DNA of 64,000 nucleotides. It comes from a virus. How positions within the stretch are numbered: position 1 is the first letter of the stretch; every line of letters starts with the position of its first letter. This document shows positions 1-64,000 of the stretch, in pieces. A model generated the notes under the pieces. The model did not search any database, was not told the DNA's origin, and saw only the letters and a list, made by a program, of their open reading frames with translations. The position numbers and the translations under genes were made by a program. Location: the IMG/VR virus record IMGVR_UViG_3300020190_000049, positions 4,680 to 68,679 of that record; one strand, given 5' to 3'.

Positions 1-2
1 AG

Positions 3-458
3 ACCAAAGAAGCCAAGCCAGCGCCCGATCCAGAGTGGCTGTTGTTTGAGAAATGTATGCGAGGCGACACTTCAGACAACGTATTCTCTGCCTATCCGGG
101 TGTTAGGACCAAAGGTACATCTAAGAAGGTAGGGCTCATGGAAGCTTTTGAAGATCGAAAAGCAAAAGGTTTTTCGTGGAACAATCTCATGCTACAGCGT
201 TGGACCGATCATGAAGGCAAGGAACATCGTGTGCTGGAAGACTATGAGCGCAATCGCCGATTGATTGATCTCTCATATCAACCAGAACGCATCAAAGAAA
301 TCATCGCCGCCACCATCGCCGAGGCCACTGGTGCTGACAAAAACGTCAGCCAGGTTGGCATACGTTTAATGAAATTCTGTCATTTGTATGATTTGAAGAA
401 GATCGCCGAACAGGCACAGAGTTATGCCGAACCACTTAACGCGAGGTACACACTATGA
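3..458 (+). CDS. rnh: 5'-3' exonuclease / T4 RNase H-like protein, C-terminal part (truncated by window start)
   Basis: Frame is open from position 3. Helix-3-turn-helix motif MRGDTSDNVFSAYPGV and a downstream 'ERNRRLIDL' motif are typical of the FEN/T4 RNase H family. Confidence 0.8.
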   Translation, partial: TKEAKPAPDPEWLLFEKCMRGDTSDNVFSAYPGVRTKGTSKKVGLMEAFEDRKAKGFSWNNLMLQRWTDHEGKEHRVLEDYERNRRLIDLSYQPERIKEIIAATIAEATGADKNVSQVGIRLMKFCHLYDLKKIAEQAQSYAEPLNARYTL

Positions 459-931
459 CAGAATTATATGCTAAACCAATCATCGACGATAAATTTTGGA
501 TCGTAGAAGAAGACGGTGAAAAGATTGCTACTTTACGAAAGAATGAAGACAATCGATTTGTGATGAGCAATAAGTCAGGCATTAAAATCTATTATGATAA
601 AGAAAGCCTTACTCGCCAATTCGGAAAAAATTTCTTCGTGGTTAAAATTATAAAAGAAAAAGACAACGCCGAACCAAACGAAGTACATGGTTATGCTACA
701 TCGGCCGAACCTCATAATCCGTTGTACGATGTTAAAAGAAAACTTCCGCTATTTACAAAAAGCAGTGATTCAAAGAGTTTATATTGTGCTGGATATTACG
801 TGATTAAATTTGATAAAGGTTGGGTTAAATCATTCTGTCCTAAATTAATCACTCTCCAACGATATCCGTATAAAGGTCCGTTTAAAACAGATATAGAAAT
901 GAAACAGGTTTTATCAAATGTCTCAAAATAA
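455..931 (+). CDS. hypothetical phage protein
   Basis: 158 aa ORF with ATGA overlap to the upstream gene. Confidence 0.75.
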   Translation: MTELYAKPIIDDKFWIVEEDGEKIATLRKNEDNRFVMSNKSGIKIYYDKESLTRQFGKNFFVVKIIKEKDNAEPNEVHGYATSAEPHNPLYDVKRKLPLFTKSSDSKSLYCAGYYVIKFDKGWVKSFCPKLITLQRYPYKGPFKTDIEMKQVLSNVSK

Positions 932-1166
932 TTTACCAAACACATTACCTACTATAGAAAAATTAATATCTAGGATTGCAGTAGCGGAACGCAGTCAACA
1001 GAAAGAGATACGAATCACTATACAAGAAGCCAGAGAATTAACTTCGGAATTAGCGATACTTACTAACAGATTAGGCAAAACAGTACAGGATATCCATCAG
1101 ATATTGTCGGAAATACGAGAATCAACTACAAAAATTGATGTTAAATTCGACGGGGGCTCTTTCTAG
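918..1166 (+). CDS. hypothetical protein (coiled-coil)
   Basis: 82 aa ORF overlapping the previous stop; heptad-like pattern. Confidence 0.7.
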   Translation: MSQNNLPNTLPTIEKLISRIAVAERSQQKEIRITIQEARELTSELAILTNRLGKTVQDIHQILSEIRESTTKIDVKFDGGSF

Positions 1167-1171
1167 ATCTG

Positions 1172-1178
1172 ATAAATA
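1172..1178 (+). promoter_or_regulatory. putative T4-type late promoter (ATAAATA)
   Basis: Matches the core of the T4 late consensus TATAAATA in a short intergenic gap; the motif recurs before many genes in the window. Confidence 0.55.
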
Positions 1179-1209
1179 TATACGTGGTTAATTAGGATAC
1201 GTATATTAG

Positions 1210-1494
1210 ATGAGCAGACCAAAACCAAAAGTAATTCTCGAATACGCTAACAAAGAGAACTACAAAGTAGAACAAATTCTAGAAAGCGAAGCCATTTGGG
1301 CAGTTTTTTACAAAGGCAAGCCTTTCAATTTAAAAAGCGGCAGTCTGTTGGCCAGTTATCCAGGACCTAAATATAAAAAGGTCAGTTTTTCAAATCCCGG
1401 TCATGCTTATAATCTAGCAAAAAAATTAAACAAATTATTCAAGACAAATGATTTCAGTGTCTGTAAACTAACGGTCGGTGAAGAAATCAAATAA
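1210..1494 (+). CDS. hypothetical basic phage protein
   Basis: 94 aa Lys-rich ORF downstream of the late-promoter motif. Confidence 0.75.
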   Translation: MSRPKPKVILEYANKENYKVEQILESEAIWAVFYKGKPFNLKSGSLLASYPGPKYKKVSFSNPGHAYNLAKKLNKLFKTNDFSVCKLTVGEEIK

Positions 1495-1497
1495 GTG

Positions 1498-1896
1498 ATG
1501 GATCCAAAAGATAGGTACACTGGAATTTTTTTGAAGGCCGCTGGTCAGCCTTGCGACGACCGGACTATAAAAGATCATCGAGGAAGATGGTGGTTTAGCA
1601 CACGTGGAAAAAAGGAAGGTGGCCTGCGCATTACCGATCGCTGTTTGGAATTTATCGAAACCGAATCAGAAATAAAAACATATAAAATAGAATTACCTAA
1701 AGATCTAATCATAGGTCCTCAGGTTTTAATTTGGTTAGATCAATTTCTAGAAACTCCATGGCATTTAGAAAAACGTTACATAAAAGTATTATCGGAAAAA
1801 TCAGCGTTTGAATTATATCTTTTTTCTGGAGACGTTAAAAAAATGGGATCTTCAAAAGCCATGTCCAAAAGATTAATCCAAGAATCATCCTCATAA
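1498..1896 (+). CDS. hypothetical phage protein
   Basis: ORF packed in the operon; ATG at 1498 (or GTG at 1495). Confidence 0.7.
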   Translation: MDPKDRYTGIFLKAAGQPCDDRTIKDHRGRWWFSTRGKKEGGLRITDRCLEFIETESEIKTYKIELPKDLIIGPQVLIWLDQFLETPWHLEKRYIKVLSEKSAFELYLFSGDVKKMGSSKAMSKRLIQESSS

Positions 1897-1922
1897 AAAA
1901 TATTTGTGTTAAATAATTCGCT

Positions 1923-2198
1923 ATGTTTGATCTCAATGCCTTAGATATATTAAACTGCAGAAAAATGGCGACAGAAGTTTCTCATTTTTCTAAAGTTAAT
2001 ATAGGAAAACCAGATTGGGGAGATGACCTGATCGAAGATTGGATTATCTCCAATCTCAAAGGTCGTTATTATCTGTTAGATCGTCCTTATGTAACTGAGG
2101 ATGGCAAACTTAAAACATCCAGATTTGCGGGTTTTGAAGATCAAAAAGAGATAACTTATTTTATACTAGCCTGTCCACATTTAAGGAGAAATCAATGA
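1923..2198 (+). CDS. hypothetical phage protein
   Basis: 91 aa ORF. Confidence 0.7.
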   Translation: MFDLNALDILNCRKMATEVSHFSKVNIGKPDWGDDLIEDWIISNLKGRYYLLDRPYVTEDGKLKTSRFAGFEDQKEITYFILACPHLRRNQ

Positions 2199-2428
2199 CT
2201 GAAGACGTACAAAATCAAGAAGTTCCTGCTACTGGTCAAACCGATGCCGCGGCGACTCAAGCCCCTGCAGGTCCTGATCTAAATATCACCGACTTATCTG
2301 CTTTAAGAAATATTGTCGAGATCGCATCGCAACGAGGCGCTTTCAAAGCCGCTGAACTAGAAGTAGTAGGGAAAACATACAACAAACTATCTGCTTTTTT
2401 AGAAGCAGTAGGCAAAAAGGAACAATAA
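2195..2428 (+). CDS. hypothetical phage protein
   Basis: 77 aa ORF with a strong AAGGAG RBS upstream. Confidence 0.75.
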   Translation: MTEDVQNQEVPATGQTDAAATQAPAGPDLNITDLSALRNIVEIASQRGAFKAAELEVVGKTYNKLSAFLEAVGKKEQ

Positions 2429-2429
2429 T

Positions 2430-3083
2430 ATGAAAGCACTAAAACATATCGGAAGAGCTATCAAGTCGGGAGCGAAAGTTTTGGTGGCATTTAGAACGCT
2501 TCCCGGCGAATCTAACTATGCTCTGGTGATACCTGTAGCACAGTTATCTGATTCATATCATGACTCTATCATGAAAGTAGTGGAAAGCGATCAAGCACAG
2601 GAATCATTCGAATTCGGAGAGATACTGTTTACTCGTACGTTTTCGGATGGCAGACCTATGCTACAAGCCCTTCGAGCAGACGGCTTATTAGAAAGGGTAA
2701 CTACTGATTCGATATTAATGACTCCTACTCCCAACGATACTATTCCTTTACACTCTCTCAATCTATTGATCGCTGAACAAAAAAATTGCGCCGTAGACGA
2801 CCTTTGCAGTTTTGTATCAGGTGCACCTAAAAAAACCGATGCGACTATAGAAGACGTCGCTACCGTAGAAGACTTGGGCAGAGATGTAGGTGAACCGAAA
2901 CCTGCTTCTACTAAGATACAGGCCAAGGCAAACGAAACTTTAACTGACAAAGATATCGCTAAAGGTTTACGTAGCCAGGCAGATGCTCTTTACAAAGAAG
3001 CAGCACGTTTACGAAAAGAAGCAGAAGAACTCGATCCCACTGTAAAGAAATCTTCAAAGGTCAAAGAAACAGCAGATGCCTAA
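2430..3083 (+). CDS. hypothetical phage protein
   Basis: 217 aa ORF with a C-terminal coiled-coil. Confidence 0.75.
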   Translation: MKALKHIGRAIKSGAKVLVAFRTLPGESNYALVIPVAQLSDSYHDSIMKVVESDQAQESFEFGEILFTRTFSDGRPMLQALRADGLLERVTTDSILMTPTPNDTIPLHSLNLLIAEQKNCAVDDLCSFVSGAPKKTDATIEDVATVEDLGRDVGEPKPASTKIQAKANETLTDKDIAKGLRSQADALYKEAARLRKEAEELDPTVKKSSKVKETADA

Positions 3084-3381
3084 ATCGTTGTTTAAACCTC
3101 CTCGGCACCTCGTCGAGGAGTGGCCTGAGATTTTTGAAGATATGTATATGAATACGATGCCAGTCTATTATATAGATATGGTTCGGATGGAGTTTACCGA
3201 TGGAAGAGTTTGGGAAATCAATATACAAGAACAATTATACGATCTTCCTAACGAACTAGTTGCTACGAGATTAGTAGATACTTTTCAAGAATTCAAAGAA
3301 GATATTAAAAAGATCGATTTTAAAATTGATGTTGATCGATTAAAACAAGATATTAAAAAACAATCTAGGGATATACTTTAA
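3076..3381 (+). CDS. hypothetical phage protein
   Basis: 101 aa ORF, last gene of the + strand block. Confidence 0.7.
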   Translation: MPKSLFKPPRHLVEEWPEIFEDMYMNTMPVYYIDMVRMEFTDGRVWEINIQEQLYDLPNELVATRLVDTFQEFKEDIKKIDFKIDVDRLKQDIKKQSRDIL

Positions 3382-3484
3382 ACATTTGTTGAAAAATGAT
3401 TCCACGCATAGGGACAATATTTTTTATTCATTTTATTGATTTAGTAAATAACTCTCCAAGTTCGGGTATATAATCAACTATTTT
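3378..3484 (-). pseudogene. relic fragments of radical SAM paralogues
   Basis: 3484-3428 reads KIVDYIPELGELFTKSIK* (resembles the C-terminus of 3485-4753). 3431-3378 reads MNKKYCPYAWNHFSTNV* (resembles its N-terminal LCAVPWMHL). Confidence 0.5.
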
Positions 3485-4753
3485 TCATAGACCTTTCACC
3501 GCTTTGCGAACAACCTCCATCTCTGGAATAGTTTCGAATACATTCTCTTTTCTCAGATTATCTACTTGTGCAGATACTATTAGAAACTTTTTAGCGGCTT
3601 CTAGATTAAATGGCTGGCGTAGTTCGTGAAGTATCTGTGTAAAAATAGAATCTATGCTAGTATTGTATTTTTTATTGTACTCTACAATAAACGATTCTAT
3701 CTTTTCTATGGTAGACATTCTGTAATCGTCTGGTAAGATACTTACATGATAATGTTTAGGATGATCCAGTAAGTTGATAAAGAAGTTGTTATAGTTGACA
3801 TATCGATATATATTAGGATGCCTTCTAATAACACCCAAGTCTGTCAAATAAGTAATCATCTCGGGCAATCGGGCAACGTTCCATGCACCGATAGTCATGC
3901 CAGGTCGCATGATAATATTATCATATTTGGCAATTTCTTTGAGATTGTCTGCTACCTTACTCCATACTGTGCCGCTACGGATCAATTCAGCACGTTCGTC
4001 AATCTCGTCGATGCTAGGCCATACTTCTAATTTGCCCAGTTTCCATTGCTTCCAGTAGTCTAGTACATTCTTTTTTCCATATTCGAGAACTGAACAGTTT
4101 GTATTGTAGCTAAGTTTAACGTCGAAACGTTTATTTTCTACAAGTTTATCGAGTATATGCCAGTGCTCGTCCATCAACAACGGTTCACCACCAGCAAAAT
4201 AGATACGTTTAACGTTATCCATTTGATCTTCTAAGAAGTCGAAGTTTGTTTTATCCTCGACTCCTTCAATGTTCCATACCTTTTCTTGGTCAGTGTAACC
4301 TAGTTTCTTGGCATCGGGCACCCACGCACTGCTGTATCGTGGCCCGCAACTACGGCATTTGAAGTTACACAAGTTACTAAAACGAAAGTCCCAGTACTTC
4401 AAATCCATTTCAGTGCAAGTTCCGTCTTCTAATGTAATGCTAGGAATCTTTTCTAGCACATCAGGAAAGTCTCGATTGTGATAAAACCTGCCGCTGACGC
4501 CAGTAACATCTTCTTTGTTAAAACAAGTATCGCAGACCTTAGGACGCTTTCCTTCAATCATGTCTTTGCGTAACTTCTTCATGTTATCGCTATTCCAGAT
4601 TTCTTCGATGCTTTGCGTAGTTAAGTCACCTGCAAAATAGTTATGATGGCTAGTGAGGCAACACGGCACCACTTTGCCGTTTGGCTCAAAGTTTAAGTGC
4701 ATCCAAGGGACTGCACATAATGTTTCATTCTTTATAGGTATAATTTTGCTCAT
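3485..4753 (-). CDS. radical SAM protein with N-terminal SPASM/twitch-like Cys domain
   Basis: CxxxCxxC motif (NLCNFKCRSC), GGEP motif (FAGGEPLL), and N-terminal CAVPW...VVPCC...CDTC. Confidence 0.9.
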   Translation of the reverse strand: MSKIIPIKNETLCAVPWMHLNFEPNGKVVPCCLTSHHNYFAGDLTTQSIEEIWNSDNMKKLRKDMIEGKRPKVCDTCFNKEDVTGVSGRFYHNRDFPDVLEKIPSITLEDGTCTEMDLKYWDFRFSNLCNFKCRSCGPRYSSAWVPDAKKLGYTDQEKVWNIEGVEDKTNFDFLEDQMDNVKRIYFAGGEPLLMDEHWHILDKLVENKRFDVKLSYNTNCSVLEYGKKNVLDYWKQWKLGKLEVWPSIDEIDERAELIRSGTVWSKVADNLKEIAKYDNIIMRPGMTIGAWNVARLPEMITYLTDLGVIRRHPNIYRYVNYNNFFINLLDHPKHYHVSILPDDYRMSTIEKIESFIVEYNKKYNTSIDSIFTQILHELRQPFNLEAAKKFLIVSAQVDNLRKENVFETIPEMEVVRKAVKGL

Positions 4754-4813
4754 TGTATACTTATGTCCATAGACCGCGACGTACTTTGATAAGACGTATC
4801 ATCAATTTTAGAC

Positions 4814-6181
4814 TTAAGGATGAATATTTTTTGTTCGTTGCTCATACAGGTCCTTAAGCCATTCAAAATCATTTATTTTAAATAACGCATCGTTGTTTCC
4901 GATATTATCATATCCGTACTCTCTTCCTGCTATAGCACCGTCAATAGAATATTTTCCAAACAATCTATCTCGACCGAGATTACACCATGCTTGCAATCTT
5001 AAATCTGTTTCCTCATCATATGTCTCATCCACAGGACGACTAGCCAGTTTTACACATTCGCGAAATGCAGATTTCCATGTAGAAAATTCGTCTGTATCAA
5101 ATCTAGTTTTGTTACTAACTAATTCTATCACTTTTAATCTATCGCTTATCGACATCGTCATATCTACAGTATTTGTATTCATTGAAAGAACTAAATCTCT
5201 GGGTAACAATTTTACTCCGCCATATCCATACACCAAATCATTTATAGGATTAATAGATTGCCAAATAAAAACGATATCTCTTTCGTATCTAGATACTTCA
5301 TAATCGAATTCAAAATCATCTACTATTTCAGCATCGCCATCTACTACATAAAACATGTTTGTTTCTACTATTCCAGCAGCGGCTTTGTGTGCATTATGTA
5401 TACCTTTTATACCATGCACTCTTTTTGCTCTAGGAAATCTCGATTTTAATTTTTCAAAATTTTCATCTGCATTAGGCTCATTATAACTGATAAAAACAAT
5501 ATCATAAGATTTTAATTTAGATGCAACGATTTCGTATTGTTTTTTTTCGATAGGAAATCTAAAATCAATTTCTTTTTTCGATAATTTTTTATTTTTAGGA
5601 ATGCAGGAGATTCCGTTGTAAGTTAATTCGTTCCTAAACTTATGTTGAAATACATGATTCATATTTCTATCATAGAAATTATGATGATTAAAATAAAGAT
5701 CAAAGTCAAAATCTAAAACCTCTACTTCTTTAGGTATCATCCAAAACATTTCCATTCTACTTTTGTCGCAAGCATCGATATAATCATCATACGTGTCTAT
5801 GATAAATTTTTCAAATTGTCGAGGACGAGATGCAACTATATCTATTTCTTTTTTATTTAAAAAGAGTCTATAAGAAAATTCTCTATTTGTAACATTATGT
5901 TCTTTAGAAAAAATACAAATTCCATCAAAAAAGTCTTTATTTTTAAATATGTGAACATAAGAACGATCCCAAATTTCTATCGTATAATCGAAAGAAAAAC
6001 CTTCTTCGACTATTAGGTCGTTCCAAACCACCCAGAAAAATTTAGTCAGAGATTTAGATTTTATTTTATCTAAAGAATCAACATTCTCAAGTTTCTGTGC
6101 TAGCGGAAATCGACTTTGAAATAGTTTCCAGTCGTTTTCGTTTATTTGATTTTTGCTGACATAGAAAAGATCATATTTCAT
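4814..6181 (-). CDS. glycosyltransferase-like protein (GT-A/DxD) with internally repeated domains
   Basis: YDIVFISYNE start, VVDGDAEI DxD motif and YGYGGVKL; paralogous to 6171-7061; two degenerate N-terminal repeats. Confidence 0.65.
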   Translation of the reverse strand: MKYDLFYVSKNQINENDWKLFQSRFPLAQKLENVDSLDKIKSKSLTKFFWVVWNDLIVEEGFSFDYTIEIWDRSYVHIFKNKDFFDGICIFSKEHNVTNREFSYRLFLNKKEIDIVASRPRQFEKFIIDTYDDYIDACDKSRMEMFWMIPKEVEVLDFDFDLYFNHHNFYDRNMNHVFQHKFRNELTYNGISCIPKNKKLSKKEIDFRFPIEKKQYEIVASKLKSYDIVFISYNEPNADENFEKLKSRFPRAKRVHGIKGIHNAHKAAAGIVETNMFYVVDGDAEIVDDFEFDYEVSRYERDIVFIWQSINPINDLVYGYGGVKLLPRDLVLSMNTNTVDMTMSISDRLKVIELVSNKTRFDTDEFSTWKSAFRECVKLASRPVDETYDEETDLRLQAWCNLGRDRLFGKYSIDGAIAGREYGYDNIGNNDALFKINDFEWLKDLYEQRTKNIHP

Positions 6182-7061
6182 GAGAGGATCTATAATAGGT
6201 TTTTGATAATTCTATGGTTTCTATATAAAGATTATAGGTATATTCGCTTTGTTTAGGATCTAGATATGGCCAATTGAATCCCAATTCGTGTTTAATTTTC
6301 GTTCCTAAATCTTGTGTGTCATGTTCTATATCTAAATGTTTTACTTGAGTTTCATAGATTTCTTTCAATACTTCAAAATCTCTAACTTGCACATAATCCC
6401 AATCTGTACAATTAGTCATCCAGGTTCCCATCCTAGTTCCAAGAACGGCATACTTTCCATTGTCAACATGTGATCCAACTGTTGCCCACTGCTTCAATCT
6501 ATGTAAATTGTGCCACCAAATACGTTCTTTAATTTCTTGCGGTGGAACTTTGACTCCATCGAGCAAGGTCATCTTAACGCCCTCACGGAATCCTGCTCGC
6601 CATGCTTGGAATGGAGAACCAGTAATAATTACATCGCTAAAACAATCTGGAAATTGTCTATATCCTTTTTCCCAACAAAAATCTACTTGAGCACGATCGC
6701 TGTTGCTGGCTTCGTGAGTCTTCATGTTTAGAACAAAATCTTTTTTCCATAATTTAACTCCGCCATTACCGTACATAAGACCATTAATAATATTTTTTCC
6801 TACCCAACTATATACGTCAATTTCTTTCTTAAGATCCAAATCTAAATTAAAGAAAGAAGTATAGACAATATTGTCTGCATCTACAGTGACGAATCGATCA
6901 GTTTCCGATAACTCCGCTGCGGCTTTATGCGCTGCATCACTGCCTTTTACACCATGAACACGCTTTGCCCAAGGAACTTTGTTGCACAGATCAGCATAAT
7001 GTAGATCTGCATTAGGTTCATCATAACTTAGAAAAACTACATCAAATTCAATTATTTTCAT
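6171..7061 (-). CDS. glycosyltransferase-like protein (GT-A/DxD)
   Basis: FDVVFLSYDE, TVDADNIV DxD motif, YGNGGVKL, AWRAGFREGVK. Confidence 0.65.
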   Translation of the reverse strand: MKIIEFDVVFLSYDEPNADLHYADLCNKVPWAKRVHGVKGSDAAHKAAAELSETDRFVTVDADNIVYTSFFNLDLDLKKEIDVYSWVGKNIINGLMYGNGGVKLWKKDFVLNMKTHEASNSDRAQVDFCWEKGYRQFPDCFSDVIITGSPFQAWRAGFREGVKMTLLDGVKVPPQEIKERIWWHNLHRLKQWATVGSHVDNGKYAVLGTRMGTWMTNCTDWDYVQVRDFEVLKEIYETQVKHLDIEHDTQDLGTKIKHELGFNWPYLDPKQSEYTYNLYIETIELSKTYYRSSHEI

Positions 7062-7644
7062 AATTCATTACATAATTTTTAAAAATTCTTCTGGTATAGA
7101 TACTAAAATTCAGAGGAACATTGATTTCAAATTCTATGATTTTCGAATTGAACAAATTATCCACAGTAGTCGAAAAAGTTTCGTGTAATCCGTTTGGATC
7201 ATTATAATCGGTCACGAGAAATAACATTTCTGTGCTGCCATCCCAATAAATTTTTCTAGATTTATAAAATTTATCTGATAATTTTATTATCATTTTTTTA
7301 GAAAAAACAGAAATTATTACATCCGGATCTGAGATATCTGACCAAGAAGAATCGATTATTCTATGTAAAACATCATCAATTTTAGTCAGACTTTTATTTT
7401 CAATAATTTCTAAAGAATTATCATCTGTGTTAACGACATACGAATTTAATAATGTTTTACCTTCGAGAACTGATTGTGCAATCTCCTCATCAACTTCTAT
7501 TTTATTAGAAACAGACGGACATGAATGATCCGGATAGATACCTAAAATACCGCCGGATGCAGGATCAAATACAGCATAGTATCTGATCTCTGTTACAGGA
7601 AGACTCTGCATCCATTCTATTAAATCTTTTATCGCGTCTTCCAC
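7048..7644 (-). CDS. hypothetical protein in the glycosyltransferase cluster
   Basis: 198 aa ORF overlapping both neighbours. Confidence 0.7.
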   Translation of the reverse strand: MEDAIKDLIEWMQSLPVTEIRYYAVFDPASGGILGIYPDHSCPSVSNKIEVDEEIAQSVLEGKTLLNSYVVNTDDNSLEIIENKSLTKIDDVLHRIIDSSWSDISDPDVIISVFSKKMIIKLSDKFYKSRKIYWDGSTEMLFLVTDYNDPNGLHETFSTTVDNLFNSKIIEFEINVPLNFSIYTRRIFKNYVMNYENN

Positions 7645-8471
7645 GCTATCTCCTCAAGAATGCTAACTACTTCATCGGTAATTAAATCTTTTTCTACATA
7701 ATGAACAATGTCGTACTGCTGATAATTTCCTATTTTTAATCGAGCATCTTTGTTTAAATAAAACCCTATATGATTTGTAAATTTATCGGCAGGCCAGGGC
7801 CAGTTTTGTATTTCACCTTTCATATGTACGATTCTAGGAAATTCTAAATCATAAGAAACATCATCTTGTATATCTAGAATTTTAGATGATAATGCAAACG
7901 CTTCGTCTGTGCCTATCACCTTAGGTTTAAATTCAGTTAAGAATAAATTACTAAATTCTTTAGGATTTTTAAGAACGTATCTTCCTAGACTGAAAAATTC
8001 CTCGACTAATTTTGAATCTTTACGAAACCATGTCCACATAGAATATAAATTAGGAAGATCGTTTTTAGTAAAACATCTTCTATAAAAATCATTGGTAATG
8101 ACCTCTCCTCTATATGTAAAACTTCGATTCGGAACGTACAACTCGCAATTTTCTATAAAATAATCAATCCAATGGCTGTAATCTCTTAAAAATAGCATGT
8201 CTGCATCTAAACATACTGTATATTCCCAAGGAGTTAATTTATCCATCCAGGATCTTCCGTCCCAGAACGTTTCCTGATTCCACTCTATTATATGATCAAA
8301 TACCCAAGATGATTTAATTTTTTCCAATGAAGTCTTATTATCTATAACTAATGCTACTTTATCATATCCCGATTTTTGAGTATTTTTAATACTCAAGGCT
8401 AAAACATATGCTAATTTTAAATAATCAACAGATTCATTTTTAGAAACAATTATTAAATATCCGAAATTCAT
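7629..8471 (-). CDS. glycosyltransferase-like protein (GT8-like GT-A fold)
   Basis: LAYVLALSIK, TPWEYTVCLDADMLF DxD motif, GTDEAF, IVHMKG. Confidence 0.7.
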   Translation of the reverse strand: MNFGYLIIVSKNESVDYLKLAYVLALSIKNTQKSGYDKVALVIDNKTSLEKIKSSWVFDHIIEWNQETFWDGRSWMDKLTPWEYTVCLDADMLFLRDYSHWIDYFIENCELYVPNRSFTYRGEVITNDFYRRCFTKNDLPNLYSMWTWFRKDSKLVEEFFSLGRYVLKNPKEFSNLFLTEFKPKVIGTDEAFALSSKILDIQDDVSYDLEFPRIVHMKGEIQNWPWPADKFTNHIGFYLNKDARLKIGNYQQYDIVHYVEKDLITDEVVSILEEIAWKTR

Positions 8472-9325
8472 AGATTGATTAATCCTTCGTAATTTCTAAT
8501 AATACTTTGCTTGTTCATTATATGAATATCTTGGTCTTTTATCGATGCTAGATAAAAAGATAAATCATCATTCCAATATTTGATTGAAAATATCATTCTT
8601 CCGTTTTCATATATTTTTTCCAATATATCTTTTCCTTGCAAAGTTAAAATTGCGGGCAAAGAATATCTATTAAATTCAAAACCATTTAATATATGATATG
8701 CTATACTAAATGTAATATCGTTTCTATATTGTCTAGGATCAAATCTAAAAAGGTCTGCATAAAATTTATAATTATCTTTTATAAAATCAATTAATTTAAA
8801 AAATATTCTGCTATTTTCGTTTTTAGTAAACATTACTGTAGTTGCCCAATAAAGGTGAACTCCTGTTTCGCTGATCCAATCATCTAGATATCCCTTTCGA
8901 TCACCTTGTATATCATTAAATCGTTGACCTAATAACACATCTTGATTGATTTCCCAATAATTGTTTAGGACGTCTGTCATTATAAGAAAATCGCTATCTA
9001 TCATCAACGTTTTTTCATAAGGAGTATAATCCCAGACCGACGATCTATTTGAGTTTAAAAAAGGAACTGTCGATGATGTCGTTCCGTCGTGTAAAATTCT
9101 TTGATTTCCCGGCACAGGTCTAGGCACTGATATTATGTTTTCAAAAACATCTACTGCGGTCGACATCAATTTAGAAGTTTTCATCCACTCCTTAGTTGAC
9201 TCATCAGTTATAAGACTAACTGGCAATCGAAGATTTTTTTTGGCGAATTTTGCAGATATTATCGCCATTTTAGCATAATCGATATCTCGACTATTATGAG
9301 CTATGATTACTATTCCTTTTTTCAT
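8468..9325 (-). CDS. glycosyltransferase-like protein (GT8-like GT-A fold)
   Basis: TPYEKTLMIDSDFL DxD motif, RND, DIHIMNK; paralogue of 7629-8471. Confidence 0.7.
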   Translation of the reverse strand: MKKGIVIIAHNSRDIDYAKMAIISAKFAKKNLRLPVSLITDESTKEWMKTSKLMSTAVDVFENIISVPRPVPGNQRILHDGTTSSTVPFLNSNRSSVWDYTPYEKTLMIDSDFLIMTDVLNNYWEINQDVLLGQRFNDIQGDRKGYLDDWISETGVHLYWATTVMFTKNENSRIFFKLIDFIKDNYKFYADLFRFDPRQYRNDITFSIAYHILNGFEFNRYSLPAILTLQGKDILEKIYENGRMIFSIKYWNDDLSFYLASIKDQDIHIMNKQSIIRNYEGLINL

Positions 9326-9672
9326 AGATCTACTAGTTTTTCTACAGATCTACTTTTTTTAATTTTATCGTATTCTTCTTGATATTCAAAAGCGACAGAG
9401 AAAAATCTATCAAAAATTTCTGTTTTGAACATCTCTAAATTTTCTATGAGTATGGGATTTTCATTAGCATCTAAAAGCACAACTCCTTGTGTTCTGCCCT
9501 CGGAACATAGAATTGAAACAAAAGATAAAAGAGTTTGATCAATCTTAAAAATACCGCCATTGAACCCATAGGTTAACTTGGCCTGTATTTTTTCTTTAAG
9601 CGATTTACGTTGTACTGCTAATGTCTGTCTATAGTTAGAAAAATCTAATGCGTTTTTTAATCGATCGTCCAT
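9322..9672 (-). CDS. hypothetical phage protein
   Basis: 116 aa ORF with GGAG RBS and a GTAAATA late-like motif upstream. Confidence 0.75.
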   Translation of the reverse strand: MDDRLKNALDFSNYRQTLAVQRKSLKEKIQAKLTYGFNGGIFKIDQTLLSFVSILCSEGRTQGVVLLDANENPILIENLEMFKTEIFDRFFSVAFEYQEEYDKIKKSRSVEKLVDL

Positions 9673-9726
9673 TTGTACTCCAGAATAAAGTGTGCATATT
9701 ATTTACCTGGAATTTTTTACTTATTT

Positions 9727-10494
9727 TTATTTTCGCAGCCTAGGTTGATGGTTTTCAAATTTGTTATTGTCAGCATCCTCCCCTTTCCAGTATCTTCTAC
9801 CAGCATTATGAGGTTTTTTTAAATCTGGATCTTGTCTCTCATAGGCGAATCTAGATCCCATACGTCGCTCATTGCTGATAACTTCATCGGAAAATAATTC
9901 ATTATCTAATCGTAATTCGAAACTTTCTACGAAATATCTAGGAATCGGTAAAATTGCTGCTATAGGTTGCCCTTTGCAAATCTTGATCTGCTTGTGCGCA
10001 GCGGTAATTTTTAAATTGAATGTAAAATCTCGTCTTAGATTATCAGCTTCTATTACGCCAGTTAAATTTTGAAGATTTTCGAGAATAAAATTTGGAGGAT
10101 TCAAAGTTATTAGATTTACTTTCTTAGCCGTTCGAAAATGGAATCTATTTTGAATCGTGACTATTCCTGAACCAAAATGGCTAGATATAAATTGATGTTG
10201 ATCTAGGTCTGGTTCTTCTATATCTATTGTCACAGCATCATTACCTTCTCGACCATCCCAGATTGCAGTCCATGTATAATAACTACGGATTATGAATCCG
10301 TATTGATTTCCTATCACTAACGGAAGGCAATAATAAAAATGAGAATTAAACCAATCTCGTTTTTTGTTTCCGATTAACGGTTCTACGATTTCATTTACCG
10401 ATTGTCTAAATTTATCTCCCTGAGATATAACCGCTATCACATTATCAGGAATAAGATTGTTTTCATCATTTATTTTAGATTTTATATCCGTCAT
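9727..10494 (-). CDS. DUF6065-like beta-rich protein
   Basis: YYCLPLVIGNQYGF, SHFGSGIVT, LTGVIEADN, FTFNLKIT, KGQPIAAILPIPR resemble the DUF6065 family (recalled, not searched). Confidence 0.55.
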   Translation of the reverse strand: MTDIKSKINDENNLIPDNVIAVISQGDKFRQSVNEIVEPLIGNKKRDWFNSHFYYCLPLVIGNQYGFIIRSYYTWTAIWDGREGNDAVTIDIEEPDLDQHQFISSHFGSGIVTIQNRFHFRTAKKVNLITLNPPNFILENLQNLTGVIEADNLRRDFTFNLKITAAHKQIKICKGQPIAAILPIPRYFVESFELRLDNELFSDEVISNERRMGSRFAYERQDPDLKKPHNAGRRYWKGEDADNNKFENHQPRLRK

Positions 10495-11041
10495 GTCTCG
10501 TCTTATCGAATGTAAAAAAACCAGCTATCGTATATCTTTCTCCCTCTTGGACTTTGGTAACACCATGCATATATTTTAAAGTTGTAGGAAAAATAACTAA
10601 GGTTCCAGGCGATAATTTTGGTTTGAAATTATCAAATTCGGTGAAATAAATTTCACCTCCTTTGTAATTATCATTTAAGTACGTGATGGCAGAATAATTT
10701 CTATAACTAAACGGATGCGTTGTTCCGCCGATGTATTCTGCATCGGCATGCGGTGGATATAAAGAATCTCCGACTCGCCATCTAACAAATTGAAAAATAT
10801 CGCAGTACAAACTATCGGCTACAGAAAAAAAATCTAAAATTTTATTTTTAACTGTGATTCGATATTCTAAAATAGATTCACGAAGGTCGTCAGGCATGGA
10901 AGAGATATTGATAGATCTATTATTCCATACGCTGTGACCGTTGTTTTCCCAGAGATTCGAGAAAATAGCGAAATCGTAATAACTTTGAACTGATCGTTGA
11001 TTTAAAAAATTTTCAACGATCAGTATTTGATCTTTTTCCAC
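10475..11041 (-). CDS. 2OG-Fe(II) oxygenase, prolyl 4-hydroxylase-like
   Basis: HxD (PPHAD), YLNDNYKGGEIYF, distal His (YMHGVTKV) and 2OG-binding Arg (GERYTI). Confidence 0.9.
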   Translation of the reverse strand: MEKDQILIVENFLNQRSVQSYYDFAIFSNLWENNGHSVWNNRSINISSMPDDLRESILEYRITVKNKILDFFSVADSLYCDIFQFVRWRVGDSLYPPHADAEYIGGTTHPFSYRNYSAITYLNDNYKGGEIYFTEFDNFKPKLSPGTLVIFPTTLKYMHGVTKVQEGERYTIAGFFTFDKTRHDGYKI

Positions 11042-11046
11042 AAATT

Positions 11047-12393
11047 TTAAGAGGCATTGAAATCTACAATTCTAGTATTTCCGGAACCGGAAAAGAACAC
11101 AGTAAGCCTAAACTGACCAGTTATGTTCCATGTTCCAGGTGAGGAGAATCCACCAGATCCGTTTAAAGTAGAACTACCCGATAATAAAACCACTCCTGTG
11201 TTTCTGTTAGTATAAGTCGCGGTAAATGATGTGAACGGAACACCACCGCTAGCACTTCCAGTGAAAGATACCGGATAAGGACCCACAAAATTAGGCGGCG
11301 ATATTGATACCGATTCATTATACACCGGGGGAGGTGGCGGCGGTGGCGGTGGCGGCGGTGGCGGTGGCGGTGGTGGCGGTGGTGGCGGCGGTGGCGGTAA
11401 TGGGGGAGGCGGAGGAGGCGTTGTATCGTAGATAAATGAACCGAAAGAGGTGCTACCACCACCTGCACCATTGGGGCCTTTTACAGTAAAGTTACCTGCT
11501 GCCGGAGCAGGTTGCATCGTTCCTCCGGGCTTAATCATGTCTGTAGACACAATGAACGTACCGTTAACAGAATCTTCTGGAGGGAACGATCCAGAACCTC
11601 CACCCGGAGGATCTACGTAACCATCAGTAAATAATACTCTAATAACTATGATATTGGCTGTTCCAGCGGCATTATTTGATACATTACATCGTGCCTGTAA
11701 TCTATAATTATTTGCCGAATAAGGGCTGCTGGCAGATAGTGTATAATAAGTCTGTAATGAACTAGTCAATCTATAAAAATTTGTTCCGTCCATAGGCGAA
11801 AATCCCGAGGACGGGATCTGTCCACCAAATGCTCGAGAGCCGGCAGATGCTAATAGACCAGCCCAACTAGTCGTCTGAGCCTTGGTCACTGAGGGAGTAA
11901 AACTGCTGGAAACACGAAGTTGTCCTCCGCTATTAAAGAAAAATCTCGCTTCATTGGCATTATTGAAAGTATATGTAACATCTACATAACATGTGCTATA
12001 CCATGTTATGTCGCCGGAATTAGTATTAGTTAACGCTTCTGTCGAAAATCTTCCTGTACCAAGATTGAATCTATTTGTGGTTATAGTATCGGCTAATGTA
12101 TCATAGGCGTTATTAGGATGTGCAGCACCATATCTGAGAACATCTCCAGTAGAAATTTGAACGATAGTAGGATTCGTTCCGTTTTGATGTACTAAACAAT
12201 TAAAAATATCAAATCGGAGATTAGACCATTGCGCGGCACCGACTACAACTCCACTAGATACTGATCCGCTCTGTATTCTTGCATCTTGACCGTAGCCAGA
12301 TGTGCCGGATCCGGAGCCTAAAACAGCAATGACTTTGTTTCTTATACTGTTATAATCGACCGCTTCAATTATTCCGCCTACGCTGTTTGCCAT
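11047..12393 (-). CDS. putative virion/tail protein with a polyproline linker and a C-terminal ~90 aa beta domain
   Basis: G/S/T/N-rich beta-type composition; last gene of the fibre series; P6-L-P24 tract. Confidence 0.7.
   Translation of the reverse strand: MANSVGGIIEAVDYNSIRNKVIAVLGSGSGTSGYGQDARIQSGSVSSGVVVGAAQWSNLRFDIFNCLVHQNGTNPTIVQISTGDVLRYGAAHPNNAYDTLADTITTNRFNLGTGRFSTEALTNTNSGDITWYSTCYVDVTYTFNNANEARFFFNSGGQLRVSSSFTPSVTKAQTTSWAGLLASAGSRAFGGQIPSSGFSPMDGTNFYRLTSSLQTYYTLSASSPYSANNYRLQARCNVSNNAAGTANIIVIRVLFTDGYVDPPGGGSGSFPPEDSVNGTFIVSTDMIKPGGTMQPAPAAGNFTVKGPNGAGGGSTSFGSFIYDTTPPPPPPLPPPPPPPPPPPPPPPPPPPPPPPPVYNESVSISPPNFVGPYPVSFTGSASGGVPFTSFTATYTNRNTGVVLLSGSSTLNGSGGFSSPGTWNITGQFRLTVFFSGSGNTRIVDFNAS
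11326..11418 (-). repeat. polyproline-coding CCN repeat (30 of 31 codons Pro)
   Basis: (GGC/GGT/GGA)n on the + strand; mixed third positions indicate selection at protein level. Confidence 0.95.
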
Positions 12394-12402
12394 TTTTGAT
12401 CC

Positions 12403-14221
12403 TTATAAAACTATTGCTTCAACAAGTTTCACATCATGTTTGTCGCTGCTTTCTAATGCAATCGCAAAAAAGACGTCATTCTGACTATGTGTACCGACTG
12501 CATATCCGTCATTCCAAGCCATTAGTTTTTGACCTTTCTGTATTGGTCCCCATACTTTCACAGGAACTCTACCTTTCAGTGCGATATAAGTTCCACCTTC
12601 TAGATCCTTGTTCATCATAAAAGCAGGATTTGCACTGACTACACCTATAGCTCTTGCTCCGGACTCGCAGGCTGTGACTTCTTTTTCTCCCCCCACCATA
12701 ATCACCGTGCCTACATCGTATTCTTGGTCTGCTAGATATTTTTCGGCTAAATCAGCATATTTTGCCGCGGTGGCTGTTCCGTCAAATAGTACCGCAAATA
12801 GATTTCCAGAACTATCTCTAGCCGCGATAGTATTAGCGGTCGCTGTTGTTTTTGCGGAGCGATAGGCCGGATCGGTGTCAGTGGCAGTATCATCTATCTT
12901 CAATCTATCAACCCTATCCGCGACACCTATGAATCGGGTCGCTGTGATATTTGCGCTGGCATCTCTCAATACCACTGACGTAGCGACTGCTCCGCTTTCT
13001 CCCGCTAGGCTGTTTAATGTAAGAGCATTCGTTGAAGTGCCTGTCACTGATCCGATAACGTTTCCTGTTAGCGTGCCGGTGACATTACCAGTAACATTGC
13101 CGGTAATGTTACCAACTACTGGTCCTGTATGCGTTCCTGCGGTGTTACCTGTGACGTTGCCCGTTAAATCTCCGGTAAATGTAAAGGCATGAACATTAGA
13201 CCATCTTTCTGTGGAGGTACCTAAAGAATAAAAATTATTAGTCCCGGGAATGAAACCAGTACTGGTGATATAAAAATTCCGTAAACTGTTACCCGCTGCC
13301 CTGACACGCAAAGTCAATGGATTACCCAATTTTGATTCAGGTGATATAAAAATTCCGTAAACTGTTACCCGCTGCCCTGACACGCAAAGTCAATGGATTA
13401 CCCAATTTTGATTCAATCACCGGTTCGTCACCATTTTCTATACGTATCACGAGATCTTTGGAATAATCAGGAAAATTACCACCGACTGTGAAACCAGGAT
13501 CTGAATAATTAACTTCACTGTCAAATCTTACTTCGCTGGTCCTGACATATTCTGTAGCCAAGAATCCACCTAATCTAGCAGCATTTGAAGCAGTGCCCCA
13601 ATAGAAATGATCTGTGCTAGTAACTCCAGTAACACTATTAGTATTAACTAAGTTTAAACCTTTTTTAATCGCCGTAAATCCAGTGATCGGATTAATCGAA
13701 CTATCTAATGTAAAGGCATCTTTGCTGACGATTACAACCGTGTCTCCGCCCGTTATAAATTTACCTATGCTGTGATTGGTTCCTAGGTTATCTTTTACGA
13801 CCTGCGCGACCAACGAAGAGGCACCCAATTCAGGGGCAGTTTCTGGACCAATAAGCACAAAAGTAGAACCATTGTAGGCATATAATTGTTCTGCGCTAGT
13901 ATCAAACCAAAAATCTCCGGTTTGAAGCCCGGAGGGTGCAGTAGGTCCTATTTCGGCACCACTAGCCGTCCTGAACCTATTACCATCATAAAATTTTAAT
14001 TTTTTGTTTCCGCTATCGTACCAGATCTGACCTGTGATTACTTTAGGTGGAGCACTGGTATTGGCAAAATTCTCTAATAAGTGTAGGAAATTTTCATTCT
14101 GTACTTCGCCGTATCCGGCATAGTTTTTACCTACAAAACGAATATCAGTGGTGGTATCGATGGTACCGTCATCTACAGATACTAAAAATGTTCCATTAAA
14201 TCTATCTACTTGATATGCCAT
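12403..14221 (-). CDS. tail fibre protein with C-terminal YADLAE domain; split into two ORFs by a 76-bp tandem duplication (580 aa when one copy is removed)
   Basis: ORFs 13337-14221 and 12403-13383 share the peptide ESKLGNPLTLRVRAAGNSLRNFYIT. The joined protein is colinear with paralogue 14265-16052. Confidence 0.8.
13264..13415. repeat. exact 76-bp tandem duplication
   Basis: 13264-13339 is identical to 13340-13415. Confidence 0.95.
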
Positions 14222-14242
14222 CGATTAACTCCGTTATAGTGT

Positions 14243-14249
14243 TATTTAT
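14243..14249 (-). promoter_or_regulatory. putative late promoter (ATAAATA)
   Basis: TATTTAT on the + strand in the gap upstream of ATG 14221, followed by a GGAG RBS. Confidence 0.6.
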
Positions 14250-14264
14250 CGTAAATGGTTTCTT

Positions 14265-16052
14265 TTAAATTCTACCCACTACGACCTCAATAACCCCGTC
14301 CGACCCGTCAAAATCTTCAAGAGCCTTACCTAAAATAGTGCCTAATTTAGGATCATGTGTAGGTCTAGCATAACCGTTTCCACCGCTGACCAGCATATCT
14401 CCTTTGCGAATCTTACCTCTAACTTTGCAGGGTACTCGTCCCTGTAAAGCAAGCGCAATTACATGATTTCCCTGTAATCCGCTATTCATTAAATATGCGG
14501 GATTACCGGAAACTATTCCCGCTACTCTGCGTGTTTCGTCCTCTGCTAGAGTAACCTCAAAATTTCCACCGAATTCTAAAACCGTTCCCGGATCGTAATC
14601 TTTATCTGCCTGATAATTTTCGGCGAGATCGGCGTATTGGGCTGCGATGGCTGTACCGTCAAAAATACCGGCATAGACTATTTTCCATTTTTTAGTAGTC
14701 AGTCCTAAATCAGTTATGTTACTATTCTCTGGGGCAAATGCGGGATTATTATTTCCCCCTAGCGACAGTGCAACATCGCTAGGCAATAACCCGACATGAG
14801 CATATCCTCCTGGTTGTGTCACATCAGTGACTTCGATATTTAGGCTTTTATTAGGTACCGAACATCGGAGTGTTGGCACTGATCCGGATTCTAGAAACAG
14901 ATTTATCTGAGAACCTATCGTGATTCCTTGATCTGTCGTGGATAGATTCGTTAAAGTGCCCAATGTCACTATATTAGCGGCTAACTGTGTACCAGTCAAT
15001 GTATCAGCGGCCGCAGTAACAGTGATATCAGCAGTTCCATCAAACTGAACTCCGTTTATCGTCCTGGGCGTTTTTAATCGAGTCGCTGTTTGAGCATTAC
15101 CGCTCAGCGTGGCTCCGACGAATTGATTAGCCTGCACAACATTGAAAGAACTGGATCCCTCTGTGGCTGTTACATTACCTGTGACATTTCCTATTAAATT
15201 AGCCGTGATAGTCCCGGCTGCAAAATCACCGGCACTGTCTCTGGCCACAACTTTTCCAATCAAATTAGATGGACTGGCATCTACCTGCCAGGTCGTGCTT
15301 GTCGCACCATTAAAATTAGCACCAGTAAGGTACGACCCTCTAGATAATGTTCCCGTCGTAGGTGCAGTAACATTTATATCATTCTGTCCATCAAATGCGA
15401 TACCATTAATAGTTCTTGGTGTGGCTAATCTTGTCGCCGAGGCTGCATTTCCGTCTAATATTCCTTTAAAATTTTTCGCAGATGATATAGTAAATCCTGC
15501 AGAAATCTGTCCGAATCCTGCGATAGGTGTGCTATCGTCTAACTGAAATGCTGTTTTGCTAATAACTCCTATCACTTCACCGTCTACTAAAACTTCTAGT
15601 ATGATTTTTTGGTTGCCAAAATTGTCCAGGACCTGGCGAGATCTAATCTTTGTTACGCCAAATCCTTCCGCGCCTTCGGGACCTATTAGGTTCCAAGAAT
15701 CATTATTATAGACAAAAAGTTGTGAAGTTGCTGTTTTAAACCACAATGTTCCCGTAGTACCTTCCGGAGCAGAATTTTGAATAATCGCAGATCCCACAGG
15801 AGACCAAGCAACTCCATTATAAACATTTAAAGTTTTGTTGAGAGCGTTGAACCATGTCTGTCCCGACAATGGCCTAGGCGGTGGATTATTATTGGCCCAG
15901 TTTTCTAACAAACCTACAAAATTTTCATTTTGTATTTCTCCGTAACCGGTGTAATTCCTACCAACTAATCCTACACTGGTAGATGTATTCACAGTTCCGT
16001 CTTCTAAAACTACTAATTGAGATCCGTTGGTTCTATTAATTACGTAAGCCAT
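14265..16052 (-). CDS. tail fibre protein with C-terminal YADLAE domain
   Basis: Shared N-terminal NYxGYGExQNENF module, ATRLATPRTINGxxFDG fibre repeats, and C-terminal YADLAENY...GRVPCKV. Confidence 0.8.
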   Translation of the reverse strand: MAYVINRTNGSQLVVLEDGTVNTSTSVGLVGRNYTGYGEIQNENFVGLLENWANNNPPPRPLSGQTWFNALNKTLNVYNGVAWSPVGSAIIQNSAPEGTTGTLWFKTATSQLFVYNNDSWNLIGPEGAEGFGVTKIRSRQVLDNFGNQKIILEVLVDGEVIGVISKTAFQLDDSTPIAGFGQISAGFTISSAKNFKGILDGNAASATRLATPRTINGIAFDGQNDINVTAPTTGTLSRGSYLTGANFNGATSTTWQVDASPSNLIGKVVARDSAGDFAAGTITANLIGNVTGNVTATEGSSSFNVVQANQFVGATLSGNAQTATRLKTPRTINGVQFDGTADITVTAAADTLTGTQLAANIVTLGTLTNLSTTDQGITIGSQINLFLESGSVPTLRCSVPNKSLNIEVTDVTQPGGYAHVGLLPSDVALSLGGNNNPAFAPENSNITDLGLTTKKWKIVYAGIFDGTAIAAQYADLAENYQADKDYDPGTVLEFGGNFEVTLAEDETRRVAGIVSGNPAYLMNSGLQGNHVIALALQGRVPCKVRGKIRKGDMLVSGGNGYARPTHDPKLGTILGKALEDFDGSDGVIEVVVGRI

Positions 16053-16070
16053 CTATCGCTCCAATTTTGA

Positions 16071-17909
16071 TTAAGACACAAATGTCCATGCTCCACTCAC
16101 TATCTGGAAAGTTTTTACTGTCCTAGAAACTAGAATTCCGGGAGCCGCAATAGACGCACTCGAAAAAGCAATGCTACTGAGACCAAAGGCTGTACCAGTA
16201 GGAGTTACGAATTCTGTAGCACCGGTCGATACCAAAGGATTGATGTTTAGACTAGTAGTACCATTCACTAACAATGAACATAAAATCCTTGCTATGGTTC
16301 CGCTGGAGTATTCCGACACCGGTGCTATCTGTTCGAGAAGAATAGCGATACCCGAATTAGAGATGCCGTCAGATATATCCATACTTAACACTAGGCTCCT
16401 GCTCCTCACCGTATTATCTACATAAACTTTAGTAGCAGCATCTTGGTTAGAGGTAGGATTCGCTAGATTAGATATTTTCTTGCTTCCTAGATTTAATGTT
16501 CCCGATCCGTCGATAACTAAATTTAAATCTGTGTTCGACGCAGTGACTTCTATAGTAGAACCATCCATAAAGATATCATCTACTGTGAATTGCGTCTGAG
16601 GTCCAAATGATGTGACGCCCGGGATACTGGTAATGCCCGGGCCTAGAGAGGTCGCAGACAACACAGTCACTCCGTCGATCTGGAACTCCTTGCCAGATTT
16701 AAGATTTATATGTTCCGAACTATTCCAGGCTCCGCTGTACAGTTGAGGTAACGAATCATTATAACCCCCTGCGATAGCCTCTGCAGAATTGGGTGTCGGC
16801 ACCTGTCCTACGTCATGCCACAAGAACACATGGCTAGTGGCTCCTTGCAATATTACACCGCCGCCGGCTGCATTTGTATCTGTAGGAACTATTCCTGTCT
16901 GTTTTGCTAAAACAATATTCTTGTCTTCTACAGTCACGGTACTGGTATTGATAGTTACCAGATCTCCGTTGACTGTGAGGTCACCTTGCACAGTCAAATC
17001 GCCGCCGATATCAACTTCGCTGGCTGAAATACCTTCGTAGATATTGACCTTTCTGGCAAGAGATCTGATTTTTATCGCTTGTTCGGCAATCACATCTCGC
17101 CGGACAGTTAATGTGATATCTTTATTAGAAGCGATGTTTGCAACAGTTAGATCACCGTCAAATACATTAAATTGCCCCTGATTAGCATCACCAATGATTA
17201 GACCTAGATTTGATGTAAGGATTAATTGTCCATTGATAATGTTATTAGCATCGTTTCTCACATAAGAACTTGCCGGTTGATTTCCTAGACTATCTGAATT
17301 TGCTGCAGTGACGTAGAATTTTATTCCCGGAAGTGTCCCAGCGTTAAATCCAGGATTGATAATTCCGCTGAATCCTTCGATCGGTAATTTAGGTGTAAAC
17401 GAATCTTTAGAAAATATTCCTAAAAGAATCCCGTTGGTATAAAGGTAAGTAATGACTCGGTTCTGATTAAGGGTATCTAATATATTTGCTACTCTCAGAC
17501 CGCTCACGCCTTGGCTCTGTGAATAATCAGGACCTAATAAGATCGTATTAGCACCATCGAAGAAAAATAACTGTTTATCTACATCATTGAACCAAAGATC
17601 TCCTACACCTAGATTTGTAGGTTGTGTGTTTGAAATAGTAGCGGAACTGACTGGTACGAATCCATTTCCACTATAAACTTTTAATTTTAATTCATTGACA
17701 TCAAACCATATCTGTCCGCGTATGGGATTTTCTGGCTGTGCCGTGTTCGCAAAATTTTCTAATAATTTTACGAAATTTTCATTCAGTGATTCGCCGAACC
17801 CACTGTAATTTTTTCCAATAAGGGTTAGATCGCTGCTTATATTATCTATTTGCCCGTCTGCTACAGTTGCTAGGATCGTTCCGTCAGTTTTATTAATCGT
17901 GTATGCCAT
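16071..17909 (-). CDS. tail fibre/baseplate-attached protein (paralogous N-terminal module)
   Basis: Same N-terminal module; LANPTSNQDAATKVYVD trimeric-fibre motif. Confidence 0.75.
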   Translation of the reverse strand: MAYTINKTDGTILATVADGQIDNISSDLTLIGKNYSGFGESLNENFVKLLENFANTAQPENPIRGQIWFDVNELKLKVYSGNGFVPVSSATISNTQPTNLGVGDLWFNDVDKQLFFFDGANTILLGPDYSQSQGVSGLRVANILDTLNQNRVITYLYTNGILLGIFSKDSFTPKLPIEGFSGIINPGFNAGTLPGIKFYVTAANSDSLGNQPASSYVRNDANNIINGQLILTSNLGLIIGDANQGQFNVFDGDLTVANIASNKDITLTVRRDVIAEQAIKIRSLARKVNIYEGISASEVDIGGDLTVQGDLTVNGDLVTINTSTVTVEDKNIVLAKQTGIVPTDTNAAGGGVILQGATSHVFLWHDVGQVPTPNSAEAIAGGYNDSLPQLYSGAWNSSEHINLKSGKEFQIDGVTVLSATSLGPGITSIPGVTSFGPQTQFTVDDIFMDGSTIEVTASNTDLNLVIDGSGTLNLGSKKISNLANPTSNQDAATKVYVDNTVRSRSLVLSMDISDGISNSGIAILLEQIAPVSEYSSGTIARILCSLLVNGTTSLNINPLVSTGATEFVTPTGTAFGLSSIAFSSASIAAPGILVSRTVKTFQIVSGAWTFVS

Positions 17910-17921
17910 ATCGCTTTACCT

Positions 17922-19994
17922 TTAGAACGCTGGCGGGCCAGAGTGAATAATATAATTTAATGTTAAGAACGGGTTCATTACTGAAAATGGTTGTCCTAAC
18001 TGCCCTGCCGTTTTAATCCCGCCGGAAGTCGGCACGTATTGAGCCTGGGCAGTAGTGGTAGGCCCTTTTTCCGAAAATGCTCCGGTGTCTAACGGAATAG
18101 CAGTATCTAATCTCGTGGCAAAATATTGCTGTCCTGTAGAACCTTTCATGTTGTGCTCGTGGTCAGGCAAATTAGAAACTATCAGCGTGTTGGTAGATTG
18201 ACCTCCACCTTGACCTATATTGTCCGGAGCGGTCCCTGAAACTCTATCTATGTTTCCGCCACCTGCATCGACGAATCCGCCAGTACTGTTAGGGACCGTA
18301 TTGGCATTGTCCATATTATCTCGTCCTAGAGGAAACCTTCCGCGTAGATCCGGTAATCTAAAAGTTCCGACACCTACCAACGGTATAGCTCCATTGTAGG
18401 TATTTCCTATAATATCAAACAACAAATTGAATTTTGTTTTTTCAACTTCGCTGCCATCGCAGAACAGATAACCGTAGGGAGCAGAGGCGCCGGCGTACGG
18501 AAGTATGCTGCCGATCGGAACTGCTAGATCACTAACGAACACATCTCTGCTTTCTTTGATTAGGCCCAAGCCCGATCTAAAAACCAGCACGAAATCATTG
18601 GATTGAGAAAGATTAGGATTGGGTTCATTTTTACTGCTTATCAATGCAGAAGTCAACGTAGTATTGAAAGTTTTAGTAAGGCCGCCAATTTGACCATCAA
18701 ACTGTAAGTTCGGTGATGTTACATCTCCTTGTAAACTAAATGTGGTTGGAAATTTCAAATTGGTAGCCGTGGTAGCATTACCTACGATATTGCCTGTTAA
18801 AACTCCTTCGATCGTTTCAGCGACTAATGTTTTTGTCCTTACAGTTTTCCATCGTTTAGAGACAGATCCAGAGTCATAGATATCTGTTGTTTGAGGTTGG
18901 ATGTTTTCAAAATTAGAAGTACCCGTGATCGTAATCCCATCACCTACTAACAGATTCTTTGATATAGCGACTCCACCTGCGGTCCTAAAAGTTCCATTAT
19001 TAAAATTGGTGCTTGGAGTAGAATCAGTCAATATTAATGAACCATTTGATTTGATATTTCCAGATACATGTAATGCTTCGTCGGGAGAATTTATGTTGAT
19101 ACCTACTGTATTTTCAATAACTCGCAAGACTGTAGTCGGAATTCCTTCTCTATTAGTCTGTAGGTCTATACTAGAACCAACAGAACTATTATAGATCCTC
19201 GATCCTATTTCCGTTGAGCTAATCGATAAATTGCTGTTCGAACCGATAGTCAATCCTGTATTGTTTCTTATGTTAAAAGAAAAATCAGTAGTATTAATCG
19301 TGTCAGTTCTCATAAATCTAGCAGCAGGAATTTCACTGCCAGAGATAACTAGAGATTCTGCAGAAGTTGCTGTTCCCCAAATTTTAGTTTCGGCAGCAAT
19401 AGCGCTGACATCATTGCTGGTAATGTTGAAACCAGAATTAATAACTGCGAATCCCGAGATATTAATTTTAGGAGTAAACGCATCTTTGCTGATTATGATT
19501 ACAGGAATATCTTCGATATAAAGTGTCAGTACTACTCGAGTGATATTATCGGAATCGATGATCTGCTCTACTATAGGACCACTTCTTAGTCCTGTCGAAA
19601 ATGTAGGTCCAACTAAAATCCATCTTGTTCCGGAATAGACATAGACCTGTTGATTAACTGTATCTACCCATAATTCTCCCACTTTTGATTCTTCTGTAGG
19701 AGGCTCGACACCGCTAGTTTGAATACTCGATGCTGCTTTCCAGAGTGTACTATCCCATATTTTTAATCTGGCTACGCTGGTATCGTACCACAATTGTCCT
19801 TCAACGGGATTGGCGGGGGCGGAGTCCTTGGCAAAATTTTCCAAGATGGCTAGAAAATTTTCAGCGATAATCTGTCCGTATCCGGTGACATTACGTCCGG
19901 GAAAAGTTAAACTAGTATCGGTGCTGGATGTATTATCGTATACCGTGATTGGTAATTTATTATCCCTGTCTGTAAAATTTACGATGTATGGCAT
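17922..19994 (-). CDS. short-tail-fibre-like protein with phage tail collar domain
   Basis: VPIGSILPYAG...GYLFCDGSEV...FRLPDLRGRFPLG collar domain and terminal NPFLTLNYII. Confidence 0.85.
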   Translation of the reverse strand: MPYIVNFTDRDNKLPITVYDNTSSTDTSLTFPGRNVTGYGQIIAENFLAILENFAKDSAPANPVEGQLWYDTSVARLKIWDSTLWKAASSIQTSGVEPPTEESKVGELWVDTVNQQVYVYSGTRWILVGPTFSTGLRSGPIVEQIIDSDNITRVVLTLYIEDIPVIIISKDAFTPKINISGFAVINSGFNITSNDVSAIAAETKIWGTATSAESLVISGSEIPAARFMRTDTINTTDFSFNIRNNTGLTIGSNSNLSISSTEIGSRIYNSSVGSSIDLQTNREGIPTTVLRVIENTVGININSPDEALHVSGNIKSNGSLILTDSTPSTNFNNGTFRTAGGVAISKNLLVGDGITITGTSNFENIQPQTTDIYDSGSVSKRWKTVRTKTLVAETIEGVLTGNIVGNATTATNLKFPTTFSLQGDVTSPNLQFDGQIGGLTKTFNTTLTSALISSKNEPNPNLSQSNDFVLVFRSGLGLIKESRDVFVSDLAVPIGSILPYAGASAPYGYLFCDGSEVEKTKFNLLFDIIGNTYNGAIPLVGVGTFRLPDLRGRFPLGRDNMDNANTVPNSTGGFVDAGGGNIDRVSGTAPDNIGQGGGQSTNTLIVSNLPDHEHNMKGSTGQQYFATRLDTAIPLDTGAFSEKGPTTTAQAQYVPTSGGIKTAGQLGQPFSVMNPFLTLNYIIHSGPPAF

Positions 19995-19997
19995 CTA

Positions 19998-20666
19998 TTA
20001 TACCTCGATAAAACTAGTTAAACTTTGTATACGTATAGTATAATCTACCTGAAGTAATCGGTTTAAGGATTTTTGGACAGGATGAAAAATCACATGCGTT
20101 AATAATTTACCGTCCCCGTTAGGATTATAACTTTTTAAACCCAGTTCATCAAAAACAAAATTACCATTCATGTCGACACTGTTATCGAATGCTTGTTGAC
20201 CATCCGGTTCGCCGTAATCTAGAACACAACTTACTATAATGTCACTGTAAGTGGCTCCGCTAACATGTCGTATTTCCATCTTATTCCTCACAGAATCTGT
20301 GTTGTTAGCAGAATTTTGATCAACAACTTTGTTATAAGTTTGATTATACAAACTAGTGTTGATTCCCACCGTATTTGTAGTCAAATAAGTAATCAATCCG
20401 GTAGGATCAACGGTAGTTCCTCCGTTACCAAACACCATTTCATATATACTGCCCTGTCCTTGATTTGACAATGCATTAACCATAGCGACACTCATATTTT
20501 CATAGTGGATAGCATTGCGTTTATCTATAAAAATTTCCTCAGTTTCTGGATCAAAAATTTTAATGTGCCCTTCAAAATGGAACCCTCCCACTTCGTTGGG
20601 TTTTTTTTCACAAGTATCGTATTCTTGTAGTTCGTCTGACATAGTTGACTCTGGGTGATTATTCAT
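19998..20666 (-). CDS. putative baseplate structural protein
   Basis: 222 aa; FDELGL...LLTHVIFHPVQK...YTIRI beta pattern; lies between the wedge and fibre genes. Confidence 0.6.
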   Translation of the reverse strand: MNNHPESTMSDELQEYDTCEKKPNEVGGFHFEGHIKIFDPETEEIFIDKRNAIHYENMSVAMVNALSNQGQGSIYEMVFGNGGTTVDPTGLITYLTTNTVGINTSLYNQTYNKVVDQNSANNTDSVRNKMEIRHVSGATYSDIIVSCVLDYGEPDGQQAFDNSVDMNGNFVFDELGLKSYNPNGDGKLLTHVIFHPVQKSLNRLLQVDYTIRIQSLTSFIEV

Positions 20667-20671
20667 AGTTG

Positions 20672-20678
20672 TATTTAT
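20672..20678 (-). promoter_or_regulatory. putative late promoter (ATAAATA)
   Basis: Motif overlaps the stop of the upstream gene, ahead of 19998-20666. Confidence 0.5.
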
Positions 20679-23600
20679 TCGGGCGATTCTGTGCTTCCTG
20701 CAGCGATGAATTTTGCTATAGGTGTATTGTTAGACAACAGCGAAACTCCGGTCGTGGCCGTAGTTTGACCTCTATCATACCACAATCTACCGATTTTCCT
20801 TATAATTTTGATCTTAGTTCCTGCGGGTACCGCTTCGGTTAGTCTTATGAACGGAGTGAGCCCATCTACACTGAATTCTGCTTCTAACAATCCATCGCCG
20901 TCTGGACTGTTGGGTGCTATATCGGAATCATACATGTTTAAAGGATTTTTTCTAAGTCGTTTTCCTCCGACGAAAATTTCGATCTGATCACAGGGCCCAT
21001 GGGTTTGCGGAATCGTATCTCTATACCAAACTGTTCGTGCGCCTTGTGCTGGAACATAATTCAAAGGTCCTATATTTTTAGTGCTACCATCGCTGAAGAA
21101 ATCTTCTATCTCTTCGGTGTCTTTATAGGGTATAGTTTCGTTGGATCCAAGGTCAATAACGTAGCTACCATCATGATGTAATTCTTTGATCGCTGTTCCT
21201 AAACTGCCCCTACGGAGTTGTGATAGCGTATTTCCAGTTTTTTCAAAATATTCAATGCGTTCATTATTGATAGATAATACACCTGGAATATTTTTTGATA
21301 GGATAGGGTCCGATAAACCAGAGGCATCAGTGACTTCTATAGTAGTATCGTAATAATTTAAATTTTTAGTTAATGTCACAGTTTTTTTCTTTTCGTATCT
21401 TTTGTAGATAACGTTATTGAGCATATCTTTAAAGACCTCAAAAGCACGAGGTGGTTGCCATATTATGTTACCAAACTGAACTATTTTAATTAGATCAGTC
21501 GCTGTCGTAGGATCGGTTAGATAAACAACTGCTCTAGGCAATTCGAGATAATAATCTCTGTCTTTGGTCAATCGTTGTCCGTTCTTATAGACCCAGATAT
21601 AATTAGAATTTAACGGAGATCTAGGCAATTTATAATTCACTTTACCACCGCTGAACTCATCGCTGATAAGATCTAGAGTCGGATACTCACTAAACCAGGT
21701 AATAGTTATGTCATCATTGATCGCCAATGGTACAGTTGGATCTATTACGATATTATTGTTTTCTAGTCTATATTTTACGGCAAGATCATTTATCACCGAT
21801 ACAACATCGCCTATGTCTAAAATATTTTCATCGACAGTCAACGTATTTGTGTTACCATCGAACACATAGTCTATGACAAATCTCTTTAATTGTCCGTTAA
21901 CATAAACTTTGATGAATCCCGAAGTGATCGATCCTAAACTTTCTAGAGGATCTGTTCCTAGAATTAAAGAGTTATTTGTGCCGTCGTATACAAAATAATT
22001 GCTATCTACGCCTCGAAGATACTGTCCATTTACCTCGACTATGATAGATGCTAGTGCTGAATTCCTTCCGAGATCTACGAATTTATCGAGATCGAAATTT
22101 CTAGTGCTACCATCATAGGTCACTGTCTGTTGATTAACACGTATAAAAGGAACTCCAGTGGAATCTGTTTCTGTAGAACTTCCGAAACAGATAATCTTAA
22201 TCACCTGTCTAAATGCGGGCGGAATTCCAAATTGTATCAAGGTTCTATTTTCTGTGTCTATCAACTCTGAACTATTCGCAAAACCCGTGTCTATAACCTG
22301 GCCATCCACAGTAACTAATACTCGAAAAGTTTGATCATAGACCGCTTTTGTTAAAAACAGGGTGGTATTACCGTCAGCGATTTTCTGTGTCTGTCAACTC
22401 TGAACTATTCGCAAAACCCGTGTCTATAACCTGGCCATCCACAGTAACTAATACTCGAAAAGTTTGATCATAGACCGCTTTTGTTAAAAACAGGGTGGTA
22501 TTACCGTCAGCGACAAACTCTTGGTAATCTAATAAAGTGATACCGCCGATACCTACTGAAATTATTTCTATTATAGATCCCACAGCAGGAGCCGTGTTAA
22601 ACTCTATTCTGTTGTTTACAAAATCTATAGAATAATTTATCGTGCTGTCGCCGATATATTCTTGGCGCACTTTGTCTATGTAAACCATGACTCCGGAAGA
22701 TTCAAATATCGTCAACCCTATGTCAAAAAATCTAGTGATCCCATCTCCTATTATGATTTTATTCTGTAAAGGTGCTGCTCCTGGACTGGTAGTCGTAAAA
22801 ACTTTTAAACTTAGACTATCAAGTACTTGTCCGGGAATATTTTCTTCAGGGGCCGGTACCTGATCAGGACTGATAAATTTTTCACCATCTACTATTATTT
22901 CTTCGGCAGATGTACCGGTAGCGGTCACGTAGGCTCCACCGATATTAGACAATGATCCACCGCTGATTCTGGTATCTAAGAGATTTACATCAGATATAGT
23001 GACCGAACCGTCACTGTCTAATGTACGGAAAATTAAAGTATCACCCGTTTGTGTACTAAGATAATCATGAATTTCGACAAAATTAGTCGATCCGTCTCCG
23101 ATAAAAGTAGGCATCTGCGCATTAGGATTAGTTGAAACTGCACTATCCCAGGCAGGAGTCCAGGCGGGATCATCTATTCTCGTTGGTCTGGTTTCGCCCG
23201 ATCTTTTTAAGTAGACAGAAATCAACTGTCCGGCGCTGGGGGTATAGGGTAATACAACAAAAGTGGTGCTGCCGTCTGCGACATAATAAAAATCGGCTGA
23301 AGATTCTACACTATCCCAGTTATCTATAAACCAAGGTAACGCATCCCAACCGCCAGTGACATCAAACGTAGTTCCTTGGATTCGGACTCCACCGTAATCA
23401 ATACCAGTCATTAATTGATTTAATTCTTTACCTATCATACCGCTAGACGGAGAGTAATATCTGTCAATTCGATCTATGCTATTAAACAATTCTTGATTTA
23501 TTTCATAGTCGATTTTTATAACATCACCGGTTTTAGGGGCGATTAGAAATCTTATTTTTCCCCTAAGCAAATCGAAGGTATCCACCGATGATCTATAAAG

Positions 23601-26600
23601 GTCAATGACATATTCGCTACTTAATATCAATTGATCATTTTTTGTTATCGTAATAGATCGTTTCTCGATATTAGGGGCAAAGGCTAAATTAAAAATTGCA
23701 CTAAACCCTGTAGCGACAAATATCTGTGTTTTATTATAATCGGAATAATTCCCAATTTTATCGATTCTATCAAATTTTAGGGTAAGATTTAGTGTTCTAA
23801 CCACAGAATTTCCTAGGATGGCCACGGCCTTCGCCTTGTTTGGAGAACTGCCATTACCACCTACTAAAGTTATGACGGGAGTCTTTGTATATCCCCGACC
23901 TTCAGTCAGCATACGAATTGCTCTAACTGACCCGTTAGAGATATAAGCCTGTGCCGTGGCACCTGTGCCGTCGCCTGTTATCAACACCGTGGGTACATTT
24001 ATATAATCGCTGCCGCCATCTGATATTTCTATTGACGTTATAGAAAATCCATTATTATCCGTCCATGCTTTCCAAGGATATTCGTTGAATATATCGTTGT
24101 TCTCGTCTACCGGTAAGATCTTACCTGCTACTGTAGAGTATGCTGCAGGCAAATCGAAGTCTGACGTTGCCAGGCCAGAATTTTGTTTTTCGGTGTATCG
24201 ACTGGTATACTCTCGAATAGTTGTCTTATATGGCTTGATCTCTTCGATGTATTTTTTGTAACTGTCTAGATTATCATTCTTGTAAGTGGGTCGCTGATCT
24301 AGATCGCCTACATTGTGGATCGCATTCAAGAAACTGGTTTTAAACAGCCAATCGGCAGAGGTCTGCTCTGACAATGCGTATCTTATAGAGTTAAAAAACA
24401 ACTTATTCCATTCGACTCTCAAGTCATCGACAAAAATATCATTCTTAACAGCCTGTAATATTATCCTAAGTTCTAATATAGGCTGTAGATCATATAATCC
24501 GGCATCGTAGGCTCCAGTCGTATCGTAACCTAGCCTACCACTTACTGAATCATACAGCAAAGAACTGATCTGTAATGTTCCGTTCTTCCGTCCAATTAAA
24601 TTATAATCTCCTAATAGATCGCCTTGCCCTTCGGCGGTCTTTTCAAGCACAGCCCAGCCACCGCTGGAATATTCTTTGATTCTCAGTAGTTGACCAATCT
24701 CTAATTCTACTGTAGGTTCTAGATAGATGTTGTCTATCTCTTTTATTATTTTACTTTGCGAATCGTATCCTGTGGCCCACCAATCTACATATTCCCAATA
24801 TCTGGTAACATCGTACGCTTGAGATTTGCTTCTAAAGAATGTTTTTCTAACATCATCCCATCCATAGATGCTCCAAAAATTATTTAAAGAGACGTCCGAT
24901 GTCACTAGCACAGAAAACTCACGTATCTTTACAAAAGCAGATGTGTATTTTTTTCCTCTATTGACGACCGTTATAGAATTTATCTTTCCTTGATTATCAA
25001 TAGTCACTGTCGCTTTAGCACCTTTGCCTGTTCCTTCTATTTTTATAAAGGGAGTAGTTCGATAACCGAATCCGGGATCTACGATATCTATCGTATCAAC
25101 TTCACCGTTGATGATATTAACTTTAAATTCTGCTTTTTTGATTCTCACAGTTCCTATCTGCTCTAAATCGATCAGTGTATCTACTTTTATATCATACTCA
25201 TTTAGATTGCCGTCAGGTAAAGGATCGAGGCTTTGTAATCTTCCAAGATTGATTAGGTCGATAAAAGGTCGTTGTAATAAAATATTATTGATATAGTCGA
25301 TCGCACCTTCTAAGGCTCTAGATTTATCCACAAAAATACTCTGCCTGGGTCTAAATTTCAATCCGTATCTTTGTTTTTCAGGAAGAGAAATATCAGGAAT
25401 CGCATTGCCAACTTCGTCATATCCTACTAAACTGTCTATCCATTTTGTTTCTAAGGCATGAGTCGGAAGGCTATCAGCGACCCCTTCTGTGAGCAACTGA
25501 TATTCTTTATGGCTTTGATTTATTCTGCCTTGATCGTTAAAATACTCGATGTTAAACAATACCGAATCTGAATTCATCAGCGAAGTGAGATTAGATGCTG
25601 AAAATTTATTTCCATCTATCACTGCCACAAAAGGAAATCCTGTACCGATCGGGTTGCTGATAAAATTAGTTACTGAACTGATAGCGACTTTTCTTTCAGG
25701 TCTATCTGGGATCGTAGTTTTTCCTTTAACCCAATAATAATATTTGGTACCCGATTGTTGTCCTGTGTTAGGATTAAATAATGTCCTAGTATTAAAAACA
25801 GAATCGTCTGGATGTTTAGGTTGTCCCGAAATTCCTTCTGCCAGTCCTTCTACAGTGTCGGCCAGCAAAGACCATTCCGATGGCAGCAACACTGATTCTA
25901 CCCATTCATATACATCTACCGATGATCCTTCGGCCTGGGCGTTCCAATTTCCCACACGATAAGCGAGATCTCCCTGTTCATAATTGATAAATTTGACAGT
26001 GCTTAAATCCCACCAAACTAATCCTACATTTTTTTCGAACCATGCGGTCGATTCATCTATCACTTGTTCAGGGGTGGCTAACATGTACACGGCAGGATCA
26101 TAAGGAGTCTTATACTTGATCTCTTGATCTGCGACTCCTAAAATTTTCATCTTATATCCGTCAACAATGTCGATATCTCCTAATTTAATATTATTGACAT
26201 TGTTATAAAGTTCGATATTTTTAATCCTTCCGATATCCACTAATTTTGTCTCTTGAGATATAGTTTTCAAACTATTGACATCTGCAGGTTTCTTGAATAA
26301 TCTCACATTTCCTTTTATCAGATCATCGACCGTATATCTAGGACTTCCAACAACTATGACATTTCCCACGCAGTCGAGCGATTCACCGAAACTTTCGTTA
26401 GGAACGAAATCTGTATCTAGTTTTTCTACAAGAAAATACCCTTCAGATTTTCTTTCAAACACATAAGCCTGCCCCGGAAATCCTTGCGAATCTTTGAAAA
26501 TAGTTTTGTTTTTATCGAACGTTGTTCCTTCGATAAATCTCGTAACTAAATCGAACGACGAATTTTTAGCGCCTACTACGATTCGTTCAGTAGTAGGACT

Positions 26601-29600
26601 AATAGATACTGCAGATCCAAAATATTCGTTGGTTCGATATTCGAAACTGGTTAATTTCTGAACTAGATATTCGAAACTGGTTAATTTCTGAACTAGTCTA
26701 AACTCGACATCATCTATGCTATTTGTGTTGAATATATAGACTGCTCCCTGTGTCTGCCTAAACACATCGGCTCTAGGACTGCTGACTATTAAAATCCTAC
26801 CAGAGGCATCTAAATCTAAAGCGAATCCGAATTCATCGCCGCTCATTATTTCGATATCCGCGGTGGAATCATTATAATTGTTAATATTCTGTTCGGTGAT
26901 AGTTTGAACTAGATTATATCTATTGTTGGCATCTCTCTTATAGATATAGAGTTTGCCGGCGGTTTGATAAGTGCTATCTCCCACATTTATCCAAGGATCA
27001 CCTTGGTCGGGAGGCTGATTAAGGCTTTCATCGTTGGCCGAATCTATGGTTAAGAATTTATGATAACCGCCTTGATACTTGACAACATCATTAGGTTTAT
27101 ATTCGTTATAGGGCTTCCAAACTCCTTTGTAATTGGCAAAATATTGTCCATCTGATGTCGGCGTACTCACGACTAAAATACTACCGTCTCGGTTCATGGC
27201 GGTGGCTTGACCAAACCTATCCCCTTGTTTCACCAACTCCGCCATCTGATCGGGATTCAATAATCCCTCTATAAGAGTCGATCCGTCATCGTCTATAGAT
27301 ATATTTGTTGGAAGACTAAATTGCGTAGAAACCGCATCCAGACGCTGCCAGTCGTTGGATTCGATCGATAGTGTGCTACCGTCACCAAAATTATCATATA
27401 GCGCCTGATAAAAATTGTTTTCCCACCAGACTATGCTTCCGGTAGGATACGGCACACCTATTGTAGGATCATACAATCCTAGATAATTGGTATTTTCAAA
27501 ATATTGCCATTTAACTCCGTCGTAGTAATAGAGATACACCCTGCCTTTATTATCCAAGGATCCGGGAGCAGAAATGCTCATGTGATATTTGTTACCGCTG
27601 ACTCCGATGCTGATAGAACTACCGAATAATTCATATGCTGATTGTCGAGGGCTGACGAGATTTACGCTAGGTTCCCATTGTTGATTAGTATACCTATACA
27701 ATGTAACCATACCCTGTTCAAAATATCCATCATTTCTACCGATCGAGTTTGCTTCTATCAGCGTGGCGGGTTCCCAATCTTCCGAATTAAAGTCGATGGA
27801 ACTACCATCTCCTACTCTGATATTAACCTTGGCTTTCCATAACTTTCCTTTCCATAATACTATCTCGCCGGCGAGATAGGCTCTAAAAGATACTAGGTCT
27901 TCCCTATAGGTACTTTTAACTCCGCTGGCCCTAGGACTTCCGACAGCCAACAATTTATAATCCGGGCTTATTGCTAGGACTTCGCCGAAGACTGATTCAG
28001 CGGCAGTTTCAAATCCATCAGGTATCGGTATGATCTGTTTCACAGCGATGTTAGTAAATCCGGCGGTTACCTTATCTGTGTAAATCATTACGAAATTAGA
28101 TTCGGACACGCTTACCGCTATCTGTTTGAGAGAATCGATATAGATCACTGACTTGCCTAGGCCTCTAGGATCGGTGATACCGTATTCTAATAAAGTATAA
28201 TCTGTATACTGTTTTGTTTTCTCAACGACTTCCCATCTATCTTCACCGTTATTGTCGATCCAGAGTTTAGATCCGTTCTTTAATAAAGCGATTTCTCCTT
28301 TGTTCATCGATTCATATGACGGATATCTCACGACACTGAACAATCCTAATGCCGCCGAAGAACTATCTACGATTTCCACTGGATCGGTACTGGTAGGAGT
28401 AACTATAAAAGTATTATTAGTAACTTCTAATAATTTAAAAAATCCCGTGAGATTTTGTATCTGTATGCCTACGATATCGCCGACCGCCAAACGATGGGGT
28501 CTGTTGGTAAAACATCTTATGTTTTGACCTTCTTTGATAACTCCCGATACCGATAAGAAAGGATCTTCATTGTATCGGAGAATCGTCCAAGAATTTTTAT
28601 CGAAGGTAATCCAGATATTTGAGTTATCCCTAACTACAGATATATCAAGATTGAGAATATCATCCTTGTTTCGTAAAATTAAATCAACATTGTCTAGTTT
28701 CACATATCCGGCATTCCTACTAGGTCCTGTATAATAGTCAACCGGGTTTATATTTGTATCGAAAGGTATCGGTGATATAGTAAATTTAGATCTATAGATT
28801 CTTAGATATTGATCTTCGATTACTTCTCGTTCGACTCCCGAATCTACAATTATCGGCTGTGGGTTGACTACAAACTGTCCCTTATCTAACTCGAATTCAT
28901 ATTCAGTGGTTTGATCTAGTCCGCCGATATCGCCTAATTTAAATGCCCATTCTTCTTTGAGAACCACGCTGTCATCATCGGTTCTGCTTATTTTATCAAA
29001 TACCTTTACTATTGCATTGGCTGTGCCTTTTTCTTTGATGAAACCTTGATATAATTTAAACTGTGACACTTCATCTTCTGCTAGATTCTGTAGATACTCT
29101 CTCGGTTGATATCCGATAGCATGCCTTGATAGATCTCTCTGGCTAGATCCTACTCCCGACGAATCTGCTTCGTAATAATCTTCAAACTGTGTTATTCTAT
29201 AATCAAAATTAGCGACTAACCCCTTGGTCGGAGTAGAATCTAATTTTATCCAGTAAGCATCATTAAATTCGGCTGTGGCCAATTGATTACGCTTGCTAGT
29301 CCAAAAATAGGATTTATAAGCCACGATATCACCGAGTTTATAATCAGTAAATGGCTGCCAAGTCTGTATATCTACCGCATCGAAAATAAATCCAGGACTG
29401 GTATAATCACCATCCCAATCGACTGTCCTGAATCCTCTGCTCTTAATCCTTTCCTGTCGATAGCCCGTAGGCTTATCATAGATAACATCATTAAACACGG
29501 TCCTATCAGAAAAAATCGTGACATGTTCTTTTAGCACGAGATTAAATTTAACAAAATAAATTCCATCATTGGTATCTACAGTCGATAATTCTACAGATCT

Positions 29601-32600
29601 AAATCCTCGATTAATATCGAGATTTCTAGGAGCGAGCGGAGTACCATCATTCCTTAATATCTGATAATCATAAAAACTGTCTAAAAAATTATCCGGAACT
29701 CCCAACGATAAATTTGCCTGAATTTTTTTGGCGGCTGGACTCAAGGATAGCAGCGATCCGATACTCCAATTATGCTTTGACCAAAACATAAATTCTTTAC
29801 AACTGGTAAGCCAATCCTCTGCCTCTTTCAATTCAGAATTATAAGAATCAAACTTAAAACCTAGGAATTTTAAATATTCTTGATATCCTAATAAAAAATC
29901 AACGACACCCTGTACATCTGTAAAAATCCTATTATATGGCAATTCTCGTATTTTAATTGTATTAAAAGATCTTCTATTAAATGCTGTAATAGAATTTTTG
30001 ATCGGAAGAGAAGGCAATTGTTTCCAATTATTATTTTCAAAAGTATCTGTGCTAGAATGGCTCTTTAAAGATCTATAAAATCTAGTCTGATATCTACAGA
30101 TCACTCCATTTCCATAAAATTGATTAGCCGTCCATTCGATAAAATCTTCGCTGACTCCACCTATAGTAATGAGCGGATCACTCTGTGAGGGAACTGCTTC
30201 GAAATATTTAAAAATAGGATTTACATTATCATAACCCGATAATTTCCAACCCCTGTCTGTTTTTTCTATCAATACACCACTGTAAGTCAATGTAAGAAAA
30301 GAACTTCCTACGTTAAAAATTATGTCATAATTTTCACTGGGAACAAAAACTGAACTAGATGAAGAACTAGGATTTTTACTGTCTAGAATATATTTCTGTT
30401 GTCCTGGATCTACAAACCCAGAATTTCTGGTTGACAATCTTATATCCAGATTAGATATCTTTTTTTCTAACTTAGAAGAATCTAGCGTTTTGTTCTTGAG
30501 GTAATCGATGATATAAAGATACAATCCCGAAACATTTCTTGATGTCTGATCTAAAATTAGATCAGAAACTGTAAAAAATTCTTCGGTAGTTCTGCACACA
30601 GTCTGACCTAGTTTATTTTCAACGACCTCGGACTTATTCAAATTGTCTGTGATAAATTCGAAAGGCTTTAATAAACACAATGCTTTGATCACTGCGAACG
30701 GCCATTCTGAACTCTGTCTCCAGGCATACTCTACCGGACCTCTATCTCCAAATACAAATAATCCTTGATTATTAATTAGACTAAAATTATTAGCCAGGCC
30801 GGAATTTAACGGGTCTAGCAATTTTCCATCGCCGTCCGTTGGAATATGAGACATTAAACTGGAACGTTTATACCTATCATAGATTCCTTGACGACTACCT
30901 CTACGTATGATACCGTCTCGGAGATCTTCCCATAATATTAAGTTATTACTGGTATACGGTGCCGGACCATACTGCGTTTCCCACCAATCGGGTTTTTCTG
31001 AAAATCCCAACATTTCCCAAGGGCAGTCGTGCGGTCTCGTGGTATCATAGAACCACTCGTATACTCCTCTCCAATATCCCGGTAGATTCTTAGTACCGGT
31101 AGGATCGGTCATATTAGAATATGTATAAGTAAATGGATTTTCGGTATCTAGATAAACATTGTTTACATAATCTATATTTGTATCTGCTATCCAATTTAAA
31201 AATTCTGTTTGTACGATACTATCGAGATCCATTTTAGAAAAAAGAGAATTTCCATAATAGCCTCCGAGAACGGCATCGATATCGAAGATATTTTCATCGT
31301 ACTGCTGTTTTATATTATTATAGATACGTAATTCTAATTCTAATAAAACATCATCTCTATAATCACCGTACGATACCGTGATACTACCATCGTGTCCTTG
31401 TATCACATGTCTAGGTTGTTGATAAGTGTCATCTAAAAATTTTCTAGGTAGATATTTTTTATATAAACCTAACTTTGTCGGGGTTGGCGGGATAAAGTTT
31501 ATAGAAGTAGAAACATATTCTCTAATTTCTATTTCATCTCCTTCATTTAGATCTAAATTCAACCTCATAAAACCAAAAATAGAATCAAAAGTATAATCTT
31601 TTCCATATATTAATTGTTCCGCGTTTATATAAACATAAACGGCTCTTGAACTAAGAGTTTCTAGATCAAATTTTTCAGATAATGCAAATGTTTTGATTCC
31701 TTCATCTTCAACGATATACTTTAAAGACGTAAACGCACCGCTGCCTATCATATCGCTGCCTGCAAAGGGGCTCGAACTTGTTAAATTATTTCCTATCTCA
31801 GTTAGGATCGAATCAACAAAATCTCTAGGTTCTTGATTTAAATACAATTCGTCTGCTAATTTAATAAAATTATTTTTAAAATCGGTATACGATTTTTTAG
31901 CAAACTGTAAAGATTTTATTATATTAATTTCTTTGTCACACAAAAGAACGGTAGAAATTGCCGATGGAGCAGAATGTTTTAAAAACCGTCTGGCCAACTG
32001 TTGGAATCCAGATGCGTCTCTTAGATTACTGGATCCCGGAAAATTACCCACTATGTCATCTCTTAATTCTACGGCTGTTGCTAGATGGTCTGTGGCCTGT
32101 CCTAGAGTAAAATTTTCTATTTTTTGATTTAAAGGATTTTTTTCTAGGCTCAAAGGAATCTCATAATAGCCGGTATCTGGAGGAATATTCGTATAGATTT
32201 TAATCGTAACTATATCGCCAATGTCAAATTCTCGATCAAAGATAAATCTATTTTCGATCCGTGTATAAGTGTCATTTGATTTTATGCCATTAAGTAAAAA
32301 GACAATTTTACTGATATTTTCATCATCGGCCGATCTCCAATCTATCGCTGTGGAAACGATCGTATCGGTTCTGTTGGCTATCGTGATACTGTCAATAATA
32401 GGCTGTACATAAGACTTGTCTAAAACTATCCATGCATTAGAATATTTTTCTCTCTCGTATCGATAAAATCCTGTAGATATTTTTTTTGTTAATATTTCTC
32501 TACCTATCTTGTATTCAAAAAAATCAGAATCTAAATTAAAATTAAACCGTATATCTCCCACATTATCAATATTAAGATAACTTATAGAAAATCCTAATTC

Positions 32601-34523
32601 TGTATCGATTCTGCCGTTTCCTTGTCTGTAACTTAGAATAGGGGTCCCATTAAAAGTATTGACAGGATAAGTTTCCTGATCCCCAAAACTGATTTCATGT
32701 TTATCAAACAAGTCAAAAAGAGGAGCCTGATTAGCCGAAGATTTTAATTGGCTCTTAGTCCACCCTGTTCCCGTGTAATGATACATTACTCCCCGATTGT
32801 TCTTTCCTCTCTTAACTAATACACATTCATTTATTACGGAGTCGGCATCGGGTTCTTTGACTAATGTTATCTGTTTTCTATTTCGATGCGTTATGAACTT
32901 AACTCGATAAATCTGATTGTTAACTAAAATATCGGTATCTGCCGTTATGAGAATCCTCGCTCCTTCAAAAAGAAATTCTCCATCGACGATATATCCTGTA
33001 CTGCCTTCTAAATTACTAAAAACGTCTGTGGTAAAATCGTCTATATAATCCACAGATTGTTTTGCTATCTCGCCATGATTGAAAAGTTTTATATCTGGCT
33101 GGAATTCAATTATAGGACGTTTCGCTCTCGATCGTTCGTCTGCGACAAAATCGCTGTTATTCGATCTATGCGCATAATCTAAAACAGATCTATGGAACCA
33201 TCTATTGTATCGACTCCAACTGTTACTATCTCTGCTGGATCGATTGATAGTTAGATAATCTTTCTGACCGGGATATAAACTGGCGTCATCGAATGGTTCT
33301 GTGTCAAATCCACCGTCATCAAAAAGCACTTCAGGAACATCTGCAGTATCTATAGGAGAAATAGGCAAGTCATCGAGACTGATTAATCTTATAGATGTTC
33401 CAACTCCTTCTACTACAAATTTTCCGCTTGTTCCAGATTTCGCGTATTCTTTAGGAATAACCTGACCTTGAAATCTCACTACTAATCCATTAGTAAATTC
33501 TATGCCGTTACTACTTGTATAAGTCTGTTTACCAATTATTTCTTTTTCGACATCTATTTTGGTATTAGAATCTATGTCGGCGATGATAAATTTTCCAAAA
33601 TAATTTGGATCTATCGCACTCTGATAATAAAGCACATCAGGGGCATCTAATGGAATTTCAAAAGTCAATACGCCCGTTTCTTTTCCTGCACCAGCGACTC
33701 CGTCGTTATAATCAAAGGACGATGTGTCATAGTAAACATCTACCAATTCCCAATCCTGGCTATTCTCATCTATAGAACTACCGTCAGTCACAGAAATATT
33801 TGTTCTAGCCTTCCATATTTTTCCATCAAACACTACTACTTGCCCGGCGGAATAAGGTAATGCAGGATTATAAAATAACACACCGACGTCTATATTTGTC
33901 CTAATAAAGATAGGTTGGCCGGGAATGTTTAGATTAAATTTATAAGACTGTCCTCTATAAAGAACTAGGTCGGGATTATTTGTCTGCCCATCGGGCGTGA
34001 AAATATAGGAGTTGACTCCTAGGCCTATCCTATATGTGCTGACAACGCTCTGACTCTGTCCTGTTACTGTTACATCTGGCGGAAATTCTGGTATCCAGTA
34101 ATACTCTCTGTAATTGACAAACTTGTCCCAATCAATAGGAGGATTCCAAGTATAATGTTCGTGATCGGTAATCTTATTATCGTTTTCGTTAAAATTGTTA
34201 AAGAATCTTAATTGATTTTTAAAATCTAAATAGTCATAAAAATTTTCGATATTTTGATCTTCGGTGATGACGATTCCAGGTTCTAATTGATATCTGCTGC
34301 GCAGAGTCTGATCTGTATCGAGATAAACATCCGTGGAGTTATACGTCTTACCGTAGCGCCTACCGATATATCCTACTGTCTTATCTAATGTGCCTGGCTG
34401 TATTAACGGGTCGATCACCGCGCCCATAAATTTAGAATTAGAGTCCGATTGGAATATGATCGGCAACAAATCTACTGTCCTACGTATAGGCAGGCCGCTT
34501 TCTGGGAATGTATTATAAGCCAT
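20675..34523 (-). CDS. giant baseplate wedge-type structural protein (~4,570 aa, gp7-like position); split by a 133-bp tandem duplication
   Basis: The 4049 aa and 544 aa ORFs overlap in the peptide DGQVIDTGFANSSEL(I/T)DTENR. Contains FG-GAP-like propeller motifs (FGSSISI, FGFALDL), Trp/Tyr carbohydrate-binding-like repeats (YSAGQVVVFDGKIWKA) and GxGYT..P repeats. Lies directly after the gp6-like gene. Confidence 0.75.
22248..22513. repeat. 133-bp tandem duplication (one mismatch)
   Basis: 22248-22380 vs 22381-22513; they differ only at 22260 (a) / 22393 (g). Confidence 0.95.
26636..26695. repeat. exact 30-bp in-frame tandem duplication (LVQKLTSFEY x2)
   Basis: 26636-26665 is identical to 26666-26695. 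Confidence 0.95.
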
Positions 34524-34526
34524 AAA

Positions 34527-34658
34527 TTAACTTGTACTGGTCACTATAGAATTAGCACTAATTCTCAATTCTGCTGCTGTAATAGATGTTATGATTTCTA
34601 TATCATCTACCGATTTTCTTATAGGCAACTTGCTGAAAGGAAAAAATTTATCTAACAT
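34527..34658 (-). CDS. 43 aa chimeric mini-ORF (diverged start of the giant wedge gene fused to an alternative gp6-like C-terminus)
   Basis: MLDKFFPFSKLPIRKSVD resembles MAYNTFPESGLPIRRTVD. The remainder, DIEIITSITAAELRISANSIVTSTS*, copies the gp6-like gene end. Confidence 0.55.
   Translation of the reverse strand: MLDKFFPFSKLPIRKSVDDIEIITSITAAELRISANSIVTSTS
34533..34612. repeat. 80-bp direct repeat, copy A
   Basis: Matches 34979-35058 with 2 mismatches; offset 446 bp. Confidence 0.95.
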
Positions 34659-34687
34659 ATTAATAGATCTTATATGAATGCTTATAA

Positions 34688-37600
34688 TTAATACCCATAG
34701 CCGCTGCCGCCACTGCCGCCACTGCTGCCACTGCTGCCACTGCTGCCGCCACTGCTGCCACTGCTGCCACTGCTGCCGCCACTGCTGCCACTGCTGCCAC
34801 TGCTGCCACTGCTGCCACTGCTGCTGCCACTGCTGCTGCCACTGCTGCCACTGCTGCCACTGCTGCCACTGCCGCCACTGCTGCCACTGCTGCCACTGCT
34901 GCCACTGCTGCCACTGCTGCCACTGCTGCCACTTCTACCACTGCTGCTGCCACTCCCGGTTGTGCTGATTCTAGTTCCTGTATTGGTCACTATAGAATTA
35001 GCACTAATTCTCAATTCTGCTGCTGTAATAGATGTTACGATTTCTATATCATCTACCGTGGCGCCGCTGATGAATATCTCATCTACTCTGCTCTGTATTT
35101 CAAACAGACTGCCGAAGGACTGCGATGCCTGCCTCGGAACTAAAACAAAATTAGAAATATCTGGAGCACAGGTGTTGATAACATAAGTTATCATTTCGCT
35201 GACATAGAATTTATCTCCGAAATCCCAATTGTTTACATCAAAAAATTCATTTACCGCAGAAATTATTCGGACTTTTAGATCATTATCATTGATTAACTTA
35301 CTTGGATTTTTTACTATTTTAAATTTTGCCTGTAATTTTACATCGGCAGTAGGACCAAATAGCACTTTATAAATCACAGGATGGTATATTATTTCATCGC
35401 TGATCGATTTAATAAGATCGAGATTCTGCCCGAACGCCACACGGAGACTATCACTCGACGGCATAGGAGGCTGTTTGGCTGCTCCTATTAAGAAATTTCT
35501 AAAAGCAGTATCATAACTTCGTGTCAATAGATAAACATCGATTATATTGCTTGCACTTGGATCTATTCTTCTATCTACACCTGAATTATGTATATATTGA
35601 AACTTTAATTTGTCTCTTCCTATATTAGCCGTATAGAACGGTTCTAGAATAAAGGTGTTTGTAGATCTATCTACTCTTTTTACTACATTCTCATCTATGT
35701 CATAAAAATAAACCAGTTGTCCATCGACAAAATCGCTGATATTTACTAGACTTTCTTTCTGCCGTATTAGAACGGCATCATCGGAATTATCTACGAATTC
35801 TTTTATAGTGTAACCAAAAGAATCAGTGACTGTGTTAAAGAAGAGATATTTGTTGTCAGAATCGGGACCAACAACTTGGCTGAAAGAATCAGGATCGTCT
35901 ATCACTCCATCATCATCGCTGTCATAGAATGTTATTTTTATTTCATTAGCACTTTCGTAACCGTCATCAAATCTAACGCTGTCTGATATTTCAAAAACTT
36001 GATCTGTTTTTAATGGATCTAGTAAATTTGCAGCAGTATTGACGCCTAAAACCAATATCTTATCTTTCACTACTTTACCTGTTTCACTGTCAAATACTTT
36101 TTGCGCACTGTCAAAATAAAATCTATTCTGTCGTATGCTTCTAAAAATATAATCCATTCCTCTAATCCTAATCACATATTGATCCGGTTCTTTTACAAAA
36201 GCAATAACCCACGACGAATCTAAATTTGAATTTGTAACATCACCCGTCTTACCTAAACTAAAATCAGATACTAGATTGATATTAGAAGACGTGATAATCT
36301 TCCACTGTGATTCTAATGTGCTGTACCTAAGTCCAAAGTTTAGATTATTAAAGATTAATTCTATCATCTGAGATTCTAAGGCAAGATCAAGATCATTCAC
36401 AAACTTAGGAATTATAATCGATGCTATCGCCCCACTCGGTATCGTATCATTAAATTGTATAGGACCTAACCCGGTCGTTAGTGTCCCTGTATTATTTGCC
36501 GTACCGTCACCTGTGATTTTAACTATTTTAGTCCATAGGTAAGATTTCTGTAAGGAGTCTGAAATATCCTCGTTGACTAATTTTCCTTTTTTAAACTTTT
36601 TTCCCGCGGGGGGAACAAATTTAATTATGGCGCCGGGAGCAAGATATCTCAGCAGACTGGTAGTATAGGTTGCTACAGGTAAAATAGATGTAACGTCTAC
36701 TAAATTTGTAAAATATCCGGAACTGAGATTGATATCATCAGAAACCTGATTCCATACTGTATTCAGATCAGTAAATAAGATCCTATTAAATTTAGTCAGA
36801 TAAAAATTGTAAACATCTGTGTCTGTAAAAATAGGTTCTATTCTATTACGTATAAAATTAATGATATCTACTCTGTTTGCATATTTGAATGTCAATGATC
36901 TCTCTATTTCTTCTTTATAAATGATGCCGTCATCAGCAAACACATTTATATTACTGTATTTGCCCGATGCGTCGATGATATCAAAATTTCTAGATATTCC
37001 GCTAGATGTCCTGTTTATGGATTTCACCTTGAGTATGTTTTGGCTCGCAGTCAACGGTGCTAGATTATAATCTTCGCCGGTGATCATTCTGTTCTGAGTA
37101 TAGTAGGCTGCCGGAGCGTTTACTCGTATAGCGTCGATACTTTCAGCGCTGGTCGAAGAATCTACCGTGTATTTCAAACTACAGGTCACTGTTAAGGTAT
37201 GTCTTATACCTTGTTTGTTGACATAAGAAATCGCTAAACTTATGCCCTGCATTTCGCTAGGAGAAATCTGATAGGTCAATCCGTTGCTCTTTCTATAATA
37301 AACTCTGAACGTACCTAACGGTAGATTTCCGTAGACTCCGTCAGCAAAGGCAAGATCGATCCTATCGTTTTCTTTGGTGATTACCGAATAGATATTTCTG
37401 ACGTTAGAGGAAATGCTATTATAGGCGATATTGTTACCGATCAAAGACTGGACCTTAGTCCATTCTTCTATCTGAGATCCCAGACTGTTTAATTTGAACA
37501 ACCAGACATCATTCTCATTGATGTTATTAGAATCTACAGCAACAATTTCATTTGGTCGACCGATGCTGATATTAAAATCGGCTAACTCTAGATTTCCTTG

Positions 37601-38377
37601 TTTGAATAAAAAGAAAAATCCCGTGTTGGCGCTGGTACCACCCTTACCGTCATTTTTATAAATGAAACCCAATTGGTTGGCTGGGGTCGGTGACTCTTCA
37701 TAAACTGATTCGCTGCCTCGAAATGAGGTGCTTACTATTTCGAACGGCATTTGCCGACCAGCAACTATTTTGTTAAAACTGAACACAGGAACATCCGTGG
37801 AAGCGGTCCTAAATCTATATTGCTCCGTTGGTATACCGTCAATTACCGCTGACCCTTGGCTCCTGCCAAATTCTGTGTTGTCGCTCATTGCGGCATTTAA
37901 TACCGCAACAAATTGTTCGGCCCAATTTTGATTAGTTGGATCGTTCCAGATTATCGTCTGTTGTGCAAGATTTTTACCGTTGTTATCTAAAATGTTTTCT
38001 GTCGTACTAACAGTATCGAATTTTAACAGTCCGCTGGCCGGAACGTTTCGTTTAGCGTTATAACTCAGCATCCTTGCTAGACGAAGAACGCTTTCTTTTC
38101 TTTCTGCTAATTCAATAAAATTTTCTCTGGACGCGAGATCTATGCGGAATGCTAGACTCTGTCCGAGAAATGCCATGGCATCTATCAATGCTAGATATTC
38201 ACTGCTTTCGATATAATCGTTAAAATCTTCCGGATAATTTTCACGGAAATAGGCTATGATAACTCTACGAAGATTCTCAAAATCGTAGGATTTGAAATCA
38301 GCGTTTTTAAATGTCTGATATATTCTAGTCCAATCTTCATTTAAAATCAAACTATTCTGTCTCGATGTCGTGGTCAT
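34688..38377 (-). CDS. gp6: baseplate wedge subunit (T4 gp6-like) with a Ser/Gly low-complexity C-terminal tail
   Basis: DFENLR...FNDYIESSE...ENFIELAERKESVLRLARMLSY and ESIDAIRVNAP...QNRMITGEDY baseplate-J/gp6 motifs; follows gp25. Confidence 0.85.
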   Translation of the reverse strand: MTTTSRQNSLILNEDWTRIYQTFKNADFKSYDFENLRRVIIAYFRENYPEDFNDYIESSEYLALIDAMAFLGQSLAFRIDLASRENFIELAERKESVLRLARMLSYNAKRNVPASGLLKFDTVSTTENILDNNGKNLAQQTIIWNDPTNQNWAEQFVAVLNAAMSDNTEFGRSQGSAVIDGIPTEQYRFRTASTDVPVFSFNKIVAGRQMPFEIVSTSFRGSESVYEESPTPANQLGFIYKNDGKGGTSANTGFFFLFKQGNLELADFNISIGRPNEIVAVDSNNINENDVWLFKLNSLGSQIEEWTKVQSLIGNNIAYNSISSNVRNIYSVITKENDRIDLAFADGVYGNLPLGTFRVYYRKSNGLTYQISPSEMQGISLAISYVNKQGIRHTLTVTCSLKYTVDSSTSAESIDAIRVNAPAAYYTQNRMITGEDYNLAPLTASQNILKVKSINRTSSGISRNFDIIDASGKYSNINVFADDGIIYKEEIERSLTFKYANRVDIINFIRNRIEPIFTDTDVYNFYLTKFNRILFTDLNTVWNQVSDDINLSSGYFTNLVDVTSILPVATYTTSLLRYLAPGAIIKFVPPAGKKFKKGKLVNEDISDSLQKSYLWTKIVKITGDGTANNTGTLTTGLGPIQFNDTIPSGAIASIIIPKFVNDLDLALESQMIELIFNNLNFGLRYSTLESQWKIITSSNINLVSDFSLGKTGDVTNSNLDSSWVIAFVKEPDQYVIRIRGMDYIFRSIRQNRFYFDSAQKVFDSETGKVVKDKILVLGVNTAANLLDPLKTDQVFEISDSVRFDDGYESANEIKITFYDSDDDGVIDDPDSFSQVVGPDSDNKYLFFNTVTDSFGYTIKEFVDNSDDAVLIRQKESLVNISDFVDGQLVYFYDIDENVVKRVDRSTNTFILEPFYTANIGRDKLKFQYIHNSGVDRRIDPSASNIIDVYLLTRSYDTAFRNFLIGAAKQPPMPSSDSLRVAFGQNLDLIKSISDEIIYHPVIYKVLFGPTADVKLQAKFKIVKNPSKLINDNDLKVRIISAVNEFFDVNNWDFGDKFYVSEMITYVINTCAPDISNFVLVPRQASQSFGSLFEIQSRVDEIFISGATVDDIEIVTSITAAELRISANSIVTNTGTRISTTGSGSSSGRSGSSGSSGSSGSSGSSGSSGGSGSSGSSGSSGSSSGSSSGSSGSSGSSGSSGGSSGSSGSSGGSSGSSGSSGGSGGSGYGY
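34701..34952 (-). repeat. imperfect 9-bp tandem repeat (AGCAGTGGC, Ser-Ser-Gly)
   Basis: (gccactgct)n on the + strand; in frame with the gp6-like gene. Confidence 0.95.
34979..35058. repeat. 80-bp direct repeat, copy B
   Basis: Matches 34533-34612 with 2 mismatches. Confidence 0.95.
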
Positions 38378-38394
38378 ATTCTATTCCTATTCCG

Positions 38395-38401
38395 TATTTA
38401 T
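38395..38401 (-). promoter_or_regulatory. putative late promoter (ATAAATA)
   Basis: Intergenic, upstream of the gp6-like ATG at 38377. Confidence 0.6.
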
Positions 38402-38418
38402 TTTAGAAAATTATATGG

Positions 38419-38856
38419 TCAGTTTATGATATTATTTTCTTTATCGAAATTAAAAACCATACGTTCGTTGATGTTAAAGGGCAGATATGTTATGTCTGCT
38501 TCTATGCGTATTCCCATATCTGTAGAATCTATGCTGACACTATTGATAGCGATTCGAGGATCATAATTGATAATCTGTTCGACATCTTCGGTTATGAGTT
38601 TTTTTACTTCTTCGGTAAATGGTTCGAATAGTATATCCCAGATTATCGTGCCGAAATCGGGATTCATCAATTTTTCTCCTTTACGGATATAGAAATGATT
38701 GATGATATCTTGTTTGACTAAATCAATGTCGTATAATTTAAACTTATTTTTAGTTTCTTGAGAATTAAATCCCTTATAGGTGAATGCTATATTGCTGTCA
38801 TTTAAGATCACGACTCCCTGGGAACCTACTGTTTTTTGATTATATAATTTGGCCAT
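38419..38856 (-). CDS. gp25: baseplate wedge subunit, gp25/GPW family
   Basis: DLVKQDIINHFYIRKGEKLMNPDFGTIIWDILFEP...YDPRI. Confidence 0.9.
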   Translation of the reverse strand: MAKLYNQKTVGSQGVVILNDSNIAFTYKGFNSQETKNKFKLYDIDLVKQDIINHFYIRKGEKLMNPDFGTIIWDILFEPFTEEVKKLITEDVEQIINYDPRIAINSVSIDSTDMGIRIEADITYLPFNINERMVFNFDKENNIIN

Positions 38857-38857
38857 A

Positions 38858-40408
38858 TCATGCTTCCCTATCTGTGTTATCGGGTGTTAGTTGTCCAGGC
38901 GCTTGATTTTCGTGCAGGGCCCAGGGCTCGTGCATTGGTACACGTTTCATTATGCTTTTTAAGGGTTCTTCTACTGAATATCTTTTTTTGTTTTCCCAAG
39001 GTTCCGTGGGATCGGTAACTATGTTGTCGTGGGTCGGCAGCACTTCTGCAGGAAGTGCTGGGGTGGCTGGTACCCCATTCATGTTTATAGTTACAGCAGT
39101 TTCAAAATGTCCTATACCGCTTAGGATATTCGTGTTAGCACCGGCGGTAACATTATTATTCAATGTAGTTAAAATATCGAGGCTACCGGAGGTGGTGATA
39201 TATCCGTCGCCGCCCACTAATATTTTAGTATCATATTGACTTTCGATGTGTATCCTACCGCTGTCAAATCCGTTAACATCTGCGCTGTCTCCGTCACTGT
39301 AATCCGCAGAAGCTTTGACGTTAACGTTTCTACCTGCTTCGAGATTTATATCTCTGTCTGCTCTGATATTCAGATCATTCTGAGAATGGATGCTGATACT
39401 ATCTGCTGAATAAATGTCTATCTTACCGTTGCTAGTGAGCTCTATCCAAGCAGTACCTTTAGCATTACCTATGTAGATAAGATCTTCCGAATTATGCAAA
39501 AGCAGTTGGTGTCCAGTCCTAGTCCTTATTCGAAAATATTCGTTATATGGAATATTTGGGTCTCCCTTTTCTCCGTTATCAGTATCTGCATATTCGACTG
39601 GGCCTTCGCTGGCTGATGTGATACGTTGATATCTATCTTCTCCATCATCCATAACCAATGTGGTTCCCCCTAGCCTTGACACAGGCACCGGCACTGAACT
39701 TAAGGTATTTTTCTTACCTATAAATTGTTTTTTAGTTCCCTCTCCTCTGTTGAAAGGTCCTGGGGTGCTGATACCAAATACTGCATTAGGAACACTGCGT
39801 CTGCTAGTAGAAGTAGTCACTCCTCGGACGTCGTCCTCTAATAACCCTTGCTTTAGAAAGATATCTGCGATAGGATGAATGGCTTTTTTGATCTTGTCTA
39901 TGTTAAGACTTTTTTCTAGGCTGTTTGTTTTTCTATTAACCTCGGCGACCGGCAGTGGCTGGGTAGTATCGTACTTCTTTTTTTGATCTGCAGTGGCTTC
40001 GACTTCAATAGAACCTCCGATCGCCGGAATCATTTGATTCATGAATCTTCCGGGGACACACCCAATAAAATAACCGTCGGCAGGATTTCCATTGATAAAA
40101 ACGACTAAAACTGTGGTTCCTATTTCTACTGTAGGAAACCACATACCGTAACTGGTCTGCGTATCGTTCCAGTCAGTCTTGTTCAATCCCATATTTTCGT
40201 AGGCCGTAGAACCATAGAACGGGCTAGCATATTTTACAGGGAATGTCTGAGAATCTTCTCCTATGGTATTACCTTGATCTCTCAGCAGAGTAACTTCTAG
40301 ACCGCACATGAAACTAGGATCTAGGTATCCTATAACTTTGGCCAATAATATACCAGTACCAACTGATCCGTCAGATAACTGTCCAGAACTTCTCTTTTCA
40401 ATAGCCAT
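38858..40408 (-). CDS. gp5: baseplate hub/central spike (gp5/VgrG-like OB fold plus beta-helix)
   Basis: SYGMWFPTVEIGTTVLVVFING OB-fold, RIRTRTGHQLLLHNSED, repetitive beta-helix, and terminal HEPWxxH. Confidence 0.75.
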   Translation of the reverse strand: MAIEKRSSGQLSDGSVGTGILLAKVIGYLDPSFMCGLEVTLLRDQGNTIGEDSQTFPVKYASPFYGSTAYENMGLNKTDWNDTQTSYGMWFPTVEIGTTVLVVFINGNPADGYFIGCVPGRFMNQMIPAIGGSIEVEATADQKKKYDTTQPLPVAEVNRKTNSLEKSLNIDKIKKAIHPIADIFLKQGLLEDDVRGVTTSTSRRSVPNAVFGISTPGPFNRGEGTKKQFIGKKNTLSSVPVPVSRLGGTTLVMDDGEDRYQRITSASEGPVEYADTDNGEKGDPNIPYNEYFRIRTRTGHQLLLHNSEDLIYIGNAKGTAWIELTSNGKIDIYSADSISIHSQNDLNIRADRDINLEAGRNVNVKASADYSDGDSADVNGFDSGRIHIESQYDTKILVGGDGYITTSGSLDILTTLNNNVTAGANTNILSGIGHFETAVTINMNGVPATPALPAEVLPTHDNIVTDPTEPWENKKRYSVEEPLKSIMKRVPMHEPWALHENQAPGQLTPDNTDREA

Positions 40409-42816
40409 TATCCACCCTCATCACCATAACCATAACCATATACTGTGGTATCAACAGGACCTGTCTGTGGCGGCGCTTCTTTAATTTCATACAACGATTG
40501 GCTCTGTTTTTCAATTTCGGCCCGTCCTTTGAAATCGATGCTTTGATGAACCACTCGATTTAAATCTAATGTTTGCGTATATACGCCGCCTGAAAATTTA
40601 TTGTCTACAGCGAGCACTCTGTATAGCCCGCTATAAGGACTGACCCACTGCCCTTTGGGAAAATTAAATAAACCCCCCTTTCCTGTGGTTCCTAGGTTAG
40701 GCTCTATGGGATTCCTAAAAGTCACATATATGAACACTTCGGTTCCTTGCCAATTCATCGTTCCATCTGAAGTAACTTGTTCGTTAGGCCCATATTCTCC
40801 TAGATATAGAGAACATATACCAGCGTCCGAAAGATAAAAAGGATCGCCTATGATATCCATTTTCACCTGCATCATGTCTCTGTTACCATCCTGGAAAGCG
40901 TCCTGGAAAGCATCTGCTATAATCTGTTCAACGTTCTTTTCACCAGAAAAAGATCCGGTCCGTATTTTATAATTCGGTTTTACTTCCGGAGTTCCAGTTT
41001 CAGATGCGGCTGCTGCTGGTGCGGAACCAGATTGAGCTTGTGCTGCTAATCTTCTCGTCTCGGCCGCTGATTGATTATCGGTATTCTGTATGGCACTGTG
41101 TTCTTGTGGTGGGCGAGGCAAGCGTCCCGTATGGAACATTCCGTTGAAAATTAAATCAAATTTTAATATATTATTGTTGAGTCCTGTATAAAGATAGTCG
41201 TATCTCTTGGCACATATTGTTTCTCTTCCTTGAGTGCCTGCTGTGGCCGAAGTGGGATTTTTTAGATATTCAGCGCTGACTTTAAAAGGTATGATTCTGT
41301 AGATATATTTTTTCGCACGTTGATTTCTTATCTTATCAAAATCTAAAAGATTGATCTGTATGTCAACCCTAAACCAGTTGACAAGACCGGTCTTCGGATC
41401 TATGGCTTCTGGTTTGAGATTTTTCGCGCAATATTCACTGGCTAACACTATTAGTTTGATAATATTTGTTATCGGGGTCAATTTTCCGAATATAAAAGCC
41501 CGACGAGTGGGATCGATCGACATATTATCTCGCTGTATCCTTCCGGTCTTAGGGTCTACCGTATCTACTGCATCTTTAAAAAGATAGTTACCGCCAGAAG
41601 TCGCGCTAAATCCCATGCTGCTGTAGCCTATATCACCTTGACCGTAATCGATAGTTTCAAAATCTGCACTGCTCGCACTCGCAGATATGGGTTTTCCGGC
41701 GTTTAGGTCTATTATAGCACGTAGCGCTTCTGTAGATATTCCTCCCTGTAATCCCACTTTATCCTGCCAGTCTACAGGAAAAACTATTTCGTAGACATCG
41801 GGCTTTCCTACTAATTTCCTGTCTTCTAGACCAAATTGTATCTGATTAAGGGCATTCATTAGACTAGATTTGCCACTGGATAAAACTTCTAGCACTGTGC
41901 TACCTGTTATGGTGAGATCTGTTGGAAAAGTATTAGCACTGTCTTGATATCCTGCATGGTGCAACGGCACCGCCGTGACTTTATATCTACTGCCGCCTTC
42001 GTCAACTTTCATTTCCGAATCGGTAATCTTTATAGTAAAATATTTGGCTAGTTGTTCTTTGCTTGAAAAAATTCTTCCTTTGTCGTCGAACCCAACGAAT
42101 TCTAGTTTTAATAGAAACGGTACTTCTCCTATATATTGAGGATAACCGGCATCTATGGCCGCGGCCTGGAGGCTCTGATAAAATAATCCCATAGAATATG
42201 GTTCATACACTTCGAACGTAAATCCGGTCACGTTCGTCCATCCCGCATCTTGGCCGGCTAATCGTGTGGCTAAGACGACGTTGTCTATGAAAAATTCTGG
42301 ACTTCCGTTGGCTGTTTTTACTCGCTGTTTATCATATCTACCAGCGGTAGACAAAACGATATTTTTCAACGCTCCGGGTTTTCCTCTATAGGTATTGGGA
42401 TTATTGAATTGATTAGGCTCTAGACAGCACAGTGTCCATAGGCAGTTATAAGAAGCGAACTGTTCCAAAACATTTTCATAAGGCGGACCATTAGTTATTT
42501 TTTCTAGACCGAACGTCTTGATGGCTGGAGTTTTGGTCGGATCTTCGTTGACCTCAGATGCTTCAGATGGATTAATGGTAGCAGAATTTCCTGTCGGAGC
42601 ACCAGTCGTCGTTCGAGCCGATCCGTTAGGCAGTCCTGGTTTAGGTGCAGTTGGATCTAATGGGGATCCGTCTGGTTTCCTTCCTAGAAATCCTGAAAGA
42701 GATGCATTGAGATTCCTGTTTCTTTCTACCTGCTCTGCTGTGATACCTTCCGGATCGCCACTGGCTGCGTTTATTCTTGCTGCTTCTTGGGCCGGTGTTT
42801 CGTCAAACACAGCCAT
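40408..42816 (-). CDS. putative baseplate hub protein (gp27-like position)
   Basis: IIGDPFYL and YSGLYRVLAVDNKFSGGVYTQTLDL hub-like C-terminus; lies between the LysM and spike genes. Confidence 0.6.
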   Translation of the reverse strand: MAVFDETPAQEAARINAASGDPEGITAEQVERNRNLNASLSGFLGRKPDGSPLDPTAPKPGLPNGSARTTTGAPTGNSATINPSEASEVNEDPTKTPAIKTFGLEKITNGPPYENVLEQFASYNCLWTLCCLEPNQFNNPNTYRGKPGALKNIVLSTAGRYDKQRVKTANGSPEFFIDNVVLATRLAGQDAGWTNVTGFTFEVYEPYSMGLFYQSLQAAAIDAGYPQYIGEVPFLLKLEFVGFDDKGRIFSSKEQLAKYFTIKITDSEMKVDEGGSRYKVTAVPLHHAGYQDSANTFPTDLTITGSTVLEVLSSGKSSLMNALNQIQFGLEDRKLVGKPDVYEIVFPVDWQDKVGLQGGISTEALRAIIDLNAGKPISASASSADFETIDYGQGDIGYSSMGFSATSGGNYLFKDAVDTVDPKTGRIQRDNMSIDPTRRAFIFGKLTPITNIIKLIVLASEYCAKNLKPEAIDPKTGLVNWFRVDIQINLLDFDKIRNQRAKKYIYRIIPFKVSAEYLKNPTSATAGTQGRETICAKRYDYLYTGLNNNILKFDLIFNGMFHTGRLPRPPQEHSAIQNTDNQSAAETRRLAAQAQSGSAPAAAASETGTPEVKPNYKIRTGSFSGEKNVEQIIADAFQDAFQDGNRDMMQVKMDIIGDPFYLSDAGICSLYLGEYGPNEQVTSDGTMNWQGTEVFIYVTFRNPIEPNLGTTGKGGLFNFPKGQWVSPYSGLYRVLAVDNKFSGGVYTQTLDLNRVVHQSIDFKGRAEIEKQSQSLYEIKEAPPQTGPVDTTVYGYGYGDEGG

Positions 42817-42817
42817 C

Positions 42818-43117
42818 TTAGACTCCTAAAAATTTTTCTATATTTGATTTTTTAGGACAGTAGATCTGTGTCCCTGGTTCAAAATCATAGATCGGATCTT
42901 TGATCACACTCATGTTTCTCTGAACGAATATCCACCATAACTGCGAATTTCCGTATAGATCAAAAGCCAATAAATCTGGTCTATGTCTATACTGGTTTTC
43001 TATAGTGTATAAAAAATCATCTGACTCTGCGGGAACTGGTCGGATAGTCAACAGTTCTAGATAAAAATTGTTTTCTCTGGTATTCCTATAAGGAGAATAA
43101 GCAGTATATGATGCCAT
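42818..43117 (-). CDS. LysM-like baseplate wedge protein (gp53-like)
   Basis: YRHRPDLLAFDLYGNSQLWWIFVQRN motif. Confidence 0.75.
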   Translation of the reverse strand: MASYTAYSPYRNTRENNFYLELLTIRPVPAESDDFLYTIENQYRHRPDLLAFDLYGNSQLWWIFVQRNMSVIKDPIYDFEPGTQIYCPKKSNIEKFLGV

Positions 43118-43119
43118 GA

Positions 43120-44244
43120 TTAAACGAATCCTGCTCCTGCTACGACATTGCCATTAGCATATTCTTTGAGGTTGAACTGTCTCAGTCTCGTCCTATTATA
43201 AATGGGGGCCAGCACTATAGTTATGTTGCTACTGGTAGGAACCCAAGTAGGTTCTGTTCCTTTAGTGTATTTGAGATAATTCACATCTTCTTTTAAATCT
43301 ACACTAAATGATTTTATGATAACTGGTACCCCTTTAAAAACTCTAGCACCGTATCCGCTTAATTGACAGATGACTGGCGGATTTCCTACATTTTCGCCTG
43401 TACCGAAAAACATCCTAGTGGCCGTTTTAAAAAAAGTCGTTCCTTGTATCCAATATTCCGCATCCAGTTCTGTTTCAACAGAAAATTCTCCAGTGATCTG
43501 GATATCATCCACTTGACTATTTTTATAAGCATAGTACGGTTGTATATTGTGTATAGGATCTATCTGCGTATAATTTGCCTTGGTTGATACCGTGATATTA
43601 GGAAGATATGGAAAAACAAACCCGCCCGTTTCTGAAAGCCTGGCAAAGGCATTTCCAAAAAGCCCAAAATTGCAGTTTATTTTTACACGCCAATCGTTTT
43701 CCGATCCCGGTTTCAGTTCGACAAAGGATCCCTGGGCACTAAATAATTCTGCACCACTTGGTAAATTTTTTCCTCTGGCCATACTTAATAAATTGTTCAA
43801 CATGCCTGCTCCCGACGACACCTGTCCTGCTAGTTTTGCTAGCCCGGCTCCAAGCCCTCCACCAGCGAGCCCTAATTTGTCTAGGCTGGCTCCGATGTTA
43901 GATGTTACATTGCTGATAGATCCCACCGCATCTGTTATGCCGCCGAGAGCACCTTGTGCGTTAGATACTAAACTTTGTATGGGATTACCTACACCTCCCA
44001 TCGCACCTGTGACTCCGCCTAGCGCACTTTGGGCATCTGCGGCAAATGTACTGGCGGCCGCTGTAAATCCATTGAGTCCGGTACCGACAGCGCCTGATAG
44101 TTTAGATATTGTGTCATTGACGTTTGATTTAAGTGAGGCAAACTGTTCACCATTCATTGCTCCGGCTGCAGAATCAGCAGCCGCTGAGACCTGCTGAGAT
44201 ACAGAAGAAACTAATTTTGCCAAAGGGTTAATAGATAATGCCAT
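43120..44244 (-). CDS. putative tail tube initiator / baseplate-tube junction protein
   Basis: GFVFPYLPNI, GNPPVICQLSGYG, VPVIIKSFSVDL tube-fold motifs after an Ala/Gly-rich N-terminus. Confidence 0.6.
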   Translation of the reverse strand: MALSINPLAKLVSSVSQQVSAAADSAAGAMNGEQFASLKSNVNDTISKLSGAVGTGLNGFTAAASTFAADAQSALGGVTGAMGGVGNPIQSLVSNAQGALGGITDAVGSISNVTSNIGASLDKLGLAGGGLGAGLAKLAGQVSSGAGMLNNLLSMARGKNLPSGAELFSAQGSFVELKPGSENDWRVKINCNFGLFGNAFARLSETGGFVFPYLPNITVSTKANYTQIDPIHNIQPYYAYKNSQVDDIQITGEFSVETELDAEYWIQGTTFFKTATRMFFGTGENVGNPPVICQLSGYGARVFKGVPVIIKSFSVDLKEDVNYLKYTKGTEPTWVPTSSNITIVLAPIYNRTRLRQFNLKEYANGNVVAGAGFV

Positions 44245-44271
44245 TTTGGTAAGAAATCTCCTTTATAGCAC

Positions 44272-44278
44272 TATTTAT
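44272..44278 (-). promoter_or_regulatory. putative late promoter heading the baseplate/tail block
   Basis: ATAAATA followed by an AAGGAG RBS and ATG 44244. Confidence 0.65.
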
Positions 44279-44328
44279 TATAGGAAAAATATGCTAATAT
44301 TATTATCTAATAGGAGTAATCAAGATCG

Positions 44329-45186
44329 ATGACCACGCCAGTTACTAAAATAAAATATCTCACAAATAAAGATCTGTTAAGAGAAATACATCTAAGCAAA
44401 AACACATATTGCAGTTTTTCTAAACCGGAATATAGCGAATACGACACTATAATAACCAGTTTAGAAAAAATCAACATAAGAACTATCGCAGAGGCTAAGA
44501 GAAATAGAGCTGCTAGATTATCTAAACAAAATCACGAATCTGCTGTGCTCACAGGCGGCAAAAAACTTTCTGCTAAGGAATTTGAAATAGATTATAAAAA
44601 AATCGCTAAACAAGATGTGGTATTCCGCGTAATGACATTTGAGCATGTACCGTTAGCACCTGGTCGTAAAAAGACTCTGAAGAATACCGCGGACAGCCAC
44701 GAAAAGGTAAACTTTCCTCCGTTCCAGCATTGGAAGTTTGACGAAAACGATAATTTGATCTGCGTAGGCAAGAGCCACTGGAAAGGTGGGGTCAAAACTG
44801 GTAAATTCAACAAAGAGCACGGCAGGATGACTGACAATCTAGCCCGCATGTTCCTTAAACTCTGCGAGAGATATGCGACTCGAGGTAATGTCCGTGGATA
44901 CACCTACAACGACGAGATGCGTGGACAGGCTATCCTACAGTTAACACAGATTGGATTACAGTTTGACGAGAGTAAATCTGACAATCCTTTCGCTTATTAT
45001 ACTGCTGCTGTGACTAATTCCTTCGTGCGTATCATCAATATCGAAAAACGCAATCAGAATATCAGGGACGACATATTAGAGATGAACGGTATGAACCCTT
45101 CCTGGACTAGGCAGAACAGCGGTGGAGGGAATTATATAGGTAATAGTGGTGCTACTTCCGGAGAAGGATCAGGCTTTGATGATTGA
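44329..45186 (+). CDS. gp55: late-transcription sigma factor (T4 gp55-like)
   Basis: YLTNKDLL at the N-terminus, NVRGYTYNDEM, FDESKSDNPFAYYT...SFVRIINIEK; adjacent to gp47/gp46 as in T4. Confidence 0.8.
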   Translation: MTTPVTKIKYLTNKDLLREIHLSKNTYCSFSKPEYSEYDTIITSLEKINIRTIAEAKRNRAARLSKQNHESAVLTGGKKLSAKEFEIDYKKIAKQDVVFRVMTFEHVPLAPGRKKTLKNTADSHEKVNFPPFQHWKFDENDNLICVGKSHWKGGVKTGKFNKEHGRMTDNLARMFLKLCERYATRGNVRGYTYNDEMRGQAILQLTQIGLQFDESKSDNPFAYYTAAVTNSFVRIINIEKRNQNIRDDILEMNGMNPSWTRQNSGGGNYIGNSGATSGEGSGFDD

Positions 45187-45212
45187 TCATGTAGAACAAA
45201 TTGTAGTAAAAT
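45183..45212 (+). promoter_or_regulatory. possible sigma70-type promoter (TTGATC-N18-TAAAAT)
   Basis: Partial consensus match upstream of gp47; weak evidence in AT-rich DNA. Confidence 0.3.
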
Positions 45213-45251
45213 TAAAAGTCTCCGGATAGATTGCAGATAGGAAAAAACTCT

Positions 45252-46262
45252 ATGGCATTATTTAAAAAATTAGCAGCATTTACCGACATACACTTCGGAT
45301 TGAAATCGGGTAGTAGGACACACAATCAAGATTGTGAAGACTTTGTAAAATGGTTCTGTGAAACTGCTAGGACAGAAGGTTGTGAAACTGCTATATTCCT
45401 AGGCGACTGGCATCATAATAGAAGTGCTACAGATGTTTCTACCATGAACTACACGCTTTCGAATCTCGAAAGGCTTAGTAAAAACTTCGAAAAGGTTTAT
45501 TTTATCTTAGGCAACCACGATCTATTCTATAAAGACAAACGCGAAATTAATTCTGTAGAATTTATGAGATTGTTTCCTAACGTCATTCCGATTCGAGAAC
45601 CTTTTACTGGAGGTGATGTCACTATTCTACCTTGGCTAGTAGGTGATGAATGGAAGGATGTTCCTCAAATCAAAAGTCGATACATATTCGGACACCTAGA
45701 ATTGCCATCATTTTACATGAACGCCATGGTACAGATGCCGGATCACGGACAATTGCAGCGCAGTCATTTTAAAAATCAAGAATACGTGTTCACTGGACAC
45801 TTCCATAAACGCCAGCATAGCGGAAATATCATTTACATGGGCAATGCTTTCCCCCATAACTATGCAGATGCTGGCGACGATGATCGCGGCATGATGATCC
45901 TAGAGTGGGGTGGCACACCAGAATATCGCACATGGCCCGATCAACCGGTCTACAGATTGTACAGGTTAAGTCAAATCATGGATGACAGTGACAATCTCAT
46001 GAGACCAAAGATGCACTGTCGTGTCACTATCGATCTTCCTATCACATTCGAAGAGGCTAATTTTATCAAAGAACAGTTTATTCCGCAATATAGTCTCAGA
46101 GAACTGATGCTGATACCTGAAAAAGTAGAAATAGAAAGCAGTTCAACTCCCATCGATATCGCTTTCGAATCAGTAGATACTATCGTCATGAATCAACTGA
46201 ACGCCATCGATAGTGATGCATACGACAAAGCCTTGTTGCTAGACATATACAAAGATCTATGA
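45252..46262 (+). CDS. gp47: recombination endonuclease subunit (Mre11/SbcD-like)
   Basis: DIHFG, LGDWHH, GNHD, GHLE, GHFH metallophosphoesterase motifs; ATG 45252 preferred. Confidence 0.92.
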   Translation: MALFKKLAAFTDIHFGLKSGSRTHNQDCEDFVKWFCETARTEGCETAIFLGDWHHNRSATDVSTMNYTLSNLERLSKNFEKVYFILGNHDLFYKDKREINSVEFMRLFPNVIPIREPFTGGDVTILPWLVGDEWKDVPQIKSRYIFGHLELPSFYMNAMVQMPDHGQLQRSHFKNQEYVFTGHFHKRQHSGNIIYMGNAFPHNYADAGDDDRGMMILEWGGTPEYRTWPDQPVYRLYRLSQIMDDSDNLMRPKMHCRVTIDLPITFEEANFIKEQFIPQYSLRELMLIPEKVEIESSSTPIDIAFESVDTIVMNQLNAIDSDAYDKALLLDIYKDL

Positions 46263-48040
46263 CTATTAAAATAAAAAATCTCACAGTACGTAATTTCATG
46301 AGCGTGGGCAATCAAACCCAGGCTATCGACTTTGATCGTGGACAGCTAACTTTAGTCCTAGGTGAAAATCTAGATCTAGGAGGTGATGATTCCGGTGCTC
46401 GAAACGGTACGGGCAAGACAACAATCATAAATGGACTAAGTTATGCTATCTACGGCCAAGCCTTGACTAATATCAAACGCGACAATCTAGTTAACAAGAT
46501 CAACGGTAAAGGCATGTTGGTCACTGTAACTTTTGAAAAAGACGGTGCTGAATACCACATCGAAAGAGGTCGTAAACCTAACTTATTGAGATTTTCAATC
46601 AATGGTCAAGAACAGGATCTAAAAGATTTAGATGAAAGTCAAGGCGACAGTCGAGAAACACAAAAGGCCATAGAAGAAATATTTGGAATGAGTCCTGATA
46701 TGTTCAAGCATCTCGTAGCTCTAAACACTTATACAGAACCATTTTTAAGCATGAAGGCTGCAGATCAACGTGCTATTATCGAAGAATTATTAGGCATCAC
46801 ACTGTTAAGCGAAAAAGCAGATCACCTCAAAGAGCAGATTAAATTTAGCAAAGATGCTATCGCTACAGAAAACACCAAAATAGAAACTATCAAAATTTCC
46901 AACGATAAAATACAGCAGAGCATCCAAGCATTAGAGAGAAAACAAAAAATATGGAGCGAAAATAATGCTGCAGCGATCGGAGATCTCGAAACTAGCATAC
47001 GTCATCTAGAAAAGATCGATATCGAAGCAGAGATATCTGCCCACAAATGTTGGGACGACTACAACAAACGCAAGAATCGCAAGCAAGAAGCAGAACGATG
47101 GCTCGCCAGCATCATTGCGGACAACCAGAAACAAGAAAAACTTATAGAAAAACTTAAAAAAGAAATAGAAAGCCTCGAGGCTCATAAATGTTATGCCTGC
47201 GGTCAAGATGTGCATGATAACAAACAAGCAGAAATACTCAAGCAAAAAACAGATCAAATCAAAGAAGCGGCTCTGCAGATATTAGCCAACCAGACACAGG
47301 AACAAGAACATCAGGACACGCTGAAAGAAATCGGTGAGATAGAGAATTGTCCGGTAACACAATACGACACTATCGAGCAGGCCTACAATCATCGCAGCAC
47401 TGTGGAAGGATTACAGAAGGAGTTGACTGCCAAACAGGTCGAAACTAATCCTTATACCGATCAGATCGAAGAATTATCTAAAACGGCTTTGCAAGAAATC
47501 GACTGGGAAATGATCAATGAATTGACTAGAATCAAAGATCATCAAGAATTTTTATACAAATTGCTAACAAGCAAGGATAGTTTCGTACGTAAGCGTATTA
47601 TCGATCAGAATCTAGCATTTTTAAACCAACGACTAACATATTATCTCGATAAAATCGGCTTGCCGCACATCGTAGAATTTCAAAATGATCTGTCGGTGCT
47701 TATCACACAATTAGGCCAGGATCTAGATTTTGACAATTTATCTAGAGGTGAACGCAATAGATTGATACTTTCCATGTCATGGGCTTTCCGTGATGTATGG
47801 GAAAATCTCTATCACAGCATCAATCTACTTTTTATTGACGAACTAGTAGATTCGGGTATGGATGCCAGCGGGGTAGAATCTAGTATCGCTGTACTAAAAA
47901 AGATGACCCGCGAACGCGATAAGAATGTTTTCTTGATTTCTCATAGAGATGATCTAACCAGCCGTGTTAACCATGTCTTAAAGGTGATCAAAGAAAACGG
48001 TTTCACTTCGTACAGCACAGATATTGATATCATAGAATAA
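46259..48040 (+). CDS. gp46: recombination ATPase subunit (Rad50/SbcC-like)
   Basis: Walker A NGTGKT, zinc hook CYAC, signature LSRGE, Walker B FIDE, ISH. Confidence 0.93.
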   Translation: MTIKIKNLTVRNFMSVGNQTQAIDFDRGQLTLVLGENLDLGGDDSGARNGTGKTTIINGLSYAIYGQALTNIKRDNLVNKINGKGMLVTVTFEKDGAEYHIERGRKPNLLRFSINGQEQDLKDLDESQGDSRETQKAIEEIFGMSPDMFKHLVALNTYTEPFLSMKAADQRAIIEELLGITLLSEKADHLKEQIKFSKDAIATENTKIETIKISNDKIQQSIQALERKQKIWSENNAAAIGDLETSIRHLEKIDIEAEISAHKCWDDYNKRKNRKQEAERWLASIIADNQKQEKLIEKLKKEIESLEAHKCYACGQDVHDNKQAEILKQKTDQIKEAALQILANQTQEQEHQDTLKEIGEIENCPVTQYDTIEQAYNHRSTVEGLQKELTAKQVETNPYTDQIEELSKTALQEIDWEMINELTRIKDHQEFLYKLLTSKDSFVRKRIIDQNLAFLNQRLTYYLDKIGLPHIVEFQNDLSVLITQLGQDLDFDNLSRGERNRLILSMSWAFRDVWENLYHSINLLFIDELVDSGMDASGVESSIAVLKKMTRERDKNVFLISHRDDLTSRVNHVLKVIKENGFTSYSTDIDIIE

Positions 48041-48270
48041 TGTCTACAGACTCACACGATCAAATGATACAGGCGTTCCAAGAATATTTTAAATGGCAGG
48101 AGCGTTTTGAGTACAGAGGCAGCGACGAAGCAGGCATCAAGGCAAGATTTTGGTTGGCAGAAATACGCAGACAGGCGATGTTGAGGCGTAAAGAAATACA
48201 GGCAAAAAGAGAACAAAGAAAAACATCCAGAAAAGGCACGAGAGGCAAACCACTGAATATAACTAAATGA
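48040..48270 (+). CDS. small basic hypothetical protein
   Basis: 76 aa, coupled to the gp46 stop; Arg/Lys-rich helix. Confidence 0.7.
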   Translation: MSTDSHDQMIQAFQEYFKWQERFEYRGSDEAGIKARFWLAEIRRQAMLRRKEIQAKREQRKTSRKGTRGKPLNITK

Positions 48271-48705
48271 GTGCTGTGGACGTATCAAAACGAGTTCGTA
48301 GAAGAAATACCCGAAGGCTACATTGGCTTCGTGTATCTTATCACGAATCTACAGACCGGACAGAAATACATAGGCAAGAAACTAGCACAGTTTAAAAAAA
48401 CTCGACCACCACTCAAAGGCAAACGACTTAAAAGAAGATCTACAGTTGAAAGCGATTGGCGCGATTATTGGGGTTCTTCCGATAGGCTCAACGCAGATGT
48501 CCAAGCACTAGGTCCGGAAAACTTCACTAGAGAAATACTTTATCTTTGCAAATCCAAGGCAGAAATGTCATATCTAGAGGCAAGAGAGCAGTTTGAACGC
48601 AGGGTTTTAGAGTCTGATGACTATTATAATGGCATTATAAACGTCAGAGTTGGCGGCTCAAACACGCTTAGGCAGCGTCTACAAGAACAATCTAAGGCAA
48701 AATAA
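48271..48705 (+). CDS. GIY-YIG endonuclease (Seg-like catalytic domain only)
   Basis: GFVYLITN...KYIGKK, YWGSS, FTREIL, conserved E (YLEAREQ) and YYN. Confidence 0.88.
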   Translation: MLWTYQNEFVEEIPEGYIGFVYLITNLQTGQKYIGKKLAQFKKTRPPLKGKRLKRRSTVESDWRDYWGSSDRLNADVQALGPENFTREILYLCKSKAEMSYLEAREQFERRVLESDDYYNGIINVRVGGSNTLRQRLQEQSKAK

Positions 48706-48711
48706 CGCGGT

Positions 48712-49065
48712 ATTTTGGCTAGCGCAGGCTAATTTCTTGCGCCCATGATAAGGGGAACATGATTCGCCCGGACGGAAATCCTTGCCGCAGAGGTACTCAA
48801 CCACTATCCTTGACAGGACGTTAATGGCAAAGACCTTGCTGTATGGTTGTTTGGAGAGCGAAATAGGCAAAATGAGGGGAGAAAAACCCCACGTCTACAG
48901 GTATGATAGCAGATATTTGTAGGCCGCCGTTGTGATAAGACGGAGCTCGAGGTACCGGACAACCGCCTCTGTAATGCTCTACTGCTGTGTGACCGTATGC
49001 GACTCGGATAATGCTTCTTAGCCCTAGGTTGGGCTAAGTGTGACTGGACGATCTGGATAATACTA
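48712..49065 (+). ncRNA. candidate large structured non-coding RNA of unknown class
   Basis: No plausible ORF, GC-richer than its flanks, at least eight stems with G-U pairs on the + strand and a 7-bp loop pseudoknot; boundaries approximate. Confidence 0.6.
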
Positions 49066-49067
49066 AC

Positions 49068-49174
49068 TTTGCGCTTCGCGCAAAAAAATTATTACGTCTA
49101 ATATCGAAATAATTAAAAGAAAAGAAAGTGCGTTGAGCGCGAGCGAAAACGCAAACGAGCGTATGCTCGTTTTT
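49068..49174. other. cluster of GC-rich inverted repeats flanking an AT-rich spacer
   Basis: TTTGCGC-TTC-GCGCAAA (49068-49084), TGCGTT...AACGCA (49129-49153), AAACGAGC-GTAT-GCTCGTTT (49153-49172) followed by Ts. Confidence 0.6.
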
Positions 49175-49177
49175 ACA

Positions 49178-49184
49178 ATAAATA
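49178..49184 (+). promoter_or_regulatory. putative late promoter (ATAAATA)
   Basis: Lies 25 nt upstream of ATG 49209. Confidence 0.6.
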
Positions 49185-49208
49185 AACTATATTCTTTGGA
49201 TTCGTCAC

Positions 49209-51332
49209 ATGAGATTAATGCATCTAGAGCCTCAACTAAAACGAAATTATCTATACGAAGGTCTAGGTGATTCTGACAGAACTTCGGCGATGTTATGGGA
49301 AACCGCAGGTCACGAACTGCGAGAAGCAGCACTGACCGCTGATCAAATACAGAATCTGTTCAAAGAGATCGAAGCCGGAGCCACTGCCGCTGGCGACAAT
49401 AGAACTATGCTAGGCAAAGGCAAAGACGCTGTGTCGGCGGTCAACAAGGCCTGGGAAGATCTCAAAACAAAGATGCAGGATTCGGGTCCTGTCAAAGGGT
49501 TCGATCAGAAAGTCAGCGATGCGCTCAGCAAGATAGGCATGGGAGCCGCTGAACCAGAATTCAATGGGCAGGTCAATAAATGGGTACAAAAATATCGTGA
49601 CTTTGCCAAAAAACACCCTATCGCGCAGGGCGCTATCTATGCTACATTGATCGCACTGGCAGGTATCACGGGTGCTGGCATAGGTGGTGCTGCGGCGCTG
49701 GGTCTGCTCAAGATGGCGGATCAACTCTTGCAAGGTAAACGCTTTTCGTCAGCGGCCTATTCAGGTGTCAAGGCAGGCGCCCTGGCATTTGCTGCTTCTA
49801 AGTTAGGAGATCTGATTAAAGGAGCCAAACCAGGAGAACAGATCCCAGTCAGTCCTGAAGATTCTGCAGCGTGGCAAGCGGTCAAACGTGATTTTGAAAA
49901 TTATGATTATTACCTGCATCCCTCAAACGACAGTGTAATTGCCGTGCCTAAAGGCATGGGCAATCCGTTTGATCCATCCACGGCTGCTGGAGCCGCTAGA
50001 GATCAACTTACAAATATGTCTGCCGGAGCACTGAGAGATCAAGCAAGATCTATCGCAGATCGAGCTGTAGAAGATGCATTGAAATCGGGAGTAACTAGAC
50101 CTAACGAACTAGCAGACGCTGCGGCCATGGCCATGGAAAAAGCAGGTGTAGGCACTAATGTAGGTGGTAAACTGTCTGTGCAGACTGTAGAACGTATCGC
50201 CGATCAGGCCGCTGATGCTGCTAGGTCAGTGTCCAGCGGTGCTGCCAAAGGTGCTGCTCAAAGCGCAGGAACATCTGCCGCTGACATGGCAGCATCGATT
50301 TCAGATGTTCCTGCCGGTGGTGGCATTAAAGCGCCGGATTTTGATGCGGGAGATGCTGTGTCCAAAGCCGCAGATGCTTCATCCTCGATGCCCAAAGGCG
50401 CTACATTTAGTCCCGATTATCTGCAGGGAGTAGTAGACGGAGAAATATCTAGACCAAAGATATCTGCAAGTGATGCTCAAGCCGCTCTAGATTGGCAGGC
50501 TCAGAATGGCGGGCAGAGCAAGATCAATCTAGGCGCCACTGATCCAGTACCACCTGAAGAAGCAGGCAAAACGAGACCGTTCGCTAACAAAACACGCATG
50601 CCTGCATCTGATGTGCAGACTACCACAGCACCCGATGGTACTACCACTACCACAGGTACTCTCAAAGGTGTGACCAGCGATCAGATCCAGAGCCACCCAG
50701 CATACAAAGCAGAAATTGAACGATGGGGAGACAACCCAGAAAGCAGGCGAGCCGCGGCAATGAAAGCTCGTGCAGCCTTGCTCAAGGGAGAAATTGGCGC
50801 CGGAGACACAGTACCTCCAGATCAGGCTGCAGAACAACCTCTGCGATTGAGACCACGCATCAAGCGTCCCGCAGAAAGCCGGACCTATCCTGGACGCAAA
50901 CTCAGCGAAGGTCAAGTCTACATGGTCATCAATCGTGTCTGTGCGAAAAATCAACAGATGCTGGCAGAAGGACTGATCTTCGAAGGACCTTGGGACGCTA
51001 TCAAGGGCGCGGCCAGCAAAGGCATGGACTGGGTCAAGACCAAAGGCAAGAATCTCACTACCAAAGTAACCGCAGACAAACTAACATCGGCCTGGAAGAG
51101 TGCAGGCAGTCCCATGGACAGCAATGCTATAGCAGACCTACTCAAAGCACAAGGTGTCGCCGACACAGTGATATCATCTGTGTACTCACAATTAAAATTA
51201 CCAGCACCTGGTGCTGCCGATCATGCAGGTACTGTAGACATAGAAACCGTTAAACAGATGATCGCTAAATTGCCTACGGATCGTAAGGTAAGATTAATTA
51301 ATTACATGACCAAACAACTCAAGGTAGCCTAA
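49209..51332 (+). CDS. putative internal head/ejection protein
   Basis: 707 aa Ala-rich protein with a hydrophobic segment GAIYATLIALAGITGAGIGGAAALGLL and several (L/I)xE-G sites; late promoter upstream. Confidence 0.5.
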   Translation: MRLMHLEPQLKRNYLYEGLGDSDRTSAMLWETAGHELREAALTADQIQNLFKEIEAGATAAGDNRTMLGKGKDAVSAVNKAWEDLKTKMQDSGPVKGFDQKVSDALSKIGMGAAEPEFNGQVNKWVQKYRDFAKKHPIAQGAIYATLIALAGITGAGIGGAAALGLLKMADQLLQGKRFSSAAYSGVKAGALAFAASKLGDLIKGAKPGEQIPVSPEDSAAWQAVKRDFENYDYYLHPSNDSVIAVPKGMGNPFDPSTAAGAARDQLTNMSAGALRDQARSIADRAVEDALKSGVTRPNELADAAAMAMEKAGVGTNVGGKLSVQTVERIADQAADAARSVSSGAAKGAAQSAGTSAADMAASISDVPAGGGIKAPDFDAGDAVSKAADASSSMPKGATFSPDYLQGVVDGEISRPKISASDAQAALDWQAQNGGQSKINLGATDPVPPEEAGKTRPFANKTRMPASDVQTTTAPDGTTTTTGTLKGVTSDQIQSHPAYKAEIERWGDNPESRRAAAMKARAALLKGEIGAGDTVPPDQAAEQPLRLRPRIKRPAESRTYPGRKLSEGQVYMVINRVCAKNQQMLAEGLIFEGPWDAIKGAASKGMDWVKTKGKNLTTKVTADKLTSAWKSAGSPMDSNAIADLLKAQGVADTVISSVYSQLKLPAPGAADHAGTVDIETVKQMIAKLPTDRKVRLINYMTKQLKVA

Positions 51333-52666
51333 TGAAGATCAACGAGATATTGATAGAATCACAACTGCAGGAAGGACCTCTCCTAAACAAACTAGGATCA
51401 GCCATCGGTAAAGGTGTTGGCACATTGGCCAAAGGTGTTGGTGCAGTAGCAGGCGGCATCGCAGGTATAGGATCTGCTGTTAAAAAAGGTTATCAGGCCG
51501 GTAAAGCGCAGGTAGGTGCTGCAGGAGACGACGCACCATCGCCTGCAGCAGGGCCTGGGACGACTGCTACTGGAAGTGCTCCAGCGGCGAAACCTGCTGC
51601 AGGTTCTACAGCAGGAGCAGCCAAACCTGGAACACAGACATTAGCCAATCCCAAAGATCCTAACACGGGTACTACCCCTGCTGCTGCCGCAGGCCAAGAT
51701 GGAGCAGCAGGTGCAGCAGGCAAACCAGGTGCCGCTGGTGCCGCAGGCCAAGATGGAGCAGCAGGTGCAGCAGGCAAACCAGGTGCCGCTGGTGCCGCAG
51801 GCCAAGATGGAGCAGCAGGTGCAGCAGGCCAAGATGGAGCAGCAGGTGCAGCAGGCCAAGATGGAGCAGCAGGTGCAGCAGGCAAACCAGGTACACCTAA
51901 AACCAAACCTCAACCTGTTGCGGCCGGACCTGCAGATTCTCAAGGAAGAATTGAACCTAAGATGGGATCCACAGCATCTGCTAACGACACACAGTATGCT
52001 CAAGCACAGAAAGCCATAGCCGCACTACAACCAGAAGATCAAAAACAGATTTTAGCGGCATTACAATCTGATCCAAAAGTAAAATCGTCTCTGTCTCAGC
52101 AGACTACTAAACAACCTGTCGCACAAACAGGAACTACCAAAGGTGCTCCAGGTAAACCTACTTTTACAGGAGTTCCTAAGAAAAATCCAACGCCTAAAGG
52201 AGAACCACCTTCAGCGACACCCGCAGCAGAACCCGCACTTACGAAAACTAAGGGTCGTAAAAAACCGGCAGCACCTAGTCAAGCAGAGATTGATGCTGAT
52301 CGTGAAAGACTTATAGGCCCAACCAGTGACAGTATTATCAGAAGAGGACGATCTATAGTCGAACATATTGATGAAGCAGGACTGATGGCCAAACTAGGAA
52401 CCAAAGTTGGACAGGCCGCACAGGCAGTGGGCAAGACCGCAGGCAAAGCAGTTGGCACGGTGCAGCAGGCTGTGCCTGATGCTGATCACGCCAAAGCACT
52501 GGTTAAAGCATTTAATACAGGTAATACCAGTGCTGATCCAAACAGTCGTCCGCCCATACAAGACAGCAGCGGTACAGTACCTAGACCGATCATAGACAAA
52601 ATAAATCAGCTTAATCTAGAACAACGTGCAGAACTGCACAAATTAATTACACAGAAGACCTTATGA
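51332..52666 (+). CDS. putative internal head protein with a collagen-like (Gly-X-Y)23 tract
   Basis: N-terminus MKINEILIESQLQEG; uninterrupted G-X-Y triplets. Confidence 0.6.
   Translation: MKINEILIESQLQEGPLLNKLGSAIGKGVGTLAKGVGAVAGGIAGIGSAVKKGYQAGKAQVGAAGDDAPSPAAGPGTTATGSAPAAKPAAGSTAGAAKPGTQTLANPKDPNTGTTPAAAAGQDGAAGAAGKPGAAGAAGQDGAAGAAGKPGAAGAAGQDGAAGAAGQDGAAGAAGQDGAAGAAGKPGTPKTKPQPVAAGPADSQGRIEPKMGSTASANDTQYAQAQKAIAALQPEDQKQILAALQSDPKVKSSLSQQTTKQPVAQTGTTKGAPGKPTFTGVPKKNPTPKGEPPSATPAAEPALTKTKGRKKPAAPSQAEIDADRERLIGPTSDSIIRRGRSIVEHIDEAGLMAKLGTKVGQAAQAVGKTAGKAVGTVQQAVPDADHAKALVKAFNTGNTSADPNSRPPIQDSSGTVPRPIIDKINQLNLEQRAELHKLITQKTL
51692..51898 (+). repeat. collagen-like repeat built from 27-bp units (GQDGAAGAA / GKPGAAGAA)
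   Basis: 23 consecutive Gly-X-Y triplets. Confidence 0.92.
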
Positions 52667-52782
52667 AAATCCAAGAACTCACAGAACAGGAAATCGACAT
52701 AAACGCTCTAGCAGACGAAATCGTCAAGGCCGGCATGCAGGTATATCAGATGGTTCAAAAACTAATAGAACCCAAAGGCTAA
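52663..52782 (+). CDS. 39 aa small protein (absent from the ORF track)
   Basis: ATGA overlap with the previous stop; MKIQELTEQEIDINALADEIVKAGMQVYQMVQKLIEPKG; N-terminus mirrors the upstream gene. Confidence 0.6.
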   Translation: MKIQELTEQEIDINALADEIVKAGMQVYQMVQKLIEPKG

Positions 52783-53012
52783 AAGAAAGGCAATTTGGTC
52801 TTTTTAGTAGTTTCTAGATTTTCTTTGATTATCTCTCCGACGATCATGCGCTCGTCATAGCTTAACATCAATGCTTCTTGATATCCCATACCTCGCATAT
52901 ACCAACAGATCTTTAGTATATCTTTCTTGATGTCTCGTTCTTCTTTCTCTAGTTGCCTGACATATTCTTGGATCTCAACCAGAGACTGAGTTAAGACCCT
53001 TTGCCGAAAAAA
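52779..53012 (-). CDS. tail/baseplate assembly chaperone C-terminal extension, probably reached by -1 frameshift
   Basis: Open in the -1 frame from slippery site T TTT TTC; WYMRGMGYQEALMLSYDER resembles GT-type chaperone extensions. Confidence 0.6.
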   Translation of the reverse strand, partial: FFRQRVLTQSLVEIQEYVRQLEKEERDIKKDILKICWYMRGMGYQEALMLSYDERMIVGEIIKENLETTKKTKLPFF

Positions 53013-53869
53013 TTTGTCTGATCCAATTCTAGATTGACTTTCCATTCATGGCTGCAATTAGAACACTTAACCTGCTGTGATTGCAATTTCATAGCGTCTT
53101 TCATATTATCCACATGATCTTTGATAGCATTGAAAATTTCGCTGGTGGTATTTTCTATGAAGTTTTTTATGATGTCTTTGTCAGTGACCGTACCTTCTGG
53201 TGTAGCGATACTTTCGATGCAGCCACAGATCACATCTACGGTCATCTCTGTGAGTTTTAGGAAACTAGAGCCGAATCTTTCTAGTTTTTCTTCGTCGCTC
53301 ATGTTTTCGTCATTGACTATGGCAAATATTTTCTGTTGTTCTAGAGTCTTTATAGCGGTTTTTGATATTTCTCTATAAGAATATGGACGTATGTTTATGA
53401 TCAACGGTCCGATATTTAAAGTATCTTCATAGACGAATTGAGAAACGGAATCGAGATATCCGATCAAACTCATCACAAAATCGTTCGATGTTTGGCAGTT
53501 AGGACAGGTAGCGGTGACATCCATGTTATCACCGTAGGTGGCTATGCGGATAGCAACTAGACAAGCATCGAGATCCAGGCTAGGCATCTGCCATGGATCT
53601 TTGATCGCAGGAATACAACTTTTAAGTACGCTGACTGTGGCCTGACCATTCATCAGTGCGTCCGGAGTTTTGAACATCAGTTCATCTTTGGCAGTCATAG
53701 CGAACACAGGATATTCTTCGATGGCACTGCGATCTAGAGATCCTTCGGGATAAAATCGTCCTTGGCTAGGCAATTTGATAAAAATTTTAGGTTGCCTGAA
53801 ATAATTGGCCAAAGGATTTCCTGCGGTTTTGACCGCGGTAGCGATTGGATTCATCTGTTGTTGTGACAT
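52991..53869 (-). CDS. baseplate hub assembly chaperone (T4 gp26-like)
   Basis: IKLPSQG, AMTAKDEL, LVAIRIATYG, two CxxC pairs (CPNC, CSNC), ends in NFF. Confidence 0.7.
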   Translation of the reverse strand: MSQQQMNPIATAVKTAGNPLANYFRQPKIFIKLPSQGRFYPEGSLDRSAIEEYPVFAMTAKDELMFKTPDALMNGQATVSVLKSCIPAIKDPWQMPSLDLDACLVAIRIATYGDNMDVTATCPNCQTSNDFVMSLIGYLDSVSQFVYEDTLNIGPLIINIRPYSYREISKTAIKTLEQQKIFAIVNDENMSDEEKLERFGSSFLKLTEMTVDVICGCIESIATPEGTVTDKDIIKNFIENTTSEIFNAIKDHVDNMKDAMKLQSQQVKCSNCSHEWKVNLELDQTNFFGKGS

Positions 53870-53880
53870 GTTTTTCTCCG

Positions 53881-53909
53881 ATAAATATAATATCTGTGCA
53901 TATATTTAT
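53881..53909. promoter_or_regulatory. pair of oppositely oriented late promoters
   Basis: ATAAATA at 53881-53887 (+, towards tape measure) and at 53903-53909 (-, towards the chaperone). Confidence 0.65.
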
Positions 53910-53936
53910 GTGCGTAGTTTTCGAGGTTTTTATTAA

Positions 53937-56900
53937 ATGGCAGAAGTAACTGGCGACCTTGGCGGTCAACCGATCCAATTAAACAATGCATCTACAGAAG
54001 CGACTCTGAAAGAGATCCTCGCGGCGATCTTGCGACAGGGCGTGACCGGCAAAGGCGGCAAAGCACAGAAAGATGTAGAAAAAAAACTCCGAGCACTGGC
54101 TGAACAATCACAAAAACTTACCAAGGAACAAAAAGAGGCGATCAAAAAACAAAATGACCTAAAAAAGAAAAAAGAAGAAGAAATTAAGCAGGCTGCAGCA
54201 TTAGGAGAGATTACTAGAACTGTAGTGGGGGGCTTCACTAATCTAGTCACAGGCATGGCCAACGTGATCAGTACTCTCAGCAAAATGGAAGATTCTCTGA
54301 CTGCTGCAGCGTCGTCATTGAGTGCTATTCCTATCGTAGGCGGTACACTGGCTGCAGTGTTTGGAGCGGCCGCCGATGCTGCTGAGCGTACCTACAAGTC
54401 CTTCAATGAAGCCGCTAGCGTAGGTGCTAATTTTGGCGGCAGCATCACAGCCATGGTCAATGCCGCATCTGGTGCGGGCCTTACATTTAATCAATTGTCA
54501 GGCATAGTTTCTAGGACTGGGCAGGATCTAGCGCTGCTGGGTGGCAGCACCGAAGAAGGAGCCAAGCGCCTAGCACAGTTAGGCAAAGAGATCAGAAAGT
54601 CACCATTAAATTCTCAATTGGCCGCGCTGGGCTACACCACTGAACAGATCAACGAAAGCATGGCCAAATACGGCGGTGTTATGGCCAAGACTGGTGCTCT
54701 GCAGGGAATGTCTAACAGTCAGTTAGTAGCGCAAACTGGACAGTATCTACAGAATCTAGATGCGGTGTCAAAACTCACAGGTCTGAACAAAAAAGATCTC
54801 GAAGATCAACGTGCCAAGATGATGAAGGATTCGCAGATACGTAATACTTTGAGAAAAATGGATGCTGCTAGTCAAGAAGAACTGATGGCTTTCTTACAGA
54901 CTCTGCCACCGGAACTACAAGAAGGTGCCAAAGAAGTAATAGCCACAGGAACAGCAACAACAGAAGCGGGTAAAGCAGCACTGCAATATCTACCAGATTC
55001 TGGTCGTGCATTTATGCAGATGAATGCACAGATACGACAGACCGGTAAGTTTACCAAAGAAAATAATCGAGCATTAAACGAATCTATACAATCAGAAGCC
55101 AAACGTGTAGCAGATAGTAATTTGGCAGAGAACATGAGACTTCACGGCGACAAATATGCAATGGGAGTTTTCACAGCCATAGACGATGTAGCAGCCAGAG
55201 AAAAAAATATAGCACAGGTACAGGACGAAGCGGCCAGGGCTGCTAAAGCAGCGAACGATTCGACTGCTGCTAGGATAAAAGGATTCAAAGAACAGATAGC
55301 CCAGATCAGTAACTCATTTTCAATTTTTTTAGTCAACAGCGGATTGTTAGAAACTTTCATGACAGTGTTTCAGAAATTTGTTGGATTTGTTCAAACTGTC
55401 GTAATACCTATAGTTCAGTTCTTAGTGACTCACATCGAAACAGTAGGATTGGTATTAGCAGGTTTAGTCGGGGTTATGATTGCAAATAAAATAGCCATGG
55501 AGGCTCTCACTTTTTACACTAATTTAGAAACACTGGCTAAGACAAAAGCAGTGATAGCGACGAAAGGATTCGTAGCAAAAATACTTGCAGGAGCAATAAC
55601 TGCTAGCGCAGCATTGTTCAAATTAGCAGCCGGTGTGTTAATCGCTTCACTACCATTTTTGAAAATCGCTGTGCCAATAATTGCATTAATTGCCGCATTC
55701 AAACTTTTGTACGATGCAGGATTTACTGTAGGAGATGTGCTTGAAGCCACAGGAGACGCTTTTAAAAGAATTTTATTAACGGTCTCGGAAGGATTTCTTT
55801 GGTTAATAGATAAACTTACTCCAGACGCTTCTGATATAAACAAAAAAGTCAAACAGGCACAAAGGGCTCTTAAATTAGAAAGAGAAGAATTAGACGAAAA
55901 AGAAAAAGCCAGAGATCAGCGCAGAAAAGATAAGCGTGCGGAAAGAGGAATAAAGGAAGAAGAAGACAAAGCTACCAAAGAAGGCATAGAACTCCAGGAA
56001 AAAGAAAACGCGGCTCGACAGGCTGGAGGGGCTGGAGGGGCGGGAGGAGCATCAACTGCTGCTCCAACGACTCCTACTGGTCGGCTAGATCTAAGTACTC
56101 CGCAGAAGATGTTTGAAAGCGCTATGCGCAGACAGCAAGGAGCAGCACAACAACCAGGGGCAGCAGCCGTGGCACCTGGTCTAGGAGGAATGGCAGCCAA
56201 ATTTGAATCAGGAAGAGCCGGAAGTGCTGCTGTAGGATGGGATTCGACTGGAGGGACCAGTTTCGGCAAGTATCAGATAGCCACGAAAACTGGTACCATG
56301 GACAAGTTCATGCAACATCTCAAGGCCACTAATCCAGAGGCCTTTGAAAGATTATCTAAAGCTGGTCCAGCAGATTCGGGCAAAGATGGCGCATTCGCAC
56401 AAGAATGGAAAAAACTAGCAGGAGAAGGAAAACTAGCCGAATCCGAACACGAGTTTATCAAAAAAACACATTATGATGTTGGCGTAGGAAAAGTACAAGA
56501 TAAAAATCTACAGGATATGATCGGCAAAAGCAAAGCCCTGCAAGAAGTCATGTGGTCGACTTCTGTGCAGCATGGTGGTGGTGGCGCAGGCAGCATATTC
56601 AACAAAGTTTACAAAGAAGGAATGACCGAGCAGGATCTCATCAAGGCCATATATGCTGAGCGTTCTACTAAATTTGGATCTAGTACCGCCGATGTCCAAC
56701 AGAGCGTGATGAATAGATTCGCACAAGAACAGCAATTGGCTCTTGGCATGGTCGGAATGCCGACCACTCCTGAAACACAGGTCGCCCAAGCACTAGGCCG
56801 AGGAGGCCAACGTGCTCAAATGGCACGGGGATCTTTGCCAAGAGGAGCATCAGCGACCCCGACAGCGACCGCAGCCCAAACTGCGTTAGCACAGGCACCT

Positions 56901-57167
56901 ACACCCTCAACTACTCCAACGACTACTCCTACCCAAACTGCACGGGCACCTGCACAAACCCAAGAAGATCCCATAACTCTGCTGGCTAGTTTAAATACAA
57001 AGATGGAGACTCTGATAGCACTGAATAGAAGAGCAAATGATACGAGATTAAATACAAAGATGGAGACTCTGATAGCACTGAATAGAAGAGCAAATGATAC
57101 GAGAGACAGCCAACTAAGGGCTGCTAAAGCATCAGCAGGCGAAGTCACAGCCTGGGTCGCGGCCTAA
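53937..57167 (+). CDS. tape measure protein with C-terminal lysozyme-like peptidoglycan hydrolase domain
   Basis: Long Ala/Gly/Gln helical region and hydrophobic segments, then AKFESG...DSTGGTSFGKYQI...WSTSVQHG lysozyme-like motif. Confidence 0.8.
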   Translation: MAEVTGDLGGQPIQLNNASTEATLKEILAAILRQGVTGKGGKAQKDVEKKLRALAEQSQKLTKEQKEAIKKQNDLKKKKEEEIKQAAALGEITRTVVGGFTNLVTGMANVISTLSKMEDSLTAAASSLSAIPIVGGTLAAVFGAAADAAERTYKSFNEAASVGANFGGSITAMVNAASGAGLTFNQLSGIVSRTGQDLALLGGSTEEGAKRLAQLGKEIRKSPLNSQLAALGYTTEQINESMAKYGGVMAKTGALQGMSNSQLVAQTGQYLQNLDAVSKLTGLNKKDLEDQRAKMMKDSQIRNTLRKMDAASQEELMAFLQTLPPELQEGAKEVIATGTATTEAGKAALQYLPDSGRAFMQMNAQIRQTGKFTKENNRALNESIQSEAKRVADSNLAENMRLHGDKYAMGVFTAIDDVAAREKNIAQVQDEAARAAKAANDSTAARIKGFKEQIAQISNSFSIFLVNSGLLETFMTVFQKFVGFVQTVVIPIVQFLVTHIETVGLVLAGLVGVMIANKIAMEALTFYTNLETLAKTKAVIATKGFVAKILAGAITASAALFKLAAGVLIASLPFLKIAVPIIALIAAFKLLYDAGFTVGDVLEATGDAFKRILLTVSEGFLWLIDKLTPDASDINKKVKQAQRALKLEREELDEKEKARDQRRKDKRAERGIKEEEDKATKEGIELQEKENAARQAGGAGGAGGASTAAPTTPTGRLDLSTPQKMFESAMRRQQGAAQQPGAAAVAPGLGGMAAKFESGRAGSAAVGWDSTGGTSFGKYQIATKTGTMDKFMQHLKATNPEAFERLSKAGPADSGKDGAFAQEWKKLAGEGKLAESEHEFIKKTHYDVGVGKVQDKNLQDMIGKSKALQEVMWSTSVQHGGGGAGSIFNKVYKEGMTEQDLIKAIYAERSTKFGSSTADVQQSVMNRFAQEQQLALGMVGMPTTPETQVAQALGRGGQRAQMARGSLPRGASATPTATAAQTALAQAPTPSTTPTTTPTQTARAPAQTQEDPITLLASLNTKMETLIALNRRANDTRLNTKMETLIALNRRANDTRDSQLRAAKASAGEVTAWVAA
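56991..57104. repeat. exact 57-bp in-frame tandem duplication (LNTKMETLIALNRRANDTR x2)
   Basis: 56991-57047 is identical to 57048-57104. Confidence 0.95.
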
Positions 57168-57180
57168 AGGAAAAATAAAT

Positions 57181-58893
57181 ATGTCTTGGAAAAAGTATTT
57201 CACTCCTGTACAAGTTAACAACGAAAATCGATCGTTGAGCCCGATCAGCGGCGGTGGAAGACCAGGACCTGCTCGCGCAAATTACAGTTCATTCTTACCA
57301 GACGTATATGCTGGTGCACCAAATCGTGTAGAAAGATATATGCAGTATGATACCATGGATATGGATTCGGAAGTAAATGCCGCATTAGATATATTAACAG
57401 AATTCTGCACACAGAAAGACAAAGAAAACGCCACGCCATTCCATACTTTTTTCCGAGGACAGCCGACGTCTACAGAAGTTAAATTGATCAAAGAAAGCCT
57501 ACAGAAATGGTGTAAACAGCAGCAGTTTGAAACTAGGATATTCCGCATAGTAAGGAATGCTTTCAAATACGGAGACTGTTTTTTTATCAGAGATCCCCAG
57601 ACACTAAAATGGTTGCATGTAGACGCTGCCAAAGTCAGTAAAATTATCGTCAATGAAAGCGAAGGCAAGATACCTGAACAATATACAGTAAGAGACATCA
57701 ATTTTAATTTCAAAGACATGATAGCCACTACACCACATGGCACTACGAATACCGCGCCCAGCGGCACGAGCTCCTATACATCAGGTGGAGGATTTGGTCG
57801 AGGATTCGTGGGCGATGCTGCTAGGCCCGCAGGCACTAGATTTCAAAATGCTACAAACGAAATCACTGTGGATGCCAAACACATAGTCCATATATCCATG
57901 TCAGAAGGTCTAGACAACAACTATCCTTTTGGTAACAGCCTACTAGAATCCGTGTTCAAAGTCTACAAGCAGAAAGAACTGTTAGAAGATGCCATCATCA
58001 TCTATCGAATACAGCGTGCTCCGGAGCGTAGGATATTCTATGTAGACGTAGGTAACATGCCTGCGCACATGGCCATGGCATTCGTTGAACGTGTGAAAAA
58101 CGAAATACAACAACGAAGAATTCCGTCGTCTACTGGCGGCGGTCAGAGTATGATAGATGCCAGTTATAATCCATTGAGCGTGAACGAAGACTACTTCTTT
58201 CCACAGACAGCAGAAGGTCGCGGATCTAAAGTTGAAACACTACCAGGAGGTACTAATCTAGGAGAAATCACAGATCTTAGATACTTTACCAACAAATTAT
58301 TTAGAGCATTACGGATTCCCAGTTCTTATCTACCCACTGCCATCGATGAGCAGGCCAATACTCTGGCCGACGGCAAAGTAGGAACTGCTTATATCCAAGA
58401 ATTGAGATTCAACAAATACTGCGAAAGATTACAGAGTATGCTCGTCGAAGTGTTTGATCTAGAATTTAAAATGTGGTTAAAAAACAATGGTGTCAATATC
58501 GATAGCAGCCTCTTTGAGTTGAAATTCAATCCTCCACAGAATTTCGCAGCCTACAGGCAAAGCGAATTAGATACCGCTAGAGTAGCTACGTTCACGCAAC
58601 TCATGGAAGTTCCGTATATCAGCAAACGTTTCGCTATGAAGCGTTTCTTAGGTATAACGCAAGAAGAAATCACAGAAAACGAGCGTCTATGGAAAGAAGA
58701 AAATGGAGCCAAATTGAAACCTGCTCTAGATGCAGGCGCACAAATGAGAGGAGCAGGCATCACTCCGGGTGATATACAAGGAGATATGACCGATCAAAAC
58801 GCCGAGGCACCTGCAGACATGGCCGCTGCAGCAGATCAAGGTGCCGCGGGAGAAACAGCCGCTCCTGCAGGACAATCACCTACACCTGCCTAA
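57181..58893 (+). CDS. gp20: portal vertex protein
   Basis: LLEDAIIIYRIQRAPERRIFYVDVGNMP, EDYFFP...GRGSKVETLPGG, YFTNKLFRALRIP. Confidence 0.95.
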   Translation: MSWKKYFTPVQVNNENRSLSPISGGGRPGPARANYSSFLPDVYAGAPNRVERYMQYDTMDMDSEVNAALDILTEFCTQKDKENATPFHTFFRGQPTSTEVKLIKESLQKWCKQQQFETRIFRIVRNAFKYGDCFFIRDPQTLKWLHVDAAKVSKIIVNESEGKIPEQYTVRDINFNFKDMIATTPHGTTNTAPSGTSSYTSGGGFGRGFVGDAARPAGTRFQNATNEITVDAKHIVHISMSEGLDNNYPFGNSLLESVFKVYKQKELLEDAIIIYRIQRAPERRIFYVDVGNMPAHMAMAFVERVKNEIQQRRIPSSTGGGQSMIDASYNPLSVNEDYFFPQTAEGRGSKVETLPGGTNLGEITDLRYFTNKLFRALRIPSSYLPTAIDEQANTLADGKVGTAYIQELRFNKYCERLQSMLVEVFDLEFKMWLKNNGVNIDSSLFELKFNPPQNFAAYRQSELDTARVATFTQLMEVPYISKRFAMKRFLGITQEEITENERLWKEENGAKLKPALDAGAQMRGAGITPGDIQGDMTDQNAEAPADMAAAADQGAAGETAAPAGQSPTPA

Positions 58894-58898
58894 TAAGA

Positions 58899-58905
58899 AT
58901 AAATA
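58899..58905 (+). promoter_or_regulatory. putative late promoter (ATAAATA)
   Basis: Immediately after the portal stop and 4 nt before ATG 58910. Confidence 0.5.
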
Positions 58906-58909
58906 CACT

Positions 58910-59155
58910 ATGCTTCTGTGCGAATTCTTTTATTTTAACAACAATACCAACGACTTTGCTGTCGATCGTCGTTACGACAACAGCGAAGACAAATCAGTAT
59001 TAAAACGCAGTGATACTAGAAAAACCCGATTAACTCTACGACAGATCAATAAACTCCGTATGCAATCAGAGGCACACGAATATGAAAGAGAAAGCGAATT
59101 AGAGTTCGTTAAACAGATGTACGGAACACCAGTTGAAGCAGCACCTGCCGAGTAA
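58910..59155 (+). CDS. small head-cluster hypothetical protein
   Basis: ATG 58910 preferred over 58841; DTRKTRLTLRQINKLR. Confidence 0.7.
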   Translation: MLLCEFFYFNNNTNDFAVDRRYDNSEDKSVLKRSDTRKTRLTLRQINKLRMQSEAHEYERESELEFVKQMYGTPVEAAPAE

Positions 59156-59771
59156 ACCTGCATTTGTACTTGGAAACGGAACTAGCAGGCTTTCACTAAA
59201 ACACAACAACTTGCTGGATAAAGGTACTGTATATGCCTGCAATGCCATCTATCGAGAATTCGAACCTCATTACCTGGTAGCAGTCGATGTTAAAATGGTC
59301 AACGAAATAGTAGCGTCGGGTTACCATAAATCACACACCGTCTGGACTAATCCTAATAAAGGTATCGGCACTAAACACTATTTGAATTTTTTTAATCCGC
59401 ATAAAGGTTGGAGTTCGGGTCCTACTGCCTTATGGTTAGCCTGCGGCCATGGATATAAAGAAATCTTTATTTTTGGGTTTGATTATTCAGGAGCCAACGG
59501 TCGATTTAATAATGTCTATGCTGATACATACAACTATAAAAAAAGTTCTGACGTAGCCACGTTTCATGGAAATTGGTTGAGTCAGACGGAAAAGACCATA
59601 CGCGAATATAAAAATATTAAATTTTATAGAGTGATCAATCCGGGAGATTTCATACCAGATCAACTGGGAGTACAACTGCAAAATCTCAAACATATGACCT
59701 ACGATGAATTCGGTAACAGATTTATAGATTGCGTTAATGTCACCGAAAACCTCCAAAAAACAATCGTTTAA
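59133..59771 (+). CDS. MAF_flag10/DUF115-like (Maf / sialyltransferase-like fold) protein
   Basis: AFVLGNGTSR, YACNAIY, PHYLVAVD, SSGPTAL, IFIFGFD motif order. Confidence 0.6.
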   Translation: MKQHLPSKPAFVLGNGTSRLSLKHNNLLDKGTVYACNAIYREFEPHYLVAVDVKMVNEIVASGYHKSHTVWTNPNKGIGTKHYLNFFNPHKGWSSGPTALWLACGHGYKEIFIFGFDYSGANGRFNNVYADTYNYKKSSDVATFHGNWLSQTEKTIREYKNIKFYRVINPGDFIPDQLGVQLQNLKHMTYDEFGNRFIDCVNVTENLQKTIV

Positions 59772-59792
59772 CCCTATTTTTTTATCTACGCA

Positions 59793-59799
59793 GTAAATA
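59793..59799 (+). promoter_or_regulatory. putative late promoter variant (GTAAATA)
   Basis: Upstream of the AAGGAG RBS of 59835. Confidence 0.5.
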
Positions 59800-59834
59800 A
59801 AACACAGCCTAACCATCTTGAAGGAGAATCTATC

Positions 59835-60671
59835 ATGGCAGACAAATCACTGATCGAGCAGATGCTCGAGCGTCTGGTCAACGAAGACCAGGCCAAAGCA
59901 GAAGAATTATTCCACGAGTATGTTGTTGCGAAATCTCGTGAGATCTATGAAGAATTAATCGAAAGCGAAATCGCCGAAGAAGACGAAGAAATGGACGAAG
60001 CTGCTAAAGATGAAGATGCAGAAGACGACAAAGTTGACGAAGCTTCTGATGAAGACAAAGACGACGAAAAAATGGACGAAGAGTTCGAAGATATCGCTGT
60101 TGAAGGCGATGACGAAATGGATCTAAAACCAGGCGATCCTACAGACGATCTAGCCGGTGGCCTGGGGGATGACGAGGAAGGAGAAGAAAGATCTGACGAT
60201 GAACTTTTCCAAGATTTAGAATCAATAGTCGATGAATTACAGGCCAAATTTGATGCACTTAAAGGTGGCGACGACATGGGCGACGACATGGGCGACGACA
60301 TGAAAGATGCGATCGATCCAGAATTAGCCACAGTACGTGAATACGTAGAAAAAGTCGGAAACGCTAAAATGGGCGACAACGGTGCTAACACCAAATCTAT
60401 CGTAGCAGGTAAGAACGACATGGGCGGCACTACTGCTAACATCGTTCGCGGAGACACAGCAAATGATGGTGAAGTTGGGGCCGGTAGAAAAATCAAAGGT
60501 TCCGCTCTAACCGATCAGAATCCAAAAGAAGACAATGCTGGCAACATCAATGTTCCGGGCGGTAAAGCAGGTAATGCTTTCAGCAAGAAAGAGCCTGGAC
60601 ATGGCGCCGAAAAGAAAGGTGCTGCTGAACAAGCTGATAACAAGCAAAGCCTTTTCCGTGGTCGTAGGTAA
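59835..60671 (+). CDS. acidic prohead core/scaffold-associated protein
   Basis: Very Asp/Glu-rich; lies between portal and protease like T4 gp67/68; GDDM x3 repeat at 60267-60302. Confidence 0.65.
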   Translation: MADKSLIEQMLERLVNEDQAKAEELFHEYVVAKSREIYEELIESEIAEEDEEMDEAAKDEDAEDDKVDEASDEDKDDEKMDEEFEDIAVEGDDEMDLKPGDPTDDLAGGLGDDEEGEERSDDELFQDLESIVDELQAKFDALKGGDDMGDDMGDDMKDAIDPELATVREYVEKVGNAKMGDNGANTKSIVAGKNDMGGTTANIVRGDTANDGEVGAGRKIKGSALTDQNPKEDNAGNINVPGGKAGNAFSKKEPGHGAEKKGAAEQADNKQSLFRGRR

Positions 60672-60683
60672 TAGGACGCCAAG

Positions 60684-61313
60684 GTGAAAAACTACCTATC
60701 AGAACATCTGAGTTTCGACCAGGCCAAGATTGTATTGGAGAGCGAAGAAGAACAGGGGGGCGGTAAAACGCTTCACCTGAACGGTATCTGTATCCAAGGG
60801 GATATCAGAAATCAAAACCAACGTGTTTATTCTTCTCAAGAAATTGGCAAGGCTGTCAAAACGCTCAACGAGCAGATCGCTGGCGGATACTCCGTGCTAG
60901 GTGAAGTTGATCACCCGCAGGATTTGAAAATCAATCTAGATCGTGTTAGTCATATGATTACCAAGATGTGGATGGATGGTCCTAACGGCTACGGAAAACT
61001 TAAAATCCTCCCCACTCCAATGGGTCAATTGATTCAGACCATGTTAGAGTCGGGAGTCAAGTTAGGCGTATCGAGCAGAGGTTCCGGAGAAGTCGACGGA
61101 AGTGGTAATGTTAAAGATTTTGAAATCATTACCGTCGATGTAGTAGCACAACCTTCCGCCCCGGGCGCCTATCCAACACCAGTATATGAAGGCCTCATGA
61201 ACACCAAAGGAGGCTACCAGGCATTTTTAACAGCAAATGAAGTTCAAGGCGACCCTAAGGCACAGAAATACATAGCAGAGAGCCTGAAACGGATTATTTC
61301 AGGACTCAAATAA
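60684..61313 (+). CDS. gp21: prohead core protease
   Basis: NQNQRVY, LGEVDHP, VSH, LGVSSRGSG, TVDVVAQPSAPGA. Confidence 0.93.
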   Translation: MKNYLSEHLSFDQAKIVLESEEEQGGGKTLHLNGICIQGDIRNQNQRVYSSQEIGKAVKTLNEQIAGGYSVLGEVDHPQDLKINLDRVSHMITKMWMDGPNGYGKLKILPTPMGQLIQTMLESGVKLGVSSRGSGEVDGSGNVKDFEIITVDVVAQPSAPGAYPTPVYEGLMNTKGGYQAFLTANEVQGDPKAQKYIAESLKRIISGLK

Positions 61314-61325
61314 AAGGAGAATCAC

Positions 61326-62420
61326 ATGCTAGATTTCGTAAAACAGTTGTTTGAAAACAATGTGATTTCCGAGGAAATGAAATCGGAGATTGAATCTGCT
61401 TGGCAAAGTAGAATTCAAGAAAACCGTGACCAAGTCACTGCTGAACTACGTGAAGAGTTCGCACAAAAATACGAACACGACAAGACTGCAATGGTGGAAG
61501 CTGTCGAATCGATGCTGAGTGATCGTCTACAAGCAGAGTTATCTGAACTTGCAGAAGATCGTCAAGGATTGATCGAGGCTAGAGCCAAGTATGCTAAGAA
61601 AATGAAAAACGATTCTAAAGCAATGGAATCATTCGTTCTTCAAAATCTTAAGAAGGAACTTGCAGAATTACACGAAGATCGCAAAGCAGTCGCAGATAAT
61701 GTTGCTAAACTAGAATCTTTCATCGTGGATGCCCTAGCGAAAGAAATCGCAGAATTCCATACCGATAAGAAAGACTTAGCCGAAACTAAGGTACGATTAG
61801 TGCGTGAATCAAAGGCTAAGTTTGAACAGATCAAGAAAGAGTTCGTCCAGCGTTCTGCTAAGATCGTCCAAGAAACAGTCGCAAAAGGACTGCGTTCTGA
61901 GATGGTACAGTTACGCGAAGACATAGAAGCAGCTCGAAGAAATGACTTTGGTCGCAGGATTTTTGAAAGTTTTGCCAGCGAATATGCTGCAAGCCACTTA
62001 AATGAAAAATCTGAGACTGCTAAACTTTTACAGGTCGTAAAAACCAAAGAAGCAGAATTAGAAGAAGCAGCAAAGATTGTTGCAGAAACACAAAAATTAG
62101 TCGAAAATCGAGAACAAGAAATCCGTGTTATGAAAGACATGGCTTCTCGCAAAGAAGTAATGAACGAATTGCTAGGCCCCTTAACAGGCGACAAACGATC
62201 GGTCATGAAAGAATTGCTTGAATCGGTTCAAACAGAAAAACTACGAGGCGCTTTTGACAAGTACTTACCAGCCGTCATGGATGGAGGTGTACCAGCGAAA
62301 AAAGCACTGACAGAAGGCAAAGAAATCACAGGCGATAAACAACAGGCACAACAATTCAGCAGCGAAGAAAAAACTGCTGAGATATTTGACATCCGCAGGC
62401 TTGCGGGACTAAAAGTTTAA
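61326..62420 (+). CDS. gp22: prohead core scaffolding protein
   Basis: Long Glu/Lys coiled-coil between protease and capsid genes; strong RBS. Confidence 0.8.
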   Translation: MLDFVKQLFENNVISEEMKSEIESAWQSRIQENRDQVTAELREEFAQKYEHDKTAMVEAVESMLSDRLQAELSELAEDRQGLIEARAKYAKKMKNDSKAMESFVLQNLKKELAELHEDRKAVADNVAKLESFIVDALAKEIAEFHTDKKDLAETKVRLVRESKAKFEQIKKEFVQRSAKIVQETVAKGLRSEMVQLREDIEAARRNDFGRRIFESFASEYAASHLNEKSETAKLLQVVKTKEAELEEAAKIVAETQKLVENREQEIRVMKDMASRKEVMNELLGPLTGDKRSVMKELLESVQTEKLRGAFDKYLPAVMDGGVPAKKALTEGKEITGDKQQAQQFSSEEKTAEIFDIRRLAGLKV

Positions 62421-62431
62421 GGAGAACTATA

Positions 62432-63601
62432 ATGTCACAACTACTCGAGTCACGCTGGTCGGAAACCAAAGAGGCCCTGTTAGAAGGTCTACAAGGTAAC
62501 AAGCGTACAGTGATGGCAGCTACTCTAGAGAATACCCGCAAGTATCTCGCAGAAAGTGCTACCGCTGGTGCTACATCCGCTGGCAACGTTGCAACCCTAA
62601 ATCGTGTGATCCTTCCAGTGATCAGACGTGTGATGCCCACGGTCATCGCTAATGAACTAGTTGGCGTTCAGCCAATGACTGGTCCAGTTGGTCAGATCCA
62701 TACTCTACGTGTTCGCTATTCTGATACATTCAGCGGCGGTGCTGGTGGTTCTACCACGGCCGGTGAAGAAGCACTAAGCCCATTCAAGATCGCTGAGGGC
62801 TATTCCGGTGTTTCGCCTGGTAAAGCCGATGCCACAGCAGCAAAAGAAGGCGTCGCTGGTAACAGACTAAGCATCCAGATCTTGAAACAGACAGTCGAAG
62901 CCAAGACACGTAAATTGTCTGCTCGTTGGACGTTTGAAGCTGCCCAAGATGCACAAGCCCAACAAGGCATCGACATCGAAGCAGAAATTATGGCTGCTCT
63001 AGCACAAGAAATCACTGCTGAAGTTGATCAAGAAGTCCTACGCAGTTTAGCGACTCTAGCAGGATCTCAGAACCAAGTGGCTTATGACCAATTGCAAGTT
63101 TCTGGTACTGCTACATTCGTTGGTGATGAGCATGCTGCCCTTGCTGTTGCTATCAATCGTGTTAGCAACGTGATCGCTCAGCGTACACGTCGTGGTGCTG
63201 GTAACTGGGCAGTTGTTAGCCCGCTGGCATTGACAATTCTTCAATCTGCTACTACAAGCGCATTTGCTCGTACCACAGAAGGCACATTCGAAGCACCTAC
63301 AAACACCAAGTTTGTTGGTACATTGAATTCTGCTATGAAGATCTATGTTAACACATATGCAGAGAACGACACAGTTCTAGTTGGTTACAAAGGTTCTAGC
63401 GAATCTGATGCAGCAGCATTCTATTGCCCATATATTCCATTGATGAGCAGTGGTGTTGTGCTTGATCCATCAACCTTCGAACCAGTAGTTAGCTTTATGA
63501 CACGTTACGGATATGTTGAGTTAACAAACACAGCATCATCTCTAGGTAACGCTGCTGACTACCTAGGTACTGTAACTATCGCTAACAGTTCATTCACCTA
63601 A
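62432..63601 (+). CDS. gp23: major capsid protein
   Basis: LVGVQPMTGPVGQI, VEAKTRKLSARWTFEAAQD, AAFYCPYIPL, FMTRYG. Confidence 0.96.
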   Translation: MSQLLESRWSETKEALLEGLQGNKRTVMAATLENTRKYLAESATAGATSAGNVATLNRVILPVIRRVMPTVIANELVGVQPMTGPVGQIHTLRVRYSDTFSGGAGGSTTAGEEALSPFKIAEGYSGVSPGKADATAAKEGVAGNRLSIQILKQTVEAKTRKLSARWTFEAAQDAQAQQGIDIEAEIMAALAQEITAEVDQEVLRSLATLAGSQNQVAYDQLQVSGTATFVGDEHAALAVAINRVSNVIAQRTRRGAGNWAVVSPLALTILQSATTSAFARTTEGTFEAPTNTKFVGTLNSAMKIYVNTYAENDTVLVGYKGSSESDAAAFYCPYIPLMSSGVVLDPSTFEPVVSFMTRYGYVELTNTASSLGNAADYLGTVTIANSSFT

Positions 63602-63631
63602 TCAAAGGTACAAACATATTTTTTATGTTTC

Positions 63632-63655
63632 AAAAAGCCCCGCAAGGGGCTTTTT
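63632..63655 (+). terminator. rho-independent terminator (potentially bidirectional)
   Basis: AAAAAGCCCC-GCAA-GGGGCTTTTT after the capsid gene. Confidence 0.9.
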
Positions 63656-63674
63656 GTTTGATGTAAATATCAGT

Positions 63675-63944
63675 ATGGAAATCCATACTGAAAAAGATTT
63701 TACAGAACTTAGACAATATATCAACAAATTATCTAAAAGATTTCCTATGTTTCGACACGATGTGGCACAGATAGAAAAAATCACAGAAGAGCATATTAAA
63801 AATCACAGCATAGCCTTAGTATATTATAGGCAGACACGCCGTAAGATTTATCTAGAAAACGCTCAAACAGAAATAGATGGAATAAACAGAGTCTTGTCTA
63901 TAGTAGGAAAGTTGGAACTGATGGCTATGCTGAGCCAAGGATAA
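63675..63944 (+). CDS. hypothetical protein
   Basis: ATG 63675 follows a GTAAATA motif; the track start at 63654 overlaps the terminator. Confidence 0.65.
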   Translation: MEIHTEKDFTELRQYINKLSKRFPMFRHDVAQIEKITEEHIKNHSIALVYYRQTRRKIYLENAQTEIDGINRVLSIVGKLELMAMLSQG

Positions 63945-63993
63945 ATAAAGTATCTAGAATGATTTATGCGGTAACCCACCGCGTAGACCTAGA
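63941..63993 (+). promoter_or_regulatory. late promoter followed by a leader hairpin
   Basis: ATAAATA at 63941-63947; stem TATGCGGT/ACCGCGTA (63965-63985) with outer TCTAG/CTAGA. Confidence 0.5.
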
Positions 63994-64000
63994 ACGTCAA

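What the first reader, a model, noticed from the sequence alone, without database searches (positions are those of the whole stretch)
3485..12393. Candidate virion post-translational modification system: polyproline substrate + prolyl hydroxylase + four glycosyltransferases + radical SAM
Seen: the last tail-associated gene carries a P6-L-P24 tract. Five nt after its stop begins a 2OG-Fe(II) oxygenase with an intact HxD...H...R set, overlapped by a DUF6065-like gene. Two pairs of DxD GT-A-like paralogues and a radical SAM gene follow, all co-directional with the tail operon. Established: prolyl 4-hydroxylases of this fold act on poly-L-proline II substrates, and hydroxyproline is the O-glycosylation acceptor in plant extensins and Dictyostelium Skp1. 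Inference: the phage hydroxylates and then glycosylates its own tail appendage, giving an extensin-like stalk for adhesion, protease resistance or shielding. Other candidate acceptors in the window are the Ser/Gly tail on the gp6-like wedge and the GKP collagen triplets. Enzyme-substrate adjacency is the main evidence; no activity is shown.
Basis: partly seen in the sequence, partly recalled or inferred. Interest (0 to 1): 0.85.

Follow-up and report, generated by a model that had tools for sequence, protein, structure and literature searches.

The report
Phage proline hydroxylase module beside polyproline proteins
A large phage encodes a prolyl-hydroxylase-like enzyme and an uncharacterised partner right after a fibre-operon gene with a 30-proline linker, and across dozens of viral contigs this enzyme pair sits just downstream of proline-rich proteins, which suggests that phages chemically modify such linkers.

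Summary
In detail: a 448-aa protein with P6-L-P24, then (5 nt later) a 188-aa 2OG/Fe(II) oxygenase with invariant HxD...H...R, an overlapping DUF6065 gene, two pairs of DxD paralogues and an N-twitch radical SAM gene, all co-directional.

In 45 of 72 viral loci a Pro-rich ORF lies within 6 kb upstream on the same strand, against 0 of 72 downstream. After dereplication this is 28 of 32 assessable clusters that have the oxygenase. The Pro-rich proteins fall into 13 unrelated families. Five close relatives lack the polyPro tail and both enzymes through one clean ~1.7-kb indel. The oxygenase profile hits prolyl hydroxylases first. Elsewhere DUF6065 is fused to P4H-like domains, a hydroxyproline O-arabinosyltransferase-like domain, cyclophilin, TPR and sulfotransferases.

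The four GT-like genes and the radical SAM gene form a separate cassette. It persists without polyPro or the oxygenase, and 45 of 60 DUF6065 loci lack it.

Verdict: the hydroxylase-substrate link is well supported; "then glycosylated by these GTs" is not. No activity has been shown.

The parts
11047..12393 (-). 448-aa protein, the last gene of the co-directional tail-fibre block. It has an N-terminal domain (aa 1-~313) shared with relatives, a short Gly-rich stretch, a polyPro linker and a 92-aa C-terminal domain (aa 357-448).
   Evidence: ORF and sequence. There are no Pfam or PHROG hits. Homologues of aa 1-322 in L073-L077 are 321-327 aa long and end there. The C-terminal domain is 58% identical to that of L002.
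11326..11418 (-). Polyproline tract P6-L-P24 (residues 326-356), 31 codons with mixed CCN usage.
9718..11454 (-). About 1.7-kb block (Gly-rich stretch + polyPro + C-terminal domain + oxygenase + DUF6065) present here and in L002. In L073 it is replaced by 45 bp, and it is likewise absent in L074 and L077.
   Evidence: blastn of window 9001-12700 against the loci: the flanks align at 76% and 86% identity to L073, and the block itself has no counterpart.
10475..11041 (-). 188-aa prolyl-hydroxylase-like 2OG/Fe(II) oxygenase.
   Evidence: PF13640 at 2.9e-12. H98/D100/H159/R169 are invariant. Family profile against PDB: P3H1 6.3e-16, Bacillus anthracis P4H 1e-11, PBCV-1 P4H 2.6e-7, Chlamydomonas P4H 3e-5.
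9727..10494 (-). 255-aa DUF6065 protein, the conserved partner of the oxygenase. It has a predicted dUTPase-like beta fold plus C-terminal helices.
   Evidence: PF19541 at 1.5e-37. AF2 model pLDDT 90.5. Foldseek against PDB gives dUTPases at E 5e-5, TMt 0.7. The BFVD search gives uncharacterised phage proteins first, then dUTPases. It is adjacent to the oxygenase in most viral loci and in 25 of 53 bacterial loci.
9322..9672 (-). 116-aa protein of unknown function, the first gene of the separate GT/rSAM cassette.
   Evidence: No family hits. It is conserved at the head of the cassette in L002, L003, L005, L010-L025 and L073-L077.
8468..9325 (-). GT1a, 285 aa, a GT8-like (glycogenin-like) putative glycosyltransferase with a DxD motif.
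   Evidence: Some homologues at 57% identity carry PF01501. 3 of 24 family members hit PF01501, best 1.9e-5. The profile against PDB gives glycogenin-1 at 2.4e-5. D110/D112 are invariant.
7629..8471 (-). GT1b, 280 aa, paralogue of GT1a.
   Evidence: 25% identity, E 1e-7.
7048..7644 (-). 198-aa protein of unknown function inside the cassette.
   Evidence: No significant family hits. Conserved position in related loci.
6171..7061 (-). GT2a, 296 aa, predicted GT-A fold (GT2-like) with a DxD motif.
   Evidence: AF2 pLDDT 87.9. Foldseek against PDB gives BcsA, WrtF, RmlT and SunS at E 9e-5 to 1e-3, TMq 0.30-0.36. D61/D63 are invariant. All 8000 scored candidates matched and none of the 120 listed carries a Pfam domain.
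4814..6181 (-). GT2b, 455 aa: an extra N-terminal ~220 aa plus a GT2a-like domain.
   Evidence: 35% identity to GT2a, E 7e-36. It is fused in frame to the radical SAM protein in L076 (644 aa) and L077 (964 aa).
3485..4753 (-). 422-aa radical SAM protein with an N-terminal twitch/SPASM domain, the last gene of the operon.
   Evidence: NF033640 at 7.8e-109. PF13186 SPASM at aa 13-77 and PF04055 at aa 125-281. The CNFKCRSC motif is in the sequence.

Best explanation
The window is a fragment of a jumbo myovirus. Two separate modules follow its tail-fibre block.

Module 1 is the 188-aa prolyl-hydroxylase-like 2OG/Fe(II) oxygenase with its conserved partner DUF6065. Both are made from the same late operon as the 448-aa protein just upstream, and they act on that protein's polyproline (PPII) linker. 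The most likely reaction is hydroxylation of prolines, which uses O2, 2-oxoglutarate and Fe(II). DUF6065 would serve either as the unit that recognises the proline-rich substrate or as a second enzyme that works on the (hydroxy)proline. The polyPro linker with its C-terminal domain and the two enzyme genes were gained or lost together as one ~1.7-kb block.

Module 2 (p116, GT8-like pair, p198, GT-A pair, N-twitch radical SAM) is an independent glycan-building cassette. Its target is unknown: virion proteins in general or the host envelope. It does not depend on hydroxyproline.

Shown: the gene content, the co-occurrence, the indel, the family relations and the fusions. Inferred: the reaction, the substrate, the role of DUF6065 and any glycosylation.
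For: (1) Family. PF13640 is matched above its cut-off and the HxD...H...R set is invariant. The 12 PDB sequences hit by the family profile at E <= 0.01 are all prolyl 3-/4-hydroxylases or PiuC-type hydroxylases, led by P3H1, Bacillus anthracis P4H, PBCV-1 P4H and Chlamydomonas P4H.

(2) Position. A same-strand ORF with a run of at least 8 Pro lies within 6 kb upstream of the pair in 29 of 72 viral loci (262 kb scanned), against 0 of 72 downstream (354 kb). With the looser criterion of at least 10 Pro in 20 aa the counts are 45 of 72 against 0 of 72. 16 of the 27 misses have less than 2 kb of upstream sequence.

(3) Dereplication at 90% DUF6065 identity gives 41 clusters. Of the 32 assessable clusters that have the oxygenase, 28 have a polyPro or Pro-rich ORF upstream. 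Of the 3 assessable clusters without the oxygenase, 0 do. At 70% identity the counts are 19 of 22 and 0 of 3. Positive loci lie in all major viral DUF6065 clades (quick tree).

(4) With the Pro tracts masked, the 45 upstream proteins fall into 13 BLAST families. Their C-terminal domains fall into 12 groups (Ig-like, Hint-like, Cys-rich). PASTA, fn3 and Hint domains occur in some of them. The shared feature is therefore the Pro-rich tract, not a homologous gene.

(5) Natural knock-out. The five closest relatives of the 448-aa protein (66-85% identity over aa 1-322) stop at 321-327 aa, have no polyPro and lack both enzymes. L002 keeps the polyPro, the C-terminal domain and both enzymes. The DNA alignment shows one clean indel.

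(6) DUF6065 fusions elsewhere:
- with 2OG-FeII_Oxy_3 in L206, directly after a 2264-aa polyPro protein, and in 4 of 26 long representatives;
- with an HPAT (hydroxyproline O-arabinosyltransferase) family domain in 4 Planctomycetota loci, of which three were scanned against Pfam at 24.2, 23.7 and 29.5 bits against a cut-off of 23.9;
- with cyclophilin PPIase in 2 proteins;
- with TPR, Cupin_8/JmjC and sulfotransferases.

(7) In a blind sample of 120 viral loci holding (CCN)14, 98 have in-frame runs of at least 12 Pro. Four of these have a P4H-like gene within about 3.3 kb.

(8) Independence of module 2. It is present without module 1 in L073-L077 and RsoM2USA and absent from 45 of 60 DUF6065 loci. 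Its GC is lower (0.31-0.34) than that of the fibre genes (0.40-0.43).
Against: - No activity, no mass spectrometry and no virion data exist. No cultured phage in the collection searched carries DUF6065 (0 records).
- Only 4 of 120 arbitrary polyPro-type viral loci have a P4H-like gene nearby and only 1 has DUF6065. Polyproline proteins therefore do not generally need the enzymes.
- In bacteria the pair mostly stands alone. Only 2 of 53 loci have a Pro-rich ORF upstream and 5 have one downstream, two of them true polyPro.
- 4 dereplicated viral clusters have the pair with at least 2 kb of upstream sequence and no Pro-rich ORF.
- The most frequent fusion partners of DUF6065 are sulfotransferases of the Stf0 type (5 of 26), which are best known for carbohydrate substrates. 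Its fold resembles a nucleotide-binding enzyme. A non-protein substrate is therefore not excluded.
- The HPAT hits are marginal.
- The up/down asymmetry is partly inflated by near-identical contigs and by conserved gene order within clades.
- The tree is the quick one; the careful search did not finish.
Confidence: 0.6

Rival explanations
1. This is the reader's full version: one integrated pathway. The oxygenase makes hydroxyproline on the linker. The four GT-like proteins then build an O-glycan on it, with sugars tailored by the radical SAM enzyme, giving an extensin-like glycosylated stalk.
For: - The cassette lies directly downstream of the oxygenase/DUF6065 pair in 15 of 60 loci with enough downstream sequence. 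These include lineages whose DUF6065 proteins are only ~35-55% identical to the window's.
- Other polyPro+oxygenase+DUF6065 loci carry different GTs nearby: GT7 fused to Laminin_G_3 in L008 and L026.
- DUF6065 is fused to an HPAT-like GT in Planctomycetota.
- The best PDB relatives of GT1 are glycogenins, which glycosylate a protein. SunS/ThuS peptide glycosyltransferases are among the fold hits of GT2a.
Against: - The cassette is kept intact in 5 close relatives and in RsoM2USA, which have no polyPro, no oxygenase and no DUF6065 (for DUF6065).
- 45 of 60 DUF6065 loci lack it.
- The GT1 profile shows no similarity to the HPAT-like domain (probability 0.1%), and no HPAT hit was found for any window protein.
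- The fold hits are generic GT-A enzymes that act on polysaccharides as well as proteins.
- The cassette's GC differs from that of the fibre genes.
Confidence: 0.15
2. Translation helper. The oxygenase/DUF6065 pair modifies the translation machinery (for example EF-P, EF-Tu or a ribosomal protein) so that the host ribosome can read long proline runs. That would equally explain why the pair travels with polyPro genes.
For: - The co-occurrence with Pro-rich ORFs would also be expected under this reading.
- From recall, not from a call: P4H-superfamily enzymes hydroxylate EF-Tu in Pseudomonas and ribosomal protein uS12 in eukaryotes, and polyPro stalls ribosomes without EF-P.
Against: - The profile's PDB hits at E <= 0.01 are collagen-type, algal or viral P4Hs, P3H1 and PiuC. 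No entry named as an EF-Tu or ribosomal prolyl hydroxylase is listed.
- Many associated tracts are repeats such as PPVFT, PPPVL and PPPTT with only 2-4 consecutive prolines.
- 94 of the 98 blind-sample loci with in-frame runs of at least 12 Pro show no P4H-like gene in the DNA held.
- The HPAT and sulfotransferase fusions of DUF6065 are not explained by this reading.
Confidence: 0.08
3. Non-protein substrate. The oxygenase and the dUTPase-fold DUF6065 act on a nucleotide, a nucleotide sugar or a glycan (DNA or envelope modification). Their position after Pro-rich genes would then only reflect conserved gene order at the end of structural operons.
For: - The DUF6065 model matches dUTPases.
- A conserved GVIE(T/S)D..RR motif exists in the family (patterns; A1). 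Its resemblance to dUTPase motif III is my recollection.
- Stf0-type sulfotransferase fusions are the commonest fusions.
- The oxygenase has weak Tet_JBP hits, E 0.06.
- The bacterial pairs are mostly not next to Pro-rich genes.
Against: - 13 unrelated protein families share only the Pro-rich tract.
- The block indel joins the polyPro tail and the enzymes.
- The cyclophilin, TPR, P4H-like, Cupin_8/JmjC and HPAT fusions point to peptide substrates.
- The DUF6065 profile has no significant sequence match to any dUTPase (best E 0.18).
Confidence: 0.07
4. For module 2 only: the GT8-like and GT-A proteins and the radical SAM enzyme remodel the host's surface polysaccharide during infection. This is the reading given in the literature for similar genes in the fibre clusters of pelagimyophages.
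For: Passages of PMC7029224 (find mode) describe GT8 glycosyltransferases and radical SAM cassettes inside the hypervariable host-recognition cluster next to tail fibres. The authors argue for O-chain modification. The GT-A fold hits include polysaccharide and LPS enzymes.
Against: - The authors' reading is itself an inference.
- The cassette is transcribed with late structural genes, its start and stop codons overlap, and it ends the fibre operon.
- No flippase, polymerase or lipid-carrier gene was recognised in it.
Confidence: 0.3

Closest known systems
Chlorovirus PBCV-1 prolyl 4-hydroxylase (PDB 5c5t) and algal Cr-P4H-1 (PDB 2jig)
   Same: A small, single-domain, virus- or alga-encoded P4H of the PF13640 type. 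The family profile hits them at 2.6e-7 and 3e-5. From recall: both accept proline-rich PPII peptides, including poly-L-proline.
   Different: Here the virus is a tailed phage. The enzyme is shorter (188 aa) and is coupled to a DUF6065 partner that those systems are not known to have. It also sits directly after its presumed substrate gene.
Bacillus anthracis P4H (PDB 3itq, 5hv0)
   Same: A bacterial P4H-like enzyme. It is the best full-length PDB match of the family profile (query residues 6-170, E 1e-11).
   Different: From recall: it is studied with collagen-like (GPP)n peptides. It has no DUF6065 partner and no polyPro neighbour that I know of. This was not tested here.
Plant extensin pathway (P4H, then HPAT/GT95, RRA, ExAD) and Dictyostelium Skp1 (P4H1, then Gnt1)
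   Same: An HPAT-family domain is fused to DUF6065 in Planctomycetota.
   Different: No HPAT-like or Gnt1-like GT was recognised in the window. The window's GT cassette is independent of the P4H. Hyp glycosylation in prokaryotes or phages is not known to me.
Mycobacteriophage virion glycosylation
   Same: Phage-encoded GTs next to structural genes decorate capsid and tail-tube proteins. I saw this only as a description and citation of Freeman et al. 2023 in a passage of PMC12619734.
   Different: Those glycans are described at the C-termini of capsid and tail-tube subunits. No hydroxylase or polyPro is mentioned in the passage I saw.
Host-recognition clusters of pelagimyophages and cyanomyophages (PMC7029224)
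   Same: Tail-fibre genes mixed with GT8 glycosyltransferases and radical SAM cassettes (passages).
   Different: This window belongs to a different lineage: its wedge protein is nearest to those of Atu_ph07, SCTP-2, PA5oct and RsoM2USA. The terms 'oxygenase' and 'proline' do not occur in that paper's main text.
Trimeric dUTPases and dUTPase-related proteins
   Same: They share the fold of the DUF6065 core (Foldseek E 5e-5, TMt about 0.7).
   Different: Only about half of DUF6065 aligns (TMq 0.37). There is no significant sequence similarity. DUF6065 has extra N-terminal and C-terminal helices, and its partners are protein-modifying domains.

Membership tests
Prolyl-hydroxylase-type 2OG/Fe(II) oxygenase (Pfam PF13640, 2OG-FeII_Oxy_3) | Score above Pfam's gathering cut-off. 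| tested here: met
   47.8 bits against a cut-off of 27, E 2.9e-12.
Prolyl-hydroxylase-type 2OG/Fe(II) oxygenase (Pfam PF13640, 2OG-FeII_Oxy_3) | Fe(II) facial triad HxD...H and a basic residue for the C5 carboxylate of 2-oxoglutarate. | tested here: met
   H98, D100, H159 and R169 are invariant in 32 aligned relatives.
Prolyl-hydroxylase-type 2OG/Fe(II) oxygenase (Pfam PF13640, 2OG-FeII_Oxy_3) | The nearest characterised relatives are peptidyl-prolyl hydroxylases rather than other 2OG oxygenases. | tested here: met
   Profile against PDB: P3H1 6.3e-16, B. anthracis P4H 1e-11, PBCV-1 P4H 2.6e-7, Cr-P4H 3e-5, then PiuC 2e-4.
Prolyl-hydroxylase-type 2OG/Fe(II) oxygenase (Pfam PF13640, 2OG-FeII_Oxy_3) | Hydroxylation of peptidyl proline. 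| not testable with these tools
   This needs an enzyme assay or mass spectrometry.
DUF6065 (Pfam PF19541) | Score above the gathering cut-off over nearly the whole model. | tested here: met
   129.8 bits against 26.6, model positions 16-234 of 236. The family has 1834 representatives at E <= 0.001 in the 50% identity library.
Glycosyltransferase family 8 (Pfam PF01501) for 8468-9325 and 7629-8471 | Pfam match above the cut-off. | tested here: not met
   The window proteins have 0 families. Only 3 of 24 family members match, best E 1.9e-5. Some 57%-identical homologues carry a precomputed PF01501 hit.
Glycosyltransferase family 8 (Pfam PF01501) for 8468-9325 and 7629-8471 | DxD motif and N-terminal Rossmann-like nucleotide-sugar site as in glycogenin. 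| tested here: inconclusive
   D110 and D112 are invariant. The family profile aligns positions 16-123 to glycogenin-1 residues 15-119 at 2.4e-5.
GT-A fold glycosyltransferase (GT2-like) for 6171-7061 and 4814-6181 | GT-A fold with a DxD motif. | tested here: inconclusive
   Confident model (pLDDT 87.9). Foldseek hits to GT2-type enzymes are at E 9e-5 to 1e-3, but TMq is only 0.30-0.36 and nucleotidyltransferases are also in the list. D61 and D63 are invariant. There is no Pfam or PDB sequence match.
N-terminal-twitch radical SAM (NCBIfam NF033640) | Score above the cut-off, a CxxxCxxC motif and an N-terminal SPASM/twitch domain. | tested here: met
   364.4 bits against 170. SPASM at aa 13-77 and Radical_SAM at aa 125-281. 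The CNFKCRSC motif is in the sequence.
Hydroxyproline O-glycosylation system (P4H plus a Hyp-directed GT such as HPAT/GT95) | A Hyp-directed glycosyltransferase family member in the locus. | tested here: not met
   No HPAT hit for any window protein. The GT1 profile against the HPAT-like domain of L208 gives probability 0.1%. HPAT-like domains are fused to DUF6065 only in 4 Planctomycetota loci.
Hydroxyproline O-glycosylation system (P4H plus a Hyp-directed GT such as HPAT/GT95) | The GTs co-occur with the hydroxylase and the Pro-rich substrate. | tested here: not met
   The cassette occurs without the hydroxylase or polyPro in L073-L077 and RsoM2USA. The hydroxylase/DUF6065 pair occurs without the cassette in 45 of 60 loci.

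The most novel reading that the evidence does not exclude
DUF6065 is a new kind of enzyme or adaptor, built on a dUTPase-like fold, that is dedicated to proline-rich (PPII) segments. Together with a minimal P4H it would form a widespread prokaryotic and phage system for hydroxyproline-based modification of extracellular and virion proteins. The hydroxyl group could be further glycosylated or sulfated by whichever transferase is fused or adjacent. This would be a bacterial and phage counterpart of the plant extensin chemistry, and phages would use it to stiffen, shield or tune the long polyproline spacers of their fibres.
Probability: 0.25. Interest if true: 0.85.

Novelty: new variant of a known kind. 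Interest (0 to 1): 0.72.

Why it matters
Post-translational modification of phage virion proteins is barely explored. 2OG/Fe(II) oxygenases are among the commonest unexplained 'auxiliary' genes of aquatic phages.

- If this pair hydroxylates polyproline spacers, it gives a concrete and easily testable function to one such oxygenase family.
- It would also give a first functional handle on DUF6065, which has 1834 representative clusters and no paper in the library searched.
- It would show that hydroxyproline chemistry, so far tied to eukaryotes, their giant viruses and a few bacteria, is used by tailed phages on their own proteins.
- It would give a rule for annotation: a P4H-like gene plus DUF6065 marks the neighbouring Pro-rich gene as its substrate.
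- It would provide compact enzymes for making hydroxylated PPII or collagen-like materials.

The negative part also matters. The conserved GT8-like / GT-A / radical SAM cassette is an independent module and needs its own explanation.

Tried and rejected
- Close DNA relatives among cultured phages: none by megablast. tblastn with DUF6065 found no phage record. The 448-aa protein and GT2a each matched only Ralstonia phage RsoM2USA, where every gene in both regions is annotated 'hypothetical protein'.
- Single-sequence PDB searches for GT1a, GT2a and DUF6065 gave nothing usable. Profile searches for DUF6065 and GT2 gave nothing significant.
- Complex prediction for the oxygenase with DUF6065 (alignments A4 and A1) returned 'no answer', score 0.00, controls not run. 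I draw nothing from it.
- ESM Atlas look-ups for DUF6065 and GT2a returned only unnamed viral clusters and one weak GT2 lead (score 0.88, 13% of members).
- The promoter/terminator scan of 3200-12700 did not differ clearly from shuffles (54 against 42 +/- 6.2 promoter-like sites; 8 against 4.7 +/- 2.7 terminator-like sites) and showed no boundary between the two modules.
- No tRNA genes were found.
- Moraphage paper (PMC12619734, find-mode passages): it reports four core GT orthogroups, but that lineage is predicted to infect Bacteroidota and the paper does not mention RsoM2USA-like phages. I could not link it to this cassette. Its supplements were not seen.
- A pelagimyophage/cyanomyophage identity for the window was considered and dropped. 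The wedge protein is nearest to those of the jumbo phages Atu_ph07, Phosso, SCTP-2, RsoM2USA and PA5oct.
- Literature searches for DUF6065 (0 papers), phage + prolyl 4-hydroxylase + polyproline (5 papers, none relevant by title or abstract), prolyl hydroxylase + phage + proline-rich + virion (0), HPAT in bacteria (nothing relevant among the 15 listed) and 'twitch domain-containing radical SAM' (6 papers on other enzymes) gave no prior description. This covers only the held library.
- The careful tree search did not finish in the time allowed, so the quick IQ-TREE tree was used.

Full report
WHAT IS THERE

The window is part of a 68.7-kb IMG/VR virus record that CheckV rates about 20% complete. 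Its baseplate wedge protein is nearest to those of the jumbo myoviruses Atu_ph07, Phosso, SCTP-2, RsoM2USA and PA5oct at 32-42% identity. From about 44.2 kb down to 3.5 kb all long ORFs lie on the minus strand: baseplate genes, a 4049-aa ORF and several tail-fibre-like genes. The genes of the finding follow them.

The 448-aa protein (11047-12393) has no Pfam or PHROG hit. It carries P6-L-P24 at residues 326-356 (11418-11326, mixed CCN codons), followed by a 92-aa C-terminal domain.

Five nucleotides after its stop a 188-aa ORF begins. It matches PF13640 (2OG-FeII_Oxy_3) at 47.8 bits against a cut-off of 27. A DUF6065 ORF overlaps it by 20 nt (129.8 bits against 26.6).

After a 54-nt gap comes a tightly packed set of genes with overlapping stops and starts:
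- p116;
- two 280-285-aa paralogues (25% identity, E 1e-7);
- p198;
- a 296-aa protein and its 455-aa paralogue (35% identity, E 7e-36);
- after 60 nt, a radical SAM protein of the N-terminal-twitch family NF033640 (364 bits against 170).

THE OXYGENASE

In an alignment of 32 relatives H98, D100, H159 and R169 are invariant. A profile of that alignment finds 12 distinct PDB sequences at E <= 0.01:
- human prolyl 3-hydroxylase 1 (6.3e-16);
- Bacillus anthracis P4H (1e-11, nearly full length);
- PBCV-1 P4H (2.6e-7);
- Chlamydomonas P4H (3e-5);
- PiuC-type hydroxylases (2e-4);
- human C-P4H alpha-2 (0.0098).

It is a minimal member of the prolyl-hydroxylase branch. Its activity is not shown.

Using the DUF6065 protein I fetched 71 viral loci. 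Using the 448-aa protein I fetched 5.

A P4H-like gene lies just upstream of DUF6065 in most of the loci. I then scanned same-strand ORFs of at least 60 aa.
- A run of at least 8 prolines lies within 6 kb upstream of the pair in 29 of 72 loci (window included; 262 kb scanned) and in 0 of 72 downstream (354 kb).
- With the criterion of at least 10 Pro in 20 residues the counts are 45 of 72 against 0 of 72.
- Of the 27 misses, 16 have less than 2 kb of upstream sequence.

The tracts are pure polyproline (up to 36 in a row) or short repeats such as PPPVL, PPPYV, PPPTT, TPPPP, PPVFT and PPPIIAT.

Many contigs are near copies, so I dereplicated by DUF6065 identity.
- At 90% identity there are 41 clusters. 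Of the 32 assessable clusters that have the oxygenase, 28 have a polyPro or Pro-rich ORF upstream. Of the 3 assessable clusters that lack the oxygenase, 0 do.
- At 70% identity the counts are 19 of 22 and 0 of 3.

On a quick maximum-likelihood tree the positive loci lie in all major viral clades. The careful search did not finish, and one short row was dropped.

The upstream proteins are not one family. With the Pro tracts masked they form 13 BLAST families. The segments after the last tract form 12 groups: Ig-like domains, Hint-like domains and Cys-rich knots. Pfam finds PASTA, fn3 and Hint domains in some. The constant feature is the proline-rich tract itself.

THE NATURAL KNOCK-OUT

The five closest relatives of the 448-aa protein (66-85% identity over residues 1-322) are 321-327 aa long. 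They have no proline tract and are followed directly by p116 and the rest of the cassette, with neither the oxygenase nor DUF6065.

The DNA alignment shows that window 11454-9718 (about 1737 bp) replaces 45 bp of L073. The flanks align at 76% and 86% identity, and L074 and L077 show the same. This block holds the short Gly-rich stretch, the polyPro, the C-terminal domain, the oxygenase and DUF6065.

L002, the nearest contig that has the enzymes, also has a polyPro tract and the homologous C-terminal domain. This is one evolutionary event, but it ties the linker and the enzymes together physically.

THE REVERSE TEST

Only 4 have a P4H-like gene within about 3.3 kb, and only 1 has DUF6065.

The association therefore runs one way. 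The pair predicts a Pro-rich neighbour. Polyproline does not predict the pair.

DUF6065

The family is large: 1834 representatives at E <= 0.001 in the 50% identity library. It appears in no paper of the library searched.

An AlphaFold2 model is confident (pLDDT 90.5). Its core matches trimeric dUTPases (Foldseek E 5e-5, TMt about 0.7 but TMq 0.37). In BFVD it matches uncharacterised phage proteins first and then dUTPases. The sequence profile finds no significant PDB match.

In 53 bacterial loci (mostly MAGs) the P4H-like gene is the upstream neighbour in 25. The surrounding genes vary.

The domain fusions are informative.
- L206 encodes DUF6065 fused to 2OG-FeII_Oxy_3, directly after a 2264-aa protein with polyPro.
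- Four Planctomycetota loci encode an N-terminal domain fused to DUF6065. In the three proteins scanned, that domain matches the hydroxyproline O-arabinosyltransferase family PF23452 at 24.2, 23.7 and 29.5 bits against a cut-off of 23.9.
- Among 9 longer proteins found in the 90% identity collection, 2 carry a cyclophilin PPIase domain, 6 carry TPR repeats and 1 carries an Stf0 sulfotransferase.
- Among 26 long representatives, 5 carry Stf0-type and 3 carry Sulfotransfer_1 domains, 4 carry 2OG-FeII_Oxy_3, 2 carry TPR, 1 carries Cupin_8/JmjC and 1 carries HPAT.

Hydroxylases, a Hyp-directed GT family, a prolyl isomerase and peptide-binding repeats fit a protein substrate centred on proline. The sulfotransferases and the nucleotide-enzyme fold leave room for another reading. 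I cannot say whether DUF6065 recognises the substrate or catalyses a further step.

THE GT-LIKE GENES AND THE RADICAL SAM GENE

For 8468-9325 and 7629-8471 the evidence is:
- no Pfam hit for the window proteins;
- 3 of 24 family members hit GT8, best E 1.9e-5;
- some homologues at 57% identity carry a precomputed PF01501 hit;
- the family profile aligns to glycogenin at 2.4e-5;
- D110/D112 are invariant.

For 6171-7061 the evidence is:
- a confident model (pLDDT 87.9);
- a GT-A fold similar to BcsA, WrtF, RmlT, SunS and SpsA, at modest scores;
- D61/D63 are invariant;
- all 8000 scored candidates matched, and none of the 120 listed has a Pfam domain or a name.

In L076 and L077 the GT2b-like domain is fused in frame to the radical SAM protein, and related loci carry several radical SAM paralogues in a row.

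The whole cassette is conserved in the same order in RsoM2USA, where every gene is 'hypothetical'. It is also present in L073-L077, without polyPro, oxygenase or DUF6065. Conversely, 45 of 60 DUF6065 loci with at least 3 kb of downstream sequence lack it. [quoted passage not shown] The GT1 profile shows no similarity to the HPAT-like domain.

The cassette is thus an independent module. It lies next to the oxygenase pair in 15 loci of several lineages. Other polyPro loci carry different GTs, such as GT7 fused to a lectin-like domain in L008 and L026. A loose functional link to glycosylation of fibre proteins therefore remains possible, but it is not required.

The published reading for similar GT8 and radical SAM genes in pelagimyophage fibre clusters is host O-chain modification (passages of PMC7029224). 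That reading is also an inference.

HOW IT MOST LIKELY WORKS

- Shown: the gene order, the family relations, the co-occurrence, the indel and the fusions.
- Inferred: during late expression the oxygenase hydroxylates prolines of the PPII linker of the protein encoded just before it, using O2, Fe(II) and 2-oxoglutarate.
- Inferred: DUF6065 works with it.
- Inferred: the modified spacer holds a small C-terminal domain away from the fibre.
- Inferred: the GT/rSAM cassette makes or attaches a glycan on an unknown target.

I put 0.6 on the first part.

COMPARISON AND NOVELTY

Viral P4Hs acting on proline-rich repeats are known from chloroviruses, and Hyp O-glycosylation is known from plants and Dictyostelium (both from recall). 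My searches of the held library found no description of a tailed-phage P4H tied to polyproline proteins, nor of DUF6065. I rate this as a new variant of a known kind, with a new obligatory partner family.

Noticed in passing
window 13264-13415 (with ORFs 13337-14221 and 12403-13383, minus strand): A perfect 76-nt tandem duplication (2 copies, 100% identical) splits what looks like one ~600-aa tail-fibre gene into two overlapping ORFs that both encode the peptide ESKLGNPLTLRVRAAGNSLRNFYIT. Together the halves resemble the neighbouring 595-aa fibre paralogue. It is either a real frameshifting duplication or an assembly artefact.
   Followed up: partly
window 34688-38377 (-), residues ~1147-1229: The 1229-aa baseplate wedge protein ends in about 80 residues of GSS/GGS repeats. 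The antisense frame gives a spurious Leu/Pro-rich ORF at 34701-35183.
   Followed up: partly
window 51332-52666 (+): The 444-aa ORF contains about 23 collagen-like G-X-Y triplets (GAAGKP and GAAGQD units). This is another possible substrate for a prolyl hydroxylase and was not examined further.
   Followed up: no
window 22374-34523 (-): A single 4049-aa ORF lies between the baseplate and fibre genes. It was not analysed.
   Followed up: no
L009, L016, L033, L047, L062 (Pro-rich ORFs upstream of the oxygenase pair): In these viral contigs the Pro-rich tract is followed by a Hint/intein-like domain that begins with Cys (a weak Hom_end_hint hit in L033). This suggests self-cleaving proline-rich proteins.
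   Followed up: partly
L006:4929-6626 and L056:5962-7434: These Pro-rich proteins upstream of the pair carry PASTA domains (E 7e-15 and 1e-19). These are peptidoglycan-binding modules on a proline spacer.
   Followed up: no
L076:6415-8346 and L077:14547-17438: These are in-frame fusions of the GT2b-like domain with the N-twitch radical SAM protein. L005, L011, L014 and L073 carry three to five radical SAM paralogues in a row after the GT genes.
   Followed up: partly
L008:12960-14381 and L026:14205-15692: Phage proteins that join a GT7 (beta-1,4-galactosyltransferase-like) catalytic domain to a Laminin_G_3 lectin-like domain, a few kb downstream of polyPro + oxygenase + DUF6065.
   Followed up: no
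L016 and L033/L034: These loci carry two tandem DUF6065 paralogues and three or four P4H-like paralogues in a row, next to virion genes.
   Followed up: no
P0249 and 7 more of the 26 long DUF6065 representatives (alignment A5): DUF6065 is most often fused to sulfotransferase domains (Stf0, Sulfotransfer_3, Sulfotransfer_1). No current explanation accounts for this.
   Followed up: partly

Follow-up and report, generated by a model that had tools for sequence, protein, structure and literature searches.

A large pseudoknotted non-coding RNA behind a small GIY-YIG nuclease gene in T4-like phages

The gap behind a small GIY-YIG nuclease gene of an uncultured T4-like phage encodes a single plus-strand, pseudoknotted non-coding RNA of approximately 440-460 nt. 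The RNA lies in a 64-kb stretch of phage DNA, which was analysed as a whole and is referred to here as the window, and is composed of three parts: a 5' domain belonging to the Polynucleobacter-1 motif, a doubly pseudoknotted core, and a tail with hairpins and two identical words. The best explanation as a whole is that this three-part plus-strand RNA is probably co-transcribed with the nuclease gene and may serve as a trans-acting scaffold, and not as a guide for the nuclease. Two orphan Rfam motifs, short pieces catalogued in 2010 and later, appear to be fragments of large, doubly knotted RNAs of a single class, which occur in T4-like phages from fresh water, the sea and the rumen. The 22 invariant bases within a compact pseudoknot, together with identical words that change in concert, point to a precise molecular job. 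Since the RNA is welded to recombination and nuclease genes in this lineage, it may bear on phage DNA handling, and experiments can take hold of its core, of one or other word, or of the pseudoknots. No paper describing the full-length RNA was found; the supplements of PMC2864571 and PMC10690425 might list such an RNA.

The protein encoded upstream of the RNA matches the SegE_GIY-YIG profile PF19835 over residues 3-123 (E 6.9e-37, 126.9 bits against a cut-off of 25) and falls into phrog_447 (E 1.9e-39). A Pfam profile search of its 144 residues returned no further domain, in agreement with the original prediction of a catalytic domain without a C-terminal DNA-binding domain; the basic insert described there is likewise present. 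The GIY/YIG, Arg, Glu and Asn columns do not vary across 30 sequences. The AlphaFold model (pLDDT 85.8) gave no Foldseek match at E <= 0.001, and its closest folds were weak matches to the I-TevI catalytic domain (1LN0 and 1MK0; E 0.28-0.53, probability 0.80-0.87). The profile and these folds place the protein near the T4 Seg-type homing endonucleases and the I-TevI catalytic domain. Unlike the free-standing Seg-type nucleases, it lacks a C-terminal DNA-binding domain, and its gene is conserved and syntenic in the lineage instead of a sporadic insert. Kinship with T4 endonuclease II (DenA) was considered and rejected; phmmer against PDB chains found nothing at E <= 10, and EndoII is absent among the listed Foldseek matches. 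The position of the nuclease gene beside nrd genes in Kyanoviridae presumably parallels that of T4 EndoII. Proteins of this GIY-YIG family are frequently annotated as 'NAD synthetase' in public phage records.

The stop codon of the nuclease gene is followed directly by a gap of 503 nt (48706-49208), originally noted as the largest non-coding gap of the window; other apparent gaps that were checked (900-2450) hold small ORFs on the same strand. Four Melnitz records were matched by blastn against cultured phages, solely in the coding part of the nuclease, and the RNA region had no match in that search. The RNA begins 12 nt past the stop codon. Its features are collected in Table 1.

Table 1. Coordinates of the nuclease gene, the RNA and its structural elements in the window
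Feature	Position	Strand	Remarks
SegE-type GIY-YIG nuclease gene	48271-48705	+	ORF of 144 aa, GTG start
Whole non-coding RNA	48717-49176	+	3' end uncertain: at least 49152, perhaps 49176
5' domain, Polynucleobacter-1 motif (RF01718)	48717-48852	+	Rfam covariance model
P1 stem	48722-26 / 48738-42	+	98.7% paired
CAACCA/UGGUUG stem	48798-802 / 48845-49	+	93.7% paired
P6 hairpin, GGGG/CCCC	48876-48890	+	4/4 pairs changed on both sides; 73.9% paired, in a gap-rich, noisy alignment
P7, 12-bp stem, 8-nt loop with UAGC	48893-48924	+	12/12 pairs changed on both sides; 90-94% paired
PK1 pseudoknot	48906-48912 (P7 loop) / 48982-48988	+	7/7 pairs changed on both sides; 94.7% paired
Invariant core	48926-48971	+	22 bases identical in 130 sequences
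PK2 pseudoknot	48929-48933 / 48959-48963 (inside P9 loop)	+	98% paired; missed by the original prediction
P8, enclosing P9	48943-46 / 48976-79	+	4/4 pairs changed on both sides; 94.3% paired
P9	48948-52 / 48966-71	+	92.8% paired
Repeat 1: GUGUGAC, linker, 13-nt word (49000-49012)	48987-49012	+	
P10 hairpin between the repeats	49017-49038	+	6/8 pairs changed on both sides; 88.2% paired
Repeat 2: GUGUGAC, linker, 13-nt word (49049-49061)	49038-49061	+	
P11 hairpin, UUC loop	49068-49084	+	inner 5 pairs all changed on both sides, 79.6% paired; outer 2 poor, 39%
P12 hairpin, loop GAGCG-N-AGCGAA	49130-49152	+	covarying
P13, terminator-like hairpin, then a short U run	49153-49174	+	by eye

The existence of the RNA is supported by covariation. 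When the structure of 84 pairs was placed on 131 distinct relatives, aligned with mafft E-INS-i, it was 89.7% paired compared to 73.8% after shuffling. The covariation score was 0.406 against 0.158 for shuffled alignments, none of 500 shuffles scored as high, and the score fell to 0.055-0.082 when the structure was slid. The proposal of a large pseudoknotted plus-strand RNA behind a catalytic-domain-only GIY-YIG gene therefore passed the covariation test. The call of the plus strand from G-U pairs is also favoured, with 756 G-U cells compared to 231 A-C cells. The single-sequence folding energy was no better than that of shuffles on either strand (z -0.65 on the plus strand, -1.55 on the minus strand), and three early all-pairs filters for covariation were useful only in part, as noise from G/U pairs dominated them.

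Most of the stems that had been folded by eye are supported, including GGGG/CCCC, the 12-bp stem, the pseudoknot ATAGCAG/CTGCTGT with compensatory changes in every pair, the nested GAGC/GCUC and GAGG/CCUC stems, and the CUUAGCCC/GGGCUAAG stem. TTGCC/GGCAA, CCGT/ACGG and CGG/CCG have no covariation support. The first stem, drawn as GCGCAGG/CTTGCGC, stands for five of its seven pairs, and its two outer pairs are without support. Together, these outer pairs and the three unsupported stems gave a covariation score of 0.066 against 0.072 for shuffles, and 478 of 500 shuffles scored as high or higher. The end placed at 49065 is too early, as the covarying hairpin P12 lies further on. The P12 motif occurs in 84 of 132 distinct tails with 34 stem variants, and at least four of its five pairs form in 76 of the 84, compared to 7 of 84 when the stem is slid by 2. 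Known identities for the RNA were also tried. No tRNA or tmRNA was found, and a group I intron was rejected because no intron family matched, whether the gathering threshold or E <= 10 was applied, and the flanking ORFs are complete.

The 5' domain is a full-length member of the Polynucleobacter-1 family. The match to RF01718 is untruncated, spans all 141 model positions (1-141) and scores 85.8 bits where the cut-off is 37 (E 8e-17 for the whole window). Helices 2, 7, 10 and 11 of the covariation analysis fall in this domain. They are 92-99% paired, show changes on either side of the helix and covary in the manner of the catalogued motif; the CAACCA/TGGTTG stem and the GGCA/UGCU hairpin within it, both seen by eye beforehand, are covariation-supported. 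The strength of this match removes part of the novelty that had been claimed. The first 136 nt (48717-48852), originally described as not recognised, are RF01718 and the middle resembles RF02947, whereas the remaining part has no Rfam match. The catalogued motif covers only the first third of the RNA, and its model contains neither the knotted core nor the tail with its twin words and terminal hairpins. Membership in RF01718 explains nothing about mechanism, as the motif is an orphan. The habitat given for Polynucleobacter-1 by Weinberg et al. 2010 is fresh water or estuary (PMC2864571). The motif's name implies a home in Burkholderiales genomes, but all RF01718-bearing members found here are virus contigs; in bacteria, the motif was found in none of 3 genomes and then in none of 151 that were sampled from one group of the family Burkholderiaceae. 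The two ends of the RNA occur together: of 15 diverse loci picked up by the 3' core alone, 14 have RF01718 ahead of it. Pairwise similarity of the two domains correlates at only 0.19, with pairs that are not independent of each other, and the locus is a mosaic.

The invariant bases of the core, GCCG, A.GAC, GGUA, GG, ACCGCC and G, were recovered in two alignments. The second pseudoknot is preserved by exchanges between pair types, with counts of UA 79 and CG 52 at one pair, GC 81, AU 35 and GU 14 at another, and UA 103, GC 14 and AU 5 at a third. Approximately nine complementary arm pairs of PK2 are visible by eye in one alignment.

The core appears related to the cow-rumen-2 motif, as judged from its sequence and layout. 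This motif is listed in the Rfam 15 paper (PMC11701678). The window is not itself a member of RF02947, scoring 14.4 bits against a cut-off of 66 (E 9.7). A covariance model of the core, R1, matched 41 of about 65 cow-rumen-2-type loci over its whole length at E <= 1; for 26 of these, E was below 0.01. The E-values are rough, and the loci had been picked with a pattern that lies within the model. R1 matched none of about 31 chance loci bearing the same 18-base pattern. All 14 of the cow-rumen-2-type loci tested against RF02947 passed. Both RNAs appear to have a hairpin with a UAGC-type loop, GCCGCC, a stem around a GG..UAC-N-GGA-YR-ACC..CC loop, and GUAA. The larger RNAs around cow-rumen-2 also bear twin words flanking a hairpin, with no third copy of the words in those loci. 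The two differ in that the partner of the hairpin loop in cow-rumen-2 seems, by eye, to lie inside the big stem and here lies elsewhere, and in that cow-rumen-2-type RNAs have other neighbours and promoter-like hexamers of their own (by eye). These relatives look like separate transcription units. In bacterial genomes the core pattern was found in at least 120 stretches, mostly of GC-rich genomes, and four of the stretches listed had R1 matches, all of them weak (18.8-20.6 bits).

The two direct repeats noted around a hairpin are real, and their words covary as identical copies. Positions 49006 and 49055 are GG in 70 sequences and AA in 57, and are discordant in 3 of 130; positions 49007 and 49056 are GG in 107, CC in 9 and AA in 5; and positions 49001 and 49050 are AA in 67, GG in 25, UU in 10 and CC in 5. 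Only about four positions vary in each single-stranded 13-nt word. Nowhere else in the RNA does a column complement the words, and the repeat has no further copy in the window. The near-identical pair L048 and L057 differs in the words, but as these loci are only 90% alike overall, the differences could not be pinned down further. The words could stay alike by gene conversion, or could work as DNA. Three other readings were rejected: palindromic self-pairing of the second word holds in some variants only; the 'spacer' of a CRISPR-like mini-array would be a conserved hairpin; and the hairpins are unlike each other, with no toxin gene, contrary to type III antitoxin repeats.

The likeliest reading, which is advanced tentatively, is that of a scaffold that acts in trans and has its two words recognised by a partner from outside. 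The RNA would fold alone and act in trans as a stable structure, with the knotted core holding the shape or binding a partner. Both words would be read by one sequence-specific outside partner, perhaps a protein of the phage or its host, perhaps a second nucleic acid. In this proposal the two copies must change together because the same partner reads both.

The RNA is likely produced as part of a longer message. A promoter scan found no sigma-70-like promoter on the plus strand across 47900-49400, and from this we infer co-transcription with the nuclease gene. The RNA would be transcribed as the 3' end of a gp47-gp46-orf76-GIY-YIG message that would end at the terminator-like hairpin P13, ahead of the late gene at 49209; a terminator scan did not flag P13. 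All 24 RNA-library runs listed are represented by small shares in contig form, and contigs cannot show RNA ends. A 599-nt contig of a relative from an RNA library joins 48406-48599 of the nuclease gene to 48718-44 and 48924-93 of the RNA, and may stem from DNA. Contigs from four of the runs, at 85% likeness, leave 48766-48897 and everything from 48997 onward without cover, which weighs neither for nor against the RNA. The position of the RNA immediately behind a stop codon, with no promoter of its own, would also suit a cis-acting element of the message. As a 3' UTR it could stabilise the early recombination/nuclease message or govern its termination or anti-termination; alternatively, it could control the variable late genes downstream. 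The Polynucleobacter-1 entry in a table of Weinberg 2010 reads 'cis-reg: y' (PMC2864571), the motif being rated probably cis-regulatory, and the first downstream ORF opens with M-K/R-I/L/V-x-E/D/Q-I/L in 63 of 120 distinct loci. However, an RNA of about 450 nt with two pseudoknots and 22 invariant bases exceeds the needs of a stabiliser or terminator. By eye, the next gene is preceded by a terminator-like hairpin and by an A/T-rich stretch that resembles a late promoter, the downstream genes are variable or on the opposite strand in many loci, and the cow-rumen-2-type relatives appear to be transcribed separately. A role in cis is therefore considered unlikely, if worth keeping in mind.

The variation of the words between lineages raises a second alternative, that the RNA is a decoy. 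Words in this lineage read GG, AG, GC or GA followed by AUAAU; those of a sister clade read ACAUGAA or ACGUGAA; and those of cow-rumen-2-type RNAs read ACAGAU, ACGGAAUAU, GCAGGU or CCAAAAG. Copies on one contig can bear different words (L220 versus L226; L225 versus L257). Words and hairpins that mimic a site of the host or of a defence system, and so titrate its protein, would be expected to change in step and to differ between lineages through an arms race. No target is known for such a decoy, and mimicry of a short site does not account for the large invariant core. An anti-defence decoy is quite unlikely.

The association with the nuclease gene was predicted to hold in relatives, and it does. 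Of 125 distinct loci whose upstream sequence reaches 900 nt or more, 120 have a GIY-YIG gene directly ahead of the RNA (47-92% protein identity). In two others (L113 and L150) a PD-(D/E)XK nuclease stands in its place (PF24608, E 2.5e-29 and 5.6e-30), and in a sister clade a diverged twin-word RNA also follows the nuclease gene. Together with a nuclease that lacks a DNA-binding domain, this arrangement could suggest that the RNA is the partner or guide of its small neighbour, supplying DNA binding or targeting with the twin words as the address. OMEGA systems consist of a TnpB or IscB nuclease with a guide RNA, HEARO RNA being one such guide, and share with this locus a large structured RNA beside a compact nuclease gene. 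The OMEGA nucleases are of the RuvC/HNH type, whereas those found here are GIY-YIG or PD-(D/E)XK. Neither transposon ends nor a variable guide at an RNA end, both OMEGA traits, were seen at the locus, and the window has no Rfam match to HEARO or IS605-orfB.

Further observations argue against guidance. Members of the nuclease family are present in 534 phage records; in the three examined, the gene is followed by hardly any gap or none, and R1 has no match. Another gene stands between nuclease and RNA in L099 and L108, L134 has no nuclease, and none of the 10 proteins scanned near cow-rumen-2-type RNAs, which by eye have promoter-like hexamers of their own, matched any nuclease family. The guide-like variable segment expected at either end of the RNA was not found. 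Few positions vary in each word, and complements of the words are no commoner than chance in the window (13 matches compared to 11.2 expected), nor are they enriched in the neighbouring DNA of relatives, which holds 30 complement copies compared to approximately 20 expected. RNA similarity follows GIY-YIG similarity only weakly (Spearman 0.10 with the 5' domain, 0.21 with the 3' domain), which is weak evidence as the pairs are not independent. The original suggestion of a ribonucleoprotein or guide is backed by adjacency and by nothing else, no RNA-nuclease co-evolution was found, and no finding here shows the RNA guiding the GIY-YIG nuclease. A guide function is very unlikely; placed so close to a small nuclease gene, the RNA may still have some functional connection with it. 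A specific version, in which the scaffold recruits either type of nuclease and each word, as an address code, pairs with one strand or copy of a short repeated DNA or RNA target, is among the least probable proposals considered. If it were true, giant phages with paralogous RNAs bearing differing words would address several targets.

The compact core, with its invariant bases and double pseudoknot, and the identical words on both sides of an excisable hairpin would also fit a self-processing RNA with a catalytic core, in which the words mark two equivalent sites of cleavage or ligation. Even with the threshold relaxed to E <= 10, the window matches none of the ribozyme families in Rfam, and the RNA contigs, which cannot show ends, have no joint or end at the words; a ribozyme seems slightly less probable still than a guide. 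T4-type phages carry promoter/stem-loop cassettes, and the repeats could in principle act as DNA, as iterons of an origin or as such cassettes with incidental stems, given the mosaic locus and words and GUGUGAC that resemble, by eye, -10 hexamers and a -35 element; but compensatory changes keep 84 pairs, G-U pairs are in excess on one strand, the elements are spaced 10-12 nt instead of 16-18 with no plus-strand promoter in the scan, and the repeat is found nowhere else in 64 kb, which makes a DNA-level element highly improbable.

Among known phage-associated RNAs, GOLLD and ROOL are likewise large and intricately folded, and they are common in phages and metagenomes (10.1101/2024.12.08.627333). 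No sequence or model match to either was found here, and the present RNA is smaller than both.

The gap encodes a genuine phage RNA that is large and doubly knotted. The virus record (68,679 bases; estimated completeness 20%) to which the window belongs is that of a T4-like phage. Genes for a gp47-like phosphoesterase and a gp46-like SMC/AAA ATPase lie upstream of the RNA locus, and among cultured phages the nuclease gene has its closest relatives in Kyanoviridae. The gap after the GIY-YIG ORF spans 503 nt without a credible ORF, the next ORF (707 aa) starting at 49209; small same-strand ORFs occupy the other apparent window gaps that were checked. Downstream of the RNA (window 49209-52666, and relatives), the first + strand ORF has an M-K/R-I/L/V-x-E/D/Q-I/L start in 63 of 120 distinct loci.

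The original prediction described the RNA as unrecognised, which does not hold for its 5' third. Polynucleobacter-1 (RF01718) is the single match in the whole window at curated Rfam cut-offs, and the full model is matched; therefore, the first 136 nt are a catalogued motif, and this part of the RNA was already known. The table entry in Weinberg et al. 2010 (PMC2864571) lists Polynucleobacter-1 as a probable RNA with a probable cis-regulatory role, gives Burkholderiales and fresh water or estuary as its sources, and names no function. Beyond RF01718, a permissive scan of 48500-49300 returned only noise, namely a snoRNA model and cow-rumen-2 at 48893-48987 (14.4 bits, E 9.7). A published description of the full architecture was not found in the literature searched, though supplementary lists may include it.

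Features of the RNA locus and of two related loci
Feature	Position	Strand	Detail
GIY-YIG ORF	48271-48705	+	144 aa
Polynucleobacter-1 (RF01718)	48717-48852	+	85.8 bits vs cut-off 37; whole model matched
First pseudoknot	48906-48912 / 48982-48988	+	both-side changes in 7 of 7 pairs; 94.7% paired
Second pseudoknot	48929-48933 / 48959-48963	+	covariation
Direct repeat 1	48987-49012	+	GUGUGAC, linker, 13-nt word
Direct repeat 2	49038-49061	+	GUGUGAC, linker, 13-nt word
Repeat columns	49006/49055		concordant GG 70, AA 57; discordant 3/130
Repeat columns	49007/49056		concordant GG 107, CC 9, AA 5; discordant listed UG 3, GA 2, AG 2
Repeat columns	49001/49050		concordant AA 67, GG 25, UU 10, CC 5; discordant listed UA 15, GA 4
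Further hairpin	49130-49152	+	loop GAGCG-N-AGCGAA
Terminator-like hairpin	49153-49172	+	by eye; not flagged by terminator scan
PD-(D/E)XK endonuclease (PF24608)	L113:3963-4484, L150:8819-9385		directly upstream of RNA, same distance as GIY-YIG; E about 1e-29

Relatives were collected from IMG/VR in two ways. A search with the nuclease protein found 595 relatives, of which the best 80 loci were kept; in L002-L058 the entire gap is alignable at 71-88% identity. Because this search is biased toward nuclease neighbours, a second scan used a pattern from the invariant RNA core alone and gave at least 120 stretches. The pooled alignment holds 131 distinct RNA sequences. The folding energy of the single sequence is unremarkable (z -0.65). 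Across the 131 sequences, an 84-pair structure is 89.7% paired versus 73.8% in shuffles, and its covariation score of 0.406 (0.158 shuffled) was reached by none of 500 shuffles and drops to 0.055-0.082 with partners slid 1-3 columns.

Comparative evidence is strong and upholds the 12-bp stem, both nested stems (GAGC and GAGG), the final hairpin, the long-range CAACCA/UGGUUG stem and the pseudoknot that had been proposed by eye. The preference for a + strand RNA likewise finds support (756 G-U versus 231 A-C cells). Four other proposed stems are unsupported (covariation 0.066 versus 0.072 shuffled); one of them, CCGT/ACGG, is superseded by a second pseudoknot that the original prediction had not seen. 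Pair counts for the latter include UA 79/CG 52, GC 81/AU 35/GU 14 and UA 103/GC 14/AU 5, and about nine complementary arm pairs are visible by eye in the core alignment. Between the pseudoknots, 22 bases are invariant in 130 sequences. Possible extra tertiary pairs in the Polynucleobacter-1 domain are 48718-48729 (GC 59/AU 5) and 48736-48784 (CG 107, UG 8, UA 3, AU 1, other 11). One locus, L174, lacks the 5' domain (no RF01718 match), its nuclease gene ending ~130 nt before the core, indicating that the 5' domain and core are separable in nature.

The RNA also extends past the predicted end. The GAGCG-N-AGCGAA hairpin motif is present in 84 of 132 distinct tails, and its stem keeps at least four of five pairs in 76 of the 84, versus 7 of 84 when slid, across 34 variants. 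With this and the terminator-like hairpin, the RNA is about 440-460 nt rather than the ~360 nt first proposed. Among RNA-library contigs of relatives (85-95% likeness), one of 599 nt carries nuclease-gene and RNA sequence together, which is no more than compatible with co-transcription.

The two direct repeats in the tail co-vary as identical copies, not as complements. No column complementary to the twin-word positions was found across the RNA, no further repeat copy was found across the window, and the complement of the repeat is not enriched in the window. It follows that the partner keeping the words alike lies outside this RNA. The favoured reading, possible if somewhat short of probable, is that the RNA would serve as a trans-acting scaffold that is read through the twin words.

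Twin words recur in a second RNA group. In the weak Rfam alignment, the core and cow-rumen-2 have in common a UAGC-loop hairpin, GCCGCC, a conserved enclosed loop and GUAA. A scan with 18 bases of the cow-rumen-2 consensus as its pattern fetched 104 stretches, ~65 of cow-rumen-2 type and three of the window's RNA family (one, L266, with RF01718 at 113.7 bits); the remainder (31 of 98 loci classified) are chance matches in GC-rich coding DNA. All 14 cow-rumen-2-type loci tested passed RF02947. R1, a covariance model built from the window family's core alone (130 sequences, 89 positions), gave a full-length match at E <= 1 in 41 of 65 cow-rumen-2-type loci, 26 of them at E < 0.01, and none in the 31 chance loci. 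Since the fetched loci share part of R1 by selection, this sequence comparison provides moderate evidence that the core is akin to cow-rumen-2. The rumen and gut RNAs exceed the Rfam motif, which forms the middle of a ~400-nt RNA (L203-L306, e.g. L203:11900-12340) with a TTTACA-17-TATAAT-like promoter, by eye, ~190 nt upstream of the core. Their tails carry twin words around a hairpin (e.g. ACAGAU, ACGGAAUAU, GCAGGU, CCAAAAG), and copies on the same contig differ in words (L220 versus L226; L225 versus L257). Of ten neighbour proteins scanned, three gave matches, one each to a T4 baseplate protein, a phosphoesterase/nucleoside 2-deoxyribosyltransferase-like protein and a family of unknown function; the other seven had none, and no protein matched any nuclease family. 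Two RNA-carrying virus contigs also encode tmRNA, permuted or alpha-type plus a tRNA in one (L134:3911-4304 and 5169-5240) and standard in the other (L247:4366-4722).

The predicted adjacency of nuclease gene and RNA is retained in relatives. Among the matches listed, 125 distinct loci include the core together with 900 nt or more of upstream sequence; a GIY-YIG homologue (47-92% identity) lies upstream in 120, with a median distance of 236 nt between its end and the core. One extra gene intervenes in two loci. Three lack GIY-YIG; two of these (L113, L150) have a PD-(D/E)XK nuclease, and L134, the remaining one, differs in context and carries an amidoligase-like gene. R1 found no match in a sister nuclease clade (L059-L075, 74-78% identity), where a ~500-nt gap contains a diverged RNA in which twin words, ACAUGAA or ACGUGAA, flank a hairpin (e.g. 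L063:3451-4000); this non-coding stretch opens with a conserved GGUUGGCGGGCCAG. The order throughout is gp47, gp46, optional small genes, nuclease, RNA and variable genes, and the linkage may thus be inherited gene order. That the RNA works with the neighbouring nuclease as an RNA-guided enzyme is improbable, despite their adjacency. The nuclease family, phrog_447, occurs in 534 phage records, mostly of cyanophages, and in three that were opened the gene comes after nrd genes and is itself followed by a gap of 0-148 nt, with no R1 match. Similarity among the RNAs is weakly correlated with that among the nucleases (Spearman 0.10 for the 5' domain and 0.21 for the 3' domain), and the 3' domain tracks gp46 better (0.35); a correlation of 0.19 between the 5' and 3' RNA domains indicates a mosaic locus. 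The predicted nuclease structure (pLDDT 85.8) shows a weak likeness to the I-TevI catalytic domain. The boldest form, with twin words as address codes, is more improbable still. Many cyanophage records label this small GIY-YIG family 'NAD synthetase', apparently a wrong name copied from record to record; the Kyanoviridae records opened place the gene immediately behind those for ribonucleotide reductase.
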